DNA of 35,231 nucleotides from Kiritimatiellia bacterium (GTDB lineage: Bacteria; Verrucomicrobiota; Kiritimatiellia; RFP12; UBA1067): contig JAKSOX010000002.1 of the NCBI GenBank assembly GCA_024405335.1, positions 1 to 35,231 on the forward strand, read 5' to 3'. How positions within the stretch are numbered: position 1 is the stretch's first letter; each line of letters starts with the position of its first letter. This document shows, one piece after another, positions 1 to 35,231 of this stretch. The translations under genes were made by a program, and so were the position numbers. Under the pieces are notes generated by a model. The model was not told the DNA's origin, did no database searches, and saw nothing but the letters and a program-made list of their open reading frames with translations.

Positions 1-79
1 TCGTTGGGCGACTGCCTGTTCTCTCTTTCGCTTTTCGATTGGCACGTTCCGGGAACTACCACATTGTTTTCGCGGTCGA

Positions 80-349
80 TTACGCACGAATAACCCACGC
101 TTCGCACGGAATAGGGATAGACGGGTTTGCTTCCTTTCCGGCGTAAAAGTCGCGCATGACATCCGCAAACAACCGTCTGTGACCGATTTTTGCAAAGGCG
201 TTTCGCAACTCTCCGACGGTCATCACTTTTTCGTCACGACGCTTCCCGAACAAAGTTTCGGTGTAGGCCACAACCTTCACTTTCATGGAATCGTCCGCGT
301 TCGCTACGGCGTTCAGCGCGTTCGCAACCACTTCATTCTTGCTCGTCAT
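80..349 (-). CDS. hypothetical small protein (89 aa; 95 aa if the upstream ATG at 367 is used)
   Basis: Open frame 80-367 on the minus strand. The internal ATG at 349 is preceded by AAAGGAGAG with about 8 nt spacing, so it is the better start. No family recognised. Codon usage and G+C are visibly lower than in the rest of the window. Confidence 0.5.
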   Translation of the reverse strand: MTSKNEVVANALNAVANADDSMKVKVVAYTETLFGKRRDEKVMTVGELRNAFAKIGHRRLFADVMRDFYAGKEANPSIPIPCEAWVIRA

Positions 350-655
350 CTTCGTCTCTCCTTTCATCCAATCTGTTCAATTCCGCTTCCGTCAACCCTT
401 TGAGGGGAACGCACACGTGGTGTTCAAGCCACGCGCGTTTCGTTCTCGCCTTGACGTTTTACCGTCACATGGCATTTCCACGCTTCGCTGACGTGAAGCA
501 GAGTGACGCCGTCGCGGTATGGCGGGCGTGTTCCGCACGCCGCAATCCGCGGAGAGCCGAGGTGAGACGGAAAGGACGGAGACGACCGGATGGTCGGCGG
601 ACGTGGCGCGGGTGAAGTTATCTTGAACTTTCCTTGTGCCACGGCGCACGGAACG

Positions 656-664
656 TGATATAAT
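656..664 (+). promoter_or_regulatory. extended -10 promoter box TGaTATAAT
   Basis: TG-A-TATAAT at 656-664 in an otherwise GC-rich intergenic region. An ATG lies exactly 6 nt downstream (671). It is part of a 15-mer, AACGTGATATAATGG (652-666), that recurs identically on the minus strand at 18247-18261. Confidence 0.5.
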
Positions 665-755
665 GGACGCATGAAACTGGAAATGATTTTGGCTTCCGAC
701 GCCGAGGCGGAGAACGGGCGTTTCTGAGTTTTGGACCGACAAGGAGGGTTGCCAC

Positions 756-2384
756 ATGAAGCGGCTGATCGTTGGAATCGTTTTGTTCGCGTGCGGCCTT
801 GCCGTCGTCGCGGAATCTGCGCTGCCCGCGAAAAATGACCCGCCGTCCCCGCCGGAGCTGGAGGCGGCCTGGGATGGCGGTCTCATGATTCAAAGTCCTT
901 GTGATGAGTCGCTGGACGGGCTTGACAGGGCCGAGCTCGAGAAAAGGGCGGAAGCGGGCGATGCGAAGGCGGCGATGTATGTCGCCATGCGCTGTTTTGG
1001 CGAAGAAGGCGCCTACGATCTTCCGAAAACTCGCGCCTGGGCCGAACGTGCGGCGAAGGGCGGTCTTGACGACGGACAACTTGTCTTCGCCGAGTTCCTT
1101 TACTTCGGACTCGGCGGCCCGACGAACGACGCGGAAGCCGTCAGATGGTTCCGCATCGCGTCGACGAACAACTGTCCGGCTGCGGATTATTGGCTTGGCA
1201 GGTGTTATGCGGAGGGCCGCGGCGTGAAAAAGGATTTGAAGCGGGCTGAACGGCAGATGCGGAAGCTTACGCCGAATCGTGCGGAAGAACACGTCTACGA
1301 ATGCGACGAGGCCCGCGGGCGCGCCAACGAATGGCTGTGGGATCACGGATTCACGCCGGATCTGCCGACTTGCAAGGGAATGGCGGCGAACGGGAAGGTC
1401 GATTTCAACGCGCCCCAGCCGCCTTCGTGCGCTGATTCCGACCGCGATCCGATCGATTACGGGAAGGAAGTACCCCTGTTCCTGCCCGATGCAAAAGCGG
1501 CGATCCTTGTCGCAGATCCGGAAGGAAAGGCGTTCGATTGCAGGACGTGGAGCATTTTCGATTCGATCGGGACGGGCCTGTCCTGCACGGTGCGGGAGCT
1601 TCGCTGGGCCGCGCTTTCGATTCTCGATTTGACGCTTCATTCCGAAGAAGAGTACGACTCCGACGAGTACGATCGGTCTTTCCGGCCGACGGTCGATTTT
1701 GCCGTGGCCTTGCGTCTTGCGGACGAAACGCCGGCGCTCACCAACGAATGCTTCAAGGCGTTCAAGGAAAAAGATTTCGAAGGGTGGGACGTCCGTCTGA
1801 CGAAGCGCATGGGCTTTAGCGAATTTGCCATGGAGCCCTGCGTGTCGCGCACGAAAGGAGGGGTGCTGCTCTTCGCCTCGAGCCGCAGGACGCTCCGTCG
1901 GATGGTCGAACTCTATCGCGACGGCGGGGGCGGATATCCAGATATCGCAAAGTTCGGCGCGAAAGCGCTTGCATTTTCGATTCCCGAAACGGGCAAGTTC
2001 CTGCAAGGCGTTTACGGTGGCGTCAGAGCCGATCACGACCATGCCCTCGCGACATGGTGTGCAAACGGTTCCCTGTTGATCGACGATCTTGGCGCTTCTT
2101 CGTTCACGGCCTCGCTGTCGAAGAAGGGGTTTTTGAAGCTGAAACTGTCGTTTGACGCGCGCAACGAACGGGATGCCGCGCTTCTTCGTCGTCCGCTCGT
2201 CTATTATGCGCAGCGTTTTGCCGCGGATGCGTCAGCCCAGACTCGGGTGCCGTCCTGGGTGAAGGATCTGACGGCGCATCTCCGCGTCGTCGTCAAGGGC
2301 AGAACGGTCACGGTCGAGACGTATTGCAAGTTCCGGGAGCTGGTTTCCGAAGTCAAGGCAATGGCGTCGGAGAGCCGCCGGTAG
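756..2384 (+). CDS. secreted Sel1-like (SLR/TPR-like) repeat protein with an unassigned ~370-aa C-terminal region
   Basis: AAGGAGG at 741-747 lies 8 nt before the ATG. N-terminal signal-like MKRLIVGIVLFACGLAVVAES. Repeated Sel1-type units are present (AEAGDAKAAMYVAMRCF..., AWAERAAKGGLDDGQLVFAEFLYFGLGG..., AVRWFRIAS...ADYWLGRCYAEGRGVKKDLKRA). The C-terminal part was not recognised. Confidence 0.8.
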   Translation: MKRLIVGIVLFACGLAVVAESALPAKNDPPSPPELEAAWDGGLMIQSPCDESLDGLDRAELEKRAEAGDAKAAMYVAMRCFGEEGAYDLPKTRAWAERAAKGGLDDGQLVFAEFLYFGLGGPTNDAEAVRWFRIASTNNCPAADYWLGRCYAEGRGVKKDLKRAERQMRKLTPNRAEEHVYECDEARGRANEWLWDHGFTPDLPTCKGMAANGKVDFNAPQPPSCADSDRDPIDYGKEVPLFLPDAKAAILVADPEGKAFDCRTWSIFDSIGTGLSCTVRELRWAALSILDLTLHSEEEYDSDEYDRSFRPTVDFAVALRLADETPALTNECFKAFKEKDFEGWDVRLTKRMGFSEFAMEPCVSRTKGGVLLFASSRRTLRRMVELYRDGGGGYPDIAKFGAKALAFSIPETGKFLQGVYGGVRADHDHALATWCANGSLLIDDLGASSFTASLSKKGFLKLKLSFDARNERDAALLRRPLVYYAQRFAADASAQTRVPSWVKDLTAHLRVVVKGRTVTVETYCKFRELVSEVKAMASESRR

Positions 2385-2464
2385 GAACAGGTTGGTCGAG
2401 CCGCCCGTTCGACCGGCCCCGTCGCCCGCGCGGCAACAAAGAACAAGCAGCAAGCACGAACACG

Positions 2465-2473
2465 TGTTATAAT
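2465..2473 (+). promoter_or_regulatory. extended -10 promoter box TGtTATAAT, leaderless geometry
   Basis: TATAAT at 2468-2473 with TG at 2465-2466. The ATG of the 1939-aa gene starts at 2480, 6 nt after the hexamer, and no SD lies between them. Confidence 0.55.
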
Positions 2474-2479
2474 GGCGGC

Positions 2480-5400
2480 ATGAAAAGATCTCTGTTTGTT
2501 TTTGCGGCGGCCGCGGCGGCGGTTGCGACTGCGTGCGGCGGGACGTTCCCGCTGAACGAGGGCTGGAAATTCCATCGCGGGGACGCGAAGGGCGCCGAGG
2601 CGGTCGCGTTCGACGACGCGGCCTGGGATGTCGTGCGCGTGCCGCACGACTGGGCCATAGGCGAGGCGTTCGACAAAACGATCGACGCGCAGTCCGTGAA
2701 GGTGATCGAGGACGGCGAAACGAAGGCGCGCCTGCGCGTCGGCCGCACGGGCTGCCTGCCGTGGATCGGCGCTGGCTGGTACCGCCGCACGGTGGCGATT
2801 CCCGCGGACGCGGCCCGCGCCGAGCTCGTGTTCGACGGGGCGATGTCGCACGCCGCCGTCTACGCGAACGGCAAGAAGGCGGGCGAATGGAAGAACGGCT
2901 ACAACTCCTTCGCCGTCGATTTGACGCCGTTCCTGCCCGCGAAGGAGATCGTCGTCGCGGTGCGGCTCGAAAACCCCGAGGAAAGTTCGCGCTGGTATCC
3001 GGGCGCGGGGTTGATCCGCCCCGTGGCGCTCGTGACCGGCGGCGCGTTCGGTTTCGAACGCTGGGGCACGTTCGTGCGTACCACGCGGCTTTCGCCGGAG
3101 GGCGCGCGCGTGGTGGTCACCACCGCGACGCGCGGCGAAAAGCCGCGCGGGAAATGCGAAATCGCCTACCGAGTCGCGGCCGAGAAGGGCGGCGAAACGT
3201 TCCGCGCCACGCGCCCGCTGACGGGCGACGAAACGTCGCATGCGTTCACGATTCCCAATCCGCGCACGTGGACGCCGGAAACGCCGGAGCTCTACGTGCT
3301 CGAGGAAACGCTGCTCGTGGACGGCAAGCCGGCGGACTTCGCCACGGTGCGTTTCGGCGTGCGGACGGTGGAGTGGCGCAACGGCCGATTCGAACTGAAC
3401 GGCGTCGCGCGCAAATTCAAGGGCGCGTGCCTGCACCACGACGCCGGTCCCGTGGGCGCCGCGTTCAACGCCGCCGCGTTCCGCCGCCAGGTGAAGCTGC
3501 TGAAGGAAATCGGGTGCGATTCCATCCGCACGGCGCACAACGCTCCCGCGCCCGGGCAGCTGGAAATCTGCGACGAACTCGGCATGATGGTGATGGCTGA
3601 GTCGTTCGACGAATGGGCCGAGGCGAAATGCAAAAACGGCTACCACCTCCATTTCGCCGACTGGTGGCGCCGCGACGTCGCGAACCTCGTCCGCCGCAAC
3701 CGCAACCACCCGTCCGTGGTGATGTGGTCCATCGGCAATGAGATCACCGACCAGCGCACGGCCGCGGGCACCGCGCTTTCGCGCGCGATGCAGGATCTCT
3801 GCCACGACCTCGATCCGACGCGGCCCGTCACGCAGGGGCATTCCTGGATGCCGCAGGCGATCGACGCGGGCGGCGTGCAGGTGATGGACGTGCCGGGCGT
3901 GACCTACCGGCTGCCGTTTTACGGCATGCTCCACGACGCCTCCCGTTTTGGCGGCGTGCTGGGCGCGGAAACGGCGAGCACCGTGTCGTCGCGCGGATGC
4001 TACGCGTTTCCGGACGAAATCGGCGCGGGCGCGCGCCGTCCCGACGGCCAGTCGAGCTCCTACGACGTGGAGTACGCGCCCTGGAGCAACCTGCCGGACG
4101 ACGACTGGGCCGTCCAGGACGACAACGCCTGGACGCTGGGCGAATTCGTGTGGACGGGTTTCGACTACCTGGGCGAACCGTATCCCTACGACGCGCACGC
4201 TTCGCGGTCGTCCTACTTCGGCATCTACGACCTCGCGGGCCTGCCGAAGGACCGCGCGTTCCTCTACCGCAGCCGCTGGCTCGAAACGTCGCCCACGCTG
4301 CATCTGCTGCCGCATTGGACGTGGCCGGGCCGCGAAGGCAAGACCACGCCCGCCTACTGCTACACCTCGTGGCCCGAGGCGGAACTTTTCGTGAACGGCA
4401 AGTCGCAGGGGCGCCTCAAGCGCGATCCCGCCTCGCGCCTCGACCGCTACCGGCTCCGGTGGCGCGGCGTCGTCTACGAGCCGGGCGAACTCAAGGTGGT
4501 CGCCTACGACGAGGCTGGCAGGCCGGCCGCGGAGCGGACGGCGAGGACCGCCGGCGCGCCGGCGCGGCTCGTCGCGGAAGTGGACCGCGCGCGGCTCGCC
4601 GCCGCCACGGCGGACGGCACGCCCGATCTCGCGTTTGCGACCGTGAAAGTCGTCGACAAAGACGGGAACCTTTGTCCCGACGCCGCGCCGCAGCTGCATT
4701 TCGCCGTCGCAGGTGCGGTGCGTTTCAAGGCCGCCGAAAACGGCGACGCGACCTCCTTCGAGAAGCTTTCCGCGCCCACGCGCAAGGCGTTTCGCGGCAT
4801 GTGCGTGGCCGTGCTCGAAGCTGGCGCGAAGCCGGGCGCGGCGCGTTTCGCCGTGTCGGCGGAAGGTCTTGGCGCGGCGACGGTGGATTTGCGCGTGGAC
4901 GACTTCGACGTGCGCGCGTTCGGCGCGCGCGCGGGCGGCGGCGCGGCGGCGAACCGCACGGCGATCCAACGCGCCGTGGACGCGGCGGCGGCCGCGGGCG
5001 GCGGGCGCGTGGTGGTGCCGGCGGGGACGTTCCTCACGGGCTCCGTGGAGTTGAAGGACGGCGTCGAGTTCCACCTCGCGAAAGGCGCGGTGCTGAAGGC
5101 GACCACGGACCTTTCCCTGTACAACGCCGACGACGCCTACCCGCAGTGCGGCTCGTGCGTGCCAGAGGAGTGGAGCGGCGCGCATCTGCTCTACGCCGTG
5201 GAACGGGAGAACGTGGCCGTCACCGGCGAAGGCACGATCGACGGCAGCGGACCGGAGTTCTTCGGTCCACCGGACACGAACTACTGGCCTTGGTACCGCC
5301 ACGGCCTGAAACTGCATCCGCTCGACCGCGACCGCTACCGCACCGGCCAGCAAATCGCGATCGTGGAATGCCGTGGCGTGCGGATCGAGGACTTCACCTT

Positions 5401-8299
5401 CACCAATTCCGCGTGCTGGACGTGCTTCATCCACGGCTGCACGGACGTGACGGTGAAGGGCTACAAGGCGTTCAACGACCGCACCATCGCCAATTCGGAC
5501 GGTTTGTCCATCGACTGCTGCCGCAACGTGGCGGTGACTGGTTGCGAAATCCTGACGGGCGACGACGGCATCGCGATCCGCGCGAGCGGTTCGCGGCTCA
5601 AAAAGCCGCAGGCGTGCGAAAACGTGGTGGTCTCGAACTGCACGATATCGAGCTGCTGCTACGGCATCCGCATCGGCGTGGGCGACGGCGACGTGAAGAA
5701 CGTGCGCGTTTCGCATTGCCGCTTCCCGGAAACGGCCGGCTGCATCGGTTTCACCTGCGCGTGGATCGCCGGCAAACGCAACGTGCACGTGTCGGACGTG
5801 GCCGTGTCGGACTGCGTGTTCGAGGATTCCGCCACGGGCGTCGAATTCCAGACGGCGCACGACGATTCGCCGTCCGCCATCGACGGCGTGTCGTTCGACC
5901 GTTGCCTTTTCCGCACGGCGTGGGGGCACGTTTTCGGGGGCGGCGGCGAAACGAAAAAGCACGTGCCGCGCAACGTCTCGTTCAGGGACTGCACCTTCGA
6001 GGCGATCAAGGACTTCGCCAACCGCGGCGAGGCCTGGTCGCCGGCGTTCGCCGGCGTCTGGCCTGGCCGCGCGCTCGTCGGAAACCACGTCGGCGAGAAC
6101 GTGTCTTTCGAGCGTTGCCGCGCCGTTTGGCCGAAGGAATCCGGTCCCTGGTGCTGGCGTCTCACGCGCGCGTTCGACGGCCGCGAACGCACGAAGTTCG
6201 TCGATTGCGACTTCTCCGAACCGCCCACGGACGCGGACGCGAAGAAACCGCCGGCGTACGAAGCGCCGAAGCGCGTCGAAGCCGAGTACGATTTCCGCAA
6301 GCGGCTTTCCGCGCCGCGCCAATGGCGCGACCGCGGTTTCACGGGCGCGCCCAAGGCGGCGGACGAAATCGCGCTGGACGACCACTGGACGTTCGCGGTG
6401 GAATCCGACGAGCCCGTGGTGAAGCACGCCGCGAAGGACCTGAAGGACTTCCTGGAAAAACGCTGCTGGGCGCGCTGCGCCGGCAAAGACGGCAAAAAGC
6501 GAATCGTCGTGGCCGTTGCGCCGGAAAAGAATCCGCTCACGGCGCGCATCTCCGTTTCCGAAAACGAAATCCGCGTCACGGGCGCCACGCCGCGCGAAAC
6601 GGCGCAGGCGTGCTACCGGTTCGAGGACGAACTCGAGCGCCGCGACCGGCCCGCGGCGAAACTCGGTTCGCGCACGTACACGCGCATGTTCTCGCCGCGC
6701 ATGACGCATTCCGGATACGAGATCGAAAAGTTCCCCGACTGGCACATGGATCAGATCGCGCGCGCCGGCATGGACGCGATTCTCGTGTACGTGCGGGAAC
6801 CGCCGGACGTCACGCGCAACGGGCGCGAAGACATGAACGCGCTCGTCCGCCGCGCGGCCGAACACGGCCTCGACGTGTACGCGTACTTCGACTGGTGGGG
6901 ACGTCCCGTCGCGAAACATCCGCTCGATCCCGGCGCCGAGGAATACTACGACAAGGCGTTTGGATCCATCGTCGAAAACGCGCCCGGCATCAAAGGCATG
7001 GTGATCGTGGGCGAATCGTGCAGCTTCCCCTCGCGCGATCCGGGCGTGTACGGCTACGCATGGTCCGGCTCCGGCATCGCGCCGGATCCGAAGCACCCGA
7101 AGAAGGGCGTGAACGGTTTCTGGCCCGCGTCCGACTGGAAAGAGGCGCTCGAACTCATCGCCAAGGTCACGCGCAAGCACAATCCCGATTTCGACGTGCT
7201 GTTCTGGACCTACAACTGGGCGGGCGCGCCCGAGAAGGACCGTCTCGCGCTCATTGAACGCATCCCCACGAACGTTTCGCTGCACGTCACCTTCGAGATG
7301 GGCGACGGCCACGTCGACGACTACTCCATTTCGCGTCCCGGTCCGAGTTTCGTGTTCACGGGCGAGACGGGCGTGGCGACGCGCCGCGGAATCCGCGTCA
7401 CCGCGATGTCCAACACGGGCGGCCGCACGTGGGACTTCGGCGGCATTCCCTACGTGCCCGCGCCGTACCGCTGGCTGGACCGCTTCCGCGGCCTGCGCGA
7501 CGCCCACGCGAACGCGTCGCTGACGGGGCTCATGGACGAACACCACTACGGTTTCGCGCCGAATCCCATGGCCGACTTCGCCAAAATCGCGTTCACGGAG
7601 GAAACCCGGGACGCGGATCTCGAACCCGCGTTGCGGGCGCTCGCCGTGCGCGAATTCGGCGCGCTGGGCGCCGAGGAGGGGCTCGCCGCGTGGAAGGACT
7701 GGTCCGAAGCGATGCGCGGACACTCCGCCAAGAACTTCGACCAATACGGCTGCCTGCGCATCGGCTCCACGTATCCGTTCGCGTTCCTGGGCGAGCGGCT
7801 GCCCGATCCGCCGCCGTGGTTCGGCGACGAACCCGGCCGCAAGGGCGGGCATTGGACGTATTTGTGGGAGACGGCCGGCGGCGGCTGGGGCTGGCAGATG
7901 AAGAAGGCGGATATCGCCAAGTGGCTCGCGGCAGCCGAGAAGGAACTCGCGCTGTGGCGAAGCGGCAACGCGCACGCGGAAAAGGCGGCGAAGACCGCGC
8001 CGCCGGAACTGCGGGATGCGACGGCGCGCCATCTTGCGCTGGGGCGTTATTGCGAGGCGGCGTTGCGCACGTCGCGCAACGTGAAGAAGTTCTGGCTGCT
8101 GGGCCCGCAGGGCGACAAGGAGGAATTGCTGAAAACGCTGGACGACGAAGAGGCGAACGTGAAGGCGCTCATGCCGTACGTGGAGTTCGATTCGCAGCTC
8201 GGGTGGGAACCGTCCATGCGCTACGTCACTTCGCCGCGCTGCCTGGAGTGGAAGCTCGAACAGCTTGCGTCCGTCCGCCGCCGTCTCGCGTCGTTGTGA
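2480..8299 (+). CDS. 1939-aa secreted triple-module glycosidase: GH2 (beta-galactosidase/beta-glucuronidase family) + GH28-like right-handed beta-helix + C-terminal unassigned glycosidase-like module
   Basis: Start chosen at MKRSLFVFAAAAAAVATA (signal peptide); the track ORF begins upstream at 2324. GH2: NEGWKFHRGD...WDVVRVPHDW, IRTAHNAPAPGQLEICDELGMMVMAES, NHPSVVMWSIGNE (WSIGNE at 3725-3742), LGEFVWTGFDYLGEP. GH28-like: FGARAGGGAAANRTAIQRAVDAAAAAGGGRVVVPAGTFLTG, NSDGLSID (5492-5515), GDDGIAIR (5558-5581). A Pro-rich linker lies at about 6215-6275. The last ~670 aa begin with a GH20b/GH67N-like alpha/beta subdomain pattern and continue as a probable barrel (MDAILVYVRE...AAEHGLDVYAYFDWW). Confidence 0.85.
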   Translation: MKRSLFVFAAAAAAVATACGGTFPLNEGWKFHRGDAKGAEAVAFDDAAWDVVRVPHDWAIGEAFDKTIDAQSVKVIEDGETKARLRVGRTGCLPWIGAGWYRRTVAIPADAARAELVFDGAMSHAAVYANGKKAGEWKNGYNSFAVDLTPFLPAKEIVVAVRLENPEESSRWYPGAGLIRPVALVTGGAFGFERWGTFVRTTRLSPEGARVVVTTATRGEKPRGKCEIAYRVAAEKGGETFRATRPLTGDETSHAFTIPNPRTWTPETPELYVLEETLLVDGKPADFATVRFGVRTVEWRNGRFELNGVARKFKGACLHHDAGPVGAAFNAAAFRRQVKLLKEIGCDSIRTAHNAPAPGQLEICDELGMMVMAESFDEWAEAKCKNGYHLHFADWWRRDVANLVRRNRNHPSVVMWSIGNEITDQRTAAGTALSRAMQDLCHDLDPTRPVTQGHSWMPQAIDAGGVQVMDVPGVTYRLPFYGMLHDASRFGGVLGAETASTVSSRGCYAFPDEIGAGARRPDGQSSSYDVEYAPWSNLPDDDWAVQDDNAWTLGEFVWTGFDYLGEPYPYDAHASRSSYFGIYDLAGLPKDRAFLYRSRWLETSPTLHLLPHWTWPGREGKTTPAYCYTSWPEAELFVNGKSQGRLKRDPASRLDRYRLRWRGVVYEPGELKVVAYDEAGRPAAERTARTAGAPARLVAEVDRARLAAATADGTPDLAFATVKVVDKDGNLCPDAAPQLHFAVAGAVRFKAAENGDATSFEKLSAPTRKAFRGMCVAVLEAGAKPGAARFAVSAEGLGAATVDLRVDDFDVRAFGARAGGGAAANRTAIQRAVDAAAAAGGGRVVVPAGTFLTGSVELKDGVEFHLAKGAVLKATTDLSLYNADDAYPQCGSCVPEEWSGAHLLYAVERENVAVTGEGTIDGSGPEFFGPPDTNYWPWYRHGLKLHPLDRDRYRTGQQIAIVECRGVRIEDFTFTNSACWTCFIHGCTDVTVKGYKAFNDRTIANSDGLSIDCCRNVAVTGCEILTGDDGIAIRASGSRLKKPQACENVVVSNCTISSCCYGIRIGVGDGDVKNVRVSHCRFPETAGCIGFTCAWIAGKRNVHVSDVAVSDCVFEDSATGVEFQTAHDDSPSAIDGVSFDRCLFRTAWGHVFGGGGETKKHVPRNVSFRDCTFEAIKDFANRGEAWSPAFAGVWPGRALVGNHVGENVSFERCRAVWPKESGPWCWRLTRAFDGRERTKFVDCDFSEPPTDADAKKPPAYEAPKRVEAEYDFRKRLSAPRQWRDRGFTGAPKAADEIALDDHWTFAVESDEPVVKHAAKDLKDFLEKRCWARCAGKDGKKRIVVAVAPEKNPLTARISVSENEIRVTGATPRETAQACYRFEDELERRDRPAAKLGSRTYTRMFSPRMTHSGYEIEKFPDWHMDQIARAGMDAILVYVREPPDVTRNGREDMNALVRRAAEHGLDVYAYFDWWGRPVAKHPLDPGAEEYYDKAFGSIVENAPGIKGMVIVGESCSFPSRDPGVYGYAWSGSGIAPDPKHPKKGVNGFWPASDWKEALELIAKVTRKHNPDFDVLFWTYNWAGAPEKDRLALIERIPTNVSLHVTFEMGDGHVDDYSISRPGPSFVFTGETGVATRRGIRVTAMSNTGGRTWDFGGIPYVPAPYRWLDRFRGLRDAHANASLTGLMDEHHYGFAPNPMADFAKIAFTEETRDADLEPALRALAVREFGALGAEEGLAAWKDWSEAMRGHSAKNFDQYGCLRIGSTYPFAFLGERLPDPPPWFGDEPGRKGGHWTYLWETAGGGWGWQMKKADIAKWLAAAEKELALWRSGNAHAEKAAKTAPPELRDATARHLALGRYCEAALRTSRNVKKFWLLGPQGDKEELLKTLDDEEANVKALMPYVEFDSQLGWEPSMRYVTSPRCLEWKLEQLASVRRRLASL

Positions 8300-8336
8300 T
8301 TCTGTTGGCGAGTTTTCGCCGCTGAACGTGGAAACG

Positions 8337-8345
8337 TGGTACAAT
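8337..8345 (+). promoter_or_regulatory. extended -10 promoter box TGgTACAAT
   Basis: TG-G-TACAAT lies 37 nt upstream of the RND membrane-fusion gene start, in the 82-nt gap after the 1939-aa gene. Confidence 0.4.
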
Positions 8346-8381
8346 GCCACCTCATTTCAATTGCTGGTGTTTGGTGACGTC

Positions 8382-9458
8382 ATGAAGAGTATGCTTTTCG
8401 TTTCGTTTGTTTTCGCCGGGGCGGTTTGCTTCGGCGCGGAGTCGTTGACGTTGCCGGTGGCGACGGTGGCCGCGCGGGCGGACCGCCGCGCGTTGACGTA
8501 CCCGGGGCGCGTCGTTTCCGTTGCGCGCGTGGACGTGGTGCCGCAGGTGTCGGGCGAAATCCTCGAGGTGTGTTTCGCGAACGGCGCCGTGGTGAAGGCG
8601 GGCGACGTGCTCTACCGCATTGACCCGGTCCAGTACGAAGCGGCGGTGAAAAACGCGGAGTCCAAGCTGGCCGAGTGCAAGGCGAGCGCGCAATACGCCG
8701 AGCTTTCGTACGGGCGCCACAGCAAACTGCTGGACACGCGCGCCGTCTCCGCCGATTCGGTGGACAACGCGCTTTCGCAGCGCGACTCCCTGCGCGCGGC
8801 GCTGGCGGCGGCACAGGCCGATCTCGTGGCCGCGCGGGACGACCTGAAGCACTGCACGATCGTGGCGCCGATCGCGGGCAAGCTGGGCAGCACCACGAAA
8901 ACCAAGGGCAACTACACGGTGAAGGGCGGCGAAACGCTGGTGACGCTCGTGCAGGCGTCGCCCATCCGCGTGTGCTTCGCCATTTCCAACCGCGAATTCC
9001 TCGACTATTTCGGCGGCGTCGGCGGGCGCATCCGGGAAGATTCCGAGGTGTCGCTTTCGCTGGCGAACGGCGAGCCGTACGGCGAACGCGGCGCGGTGGA
9101 ATACGTGGACAACGAGTCCGACGACCGCACCGACACGACGCTCGTGTACGTGCTTTTCCGGAACGACGACCGCAAACTCCGCGCGGGCGGAACCGTGTCG
9201 GTGACGCTGTCGTCCAAGAACGGGTGCGCGCGTCCAGCGATTCCGCCCACCGCGATCCTGCAGGACACGCAAGGCCCCTACGTGTGGGTGTTGGACGAGA
9301 ACGGCGTCGCGTCGCGTCGGTCCGTCGCCCGCGGCGAGGCCGTCGGCGACTGGCTGTTCGTCGAGAAGGGACTCAAGGTCGGCGAACGCATCGTCGCCGA
9401 CGGCGCGCATCGCGTGAAGCGGGGAATGGTGGTGTCGCCCGCCCCGGAGGCCAGGTGA
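8382..9458 (+). CDS. RND efflux membrane fusion (periplasmic adaptor) protein, AcrA/MexA family
   Basis: Signal or anchor [19 protein letters not shown]. Lipoyl-hairpin pattern [34 protein letters not shown]...coiled coil...[15 protein letters not shown]. Its stop overlaps the start of the RND pump gene (GTGATG). Confidence 0.85.
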
Positions 9459-12400
9459 TGGACGGCGGCCGTTTCGGGCGGAAGTGGCCCAGCTTGTCGC
9501 GCACGTTCATCGACCATCCGCGCGCGGCGTGGGCGATTTCGATCGTGATGACGCTGTGCGGGCTGATCTGCCTTTCGCGCATGGCGGTGGCGGAATATCC
9601 GAGCATCACTCCGGTGACGATCACGGTGTCCTGCACGTACACTGGCGCGGGCACGGAGGACCTTTCGGATTCCGTGGGCCAAATCCTCGAGGACCAGATC
9701 AACGGCGTGGACGACCTGTGGTACTACAAGTCGAACTGCAGCAACAAGGGTTCGTACAACTGCTACTGCACGTTCCGGCCGGGAATCGATTCGAACGTGG
9801 CGCTGATGAACGTGCAGAACGCCGTGAAGCGCGCGGAGCCGAAGCTGCCGAGCGAGGTTTCCGCGAACGGCATCACGGTGCGCAAGCGTCCCGAGGACCG
9901 CATGGTGATGTACTGCTTCATGACGGACGGCCGCGAGATGGACATCATGGAGCTGTCGAACTTCGTGGAGAAGCAGATGGCGGACGCGATCGCGCGCGTG
10001 GACGGCGTGGGCCAGGTGGAGACCTCGGGGCGGACGTACGCGATGCGCATCTGGCTCGATCCGATCAAGCTTTCTGGCCTGGGGCTTTCCATTTCCGAAA
10101 TCAAAAGCGCCATCGAATCGCAGAACGTGCAGGCGGCTGCCGGCACGGTGGGCGGCGAATACGCCAACCGCTACCTCACCTTCAAGCTGAACGTGAAGGG
10201 CCGGCTCAAGACGAAGGACGAGTTCGAGAACATCGTGATCCGCTCCAATCCGGACACGGGCGCGCAGATTCTGGTGAAGGACGTCGCGCGCGTGGAGCTG
10301 GGATGCAAGGGCTACACGATCCGTTCGCGCTTCAACGACAACCCCGTGGTGTACCTGGAGGTGTACAAGTCGCCCGAAGCGAACTCCGTGGAGACGGCTG
10401 GCCGCGTGAAGCGCGAAATCGAAAAGTGGATCGCGCGCATGCCCGCTGGCGTGGAAGGGGTGTTGGCGGACGATTCGACGGCGTTCACGCTGGTGTTCCT
10501 CAAGGAGACGTTCAAGACGCTGCTGGTCGCGCTGCTGCTGGTGGTGGCCATCACCTACCTCTTCCTGCAGGACTGGCGCGCGACGTTCGTGCCGGCGATC
10601 GCGATTCCGATTTCGCTGTGCGCCACTTTCGCGGTGTTGTATCCGCTGGGCTACACGGTGAACGTGCTCACGATGTTCGGGCTCATTCTGGTGATCGGTT
10701 CGCTCGTGGACGACGCGATCGTGGTGGTGGAGAACTGCCAGGCGCTCATGCTGCGCGAAGGGCTTTCCGCCAAAGAGGCCGCGATGAAATCCATGACGCA
10801 GATCACGGGCGCCATCGTGGCGACGACGCTGGTGACGCTCGCGTGCTACCTGCCGCTGGTGTTCTATTCGGGCATGGTGGGGCTGATGTACGCGCAGTTC
10901 GCCGTGGCGATGTGCGTGGCGCTGTGCTTTTCCACCGTGGTGGCGATCGTGCTGTCGCCCGTGCTGTGCGCGTACATGCTCAAGCCGCCGCGCGCGAAGG
11001 CGCGGCTCGTGTTCCGTCCGTTCAACGCCGGCCTCGAACTTTCCCGCCGCTGCTATCTCGCGTTCGTGCGCTTCTTCGCGCGGCGCGCGCTGATCACGCT
11101 GCTGCTGTTCGCGGCCGTCGGCGCCGGGTTGTGGCACGTCTCCGGCAAGGTGCCCACGACGTTCCTGCCGAAGGAGGACCGCGGCTACGTCAGCTGGTAT
11201 TGTCGGCTGGCGGAAGGGCAGTCCCTGGACCGCACGATCGACGTGGTGGACGCATTTCACGACCGCGTCGCGAAGATCCCGGGCGTGATGTCGATGTCCT
11301 CGCGCTGCGGATCGAACGGCATGTGGGGCTCGGGCGAGAACCTCGGCGGCGGTTTGATCCGCCTGGACCACTGGGACGAACGGCGCACGGACGACCTGAA
11401 GATCGACGCGGTGATGGCGCGCCTGAAGGCGGCGGCGGCGGATCTGTACGCGGCGGAATTCGTGTTCACGCAGCCGGCGGCGATCAAGGGCCTCGGCGGG
11501 TCGTCCGGCGTGGGGTTCAACTTCTGTTCCGTGGACGGCTGCACGCCCGAGGAGCTGCTCGCCGCCGTGGACGGCGTGGTGGACGCGCTGAAGACGAACA
11601 AGCTCGTGAAAAGCGCGGTGCACGGGTTCACCTGTTCGACGCCGCAGCTCGAGCTCGTGCTCGACCGCCGGAAGGTGGAACTGCTCGGGCTCACGCCGAA
11701 GACCGTGTTCGCGACGCTCCAGAACAAGCTCGCCTCCTACTACGTGAACGACTTCAACATCAAGCGCGGCGTGTACCAGGTGAAACTCCAGAACGATCCC
11801 GACTACCGCGCCGGCGTCGCCGACGTGCTCGCGATCCAGGTGACGACGCCCGCGGGCGAATCGGTGCCGTTGTCGTCGCTGGGCACGCTCGAGTACGTGG
11901 GCGGCACGCGCGAAACGATGAGCTACAACAAGATGCTCGCGGCGTGGTGCGACGTGACGCCGGCGGACGGCGTGCCGTCGTCGGACGTGATGCGGCTGAT
12001 CGAATCGACGCCGATGCCGAAGGGGTTCGCCGTGGAGTGGGGGCCGGTGCAGCTGCAGGAAAAGGAAAACGAGGGCCGTCTGCTGTGGCTCATGGCGGCC
12101 GCGCTCGTGTTCGCGTACCTGTTCCTCGTGGCGCAGTACGAAAGCTGGACGATTCCCCTGTCCGTGATGCTTTCGGTGCTGTTCGCGGTGGCGGGCGCGT
12201 TTCTGGGGCTGTGGCTCGCGCACGTGCCGCTTTCCATCTACGCGCAGCTCGGCTGCGTGATGCTGATCGGCCTGGCGGCGAAGAACGCCATTCTGATGGT
12301 GGAGTTTTCGAAGCAGGAGCGCGAGGCGGGCAAGAGCGTGTTCGACGCGGCGCTTTCCGGCGCGTCGCTGCGCTACCGCGCGGTGCTGATGACGGCGTGG

Positions 12401-12580
12401 AGCTTCATCATCGGCGTGGCGCCGCTCGTGTTTGCGGACGGCGCGGGCGCGGCGTCCATGCGCGGCATCGGCGTGTGCACGGCCAGCGGCATGCTGGCGG
12501 CGACGTTCGTGGGCATCGTGTTCGTGCCGGCGCTGTACGCGGCGTTCCAGCGGATGCGCGAATTCGCGCATCCGGCGTGA
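9458..12580 (+). CDS. RND multidrug/hydrophobe-amphiphile efflux transporter, AcrB/HAE1-like inner-membrane permease
   Basis: 1040 aa. N-terminus [23 protein letters not shown]...[15 protein letters not shown]4 signature [13 protein letters not shown] (Asp-Asp at 10709-10714). Twelve-TM, two-large-loop layout. The ATG at 9458 shares one base with the adaptor stop codon; an in-frame GTG at 9455 is the alternative start. Confidence 0.9.
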
Positions 12581-12613
12581 AGAATGCCTTCTCCTCGGAC
12601 GCCGTGGAATACG

Positions 12614-12665
12614 ATGAAAATATTTGAAAAATGGGCTTGCGGACGATTGCCCGTTGTGTTATACT
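12614..12665 (+). promoter_or_regulatory. tRNA-Ala promoter: AT-rich UP-like block, -35 TTGCGG, 17-nt spacer, extended -10 TGtTATACT
   Basis: ATGAAAATATTTGAAAAATG at 12614-12633, TTGCGG at 12637-12642, TGt at 12657-12659 and TATACT at 12660-12665. The predicted start is about 14 nt before the mature tRNA 5' end. Confidence 0.55.
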
Positions 12666-12685
12666 ACGCGCCGTTTTCACCACTT

Positions 12686-12761
12686 GGGGAAGTAGCTCAG
12701 TTGGTAGAGCATCACGTTCGCAACGTGGGGGTCGAGAGTTCGAATCTCTTCTTCTCCACCA
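12686..12761 (+). tRNA. tRNA-Ala (anticodon CGC), CCA encoded
   Basis: Hand-folded 76-nt cloverleaf. Acceptor GGGGAAG/CTTCTCC includes the G3:U70 alanine identity pair. D arm GCTC-AGTTGGTA-GAGC. Anticodon arm TCACG-TTCGCAA-CGTGG. T arm GAGAG-TTCGAAT-CTCTT. Discriminator A followed by CCA. Confidence 0.93.
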
Positions 12762-12768
12762 TTTGATG

Positions 12769-12811
12769 AAAAGCGGCAGTTGCCTGGTACGTTTGGGCAC
12801 GCCGCTTTTTT
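12769..12811 (+). terminator. rho-independent terminator after tRNA-Ala
   Basis: AAAAGCGGC (12769-12777) pairs with GCCGCTTTT (12801-12809). An inner TGCC/GGCA pairing is possible. A run of 6 T follows. Confidence 0.7.
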
Positions 12812-12852
12812 GTTGTCTTCAAAGCGTTCGTGCTACACATTTTTAGCGGAAA

Positions 12853-12861
12853 TGGTATAAT
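12853..12861 (+). promoter_or_regulatory. extended -10 promoter box TGgTATAAT for the five-gene stator-like operon
   Basis: TG-G-TATAAT lies about 40 nt after the tRNA terminator and 31 nt before the ATG at 12893, which has AGGAGG at 12881-12886. Confidence 0.5.
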
Positions 12862-12892
12862 TGGCGGTGATCAAGTTCAAAGGAGGTCGGGA

Positions 12893-13579
12893 ATGAGACT
12901 CAAGGCGAAGACGATTACGGCGATGGCGCTGGCGTTCTGGGGAACGCTGGCTTTCGCGTGCGCGTTGGCGTTCGTCAACAACGTCGTGGTGATATCGAGG
13001 TGGTGGGCCGCGTTCGCGGCGTGCGGCGGCGATTCGTCGCAAATGCCCAAGGAAATCGTGGGCTGGGGCGCGTGGATCGACTGGTCCGCCGTGGACTATT
13101 CCGCCGTTTCCACGTTCATTCCGCTTTTCGGATGCCTGTGCGTGGTGAAGGGGCTGCTGGGCATTCTCTTCGAGCGCAAGGCCGATCCCACGCACTTCCC
13201 GTTTTTCGCGGCGGCGGACCAGCTGAACGTCGCGCTCGGCCTCGTGGGCACGCTGTGGGGCATCATCGTCATCGGCTACTTCCAGCTCGACAAGGTTTCC
13301 ATGTACGACCTGATGCACTGCCTGCACACCGCGCTCTTTTCGACGCTGGTGGCGGTGGTGTGGGTGTTCGTCGTGGACCATCCGATCGTGCGTCCGATGC
13401 TGCAGGGGCTGCTCGCGAAGAACAACCTCGACGAGCCGGTCGAGTCGGACGTGCTGGCGGCGGTGGAGAAACTCACGCACAATCTCGTCCAGGCGGCCGC
13501 CGAAACGAAGCGCATGGGCGACGACATCCGCGAAATCAACGCGAAGATGGAAAAGATCCGCGACATCCTCAAGGCCTGA
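12893..13579 (+). CDS. divergent MotA/TolQ/ExbB-family proton-channel-like membrane protein (228 aa) with a short C-terminal coiled coil
   Basis: Start at MRLKAK with a strong SD; the track ORF begins at 12830. It has four hydrophobic helices. The last two carry LGLVGTLWGI (13235-13264) and HTALFSTLVAVV (13325-13360), resembling the TolQ/ExbB signature helices (LGLxGTVxGI ... AEALxATAxGL) with similar Thr-to-Thr spacing. The C-terminal ~55 aa are heptad-like (VEKLTHNLVQAAAETKRMGDDIREINAKMEKIRDILKA). Confidence 0.5.
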   Translation: MRLKAKTITAMALAFWGTLAFACALAFVNNVVVISRWWAAFAACGGDSSQMPKEIVGWGAWIDWSAVDYSAVSTFIPLFGCLCVVKGLLGILFERKADPTHFPFFAAADQLNVALGLVGTLWGIIVIGYFQLDKVSMYDLMHCLHTALFSTLVAVVWVFVVDHPIVRPMLQGLLAKNNLDEPVESDVLAAVEKLTHNLVQAAAETKRMGDDIREINAKMEKIRDILKA

Positions 13580-13582
13580 GCC

Positions 13583-14320
13583 ATGACCGCATCCGACAAA
13601 GCCGTGTTGCTCCGCCTGGCTGGCGGCAGGTCCCGGGCGGGGGCGTCAGTGGACGATCTCCAGGGACTGCTGCTGCAGATCACGCTCGCGATCATGGTGA
13701 TTTTCATCATCGCGTTCTTCATCTTCCGCGAGAAGGCCACGCGCGACGCGCAAAGCGCCGAGCAGGCGCGCCAGGAGGAAGTGCTGAAGCTGAATCTGCA
13801 GAAGCTCACGCTGGCGGCGGACCGCGTGGAGCAGGAGCGCCGCGCGCGCTACGGGCTTGGCGTGAAGGCGGCGGACGTGGTCCAGGGCGGCGCGCTGACG
13901 GCGGCGCCCACGGTGCGCGAGGCGTTCGTGTCCGGCGCGAAGTCCGCGCGCGCGGACTTCGCGGACGCCTCGAAACTGGCGGCCGAATGGCGCGCGGGCG
14001 TCCTGGCGGCGGCGGAACTCGGCGCGGACGCGCTGGGCGAGGACGAGCGCGCCTGGCTCGCGAAGCGCGTGGAAAAGGACGTCGCCTCCGTCCGCGCGGA
14101 CGTGGTGCTGCTGCAGCGGAATTGCGCCACGGCGTTCCAGATCGCCTGGCTCGCCAACCCCAAGTCCATCGGCGACTCCGAACTCGCCGGGCTCGTCGGG
14201 CGGCTCAAAGGCGCCGACGACCAGACGCGCCTCATGCTCGCCACGGAAATTTCCGCGGCGCTCAAGGAGCGCAGCTTGAAACGGCTCGAGGAACTCACCG
14301 GCGCGGAGGTGCTGCCATGA
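13583..14320 (+). CDS. MotB/TolR/ExbD-like single-pass membrane protein (245 aa) with an all-helical periplasmic region and no OmpA-type domain seen
   Basis: Begins 3 nt after the upstream stop. Short N-terminal cytoplasmic segment, then Asp-Asp (13652-13657) directly before the only TM helix, LLLQITLAIMVIFIIAFFIF. This matches the position of the essential Asp in MotB/TolR/ExbD. The remainder is Ala/Glu/Arg-rich and predicted helical or coiled coil. Confidence 0.4.
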   Translation: MTASDKAVLLRLAGGRSRAGASVDDLQGLLLQITLAIMVIFIIAFFIFREKATRDAQSAEQARQEEVLKLNLQKLTLAADRVEQERRARYGLGVKAADVVQGGALTAAPTVREAFVSGAKSARADFADASKLAAEWRAGVLAAAELGADALGEDERAWLAKRVEKDVASVRADVVLLQRNCATAFQIAWLANPKSIGDSELAGLVGRLKGADDQTRLMLATEISAALKERSLKRLEELTGAEVLP

Positions 14321-16110
14321 AGCGCGTGGAGTCCGTTTTCTTCTTCTTTTTCGCGGCTGCGGCCGCCGCGTTCGCGCAGGAAAGCGCGTTCGACCGCACG
14401 GCGGCGGAAGGCGCCGCGCGCATCGTGCTCGCGGAACTCGCCGCCGACACGCTCACGGGCCGTGGCGTCGACGCCGCGCTGTTCGCGAAGATGCTGGAAG
14501 ACCCGGGCAAATACCGCACGTCCGCCGAAGCCGAGGCCCTGCTCAGGGCGGACTACAAGCTCGAACTCGCGACGAACTACGCCGACAAGGCGCGCCAAGT
14601 GCTGGCGCGGCTCGCCAAGCCGCACAAGACGGAAGAGGCGTTCGCGGCGGAATTCGCCGCCGCGTCCGCCGCGCTCGACGCCGCCGCGCTCGACGAGTCG
14701 GCCGCTTCGGCGTATCCAGCCGTGTACGCCGCCGCCCGCACGAACGCCTGCGCGCGGCAGGCGCGGGGACTCGTCGCGCTCGTGCGCCCCACCGAGGCGG
14801 AGGTGGACGCCCTCGACGGCGCGGAGCTGAAGAAAACGCTCACCGAGCGCCTGGTCGCCAACCAGCGGACGCCCGTGTTCGAGGAGAACGTCGCCTACGT
14901 GTCCGAACGGCTCGCCGAGCCGTTGATCGCCGACGCCGAAAACCAGCGCAAGCGCCAGGGCGAAATCGTCAAGCGCGCGCATCCCGAAGGATGGGCGCCG
15001 GAAGTGGTGGCCGGGAACCTCGTGCGCCATCTGCTGGAGCGCGTCGCGGACGACAAGGCGCGGACGAAGGAAGGCGAATGGACGTACGGCGTGTTTCCGT
15101 CCGTCACGAACAAAACGCTCGAGGCCGCCGTGGAGAAGAACGTGCTCGCGCACGTCGCCGAGTCCGTGGCGGGAGTTCCCGTGACGATCGACGAGGAGCT
15201 GGTGATCCGGGCGGTGGGCGCCGCGCCGGACAAGGCCGCGCGCAACGAGGACGCGGCGAAAACGGTGCGGCCGCAGTTCGAGGACGAACTCAAGGCGTCC
15301 GCGCTGGCGGACGCCGTCGCCGAAGCGCCGGAGCGGGAGCGCGAGGCGTTCCGCGCCTACGCCGCCGCGCGTTTGGGCCACGGCGCGGTGAAGAAGGCCG
15401 TGCAGGAGCGCACGGACCGCGAACTGACGCCGGTGATCGAGCGCGTGCGCGCGGCGTATGCGCGCGAGTTCAAGCTCGTGGACGACTGCGGCGACCGCGT
15501 CGCGAACGAAATGAAGCGGCTGATCCCCAAAGGCGAACCGCTGCCCGACGTGGCGACGCTGGAGAAGGATCTCGCGCGGATGGTGGCGGCGGGCTGGGAG
15601 TCTTCGCGCGGCGCGACGCTCTTCCCCGGCGTGAAGGAGGACGAACACCCCATCGCCATCGCGGAACTGTACGCGGACGTGTTTCCGCCGGTGAAGGCGC
15701 GCATCAAGGAAAAGGCGAAGGCGATTCTGGACGCCGTGAAGCTCGCCGGCCATTCCAAGGGCGGCGGCGGGGTGATGGGCCGGTTCACCTGCACCGTGGA
15801 ACTCAAGCGCACGGACGCGCAAATCACCGCCGACTTCCGCATGGAAGGCGCGCAGATCGAACAGATCGCGCTCGACGCCGACCCCGCCAAGTTCCGTGGC
15901 GACATCGCCGCCGCGGCCCAGAAGGCGCGCGGGCTGCTCGCGGACGCCCTCGCGAAGAAGAATCTCGGCCCCGGCATGATCCTCACGGTGGAAATCGTCG
16001 CGGACGATCTCGTCTACTACGGCGCGGCGACGGAATTCCTGCGCGCAGTCCAGGACGCGGCCGAAAAACTGGGAATCGCCGTGGAGCGCCCGGAAGGGGC
16101 GTTCAAGTGA
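14317..16110 (+). CDS. secreted 597-aa Ala-rich helical protein with a Gly-linker and ~115-aa C-terminal globular domain; function unknown
   Basis: The ATG overlaps the upstream stop (ATGA at 14317-14320). Signal peptide MKRVESVFFFFFAAAAAAFA/QE. A long Ala/Glu/Arg-rich region follows, then KGGGG (about 15757-15771), then the C-terminal segment GRFTCTVELKRTDAQITADFRMEG...DPAKFRGDIAAAAQKA. Confidence 0.7.
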   Translation: MKRVESVFFFFFAAAAAAFAQESAFDRTAAEGAARIVLAELAADTLTGRGVDAALFAKMLEDPGKYRTSAEAEALLRADYKLELATNYADKARQVLARLAKPHKTEEAFAAEFAAASAALDAAALDESAASAYPAVYAAARTNACARQARGLVALVRPTEAEVDALDGAELKKTLTERLVANQRTPVFEENVAYVSERLAEPLIADAENQRKRQGEIVKRAHPEGWAPEVVAGNLVRHLLERVADDKARTKEGEWTYGVFPSVTNKTLEAAVEKNVLAHVAESVAGVPVTIDEELVIRAVGAAPDKAARNEDAAKTVRPQFEDELKASALADAVAEAPEREREAFRAYAAARLGHGAVKKAVQERTDRELTPVIERVRAAYAREFKLVDDCGDRVANEMKRLIPKGEPLPDVATLEKDLARMVAAGWESSRGATLFPGVKEDEHPIAIAELYADVFPPVKARIKEKAKAILDAVKLAGHSKGGGGVMGRFTCTVELKRTDAQITADFRMEGAQIEQIALDADPAKFRGDIAAAAQKARGLLADALAKKNLGPGMILTVEIVADDLVYYGAATEFLRAVQDAAEKLGIAVERPEGAFK

Positions 16111-17249
16111 CGAGCGTTTCGAAGCTGCTGTTCGGAAACGACGAACCCAACGACCGCCTGCGCTACGCGGAGGGCGTCCACGGGCGTCCCGTGGTGGTGT
16201 GGAACGTCACCGCCGCCTGCAACCTCAGATGCGCGCACTGCTACGCGGCCGTGGACGCCGCGGCCGGCGCGCCGAAGGAGCTATCCACTGAAGAGGCGTT
16301 TCGCGTCGTAGACGATCTGGCCGCCTTCAAGGCGCCGGTGCTGCTTTTTTCCGGCGGCGAACCGTTTTTGCGACAGGACGTGTTCGCGCTGGCCGAGCGC
16401 GCTAAGAACGCCGGTCTGCGCGTGACCTTTTCCACGAACGGCACGCTGATCGACGACGCGAAGGCGGATCGGCTCGCGGCGCTGGGCGTGGGGTACGTGG
16501 GCGTTTCCGTCGACGGCACGGAGCAGGTGCACGATGCGTTCCGCCGCCGTCCTGGCGCGTACCGGGCGTCCCTCGCGGCGATTCGGCGGCTGCTCGCGCG
16601 CGGCGTGAAAGTGGGGTTGCGCGTGACCCTGACGCGCCACAACGTCGCGTGCATTCCCGCGCTTTTCGAACTGCTGCGCGCGGAGGGCGTGCCGCGGATT
16701 TGCCTGTACCACCTCGTCTACACGGGCCGCGGCGCGGAAATCGCCGCGAGCGATCTTTCCGCCGCAGAACGCCGCGCGGCGCTCGACGCCGTCGTGGCGG
16801 AAACGCGCAAGTGCTTCGACGCCGGCAAGCCCGTGGAAGTGCTAACGGTGGACAACCACTGCGACGGCCCGTACCTGTACGAACGCGCGTGCGCGGAAGG
16901 CCCCGGCTTCGCGCGGCGTTCGCCAGAAAGCATGCTCGCCCTGCTGAAGCTAAACGGCGGCAACGCCTCGGGCTCCGGCATCGCGTCCATTTCGTGGGAC
17001 GGCACGGTTTTCCCGGACCAGTTCTGGCGGAACCGTCCCGTCGGGAACGTGCGCGCGAAGCCGTTTTCGGAAATCTGGGGCGATCCGCCGCCCGGCTCGC
17101 TGCTCGCGCAGTTGCGCGAACGTCGGCCGCTGCTGCCGGAAAAGTGCCGGGCCTGCAAATGGCTTTCCGCGTGCAACGGCAATTTCCGCGCGCGCGGAGA
17201 AGCGGTCGCGGGCGACGCGTGGGGCATGGATCCAGCGTGCTATTTGTGA
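16107..17249 (+). CDS. radical SAM / SPASM-domain enzyme, NirJ/AhbC/AhbD-like
   Basis: The GTG start overlaps the upstream stop (GTGA at 16107-16110). CxxxCxxC motif CNLRCAHC at 16218-16241 in the context RPVVVWNVTAACNLRCAHCY. LLFSGGEPFLRQD is present. C-terminal Cys-rich SPASM-like tail GNVRAKPFSEIW...CRACKWLSACNGNFRARGEAVAGDAWGMDPACYL. Confidence 0.75.
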   Translation: MTSVSKLLFGNDEPNDRLRYAEGVHGRPVVVWNVTAACNLRCAHCYAAVDAAAGAPKELSTEEAFRVVDDLAAFKAPVLLFSGGEPFLRQDVFALAERAKNAGLRVTFSTNGTLIDDAKADRLAALGVGYVGVSVDGTEQVHDAFRRRPGAYRASLAAIRRLLARGVKVGLRVTLTRHNVACIPALFELLRAEGVPRICLYHLVYTGRGAEIAASDLSAAERRAALDAVVAETRKCFDAGKPVEVLTVDNHCDGPYLYERACAEGPGFARRSPESMLALLKLNGGNASGSGIASISWDGTVFPDQFWRNRPVGNVRAKPFSEIWGDPPPGSLLAQLRERRPLLPEKCRACKWLSACNGNFRARGEAVAGDAWGMDPACYL

Positions 17250-17272
17250 GACCGGAATCTGGAGGATCGATC

Positions 17273-17695
17273 GTGGAGTTCACATTGAACAAGGAGTTTT
17301 TCCGGCGGCATTTGGGCGTCGCGCTGCTGATGGCGGGGCTCGGGTGCTGGTTTTCGTTCGACGCGGCAGTCGCGTATCCGGCCCGCCGGGAGCCGGCGGA
17401 CAAAATCGCGCGCCAATGGCAGTTCGCCGGATTGTCGTTTCTGGCGGCGCTCGCCATCGGCGGGCATTTGCTGAAAGTCCGCCGCGAGACGCTGGCGTGG
17501 GACGACTCGGCGATGACGGGCTCGCTCACGGGCGGCAAACCGGCGGCCTTCGCGGACGTCGCCGAGGTCGACGACCGCAAGTGGCGCGGAAAAGGCGTGC
17601 TCGTCGTCCGCATGAACGACGGCCGCACGATCACGCTCGACGCCTGGCACCACCCGGAAGCAGAAGAACTGGCGAAGCGGTTGCTGGACCGCTGA
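17273..17695 (+). CDS. small membrane protein (140 aa): two TM helices plus a ~70-aa soluble C-terminal domain (possibly bacterial PH-like)
   Basis: GTG start 6 nt after GGAGGA (17261-17266). Hydrophobic helices LGVALLMAGLGCWFSFDAAV and FAGLSFLAALAIGGHLL. The C-terminal part (LAWDDSAMTG...GKGVLVVRMNDGRTITLDAW) suggests a bPH-type fold by eye only. Confidence 0.55.
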   Translation: MEFTLNKEFFRRHLGVALLMAGLGCWFSFDAAVAYPARREPADKIARQWQFAGLSFLAALAIGGHLLKVRRETLAWDDSAMTGSLTGGKPAAFADVAEVDDRKWRGKGVLVVRMNDGRTITLDAWHHPEAEELAKRLLDR

Positions 17696-17726
17696 AACGC
17701 ATTTCGCTTCCGGGCGGCGCGGAGAA

Positions 17727-18224
17727 TCAGTTCTTTTCGGCGGGCTTCTTGTCGCCTTCTTTGGCGGCCTTGCGTGCCGCGCGCTTTGCTTCGTCGGCCG
17801 CGATCTTGGCCGACAGTTCCTGCTTGGCCTTTTCGAGCTGTTCGGGCGAGAGCACGTTTTTGGCGGCGATGACGGCCTTCATCTGTTCCTTGACCACCGC
17901 CTTGCGCAAGTCGTATATCTCGTCGATGGCCGCCATCACGGCGTTTTCGTCGATACGGTCGGCCTCGAACGCGGCGGCGTTCCGTTCCATCGCCTGTTTA
18001 TGCTTTTCGCGCAGGGCCTTGGCGGCGTCGTCGCCGGCCTTGCACAATTCTTTGATTTGGGCGATTTGTTCTTTGGTGAGGCCGATCTTCTCGGCCACCT
18101 TGCGGTCCTTGACGAGGCGCACGACGGGATCGTTGCCGGGTTCACGCGGCGCGGGGCGCTTGGCTTCCGCGGCGAAAGTCGCGCCAACGAGCGCGACGAC
18201 TGCCATCAACGAAAACAATTTCAT
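17727..18224 (-). CDS. periplasmic Spy/CpxP-family (LTXXQ-motif) helical protein
   Basis: Signal peptide MKLFSLMAVVALVGATFA. Two LTXXQ-type motifs (LTKEQ, LSPEQ) sit in a Lys/Glu/Ala-rich helical protein. The second ATG (18224) has better SD spacing (AAGGAG + 8 nt) than the ATG at 18230. Confidence 0.7.
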   Translation of the reverse strand: MKLFSLMAVVALVGATFAAEAKRPAPREPGNDPVVRLVKDRKVAEKIGLTKEQIAQIKELCKAGDDAAKALREKHKQAMERNAAAFEADRIDENAVMAAIDEIYDLRKAVVKEQMKAVIAAKNVLSPEQLEKAKQELSAKIAADEAKRAARKAAKEGDKKPAEKN

Positions 18225-18248
18225 GGACATGACTCCTTTTTGCCCGCC

Positions 18249-18257
18249 ATTATATCA
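18249..18257 (-). promoter_or_regulatory. extended -10 promoter box TGaTATAAT (minus strand) for the Spy-like gene
   Basis: The reverse complement of 18247-18261 is AACGTGATATAATGG, identical to 652-666. It lies about 25 nt upstream of the minus-strand start codon. Confidence 0.5.
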
Positions 18258-18333
18258 CGTTGCCACGGAAAACGCCACGTCACGTCGAACGCTCAAGCAC
18301 GCAGAAGTAATGCGCCACACGGCGCGCGTTACG

Positions 18334-18342
18334 TGATATAAT
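18334..18342 (+). promoter_or_regulatory. extended -10 promoter box TGaTATAAT for hisD
   Basis: ACGTGATATAAT at 18331-18342, divergent from the minus-strand box. AAGGAG at 18355-18360 and the ATG at 18372 follow. Confidence 0.5.
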
Positions 18343-18371
18343 ACGCGGCATTGCAAGGAGTGTTTACGGGC

Positions 18372-19670
18372 ATGATTCGGATAGTCGATTGGTCGGAGAA
18401 GAAAAAGGAAAGCCGCGCGGTGACGGCTTTTCTGCGGCGCAGCGCGTTTCCCGAGGATGCGGAACGGGCCGCGGCCGAGGTTTTGGCCGCGATCCGCGCG
18501 GACGGCGACGCGGCGGTGGCGAAGTACGTGGAGAAGTTCGAGGGCGCGAAGCTGTCGCCCCGGCGTTTCCGCGTTTCCGAAAAGGAGCTCGCTGCGGCGT
18601 CGGCTTCCGTTCCCGCCGGTTTGAAGCGCGCCGTCAAGGACGCGCACGACCGGGTGCTCAAGTTCTCAAAGGCGTCTTTGCGCGCGCCGTGGTCCATGAA
18701 GACCCCGTGCGGCGGCAGCGCTGGCGAGTTCTTTTCGCCGATGGACCGCGTGGGCGTGTACGTGCCCGGCGGCACGGCGCCGCTCGCCTCCACCAGCGTG
18801 ATGACGGTGACGCTCGCCAAGGCCGCGGGCGTGAAGGAAATCGTCGCGTGCACGCCGGCGGGCCCTTCGGGCACGCCGAATCCCGTGCTGCTCCACGCGC
18901 TGCGGCTTGCGGGCGCCACGGAAATCTACCGCGTCGGCGGCATCCAGGCGATCGGCCTGATGGCGTTCGGCACCAAGACGGTGAAGAAGGTGCAGAAGAT
19001 CGCAGGCCCCGGCAATGCGTACGTCACGGCGGCGAAGCGCCAGGTGTACGGCCACGTGGGCATCGACCAGGTGGCCGGCCCCAGCGAAATCGCGGTGCTG
19101 GCGGACGGCACGGTGGACGCGCGCTGGGTGGCGGCGGATCTGCTGTCGCAGGCGGAACACGGTTCCGGTTGGGAGAAGTCGCTGCTGGTCACGCACTCGC
19201 GCGCGTTCGCGGAAAAGACGCTCGCGGAACTCGAGGCGCAGACGGAAACGCTTTCTCGCAAGGCGCTCGTGCGGCGAGTGATCGACCGCGGCGGCATTCT
19301 GTTCGCGGTGACGCCCACGCTCGCGGAGGGTCTGGAGCTGGTGAACCGCTTCGCGCCCGAGCATTTCGAGATCATGTGCAAGGACGCGCAAAAGCTCATG
19401 AAGGGCGTCCGCGCGGCGGGCGCGGTGTTCTGCGGCGCGTGGACGCCGGAATCGGCGGGCGACTTCGTGGCCGGGCCGAGCCACGTGCTGCCCACGGGCG
19501 GCGCGGCGAACATGTTCAACGGTTTGACGTCGGACGATTTCCGCCGTCGCCACAGTTTCGTGGCGTTCACGCGCGAAGACCTGGCGCAGACGAAGGACAC
19601 GATCGCGGCGTTCGCCGCGGTGGAGGGGCTCGACGGCCACGGCCGCGCCGCGTCCATCCGTTTCGAGTGA
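18372..19670 (+). CDS. hisD: histidinol dehydrogenase
   Basis: MIRIVDW... N-terminus is like E. coli HisD. Motifs VGVYVPGGTAPLASTSVM, GGIQAIGLMAFGT, IAGPGNAYVTAAKRQV, VAGPSEIAVLAD, SQAEHG and GDFVAGPSHVLPTGGAA are present. The track start at 18351 is a TTG; the ATG at 18372 is preferred. Confidence 0.93.
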   Translation: MIRIVDWSEKKKESRAVTAFLRRSAFPEDAERAAAEVLAAIRADGDAAVAKYVEKFEGAKLSPRRFRVSEKELAAASASVPAGLKRAVKDAHDRVLKFSKASLRAPWSMKTPCGGSAGEFFSPMDRVGVYVPGGTAPLASTSVMTVTLAKAAGVKEIVACTPAGPSGTPNPVLLHALRLAGATEIYRVGGIQAIGLMAFGTKTVKKVQKIAGPGNAYVTAAKRQVYGHVGIDQVAGPSEIAVLADGTVDARWVAADLLSQAEHGSGWEKSLLVTHSRAFAEKTLAELEAQTETLSRKALVRRVIDRGGILFAVTPTLAEGLELVNRFAPEHFEIMCKDAQKLMKGVRAAGAVFCGAWTPESAGDFVAGPSHVLPTGGAANMFNGLTSDDFRRRHSFVAFTREDLAQTKDTIAAFAAVEGLDGHGRAASIRFE

Positions 19671-19693
19671 TTTGGAAACAAGGGAGACAAAAG

Positions 19694-19921
19694 ATGGAAA
19701 CGAATGAAGAACAGGTGTTGAAGGCGCTCGACGACATGCGTCCGATGCTGCAGGCGGACGGCGGCGATCTCGAGTTCGTGAAGATGGAAGGCAAGAAGGT
19801 GTTTTTGCGCCTCACGGGCCATTGCGGCAGCTGCCCGTTCGCGTTGATGACGCTGAAGGAAGGCATCGAAAAGAAACTGCAGGAGCTCGACCCCGAGCTC
19901 GCGGTGGAACGCGCGGAGTGA
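19694..19921 (+). CDS. NifU C-terminal-domain (Nfu-type) Fe-S cluster carrier protein, 75 aa
   Basis: LDDMRPMLQADGGDLEFV...LTGHCGSCPFALMTLKEGIE carries the CxxC Nfu signature. AAGGGAG lies upstream. Confidence 0.8.
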   Translation: METNEEQVLKALDDMRPMLQADGGDLEFVKMEGKKVFLRLTGHCGSCPFALMTLKEGIEKKLQELDPELAVERAE

Positions 19922-19944
19922 TCGATTCGGAAAGGAAACGGAAA

Positions 19945-20535
19945 ATGAAGACCTACAACGTCAGTTTCGCGGGCGTCGGCGGGCAGGGCATTCTGCTCAC
20001 GGCGAATCTGCTCGGCCGCGTGGCGGCTTTGGCAGGGTTGGACGTGAAGAAGAGCGAAATCCACGGCATGGCCCAGCGCGGCGGCAGCGTGATGAGTTCC
20101 GTGCGTTTCGGCGACCGCGTGGCGTCGCCGATCGTGCCCGAGGGCGAGGCCGACCTGCTCGTGGCGTTCGACAAGCTCGAAGCGCTCCGGTCGGCGCATC
20201 TGCTGAAGAAGGGCGGCGCCGCCGTGGTCAACGACGCGTATTTGACGCCCGTCACGGTGTCCTCCGGCCAGCAGCCGGACGTCGCGGATCTCGCGGCGTC
20301 GCTCAAGAAGGCGCTGAAGGGCGCGCTCTACGTCGACTCCGCCGCGCTCGCCCGCGAGGCGGGCAACGACCGCACGGCGAACATGGTGATCGCCGGCGCC
20401 GTTTCCGTGCTGACGCCGTTCCCGGAAGAACTCTGGACGAAGGCGATGGAAGAGACCTTCACCGGGCCGAAGGCGAAACTGCTCGACCTGAACAAGAAGG
20501 CGTTCGCGCTCGGCCGCGCGGCCGTCGGCAAATAA
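19945..20535 (+). CDS. iorB: indolepyruvate/2-oxoacid:ferredoxin oxidoreductase beta (gamma-domain) subunit
   Basis: MKTYNVSFAGVGGQGILLTANLLG...EIHGMAQRGGSV...ADLLVAFD is the POR-gamma/IorB pattern. 196 aa. No iorA-like gene is adjacent. Confidence 0.75.
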   Translation: MKTYNVSFAGVGGQGILLTANLLGRVAALAGLDVKKSEIHGMAQRGGSVMSSVRFGDRVASPIVPEGEADLLVAFDKLEALRSAHLLKKGGAAVVNDAYLTPVTVSSGQQPDVADLAASLKKALKGALYVDSAALAREAGNDRTANMVIAGAVSVLTPFPEELWTKAMEETFTGPKAKLLDLNKKAFALGRAAVGK

Positions 20536-20550
20536 TCGCGGAATGTCGCC

Positions 20551-21828
20551 ATGGGAAACTTCTGGAACCGCGAAGCGGAAACGCTGAGCCGCGACGAATA
20601 CGCCAAACTGCAGCTGGAGGGCGTGAAGAAGTCCCTCGCCCGCGTCTGGAAAAACGAATTCTACCGCAAGCGCCTGATGAAGGGCGGCGTCGCGTCGCCC
20701 GAGGACGTGAAGTCGCTCGACGATCTCGCGAACCTGCCGTTCTTCACGAAGGAGGATTTCCGCGAGGCGTATCCGCTGAAAATGAACTGCGTCGACCGGC
20801 GTGACTTGATGGAATTCCACATGTCCTCCGGTTCCACGGGCACGCCCGTGGTGATGGCGTACACCAAGAACGACCTGCTGCAGTGGGCCGAGTGCATGGC
20901 GCGCTGCTACACGATGGCCGGGCTGGAGCCGGGCGACGCCGTCCAGATCATGCCGACGTTCGGCCTGTTCAACGGCGGCTTCGGCTGCTACCACGGCGCG
21001 CGCAAGGCGCATCTGTTCACGATTCCGGCGTCGAGCGGCAACACCGAGCGCCAAATCCGCCTGATGCGCGACTTCCGCACGAAGGGGTTCGTGTCCGTGG
21101 TGTCCTACGTGCCGCGGCTCATCGAAATGCTGGACAAGACGGACGACCCGCAGCTGCCGCATCTCAAGGTGGGCATTTTCGGGTCCGAGACGTTTTCGGA
21201 CGAGACGCGCAAGCGCATCGAGTCGCGCCTCGGCATCGAATGCTTCGACATCTACGGGATGACGGAGACGGGCGGCATCGGCACCACGGGGCAGGACTGC
21301 CCGTGCCATTGCGGGCTACACGTGTGGGAAGACCAGTACGTCACCGAAATCATCGACCCCGCCACGGGCAAAACGGTGCCGGACGGCGAATACGGCGAGG
21401 TGGTGTTCACCTCGCTCGCGCGCGAGGCGATGCCCATCATCCGCTACCGCACGCACGACATTTCGCGCATCGTCGGCCGCGAGAAGTGCGGGTGCGGGCG
21501 CACGTCGCTGCGCATCGACCGCATCACCGGCCGCACCGACGACATGCTCATCGTGAAGGGAGTGAACTTCTATCCGCGCCAGGTCGAACAGGCGCTGATG
21601 GAAATCCCCGGGGTGAAGGACGAATTCCAGATCATCCTCGAAGAGCGCCACGGCATGACGGACGTGACGATCAACGTCGAGGCGGAGCCCGGCGTGACGG
21701 GCCACACCGTGGCGAAGCATCTGCGCGAACGCCTCGGCTTCCTGCCGAAGGGCGACGTGTTTCCCGTAGGGGCGCTGCCGCGCAGCGAAGGCAAGGCCAA
21801 GCGCGTCATCCGCCGCGTGTTGGACTGA
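20551..21828 (+). CDS. paaK: phenylacetate-CoA ligase family (aryl-acetate--CoA ligase, PaaK-like) adenylating enzyme
   Basis: FWNREAETLSRDEYAKLQLEGVKKSL, LPFFTKEDFREAYP, HMSSGSTGTPVVMAYT, IYGMTETGG and GRTDDMLIVKGVNFYP are typical PaaK/F390-synthetase blocks. Confidence 0.85.
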   Translation: MGNFWNREAETLSRDEYAKLQLEGVKKSLARVWKNEFYRKRLMKGGVASPEDVKSLDDLANLPFFTKEDFREAYPLKMNCVDRRDLMEFHMSSGSTGTPVVMAYTKNDLLQWAECMARCYTMAGLEPGDAVQIMPTFGLFNGGFGCYHGARKAHLFTIPASSGNTERQIRLMRDFRTKGFVSVVSYVPRLIEMLDKTDDPQLPHLKVGIFGSETFSDETRKRIESRLGIECFDIYGMTETGGIGTTGQDCPCHCGLHVWEDQYVTEIIDPATGKTVPDGEYGEVVFTSLAREAMPIIRYRTHDISRIVGREKCGCGRTSLRIDRITGRTDDMLIVKGVNFYPRQVEQALMEIPGVKDEFQIILEERHGMTDVTINVEAEPGVTGHTVAKHLRERLGFLPKGDVFPVGALPRSEGKAKRVIRRVLD

Positions 21829-21848
21829 AGAAGGGAAAGGAACGGAAC

Positions 21849-22364
21849 GTGGAACTGATAGCGTCTTTTCAGGTGGACCACACGCTGATCGTGCCGGGCA
21901 TCTACGAGTCCCGCGTGGACGAGGTGGGCGGCGAAACCGTTACCACCTTCGACGTGCGCATGAAGCGCCCGAACGTGGAGCCGGCCGTGCATCCGAACGC
22001 GCTCCACACGATCGAGCACGTGGTGGCGACGTTTCTGCGCAACGACCCCGAGTGGAAGGACCGCATCGTCTACTGGGGGCCGATGGGCTGCCTCACGGGC
22101 AACTACCTGATCGTGAAGGGACGGCCGACGCCGCAGGAAATCCATCCGCTCGTGCTGCGGGCGTTCGAGCATCTGGCCGCATACGACGGCCCCGTGCCGG
22201 GCGCCACGGAGGTGAATTGCGGCAACTGGCGGCTGCACGATCTGGCGATGGCGAAGTGGGAGGCGGCGAAATACGCGGAGGCGCTCAGAACGGCGCCGTG
22301 CTTCGCGTATCCCACCGCGAAGCGCATCGTCACGGACAAGGGCGCGGTCTTCTACGATTCGTGA
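21849..22364 (+). CDS. luxS: S-ribosylhomocysteine lyase (AI-2 synthase)
   Basis: SFQVDHT, metal-site HTIEH, PMGCLTG (GCxTG) and [10 protein letters not shown] align by eye with E. coli LuxS. The GTG start at 21849 follows GGGAAAGGAACGGAAC. Confidence 0.85.
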
Positions 22365-22368
22365 CGCC

Positions 22369-22839
22369 ATGGACGCGGCCGAAAAACTCGTGGCGCTTCT
22401 GAAAGCGCGCGGCGTCACCTGCGCCACCGCCGAAAGCTGCACGGGCGGCGGCGTGGGCGCGGCGATCACCGGCGTGCCAGGTTCTTCCGAAGTGTATCTG
22501 GGCGGCGTGGTTTCGTACGCGAACAGCGTGAAGCACGGCGTCCTGGGCGTGCCGCAGACCGTGCTCGACACCGTGGGCGCCGTGTCTTCCGAAAGCGCGG
22601 CGGCGATGGCGGCGGGCGTGCGCGGACTCGTCGGCGCCGACGTCGCCGTGTCCGTCACCGGCATCGCCGGACCCGGCGGCGGAACGGCCGAGAAGCCCGT
22701 GGGGCTCGTGTGGTTCGGTTTGGCGACGCGGGACGGCGTCCGCGCGGAAAAGGCGATCTTCAGGGGCGACCGCGAACGCGTGCGCGCGCAGGCCGTGACG
22801 CACGCGCTGGGAATGCTCACGGTCGCCGCGATGGGGTGA
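22369..22839 (+). CDS. pncC: CinA C-terminal-domain protein / nicotinamide-nucleotide amidohydrolase
   Basis: [39 protein letters not shown]...[24 protein letters not shown] is the canonical PncC/CinA pattern. Confidence 0.88.
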
Positions 22840-22874
22840 TCGGCACCGCGCGAAACGGAAAAGGGCGCGCCTCC

Positions 22875-23543
22875 ATGAAGACGTTCGTGATCAGCCGCAA
22901 GCAGGACGCCGCCCGCCGGGCCGCGCTCGTGGAACGGCTGTCGGCGCTGGGAATCGCGTTCGAGCTCGCGGAGGGCGTCGACGGATTCGCCCTTGGCGAC
23001 GCGGAAAAACGGCGGCTTGCCGACTTCCCGAAAATGCGACGCGTGCTCCGCGTGCTGGGCGACGGCGAAATCGGCTGCGCCGTCAGCCACCAAAACGTCT
23101 ACCGCCGCATGATCGCCGAAAACGTCCCCGTCGCCTGCGTCCTGGAAGACGACGCGCGCATTTTGTCGTCGTCGGGCGAAGCGTGGGAAAACGGCCTGTC
23201 GGCCGGGGTGGCGGAAGACAAACCCGCCGTGAAGCTGTTGACGGATCGCGCCATCGGCGCGACTTGGGCGATCGGCTACGTGCTGAACCGCGCCGGGGCC
23301 GAGACGATGCTGCGGTTCAACAGCCCCGTTTTCATGGTGGCGGATTGCTGGGAAAGCGTTCGGCGCCGCGGGTTGCTGTCGGTCGTCTGGGACGACGTCC
23401 CCCGCGTGGGCGCCTCCGGTCTGCCCAGCGTCATCACGCCCGCGGGAACGCCGCCGCACCGCGTTCCGCTGCCGATGGATTTCCCTTCCCGGCTGCGCCG
23501 AGCTTTTTGGCGGCTGCGCTACGGCCTCGGTTTCAGGATTTGA
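22875..23543 (+). CDS. glycosyltransferase family 25 (LOS/LPS beta-1,4-galactosyltransferase-like)
   Basis: MKTFVISRKQDAARRAALVERLSALGIAFELAEGVDG...GEIGCAVSHQNVYRRM...ACVLEDDA is the GT25 pattern (EIGC..SH, EDD). Confidence 0.75.
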   Translation: MKTFVISRKQDAARRAALVERLSALGIAFELAEGVDGFALGDAEKRRLADFPKMRRVLRVLGDGEIGCAVSHQNVYRRMIAENVPVACVLEDDARILSSSGEAWENGLSAGVAEDKPAVKLLTDRAIGATWAIGYVLNRAGAETMLRFNSPVFMVADCWESVRRRGLLSVVWDDVPRVGASGLPSVITPAGTPPHRVPLPMDFPSRLRRAFWRLRYGLGFRI

Positions 23544-23576
23544 TTTCAACGTCGGCGTCGAAATGAGGAGGTGCGC

Positions 23577-24746
23577 GTGAAGCAGGGCTGGAGATGGTAC
23601 GGGGAGTCCGACCCCATTTCGCTGAAGGAAATCCGCCAGGCGGGCGTCACGGACGTCGTCACGGCGCTGTACGGGCGCAAGCCGGGCGAAACGTGGCCGG
23701 TCGCCGAAATCAGGCGGCTCGCGAAGAAGGTGCGCGACGCTGGCATGACGTGGAGCGTGGTCGAATCCGTGCCCGTGCACGAGGACGTCAAGAAACGCAC
23801 CGGCGATTTCCGGCGGCACGTCGCGAACTACCGCAAGACGCTCGAGAACCTCGCCGCGTGCGGCGTCAAAACGGTGTGCTACAACTTCATGCCGGTTCTC
23901 GACTGGACGCGCAGCGATCTCGCCCACGAGCTGCCGGACGGCTCCACCTGCCTCGGCTACAACGCCTACGAAGTCGCGGCGTTCGACCTTTTCGCGCTGA
24001 AGCGCCCGGACGCCGCGAAGGACTACGACGCGAAGACGAAGGCGCGCGCGAAGCGGCTGTGGGCGAAGTATTCGCCGAAGGAGCGAATGCGCGTGCAGAA
24101 GGCGATCCTGACCGGCCTGCCCGGGACGGTGGACGATTTGACGCCCGCGCAGTTCCTGCGCGAACTCAAAACCTACGCCGGCGTCGACGACGCGCGGCTG
24201 CGCGCGAACCTGTACGCGTTTTTGAACGACGTCACGCCCACGCTCGAAAAGTGCGGCGTCGACCTGTGCATCCACCCGGACGATCCGCCGCATCCGATTT
24301 TCGGGCTTCCGCGCGTGCTTTCCACGGCGGCGGACGTGCGCCGGATGGTGAAGGCGTGCCCCTCGAAGCACGTGGGGCTCACGTTGTGCACTGGGTCGTT
24401 GGGAGCGTCTCCGGAGAACGACGAAGTCGCCATTTTCCGGGAGTTCGCCGAGCGCGTGTTCTTCTGCCATTTCCGCAACCTCGAATACGAAGAGGAGGGC
24501 GTGTTCCACGAATCGCGTTGCCACCTCGTGGGCAAGACGAACATGCCCGAGCTGATGCTGGCGCTCCTGAGGGAGGAAAAACGCCGCGGCGCGGACATCG
24601 TGGTGCGCCCCGACCACGGCCGGCTGATGGAAATCGACAAGCGCCGCAACTGCTACTGCGGATACAGCTACGGCGGGCGTCTCGTGGGGCTTGCGGAGCT
24701 GCGCGGACTTGAAATCGGGCTGAAGGCGTTTTCCCGTGGCGTGTGA
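23577..24746 (+). CDS. uxuA: mannonate dehydratase
   Basis: KQGWRWYGESDPISLKEIRQAGVTDVVTAL, WSVVESVPVHEDVK and VCYNFMPVLDWTRSDL closely parallel E. coli UxuA. The GTG at 23577 is preferred because GGAGG ends at 23570; the GTG at 23571 would leave no spacer. Confidence 0.9.
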   Translation: MKQGWRWYGESDPISLKEIRQAGVTDVVTALYGRKPGETWPVAEIRRLAKKVRDAGMTWSVVESVPVHEDVKKRTGDFRRHVANYRKTLENLAACGVKTVCYNFMPVLDWTRSDLAHELPDGSTCLGYNAYEVAAFDLFALKRPDAAKDYDAKTKARAKRLWAKYSPKERMRVQKAILTGLPGTVDDLTPAQFLRELKTYAGVDDARLRANLYAFLNDVTPTLEKCGVDLCIHPDDPPHPIFGLPRVLSTAADVRRMVKACPSKHVGLTLCTGSLGASPENDEVAIFREFAERVFFCHFRNLEYEEEGVFHESRCHLVGKTNMPELMLALLREEKRRGADIVVRPDHGRLMEIDKRRNCYCGYSYGGRLVGLAELRGLEIGLKAFSRGV

Positions 24747-24760
24747 GCCTGGGCGGAACG

Positions 24761-24778
24761 CCTGCCGTGGACGGCAGG
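24761..24778 (+). terminator. stem-loop after uxuA (possible terminator or RNA-stabilising hairpin; no U-tract)
   Basis: Perfect 7-bp stem CCTGCCG/CGGCAGG with loop TGGA, 15 nt after the uxuA stop. It is not followed by a T run. Confidence 0.3.
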
Positions 24779-24795
24779 TCGCGACCACCACCCAG

Positions 24796-24822
24796 CCACA
24801 AGATTTGCCGCCACAAGATTTG
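24796..24822. repeat. tandem direct repeat CCACAAGATTTG x2 (15-bp period) just upstream of the HU promoter -35
   Basis: CCACAAGATTTG at 24796-24807 and again at 24811-24822, separated by CCG. It ends 12 nt before TTGCAA. Confidence 0.8.
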
Positions 24823-24834
24823 TCATTTTACCCC

Positions 24835-24863
24835 TTGCAAAACGGGGATGAAAGCGGTATATT
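24835..24863 (+). promoter_or_regulatory. sigma70-type promoter: -35 TTGCAA, 17-nt spacer, -10 TATATT
   Basis: TTGCAA at 24835-24840 and TATATT at 24858-24863. The HU gene ATG lies about 43 nt downstream of the predicted start. Confidence 0.55.
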
Positions 24864-24912
24864 ATCGGTGTTTCTGGGATTTCCCCCGAAGCGCAAACAA
24901 GGAACGAACAAC

Positions 24913-25209
24913 ATGGCTAAGAAAGTCCCGTCCACCAAGACCGAAATCATGGCCGCCCTCGCTGAAGCGGCCGGCATCACCAAGAAGCAGGCCGCCGCCG
25001 CGTACGAAGCGCTCCTCCAGATCGCTTATGCCGGCGCCAAGCTCCCCAAGGGCCTCATGCTTCCCGGCCTCGGCAAGATCCTGAAGGCGAAGCGGAAAGC
25101 CCGCACCGGTCTCAACCCGCTCACCAAGGAAAAGATCAAGATCCCCGCCAAGACGGTCGCCAAGTTCCGTCTTTGCAAGGCCGCCAAGGAAGCCGTCCTC
25201 GCCAAGTAA
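24913..25209 (+). CDS. hup: HU/IHF-family nucleoid-associated DNA-binding protein (98 aa)
   Basis: KTEIMAALAEAAGITKKQAAAAYEALL...LPGLGKILKAKRKARTGLNPLTKEKIKIPAKTVAKFRL is the HU fold pattern (GxG...R.AR.G.NP.T.E.I.IPA...V.F). It has a short Lys-rich N-terminal extension. Confidence 0.88.
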   Translation: MAKKVPSTKTEIMAALAEAAGITKKQAAAAYEALLQIAYAGAKLPKGLMLPGLGKILKAKRKARTGLNPLTKEKIKIPAKTVAKFRLCKAAKEAVLAK

Positions 25210-25230
25210 ACGGGGCGTCTTCACAATTGA

Positions 25231-25260
25231 AAAGGGCTGCGGACTTCCGCGGCCCTTTTT
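25231..25260 (+). terminator. rho-independent terminator after the HU gene
   Basis: GGGCTGCGG (25234-25242) pairs with CCGCGGCCC (25247-25255), with one G-U pair and loop ACTT. It is flanked by AAA and TTTTT. Confidence 0.8.
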
Positions 25261-25268
25261 GCTATACT
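25260..25268 (+). promoter_or_regulatory. extended -10 promoter box TGcTATACT, leaderless geometry
   Basis: TATACT at 25263-25268. The ATG at 25276 lies 7 nt downstream with no usable SD. Confidence 0.45.
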
Positions 25269-25275
25269 ACGGGGC

Positions 25276-25608
25276 ATGGGAAAAACGGCTAAATTGTTTT
25301 TGGCGTTTGTCGCGTTGGCGGTTGTCGCCGGCGCGGCGACGTTCGCCGTGAAGACGCTGCCCGCGTCCGAGGACTTCGTGGAGCCCAGCACGCAAAACGA
25401 AGTGGATCACGCCATCGACTTGGGCGAGGCGTGGCTCGAACGCGTAGGCGACACGAACGCGCCGGACGCCGCGCTCGCGTTCGCGTGGACGAACGGCGCG
25501 TCGCGCGCCGCCGTCGCGCGCAAGCTCGTGGCGCTCCAGCGCGGCGACGGACGCTGGGAAGGCACGAACGCCACGGCCACCGCCGTGGAAATTCTGAAAG
25601 GACTTTGA
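25276..25608 (+). CDS. small N-terminally anchored or secreted protein (110 aa) with one prenyltransferase/terpene-cyclase-like repeat (QRGDGRW)
   Basis: Hydrophobic N-terminus KLFLAFVALAVVAGAATFAV. The motif LVALQRGDGRWEG resembles the QxxDGGW alpha-alpha-toroid repeat. Its stop is 1 nt before the lgt start. Confidence 0.6.
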   Translation: MGKTAKLFLAFVALAVVAGAATFAVKTLPASEDFVEPSTQNEVDHAIDLGEAWLERVGDTNAPDAALAFAWTNGASRAAVARKLVALQRGDGRWEGTNATATAVEILKGL

Positions 25609-25609
25609 C

Positions 25610-26434
25610 ATGCATCCCGATCTCTTTTCGTTGGGGCCGCTCCACGTGAAAACCTACGGCGCCTGCATGGCGCTCGGATTTCTCGCCGCCTGGCAGGTCG
25701 TGGCTTGGGCGTGCAAGCGCACGGGGCGGTCCATGGACAAGATTTCCAATCTGCTCGTGGCGCTGATGGTTTCGGGCGTGGTGGGCAGCCGCATCGCCTA
25801 CGTGGTGGAGCACTGGTCAGCCGAGTTCGCGGCGAACCCGCTGAAAGTCGTGCGCGTCGACCAAGGCGGGCTCATGTTCTACGGCGGCCTCATTTTGGCG
25901 CTTGTCACCTTTCTCTTTTGGTGCCGGATCAAGAAGGAACCGGTGTTGCCGCTCGCGGACGTGCTGGCGATCGTGATACCGCTGGGCCATGCGTTCGGCC
26001 GCATCGGCTGTTTCTTCTACGGTTGCTGCTACGGGCGGCTTTCCGAATGCGCGCTCGCCGTGCGTTTCCCGCGCGGCAGTCCGGCGTGGTACGAACAGCT
26101 GAACGCCGGCATGATCGATTCGTCCGCGCCCGCTGCGCTCGCCGTGCTGCCCACGCAGCTTTTCGAGGCGGCGGCGTGCTTGGCGATTTTCGCGGGGCTT
26201 TTCAGCTGGTACGCGAAGCGGACCGCGACGCCGCGGGCGGAACGCGGCGGCCAATTCGCGGGCGCGTATTTCATGGTCTACGCCGTGGTTCGTTTCGCCA
26301 TGGAATTCCTGCGCGGAGATCCGCGCGCCGCCGTGGGGCCGTTTTCGATTTCGCAGACGATTTCCATGACGCTTTTCGCGATCGGCGTCGCGCTCGTGGC
26401 GTGGTCGCGCCGCAAAACCGCTTCCTCCAATTGA
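25610..26434 (+). CDS. lgt: prolipoprotein diacylglyceryl transferase
   Basis: GPLHVKTYGACMALGFL, QGGLMFYGGL, GHAFGRIGCFFYGCCYGR and LPTQLFEA are classic Lgt blocks. Confidence 0.9.
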   Translation: MHPDLFSLGPLHVKTYGACMALGFLAAWQVVAWACKRTGRSMDKISNLLVALMVSGVVGSRIAYVVEHWSAEFAANPLKVVRVDQGGLMFYGGLILALVTFLFWCRIKKEPVLPLADVLAIVIPLGHAFGRIGCFFYGCCYGRLSECALAVRFPRGSPAWYEQLNAGMIDSSAPAALAVLPTQLFEAAACLAIFAGLFSWYAKRTATPRAERGGQFAGAYFMVYAVVRFAMEFLRGDPRAAVGPFSISQTISMTLFAIGVALVAWSRRKTASSN

Positions 26435-26444
26435 CGCGTCGTCC

Positions 26445-27578
26445 ATGTCCTCCAGGCCGCAAACGATTCTTTTCGCAGTTCCCAAGCTTCCGCGCGCCAG
26501 CGGCGTCAGCGTGTTTGCGTGCGAAATCGCCCGCGAACTGGTCGACGCCGGCCACGAAGTCGTGTTGGCGGTGGGGCGGCGAATGCCAGGCGCGGAACGT
26601 TCCGTGGACCCGCGGATTCCCGTGTGTTCCGAAAGCGACGCGCTTCGCGGCGGTCGCCGTTTCGACGTGGTGCATTTGCACGGTTTGTGGAGTCCGTGTC
26701 TCCACCGTCTGGCGGCGTGGGGGCGACGCACTGGTGCGCGCGTGGCGTGGAGTCCGCACGGCATGCTCGCGCCATGGGCGCTCAATCACAAGTTCTGGAA
26801 AAAGGCCGTCGCGTTGGCGCTCTACCAGCGGCGTGACCTGGTCCGGGCGGATCTTCTGCACGTCACGTCCGAACAGGAGCGCGGCGATCTCCGCCGCCTG
26901 CGCCTCGTAACGCCTTCCGCCGTCGTGCCGTTGGGCGTGAGGTTGCCGGACGCTTCGTCCAGCGTCGCGTCGCCGCTGCCGCCGGCGGCCGGATGCCGCC
27001 GCACGCTGCTTTTCGCGGGTCGCGTGCAGCGCATCAAGGGACTGCCAGATCTGATCGCGGCCTGGGCCGCGCTGCCGTCCGACGAGCGCGGCGGTTGGCG
27101 GATCCGGATCGTGGGTCCCGACGAAGACGGCCACGCCTCCGAACTTGTCGCGTTGCGTGGGCGCTTGGGATTGTCCGCCGAAGACGTCGTGTTCGCCGGG
27201 GAAAAACACGGCCAGGCGCTGGCGGACGAATACGCCCTGGCGGATCTGTTCGCGTTGCCGTCCCATTCGGAAAATTTCGGCGGCGTGGTGGCGGAGGCGT
27301 TGGCGCACGGCGTGCCGGTGATCGCCACGAAGGGAACGCCTTGGCGCGTTCTGCGTGAAGAAGGGTGCGGCTGGTGGGTCGACGGAGGCGTCGATTCGCT
27401 GTCGGCGGCGCTTCACGAGGCGCTTCGCCTTTCCGACGCCGAACGCGCCGCGATGGGCCGCGTCGGCAGGGCGCTCGTCGCCAGAGACTACACGTGGCGG
27501 TCCGCCGCCGAAAAACTGCTCGCCGCCTACGTTTTTTCCCCGGTTCGCGGCGGGGCGGGGAATGAGGAGGAGGCGTGA
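26445..27578 (+). CDS. glycosyltransferase family 4 (GT-B, group 1)
   Basis: LLFAGRVQRIKGLPDLI, IVGPDEDG and FALPSHSENFGGVVAEALAHGVPVIATKGTPW match the E-x7-E region of GT4 enzymes. Confidence 0.85.
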   Translation: MSSRPQTILFAVPKLPRASGVSVFACEIARELVDAGHEVVLAVGRRMPGAERSVDPRIPVCSESDALRGGRRFDVVHLHGLWSPCLHRLAAWGRRTGARVAWSPHGMLAPWALNHKFWKKAVALALYQRRDLVRADLLHVTSEQERGDLRRLRLVTPSAVVPLGVRLPDASSSVASPLPPAAGCRRTLLFAGRVQRIKGLPDLIAAWAALPSDERGGWRIRIVGPDEDGHASELVALRGRLGLSAEDVVFAGEKHGQALADEYALADLFALPSHSENFGGVVAEALAHGVPVIATKGTPWRVLREEGCGWWVDGGVDSLSAALHEALRLSDAERAAMGRVGRALVARDYTWRSAAEKLLAAYVFSPVRGGAGNEEEA

Positions 27579-29716
27579 CGAGGACGGGAGTTTTTGGGGT
27601 GGCTCTTTTGTCGGCGTGCGGGAGCGCGTCCGCGTACGCGCCGCGGTGGATCTGGCTGGACGCCGTTCCGCAGACGAACACGTACGCGACGTTCCGGGCG
27701 GCGCTTCCGGATTCGGCGGCGAAGGCGCGCGTTTCCGCGGCGGGCAATTTCGCGGCGTTCGTGGACGGCGCGGCCGATCCCGCGGGGTTCGGCCAGTACA
27801 CGGACCATCCGAACCGCAAGACGTACACGGAAATCGCGTTGCCGCCGGGATCGCCGGGGCGCACGCTGCGGGTGGACGTGTGGTACGGCGGCGGCGTTTT
27901 CACGTCGCACGACGACGGCGAACCCGGCCTGTGGGTGGAGCTGCTGGACGCGAACGGCGCGCGCGTGGGCGGGTCGGACGAAAGCTGGCGCGCGGCGCGG
28001 ATTCCGGGCTACGCGACGGGCGCGCGCACGAAGACGTTCGTGTCGCTGAACTGGACGTGGGCGTACGACGCGCGCAAGGAACAGGCGGCGGAAGGAAGCG
28101 CCGTCCTGGCGGCACCGCGCGCGGCGCCCGTGCCGCGCCCACTGCCGGCGTGTCCGCGCGGCGCGTTCGCGCCGGGGCGGGTCGTGATGTCGGGGGACGG
28201 CTTCCGCGTGTACGATCTGGGCGAAGAGCGCACCGGCCTGCTGCGGTTCGAGCTGTCGGCCGCGAAGGCGGGCGCGACGATTGAAATCGTCAACGGCGAG
28301 TGGCTGCAGCCGAACGGCCGTCTGCGCGATTTCCGGGAGCCGTTGCACGGCCGCGAGGTGATCGACCGGTACGTGACGCGCGCGGGGGCGCAGACGTACC
28401 GCCACTGGTTCCGCCGGTACGGGTGCCGCTACCTCGAGCTGCGCCATCCGGCGGACGCGGGCGTCGAAATCGCGGCGTGCGGACTCGAGGAGGTGTACGC
28501 GCCGGGCATGGAAACGCCAGCGTTCGCGTGCTCCGATCCGTTCTGGGAGAAGGCGTGGGAGATTTCCTGCCGCACGCTCCGCTGCTGCCGCCACGAGAAG
28601 TACGAGAACTGCCCCGGCCGCGAACAGTCGATCTGCCCGTACGACGCGCGCAACCAGCAGCTGTTCGGCTACGGGATTTTCGGCGACTATCCGCACGCGG
28701 CGGCGATGATCGAACTCTACGCCGCCGGCGCGATGACGAACGGTTTCCTCAAGGCGGCCGAGCCATACGGCGGCGACACGTGGATTCCGATGTTCACGTT
28801 CCCCTGGATGACGTCCATCGCGGAATACGGGTGGTATTCCGGCGACGCGTCGCTGTTCCGCCGCCTGGCGCCGCAGCTCAAGGAGATGCTCGGGAAAATC
28901 CTCGCCCTGCGCAAAAACGGGCTTTTCCTGCCGCCGGAACGCAAGGGCCGCTGGGACTACTGCGAGGCGCCGCTGATGGAGTTCAACGCTTTTCCGCCGA
29001 ATGCGTTCTACAATCTGTATCTGCACGAAGCGCTTTTGGCGTTGGCGCCGCTTTTCCGCGCGGAAGGGGACGCCGCGTTCGCGGACCGGCTGGAGAAGAC
29101 GGCGCGGGAAATCGGCGCGCGCGCCGAGGCGTTCTACTGGGACGAAACGCGCGGAGGATACGCGGACTGCGTCAACGACCGCGGCGAAAAGGAGCAGTTC
29201 CACGCGCTCGTGCAGGCGCTCTTCCTCGAACGCGGTCTCGTGCCGGCGGCGAAGCGCCGCCGCGTGCTGGACGCGCTGCGGTCGGAGAAGTTCGGCGTGC
29301 AGTCGCTCGCGACGCTGCGCTATCTCGCGAAGGGCGTGTGGGAACACGGCGATGAAGCGGACCGCAAGTGGGCGCACGAAAAGATCACGTCGCTCTACCG
29401 CGCCCAAATCGACGCCGGCGCCACCACCTGGTGGGAGACGTCGCAGGGGGCGGCGTACGCGGGCGGCGGCGGTTCCCTGTGCCACGGCTGGAGCGCGATG
29501 ATCGCGTGGTATCTCACGGAATACGTGATGGGCGTCCGGCCGACTTCGCCCGGCTACCGCACGTACGAGGTGAAGCCGCGCGTGACGGGGCTGACCGTCA
29601 AAGGCAGCGTCGCCACGCCCCGCGGCCGCATCCCCGTCGATTTCCGGGCTTGCAGCCAAACGCCAGAGCAGGCGCTTGGGCGCAAACGGACGTTGCTGGA
29701 TTCGGAAGTTTTTTGA
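27575..29716 (+). CDS. alpha-L-rhamnosidase-superfamily (GH78-like) six-hairpin glycosidase, probable lipoprotein
   Basis: The GTG start overlaps the GT4 stop (GTGA), after GAGGAGGAGG. N-terminus VALLSAC (lipobox-like). ENCPGREQSICPYDARNQ resembles DCPxRE..GWxGD. WWETSQG...GSLCHGWSAMIAWYLTEYVMGVRP and the C-terminal PGYRTYEVKPRVTGLTVKGSVATPRGRIPVDF match the GH78 catalytic and C-terminal domain patterns. Confidence 0.65.
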   Translation: MTRTGVFGVALLSACGSASAYAPRWIWLDAVPQTNTYATFRAALPDSAAKARVSAAGNFAAFVDGAADPAGFGQYTDHPNRKTYTEIALPPGSPGRTLRVDVWYGGGVFTSHDDGEPGLWVELLDANGARVGGSDESWRAARIPGYATGARTKTFVSLNWTWAYDARKEQAAEGSAVLAAPRAAPVPRPLPACPRGAFAPGRVVMSGDGFRVYDLGEERTGLLRFELSAAKAGATIEIVNGEWLQPNGRLRDFREPLHGREVIDRYVTRAGAQTYRHWFRRYGCRYLELRHPADAGVEIAACGLEEVYAPGMETPAFACSDPFWEKAWEISCRTLRCCRHEKYENCPGREQSICPYDARNQQLFGYGIFGDYPHAAAMIELYAAGAMTNGFLKAAEPYGGDTWIPMFTFPWMTSIAEYGWYSGDASLFRRLAPQLKEMLGKILALRKNGLFLPPERKGRWDYCEAPLMEFNAFPPNAFYNLYLHEALLALAPLFRAEGDAAFADRLEKTAREIGARAEAFYWDETRGGYADCVNDRGEKEQFHALVQALFLERGLVPAAKRRRVLDALRSEKFGVQSLATLRYLAKGVWEHGDEADRKWAHEKITSLYRAQIDAGATTWWETSQGAAYAGGGGSLCHGWSAMIAWYLTEYVMGVRPTSPGYRTYEVKPRVTGLTVKGSVATPRGRIPVDFRACSQTPEQALGRKRTLLDSEVF

Positions 29717-29722
29717 TATAAT
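29714..29722 (+). promoter_or_regulatory. extended -10 promoter box TGaTATAAT, leaderless geometry
   Basis: The TGA stop codon of the GH78-like gene (29714-29716) is itself the TGn of TGaTATAAT. The ATG of the 1594-aa gene (29729) lies 6 nt after the hexamer and there is no SD. Confidence 0.5.
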
Positions 29723-29728
29723 CGCGCC

Positions 29729-32700
29729 ATGAAAACAAAAGCATCAATTCTCGCCCTGGCGTTGGCGTCGGGCGCGTGCTGTTTCGGTTATGAAGCGCCG
29801 GCCTGGCGCATCGCGTCCGACGCGTCGGGCGTGACGATTTCGGTGGACGTGGACGAACCGCTCGCCGATCTGCCGGGAGAGCCGGAAAACGAGCTCGAGA
29901 TTTTCTTCGCGCCGTTCCCGAACGACAACCGCTACTACCAGTTCTTCGGCGACCTGCGCGAACGCACCGTGGGGCCGTACTACTGGTCCAAGGGCGGCGA
30001 CTACGCGCGCTTCGCCGATTGGAAGGTCGCCTACGACGTCCAAAAGGGCAAGGGATATTGCGTGAAGGCGTCGCTGCCGTGGGGCGACTTGCGCAATTGC
30101 GCGCCGGTGACGGGCGGCGTCTGGCGCGTGGCCGTTGCGCGCACGCGCCAGGGCGAAGCGTTCAAGATCACCTCCGGCGCGCCGCACGAGCCGAAGACGT
30201 GGGCCGCCGTGGCGATGCCCGCTCTGGACGCGGCGTCCGCCGCGGAGGCGCAAAGGCAAATCGCCGCCGCCAAGGAGCATCCCAAGGAAGTGAAGCTGCG
30301 CGTGTGGGCGAAGCCCGGCGAGCGGCTGCCGATCACGTCGCCGTGCCCGAAACTCGACCCTGACGGCGAGGAACGCTGGGGCGTGCGCCAGCGCGCGGAG
30401 CTTCGCCATGCGCGCATCGCCCGCATGGCGAAGGAGGGACGTCCGCCGCGCGTGTTCATGCTGGGCGATTCGATCACCGAGTGGTTCGCGCCGAAACCGT
30501 GGGCGCGCCTGGCGCGCTTCGCGCCGGCGAACGTCGGCGTGTCCGGCGACGTGATCGAAAACGTGCTGTGGCGCATCGACCTCGGCATGTTCGACGTGGT
30601 GAAGCCCGAGGCGCTCGTGCTGTTGATCGGCACGAACAACGGCGGCAACACGCCGGCGGAGCGCGCGCAGGGCGTCGCGGCGATCGTCGACAAGATCCGC
30701 GAGAAGTCCCCCAAGACGAAGATTCTGCTCTACGGCATCTTCCCGCGCGGCAAGACGTGGCCGGCCGAAAAGAATCCGCTCAAGGACACGAATGCGCTTT
30801 TGGCGAAGCTCGCGGCCGAGAAGGGCGTCGCCTACGCCGACGTCACGGCGTCGTTTCTCGCGGCGGACGGCGTCACCGTGCGCCAGGAGCTTTTCCGCGA
30901 CGGCCTGCATCCGAACGAGGCGGGCGACGACGTCTGGGTCGATTCGCTTGAACGCGAACTCGGCAAGCTGCTCGGGGAGCCACGCGCGGACGCGCTGCCG
31001 TCCGTGCCGTTCATCCGCGGCGTGAAGGCGATGCTGCCGGGACGCGACGCCTTCGGCGACTTCCGCGCGCTCGTCGACCTGATGGCGCACTTCGGGCTCA
31101 ACACGCTGATGCTCGAACTTGGCGGCGCGATGGAGTACAAGTCGCATCCCGAAGTCAACGCGGGGTGGATCGAGTACGCCAAAATCATGAACGAGTACCC
31201 CGGCAAGACGCTCAAGATACAGCACGCCCAGAAGTGGCACAAGAACTCCATCCACTCCGAAAACGGCGGCGGCGGCGTTTTGACGCAAAAGGAGATCGCG
31301 GAACTGGCCGCCTACGCGCGCGAGCGCGGCATCGAAATCATTCCCGAAGTGCCGTGCCTGAGCCACAGCGACTACCTGCTGTGGCGCCACCGGGAACTGG
31401 CCGAGCGGCAAAACGACCCGCATCCGGACTGCTACTGCCCGTCCGATCCGCGAAGCTACGCGCTGTTGTTCGACCTGCTGGACGAAGTGGTGGCGCTTTT
31501 CAAGCCGCGGATCGTCAACGTCGGCCACGACGAGTGGTATTCCATCGGCGTCTGCGACAGGTGCCGCGGCAAGAACGCCGCCGAACTGTACGCGGGCGAC
31601 GTCCGCAAAATCCGCGACCATCTCGCGGCGAAGGGCGTGCGCACGATGATGTGGGCCGAGAAACTGCTCGATTTCAAGTTCTGCGATTCGAAGAAGCCCT
31701 GGGCGGGCGCCGCGACCGAGGATTTCCCGGCCACGCATCCCGCCATCGACATGCTGCCGAAGGACGTGGTCATGCTGCACTGGTACTGGTCGCTCGGGCG
31801 CACGCTCGAAAACGCCTTCGCGGACCGCGGCTTCACGTGGGTGTTCGGCAATTATTCCGCGCGCGGAATGCTCGACTACCCCGGCCGCTCGCGCAAGCGC
31901 GGGTTTTCGGGCTACATGCTCTCCAACTGGGGACGCAGCGACATCCCCACCCTGCAGCGCAACGGCGTGCTGGCGGACATCGTGATGGACAAGCTCGTGG
32001 AGGAAAGCAAAGACCCCGACGCCGAAATCGACGCGCTGTGGGAGCGCATGTTCAAAGAGCTTTTCGCGCTGCGCCATCCGGCGGACAGGACGTATTACCG
32101 CTTGCGCCACCACGCCACCCGAAAGCGCGAGTTCCGCTGCTTCTTCGACGGCTTCTACGTCAAGAAGGAGGATTGGCTGCTGGGCCGCTACGTGCTCACG
32201 CTCGCGGACGGCGGCAAGGTGACGCACGACGTGCTGTACGGCGAGAACGTGTCGCACGCGGACGTGGACTGGAATCCGCCGCGCGAATGGGACACCGACG
32301 CGCGCCGCGGCCGCGGCGAACTGGCGGCGGTGGCGTATTCCACACTCCCCGTGCGCCAGGGCGGCCGCACCACGTACGAAATCGCCATCGAGATCCCGAA
32401 GGGCGCGCAGGTCGTTTCCTGCGTCTTCGAGCCGGCCGAGGGCCAGCCGAAGGACGCCGTCGCGTTCGAGCCCGTGACGCCGCCCGCGCCGCCGTCGGCG
32501 ACGGTCGACCGCAAGGCGCTGGTCGATTTCCTTTCGTTGCCGAGCCGGAGCCACGACCTGCCGCAGCTCAAGCGCGGCGTCGACTTCCTCAAGGACTGGC
32601 TGGCCGCGCGCGGCGTCTGGTGCACGGTCGAGACCAACGAATGCGGCTACGTGGGGCTCTACGCCGCGACCACGCCGGGCAAGGTGCACGACTACATGTT

Positions 32701-34513
32701 CGTGGGCCATCTGGACGTCGTCGACGCGCCCGACGAAATGTTCAAGCCCCGCATCGAGGGCGACCGCGTGTTCGCGCGCGGCGCGTGCGACACGAAGGGC
32801 AACGTGCTGGTGATGTGCCAGGTGCTTGCGAACCTCGTCGGCAAGGCGTCCGTGGGCATGTTCGTCGCGACGGACGAGGAGGGCGGAGGCGCCGGCGCCG
32901 CGACGCCGCAGATGATGATCGACCGCGGCTACCTGCCGCGCAAGCTCATTCTTGTGGGCGACACCGCGGGCGAAGAGCCGAACCAGCTCTTCATCGCGGA
33001 GAAGGGACATTGCCTCGTCGAACTCGTCGCGCACGGCAAAGGCGGGCACTCGTCGCGCCCATGGGCGCTCGACAATCCCATTCCGAAGTTGTGCGAAGGA
33101 TATCTCAAGTTCAAGGAGGCGTGGGACCGGGGCGCAGACCCGAACGAGCACTGGCGCACCGTCCTTTCGCCCACGATCGTCCACGCGAGCGACGTCGGCA
33201 ACGTGGTTTCCGACTCGGCGAGCATGCTTTTTTCCTGCCGCTACACGTCGGATGCGGAACTGGAGCGCGCGGTGAAGACGATGAAAGAGACGACGGGTCT
33301 CGAAGTTCGCGTCGCGGCGAGCCGCCGTCCGCCGGTCGTGAACCGGCCGGGCGATCCGGAAATGGTGGCGCTTTGGTGGGAGATGAACGACCGGCTCCCC
33401 GGCGGCGTTCGGCAGGGCCGGATGTCCGCCGCGACGGACGCATCGTACTTCGCGGGCCATGGCGTTCCGATCGTGATTTTCACGGCCGAGGGCGGCGAAC
33501 CGCACAGCGCGCGCGAGTGGGGTTCGCTCAAGTCGCTCGACGAACACGTGGCGCTCTTCACGCGCTATTTCGCCGAGAACGAGGCTTCGGGCGTGAACGA
33601 AATCGCGTACCATCCGCTCGCCGGCACGCCCAAGCCGTTCTACTACGCCGCGCGCCATCCCATCGAGAAGGGGTCGGCCTGCGAGGTCGCGGTGGTGCAG
33701 GTGCACGGCTGGGGCGACGGCGTGTGGACGCCGTTGGAGATGATTTCGCTCATGAAGGCGCTGCGGCGCGCCACGCCAGAAGGCGAGGAGCCGCCCTACG
33801 TGGTCGATCCGTTCTTCCCGCGCCGTCAGGTGCTCGCCGAGCGCAACCTGCCCGACGACGGCCGCGCCATCTGGAACGACTCGTGGACGGAGTCCTGCGT
33901 CACAATGGGGTCCGCCGGCGACGACTGGCGCGGCGGCGGCGACGCGGTCGGCACGACGTTCAGTTCGTTCGACGCGATGGACATGATCCTCGAGAAGCTC
34001 GGCGACCGCAAACTCTTTCCGAACCTGCGGCGCGTGGTCGTCACCGGGTTTTCCGCTGGCGGCCAGTTCGTGGGACGCTACGTCGCGGTTGGCAAGGGCA
34101 AGGTGCGCGACGGGGTGACGGTGGAGTATGCGGCGATGGCGCCGTCCACCGAGTTCCGTCCCGAACCCGACGTGCCGTGGCTGTACGGACTCAAGGGGCG
34201 TCCGCGCTATTCGGCTAATCTCGCGGAGGCGCAGATCCGCGCGAATCTTTTGTCGCGCCACGTGCGCCGCGCCTGCGGCACGCTTGACAACCAGGTCGGC
34301 GCGCAGTACGCGGTGGACGGCACGCCGCCGGCGCTCGCGCAGGGCCGCAGCCGCTACGAGCGGTTCGTCAATTTCCGGAAGTACCTCGACGAAGGCCATC
34401 CAAATTGGCGCAAACAGGTGACGTTCCACCCGATGGAGGGGGTGGGGCACGATTCGTCAGTCGCCCACCGCCTTCCCGGGTTCATCGACTACGTGTTCGG
34501 AAAAAGCGAGTGA
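29729..34513 (+). CDS. 1594-aa secreted five-module enzyme: CBM9-like + SGNH/GDSL esterase + GH20-like (beta-hexosaminidase-type) barrel + M20 (ArgE/DapE/CPG2) amidohydrolase + alpha/beta-hydrolase esterase
   Basis: Signal peptide MKTKASILALALASGAC. CBM9_2-like: ELEIFFAPFPNDNRYYQFFGD...WRVAVARTR. SGNH blocks: FMLGDSITEW (Asp-Ser 30467-30472), GVSGD, LIGTNN, DGLHPN. GH20-like: IRGVKAMLPGRD...GLNTLMLELGG...GIEIIPEVPCLSHSDY...NVGHDEW (His-Asp-Glu 31526-31534). M20: GHLDVV (32708-32716), GACDTKG (Asp 32789-32791), ATDEEGGG (32873-32881), KGGHSS. Alpha/beta-hydrolase: VVVTGFSAGGQ (34046-34063) and GVGHDS. Confidence 0.85.
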   Translation: MKTKASILALALASGACCFGYEAPAWRIASDASGVTISVDVDEPLADLPGEPENELEIFFAPFPNDNRYYQFFGDLRERTVGPYYWSKGGDYARFADWKVAYDVQKGKGYCVKASLPWGDLRNCAPVTGGVWRVAVARTRQGEAFKITSGAPHEPKTWAAVAMPALDAASAAEAQRQIAAAKEHPKEVKLRVWAKPGERLPITSPCPKLDPDGEERWGVRQRAELRHARIARMAKEGRPPRVFMLGDSITEWFAPKPWARLARFAPANVGVSGDVIENVLWRIDLGMFDVVKPEALVLLIGTNNGGNTPAERAQGVAAIVDKIREKSPKTKILLYGIFPRGKTWPAEKNPLKDTNALLAKLAAEKGVAYADVTASFLAADGVTVRQELFRDGLHPNEAGDDVWVDSLERELGKLLGEPRADALPSVPFIRGVKAMLPGRDAFGDFRALVDLMAHFGLNTLMLELGGAMEYKSHPEVNAGWIEYAKIMNEYPGKTLKIQHAQKWHKNSIHSENGGGGVLTQKEIAELAAYARERGIEIIPEVPCLSHSDYLLWRHRELAERQNDPHPDCYCPSDPRSYALLFDLLDEVVALFKPRIVNVGHDEWYSIGVCDRCRGKNAAELYAGDVRKIRDHLAAKGVRTMMWAEKLLDFKFCDSKKPWAGAATEDFPATHPAIDMLPKDVVMLHWYWSLGRTLENAFADRGFTWVFGNYSARGMLDYPGRSRKRGFSGYMLSNWGRSDIPTLQRNGVLADIVMDKLVEESKDPDAEIDALWERMFKELFALRHPADRTYYRLRHHATRKREFRCFFDGFYVKKEDWLLGRYVLTLADGGKVTHDVLYGENVSHADVDWNPPREWDTDARRGRGELAAVAYSTLPVRQGGRTTYEIAIEIPKGAQVVSCVFEPAEGQPKDAVAFEPVTPPAPPSATVDRKALVDFLSLPSRSHDLPQLKRGVDFLKDWLAARGVWCTVETNECGYVGLYAATTPGKVHDYMFVGHLDVVDAPDEMFKPRIEGDRVFARGACDTKGNVLVMCQVLANLVGKASVGMFVATDEEGGGAGAATPQMMIDRGYLPRKLILVGDTAGEEPNQLFIAEKGHCLVELVAHGKGGHSSRPWALDNPIPKLCEGYLKFKEAWDRGADPNEHWRTVLSPTIVHASDVGNVVSDSASMLFSCRYTSDAELERAVKTMKETTGLEVRVAASRRPPVVNRPGDPEMVALWWEMNDRLPGGVRQGRMSAATDASYFAGHGVPIVIFTAEGGEPHSAREWGSLKSLDEHVALFTRYFAENEASGVNEIAYHPLAGTPKPFYYAARHPIEKGSACEVAVVQVHGWGDGVWTPLEMISLMKALRRATPEGEEPPYVVDPFFPRRQVLAERNLPDDGRAIWNDSWTESCVTMGSAGDDWRGGGDAVGTTFSSFDAMDMILEKLGDRKLFPNLRRVVVTGFSAGGQFVGRYVAVGKGKVRDGVTVEYAAMAPSTEFRPEPDVPWLYGLKGRPRYSANLAEAQIRANLLSRHVRRACGTLDNQVGAQYAVDGTPPALAQGRSRYERFVNFRKYLDEGHPNWRKQVTFHPMEGVGHDSSVAHRLPGFIDYVFGKSE

Positions 34514-34529
34514 TGCATTGCGAAAAGTG

Positions 34530-34538
34530 TGCTATAAT
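34530..34538 (+). promoter_or_regulatory. extended -10 promoter box TGcTATAAT
   Basis: TG-C-TATAAT lies 17 nt after the 1594-aa gene stop and 25 nt before the ATG at 34564 (AAAGGGA SD-like). Confidence 0.45.
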
Positions 34539-34563
34539 GCGCGAACAAGAAAGGGATGATGTC

Positions 34564-34962
34564 ATGAAGAAGTTGATTTGCACGGCGCTTGTCGCCGGTT
34601 CGATGTTTGCAGTGGCCGACGAGGTCGCAAAACCCGCAACGGCCGCATCTGCGGCCCCTGCCGCGGCGGAGACCGCCAAAGTCTCTCCCAAGCGTTCCCA
34701 GATGTCTCCCGAGGCGCGCGAACGGATGCTCCAGCAGCGCGAGAAGTTCATGGCCGCTCGACGGGCGAAAATGGAAAGCCAGATGCTCGAGGTCGTCAAA
34801 AAGTACGTCGCCGACGAAACGAAGGCAAACGAGCTCGTCAAGGAACTTGCGGAGACGATGATGGCGCCGCGCCGCATGATGCCGCGCCGTGAGCGGCATG
34901 CGGTTCCGACGCCGGTCGCCAAGCCGACGCCGCCGGCAGAGAAGCCGGCTGAGTCCAAGTGA
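34564..34962 (+). CDS. small secreted helical protein (132 aa), possibly a distant Spy/CpxP-like protein
   Basis: Signal peptide MKKLICTALVAGSMFAVA. Ala/Pro-rich spacer, then a Lys/Glu/Met-rich helical core (MSPEARERMLQQREKFMAARRAKMESQMLEVVKKY) and a Pro-rich tail. One degenerate LTXXQ-like motif only. Confidence 0.6.
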   Translation: MKKLICTALVAGSMFAVADEVAKPATAASAAPAAAETAKVSPKRSQMSPEARERMLQQREKFMAARRAKMESQMLEVVKKYVADETKANELVKELAETMMAPRRMMPRRERHAVPTPVAKPTPPAEKPAESK

Positions 34963-35095
34963 TTCCCAGAACAGCATCCCCGCGATGCGCGTCCGCAGGC
35001 GCATTTCGCCGCCCGCGTGCGCGGACTTCAGTTGCGTCGCATGCCTACGTTTGGGACGGCCGGGGACGCGAAAAGTGCGAATCCGGCGTGGTTTG

Positions 35096-35153
35096 TTGAA
35101 ATGTTGAAATGCTGAAAATAGCCCTTGCTTTCGCGAGGCGCATTTGGTATACT
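35096..35153 (+). promoter_or_regulatory. tRNA-His promoter: tandem AT-rich UP-like repeats, -35 TTGCTT, 17-nt spacer, extended -10 TGgTATACT
   Basis: TTGAAATG-TTGAAATG-CTGAAAAT at 35096-35119, TTGCTT at 35125-35130, TGg at 35145-35147 and TATACT at 35148-35153. The tRNA begins about 18 nt after the predicted start. Confidence 0.55.
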
Positions 35154-35177
35154 TCGCGCGTTTTTTCGGATCCAAGT

Positions 35178-35231
35178 GGCGAGAGTAGCTCAATTGGTAG
35201 AGCATCAGATTGTGGATCTGAGGGTTGCGGG
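35178..35231 (+). tRNA. tRNA-His (anticodon GTG), 3' part cut off by the window end
   Basis: An encoded G(-1) at 35178 precedes acceptor GCGAGAG. D arm GCTC-AATTGGTA-GAGC. Anticodon arm TCAGA-TTGTGGA-TCTGA gives anticodon GTG. The T arm starts at GCGGG where the sequence ends. Confidence 0.85.

Follow-up and report, generated by a model that had tools for sequence, protein, structure and literature searches.

Energy from the inner membrane is carried to the periplasm and the outer membrane by the known 5:2 ion-driven motors (Mot, Ton, Tol, Gld, and Zor), and each newly recognized variant of these machines has brought a new output mechanism. In their superfamily, the last two transmembrane (TM) helices of the A subunit carry a conserved ring of threonine or serine residues (T145 and T178 in TolQ, T148 and T181 in ExbB). 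In the B subunit an aspartate inside the single TM helix, at about one third of its length from the cytoplasmic end, is essential, and its replacement by asparagine inactivates the known motors. In Zorya, the C-termini of five ZorA chains are bundled into a tail that is needed for function, and D24 of ZorB is crucial for defense (PMC11890865). GldM and PorM are dimeric, do not bind the cell wall, and drive other periplasmic components (background in part from PMC9389320). Among the Kiritimatiellia, a catalog lists tolB-pal of Kiritimatiella glycovorans as a split operon, with no TolA annotated (PMC12204202, supplement 1). Here we compare with these systems a gene block in the window, which is a stretch of 35,231 nucleotides from a Kiritimatiellia bacterium of the gut. 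An earlier note made from the sequence had described this block as an orphan MotA/TolQ/ExbB-like and MotB/TolR-like pair at the head of a five-gene operon.

Gene block and conserved triad

The block consists of five close-packed genes on the + strand, fenced by a tRNA gene and a convergent gene, as direct reading of the sequence had indicated. Its upstream boundary is a tRNA-Ala(cgc) gene (12686-12761, + strand; ARAGORN), followed by a terminator-like hairpin with a T-run (12768-12811, + strand; −22 kcal/mol, z = −3.2) that none of 200 shuffled sequences equaled in RNA folding. The sole + strand promoter candidate upstream of the five genes is a sigma-70-like site with an extended TG element (TACACA-16-TG-n-TATAAT; 12834-12861), which agrees with the consensus at 10 of 12 positions; the call is a consensus match only, and the promoter rules of Kiritimatiellia may differ from the sigma-70 consensus. 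This single box with TATAAT and the junctions reported earlier were all found again. The ATG of gene 1 at 12893 is preceded by AGGAGG 6 nt upstream; the TGA of gene 1 (13577-13579) is separated by a 3-nt gap from the ATG of gene 2 at 13583; genes 2 and 3 share an ATGA overlap (14317-14320), and genes 3 and 4 a GTGA overlap (16107-16110); between the stop of gene 4 at 17249 and the GTG of gene 5 at 17273 there are 23 nt containing GGAGGA. Gene 5 ends at 17695, and the downstream boundary is a convergent gene on the minus strand (17727-18230) encoding an LTXXQ/Metal_resist (CpxP/Spy-like) periplasmic protein (PF13801, E = 5.3e−11; PF07813, E = 2.5e−7).

Comparison with other loci revealed that the conserved synteny covers genes 1 to 3 only, hereafter A, B, and C. 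An intact triad was found in about 50 of the approximately 53 GTDB species loci of Kiritimatiellia with enough sequence, as well as in the metagenome loci L001 to L006, and the triad recurs in distant lineages of 36 to 64% GC with varying neighborhoods. In four distant loci (L066, L068, L069, and L070; 36 to 53% GC), B and C were matched with hhalign probabilities of 97 to 100%. In another one (L073, 62% GC), B is split and a fragment resembling C, with the motif YGVLPSIQQ, was recognized by eye only, and the B-like neighbor in L067 (64% GC) lacks hhalign support (14.7%). Three species (L024, L026, and L057) have A without B and C downstream. Some 180 representative clusters make up the gene 1 family, whose members nearly always have these two genes as partners, and the description of the pair as an orphan had to be abandoned. 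Clustering of all neighboring ORFs gave no fourth conserved gene; the flanking genes differ by lineage and, in the loci examined, are housekeeping genes (lgt, topoisomerase IV, ribosomal proteins) and not defense islands. The functional unit is thus one of three genes, not five, and its bearers are Kiritimatiellia together with some more distant lineages. All three triad proteins are currently annotated as “hypothetical.”

Genes 3 to 5 had been described as a secreted Ala-rich protein, a radical SAM/SPASM enzyme, and a protein with two TM segments, which stands, with gene 4 now narrowed to an AhbC/NirJ-like enzyme. Gene 4 (16107-17249, + strand), which carries Radical_SAM and SPASM domains, scored 461 bits with TIGR04546 AhbC (E = 1e−138) and 430 bits with NirJ1 (E = 1e−129), both under the 650-bit cut-offs and far above any peptide maturase. 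Gene 5 (17273-17695, + strand) encodes a 140-aa protein with two hydrophobic segments and has no family match in Pfam, NCBIfam, or PADLOC. Both lie outside the conserved module. One could regard all five genes as a single system in which the radical SAM/SPASM enzyme modifies the product of gene 3, that of gene 5, or a motor cofactor: they share a strand, genes 3 and 4 overlap, a ribosome-binding site lies in the 23-nt gap before gene 5, and the five-gene order is identical in UBA1731 (L007), an 87%-identical relative. We hold this to be highly improbable. Of about 70 loci, only the window and L007 have gene 4 beside the triad, which is not the consistent linkage between enzyme and substrate genes of a radical SAM peptide-maturation operon, and its best matches, AhbC and NirJ1, are tetrapyrrole enzymes. 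Apart from L007, homologs of gene 5 are found near gene 1 in only three loci (L024, L026, and L030), and genes 4 and 5 accompany the triad together only in the window and in UBA1731. The five-gene functional unit of the earlier note is therefore contradicted by a synteny limited to genes 1 to 3. In the window, genes 4 and 5 are probably co-transcribed with the triad, of which they are lineage-specific neighbors.

Subunit A and the MotA/ExbB/TolQ superfamily

Gene 1 (12893-13579, + strand) encodes the 228-aa A subunit. Searched alone, this protein matched PF01618 of Pfam with an E value of 1.5e−3 and 18.8 bits, under the gathering score of 22.9 bits, and the ZorA model of PADLOC with 1.2e−3; the TolQ and ZorA models of NCBIfam were matched only at 0.07 to 0.12. 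Family profiles gave a clearer picture. The top four PDB matches of a near-family profile were TolQ, and a broad-family profile matched TolQ with an E value of 2.5e−6 and ZorA (8vvi) with 5.8e−4. The hhalign probability against E. coli TolQ was 83% with an alignment of 19 sequences and 91% with 96 sequences (E = 1.1e−6; 61 columns, including both TM helices), while against E. coli MotA it was only 13%. PF01618 was matched by 38 of 50 distant relatives of gene 1 (best E value, 6.8e−10). In Foldseek, the top 13 matches of the AlphaFold2 (AF2) model were ExbB, TolQ, and PomA, none of them significant (E of at least 0.016; TM score, 0.2 to 0.26). An exhaustive profile search gathered 179 relatives and did not reach canonical MotA/ExbB/TolQ proteins; the link between A and the superfamily is therefore profile-profile and transitive evidence. 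On these sequence comparisons, gene 1 qualifies as a real but very divergent MotA/ExbB/TolQ homolog, so that its earlier placement in this superfamily was upheld, at a considerable distance.

The protein crosses the membrane with four hydrophobic TM helices, has a conserved periplasmic loop of 38 aa, and ends in a short cytoplasmic helix. Its AF2 model (predicted as a monomer, like that of gene 2; pLDDT 85) places helices at residues 2-43, 72-92, 108-129, and 137-176 and a C-terminal one at 186-227. The channel core (residues 98-158; 13184-13366, + strand) comprises an FPFF loop, TM3 with GLVGT120LWGI, and TM4 with H145-T146-ALFS-T151. Alignment to TolQ by hhalign paired T120 with T145, T151 with T178, and T146 with E173; the three threonines do not vary among 67 close relatives, and their conservation among 50 distant ones is at least 90%. 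The pairing places T120 and T151 in the ring of threonines or serines that marks the superfamily. The four helices and the motifs LGLVGTLWGI and HTALFSTL were present as the earlier note had described, and the pairing confirmed its Thr-Thr spacing of 31 residues (T120 to T151), against 33 in E. coli TolQ (T145 to T178).

The C-terminal tail of A has about 60 aa in the protein of the window and 89 to 332 aa in relatives, in some of which it consists of 11-residue repeats. A cytoplasmic coiled-coil tail of such variable length, along with the weak matches to ZorA models and to the ZorA structure 8vvi, brings to mind a Zorya-like sensor, rather than a force transducer, in which an A5B2 complex would detect a periplasmic or envelope event through B and C and relay it to the cytoplasm by movement of the bundled A tail, as has been proposed for ZorA, for envelope-stress signaling or anti-phage defense; the five bundled and functionally required C-termini of ZorA (PMC11890865) would be the precedent. 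We think this unlikely, since no ZorC, ZorD, or ZorE-like effector and no conserved fourth gene are found beside the triad, PADLOC is blank for B and C, and B is devoid of the peptidoglycan-binding domain that ZorB needs. Moreover, the neighbors in the loci examined are housekeeping genes, and in the window the tail is cut to about 60 residues.

Subunit B and the secreted protein C

Gene 2 (13583-14320, + strand), which starts 3 nt downstream of A and whose pairing with A is conserved across loci, encodes a protein of 245 aa with one hydrophobic segment. A short cytoplasmic N-terminal segment leads to the TM helix (residues 26-48; 13658-13726, + strand), and in the AF2 model, which is all-helical (pLDDT 83), this helix continues without a break as a stalk helix, about 40 residues long, that ends at residue 89 and is followed by a helical-bundle head (residues 109-239). 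The search for relatives of B gave no match in Pfam, NCBIfam, or PADLOC (E up to 1), no fold or sequence relative in the PDB, and no Foldseek match better than an E value of 0.7. With its all-helical model and no family match, the periplasmic part of about 190 aa fits neither the OmpA-like fold of MotB, PomB, and ZorB nor the ExbD/TolR fold, in agreement with the single-pass topology and helical periplasmic part first proposed for this protein.

Conservation in B peaks in the N-terminal half of the TM helix, with the motif D24xLQGLLLQ32; D24, L26 to Q32, A36, and A44 are invariant in 37 homologs. The Asp-Asp pair seen ahead of the helix is indeed there (D24-D25), with the correction that the essential Asp of MotB, TolR, and ExbD lies inside the hydrophobic helix and not just ahead of it. 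The hydrophobic run starts two residues after the invariant D24 (13652-13654, + strand), which is followed by 24 residues, compared with about 16 to 18 after the essential Asp in MotB (D32), ExbD (D25), and TolR (D23). It is Q32 (13676-13678, + strand) that lies at the depth of the Asp of TolR, ExbD, and MotB; for TolR D23 and ExbD D25 this holds whichever end of the hydrophobic run one counts from, and a weak hhalign pairing agrees with it. The position of Q32 is occupied by Asn in one distant B homolog and by Glu in another, and even the B proteins at the greatest distance retain an acidic residue 8 to 9 positions before the Gln.

The Gln found at this depth could mean that the triad is a degenerate, non-conducting relative of the motors, a static scaffold by which a helical assembly of the periplasm would be tied to the inner membrane. 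The MotA/TolQ-like architecture would be retained, but no ions would be translocated because Gln replaces the canonical carboxylate. The Glu of the distant homolog could then be the ancestral state. However, across lineages of 36 to 68% GC, conservation is strongest in the Thr ring of A and in the D24-G28-Q32-A36 face of B, a pattern more in keeping with an active polar pathway than with a relic, and the upstream acidic residue has been retained at the greatest distances. A mere scaffold is, in our opinion, improbable.

Gene 3 (14317-16110, + strand) encodes C, a secreted protein of 597 aa in the window and of 600 to 800 aa across the family. It starts with a cleavable signal peptide (residues 1-20, cut between AFA and Q; 14317-14376, + strand), and an AXA site is present in the signal peptides of all the homologs in an alignment of 25. 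The protein has 21% Ala and no TM segment, and its composition suggests that the Ala-rich domain is mostly helical. A linker, Gly in the protein of the window and rich in Pro, Glu, and Lys in most homologs, precedes a C-terminal domain of about 100 aa. No relative of C was found in the PDB or in Pfam, a set that covers the TolA and TonB families.

In its Ala-rich composition, its Pro/Glu/Lys spacer, and its small C-terminal domain, C resembles transducers of the TolA/TonB type, and TolQ is the closest sequence relative of A. The triad may accordingly be viewed as the TolQ-TolR-TolA counterpart of Kiritimatiellia, with C in the role of TolA, energizing a TolB-Pal encoded elsewhere. The Kiritimatiellia do possess TolB and Pal, K. 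glycovorans has tolB-pal with no annotated TolA (PMC12204202), and in one locus (L034) TolB and Pal are both encoded about 4 kb upstream of the triad. Nevertheless, about 70 loci yielded just this one case of proximity, and the window encodes neither TolB nor Pal. C has a short cleavable signal peptide and no conserved TM anchor for docking to the motor, B and C match no Pfam family, those of TolA, TonB, and ExbD/TolR included, and the phylum holds more canonical tolQ/tolR-like genes, in the vWA-transducer locus of Tichowtungia. We therefore find a TolQRA counterpart doubtful.

A candidate motor and its place among known systems

The triad is a self-contained, vertically conserved module, and we lean, with modest confidence, toward its being a variant of the MotA/ExbB/TolQ-type 5:2 machines with a novel periplasmic output. 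This reading starts from the homology of A, the synteny of the triad, the topologies and conserved residues of its proteins, and the absence of known folds in B and C. By analogy with the 5:2 machines, A would form a pentameric channel ring, to which the last two TM helices would supply the Thr ring (T120 and T151), and its C-terminal helices may bundle into a cytoplasmic tail. A dimer of B would sit inside the ring through its single TM helix, whose invariant face is formed by D24, G28, Q32, A36, and A44, and would project its coiled-coil stalk and helical head into the periplasm, with no OmpA-like binding of peptidoglycan. C would be the periplasmic element acted on or carried by the motor, in contact with A and B, and probably reaches toward the wall or the outer membrane. 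Ion flow through the polar pathway might drive rotation, and the task of the whole would be envelope housekeeping. A bolder proposal, to which we give little credence, makes the triad a third trans-envelope energizer beside Ton and Tol, in which a ring derived from MotA/TolQ would drive a helical B dimer. The polar pathway would then consist of an Asp at the edge of the membrane and a Gln at the classical site, the output would be the soluble C in place of an anchored TolA or TonB, and in Kiritimatiellia the TolB-Pal pair, which has no known TolA there, would be the one served.

Under the 5:2 variant reading, the triad retains the channel signature of the family yet departs from every characterized member in three ways: B combines a periplasmic fold that, as modeled, would be new with an Asp/Gln arrangement unseen elsewhere, the third component is secreted rather than membrane anchored, and the ring of A is pared down and its tail varies in length. 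The triad is conserved across a group of gut and rumen bacteria that are abundant but barely studied. Should it work as a motor, the ion-coupling geometries and output modules known so far would be extended, and it might explain how the envelope of Kiritimatiellia is energized where a TolA has yet to be identified.

The window encodes no partner from the Tol, Ton, flagellar, gliding, or Zorya systems, and we found no published description of the triad; on both points the first reading of the locus was right. The closest sequence relatives of gene 1 are those of the TolQ-TolR and ExbB-ExbD pairs. The loop-TM-loop-TM core aligns with them, including the FPF/IPF loop, GLFGTxWGI, and both channel threonines, and the tightly coupled order of A then B, with a single-pass B, is the same. 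TolQ and ExbB have three TM helices and a large cytoplasmic domain, whereas A has four TM helices, of which TM2 and TM3 are joined by only about 15 cytoplasmic residues; its periplasmic loop is conserved, and its C-terminus forms a coiled-coil tail. B differs from TolR and ExbD in that its periplasmic part, of about 190 aa, is all-helical and in that a Gln occupies the depth of the canonical Asp, and, unlike in Tol and Ton, the product of the third gene is secreted, not TM anchored, and TolB and Pal are not adjacent.

With ZorA-ZorB, the triad shares weak profile matches, a short N-terminal segment of B with an Asp near residue 24, and a MotA-like A with a C-terminal cytoplasmic tail, which in ZorA is a long one formed by the C-termini (PMC11890865). 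It differs from Zorya in its B without a peptidoglycan-binding domain, its housekeeping context without ZorC, ZorD, or ZorE, its tail of just about 60 aa in the window, and a secreted partner of about 600 aa in the place of the effectors. With MotA-MotB and PomA-PomB, it has in common a four-TM A and a single-pass B, and PomA and MotA chains are among the Foldseek matches; however, A lacks the torque-generating cytoplasmic domain between TM2 and TM3, B lacks the OmpA-like domain, and the window contains no flagellar genes. The likeness to GldL-GldM and PorL-PorM, in which the TM helix of B extends into a long periplasmic structure, is one of analogy only: GldL has two TM helices, there was no Pfam match to the GldL/PorL and GldM/PorM families (E up to 1), GldM and PorM were not among the Foldseek matches of gene 2, and no T9SS genes are present. 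Lastly, the TolQ-like/TolR-like motors with vWA transducers of the PVC bacteria (PMC12204202), which were recognized only recently, are, like the triad, neither Tol nor Ton and occur in the same phylum, where Tichowtungia carries such a locus with more canonical tolQ-like and tolR-like genes. In those loci the vWA transducers are TM anchored and are accompanied by a TPR gene and by two TolR-like genes that are heterologous, whereas the triad, without a vWA domain, has one B gene and a secreted partner.

Layout and conservation of the gene block

The window has a GC content of about 65%, and the nearest relatives of its proteins are found in Kiritimatiellia MAGs from rumen and gut. The gene block is preceded, on its + strand side, by a tRNA-Ala(cgc) gene (12686-12761) with a stable hairpin and T-run directly after it (-22 kcal/mol, z = -3.2). 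The sole sigma-70-like site, with an extended -10 (12834-12861), agrees with the consensus at 10 of 12 positions, a consensus that may not apply in this phylum, and AGGAGG stands just ahead of the ATG of gene 1 at 12893. We discarded an alternative GTG start at 12830, since it precedes the -10 box and the homologues begin near this ATG. Five + strand genes follow: genes 1 to 3, here called A, B and C or the triad (12893-13579, 228 aa; 13583-14320, 245 aa; 14317-16110, 597 aa), the radical SAM/SPASM gene 4 (16107-17249) and gene 5 (17273-17695). Genes 1 and 2 are 3 nt apart, gene 2 overlaps gene 3 by ATGA and gene 3 overlaps gene 4 by GTGA, and 23 nt containing GGAGGA separate genes 4 and 5. 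A convergent LTXXQ/Metal_resist gene on the minus strand (17727-18230), which encodes a CpxP/Spy-like periplasmic protein, closes the block at a distance of 31 nt from gene 5. This re-reading bears out the anatomy described in the earlier note (tRNA, terminator, promoter box, junctions and convergent gene). The remaining genes of the window include an RND efflux pair, large glycoside hydrolase fusions, HisD, glycosyltransferases and Lgt. Two very large multi-domain enzymes (2324-8299 and 29729-34513), one of 1991 aa that joins GH2 to GH28 (pectate-lyase-like) and one of 1594 aa that combines GDSL esterase, GH20 and M20 peptidase, fit a polysaccharide-degrading lifestyle.

Synteny was analysed by tblastn in 58 species-level GTDB loci, all from Kiritimatiellia or mislabelled relatives. 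Gene 1 was immediately followed by genes 2 and 3 in about 50 of some 53 sufficiently long loci, the exceptions being L024, L026 and L057. The same order was found in metagenome loci (L001-L006) and in four distant loci of 36-53% GC (L066, L068, L069 and L070), where B and C were confirmed at 97-100% probability (hhalign). Another distant locus (L073, 62% GC) carries a split B gene and then a partial C-like ORF known by motif only, and in L067 (64% GC) the B-like neighbour of A was not supported by hhalign. Within the distant subfamily, a TPR-like gene (faint Pfam match) lies immediately upstream of A in L073 (1505-1897), and a gene for a 23S rRNA intervening-sequence protein sits between A and B in L066 (7605-8003). 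The genes flanking the triad vary widely between loci, and all-against-all clustering of the neighbouring ORFs of about 70 loci revealed no fourth conserved gene; an apparent neighbour cluster of 19 loci consisted of alternative-frame ORFs within gene 3. Because the genome scan relied on exact peptide patterns, the distribution given for the triad is a lower bound. Judged from gene order, the functional unit consists of three genes. That all five genes form one system, as had been proposed in the earlier note, is extremely improbable: synteny, limited to genes 1-3, the exclusive partners of the triad, contradicts it, the window and UBA1731 (L007) are the only places where genes 4 and 5 both accompany it, and we rejected the five-gene unit.

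Gene 4 is coupled translationally (GTGA) to gene 3, which encodes an unrelated secreted protein. It scored 461 bits against AhbC (12,18-didecarboxysiroheme deacetylase) and 430 bits against NirJ1, below the equivalog cut-offs of 650, and is therefore an unassigned paralogue of the radical SAM enzymes of anaerobic haem and haem d1. This resemblance speaks for tetrapyrrole chemistry and not for the maturation of peptides. Gene 5 encodes a protein of 140 aa with two TM helices and no family. Three other species (L024, about 9592-10047; L026; L030, 217-675) carry homologues of it (32-34% identity) within a few kb of their gene 1 homologues; in two of these species gene 1 is separated from genes 2 and 3. 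The proximity of genes 5 and 1 may reflect a loose association or chance.

Gene 1 and the MotA/ExbB/TolQ family

When 1.84 billion representative proteins were searched exhaustively with a profile, only 179 relatives of gene 1 were returned (E ≤1e-3), one of which (P0291) was dismissed as repeat junk; none of these matches provided a direct bridge to canonical family members. The named ones are "hypothetical protein" or, because of their coiled coil, are misnamed "chromosome segregation ATPase" or "OmpH family." We found no published description of the family in the literature.

Taken alone, gene 1 scored 18.8 bits against Pfam MotA_ExbB, under the cut-off of 22.9, and matched PADLOC ZorA at E about 1e-3 and NCBIfam TolQ and ZorA at E about 0.1. 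With a profile of 67 close homologues, four TolQ chains topped the PDB search. Alignment of the TM core with E. coli TolQ by hhalign gave a probability of 83% with 19 sequences and of 91% (E 1.1e-6, 61 columns across both helices) with 96. Once distant relatives were included, the profile matched TolQ in the PDB (E 2.5e-6) and the ZorA structure 8vvi (E 5.8e-4), and 38 of 50 distant relatives matched PF01618 themselves (best 6.8e-10). The resemblance to MotA_ExbB that the earlier note had suggested for checking is thus found at the level of the family, the single protein being sub-threshold, and these profiles show gene 1 to be a genuine yet very divergent MotA/ExbB/TolQ homologue. Assignment to the flagellar stators was dropped, as the A family aligned with E. 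coli MotA at a probability of only 13% (hhalign). Among 350,000 chains searched with Foldseek, the 13 best were ExbB, TolQ and PomA, none of them significant (E ≥0.016, TM 0.2-0.26), because the AF2 model depicts the monomer as extended. The matches to ZorA bear on the idea that the triad is a Zorya-like sensing device, which we consider rather unlikely; the window holds no Zorya components, nor any of Tol, Ton, flagellar or gliding systems.

In the AF2 model of gene 1 (monomer, pLDDT 85), four TM helices are followed by a C-terminal helix. The hhalign pairing with TolQ (T120-T145, T151-T178 and T146-E173) confirms the Thr-Thr spacing first read by eye, 31 residues in gene 1 and 33 in TolQ. 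Throughout the family, T120, T146, T151, the FPF loop and GxxGTxWG show little or no variation. The periplasmic loop of 38 residues is strongly conserved (WWxAF..GGD..WxDWSxVDYS), and the cytoplasmic link between TM2 and TM3 has merely about 15 residues. This combination of four TM helices, conserved periplasmic loop, short TM2-TM3 link and C-terminal tail is an unusual architecture. The coiled-coil tail spans 89-332 residues in the relatives (median of 179) and only about 60 in the window, and its length differs widely among species. In some relatives it is made up of 11-residue repeats; that of one homologue (P0053; L001, 8640-8744) consists of 33-bp tandem repeats encoding F-x-x-R-Q-x-x-Y-E-x-x, with hendecad periodicity.

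The partners encoded by genes 2 and 3

Family scans with Pfam, NCBIfam and PADLOC gave nothing usable for genes 2, 3 and 5. Gene 2 has a single TM helix (residues 26-48), which in the AF2 model (monomer, pLDDT 83) runs unbroken to residue 89 and is followed by a helical bundle (109-239). It has no relative in the PDB by sequence or fold: a profile match to a histidine kinase (E 0.015) covered the TM helix only and was taken as chance, and Foldseek returned just generic helical bundles (E ≥0.7). In agreement with the first reading of its periplasmic part, gene 2 has neither an OmpA-like nor an ExbD/TolR fold.

The best-conserved stretch of gene 2 is D24-x-L-Q-G-L-L-L-Q32, and A36 and A44 are likewise invariant; D24, G28, Q32, A36 and A44 lie on one face of the helix. 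D24 stands 2 residues ahead of the hydrophobic run, with 24 residues after it, compared to about 16-18 after the Asp in E. coli MotB (D32), ExbD (D25) and TolR (D23) by sequence comparison. The placement of the Asp therefore differs from that of known motors. Counted from either end of the hydrophobic run, the canonical Asp position is that of Q32, and the hhalign comparison of the B family with E. coli TolR, weak (5% probability) and a hint of register only, pairs Q32 with D23. Distant B homologues have Q, N or E at this position and retain an acidic residue 8-9 positions upstream. These residues are relevant to the alternative of a non-conducting scaffold, which, considering also the near-invariant threonines of gene 1, seems unlikely to us.

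All gene 3 homologues begin with a short signal peptide with an AXA cleavage site and not with a TM anchor. Next comes a long domain rich in alanine (21% Ala), presumably helical given its composition, with conserved motifs including PVFEEN and YGVFPSVTN. In most homologues it is followed by a spacer rich in Pro, Glu and Lys and then by about 100 residues that form a C-terminal domain. No relative of gene 3 was found in Pfam or the PDB; a marginal match of the C-terminal domain (15800-16110) to ribosomal uL18 (E 0.023) was treated as chance, and probably reflects chance or a common small alpha/beta fold. In the window, a stretch of about 80 residues inside gene 3 is absent and a Gly linker replaces the spacer. 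UBA1731 likewise has neither this stretch nor the spacer (columns 407-488 and 570-612 of the alignment of gene 3 homologues), and it shares with the window the shortest gene 1 tail. The lineage of the window and UBA1731 has a reduced version of the system.

The triad compared with known motors

Homology, synteny, topology and residue conservation are best accounted for if the triad is a novel variant within the 5:2 family of ion-driven motors, a reading we hold to be modestly probable. In this reading A would form a pared-down ring carrying a tail on the cytoplasmic side, B would dimerize and extend a new helical stalk and head into the periplasm, and C, the secreted partner, would provide the periplasmic output; we infer the stoichiometry, ion flow, rotation and contacts of such a motor.

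The triad could also be a replacement of TolQRA. Using E. coli TolQ, TolR, TolA, TolB, Pal, ExbB, ExbD, MotA and MotB as tblastn queries against the 743 kb of window and loci (a small part of the genomes), we obtained matches only from gene 1 homologues (TolQ and ExbB, weak), from L034 (TolB and Pal) and from L020 (a weak TolB-like protein), and none to TolR, TolA, ExbD, MotA or MotB. In L034, from a Kiritimatiellia MAG, genes for a TolB-like protein (463 aa) and a Pal-like lipoprotein (182 aa) precede the triad by about 4 kb (63-2018), which is suggestive at most. For Kiritimatiella glycovorans, a split operon with tolB-pal and no identifiable TolA are reported (PMC12204202). Replacement of TolQRA is, in our assessment, quite unlikely, and the new motor variant remains our preferred reading. 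The 2025 catalogue of force transducers describes a vWA-based motor locus in Kiritimatiellota (PMC12204202), which is different from the triad of genes 1-3.
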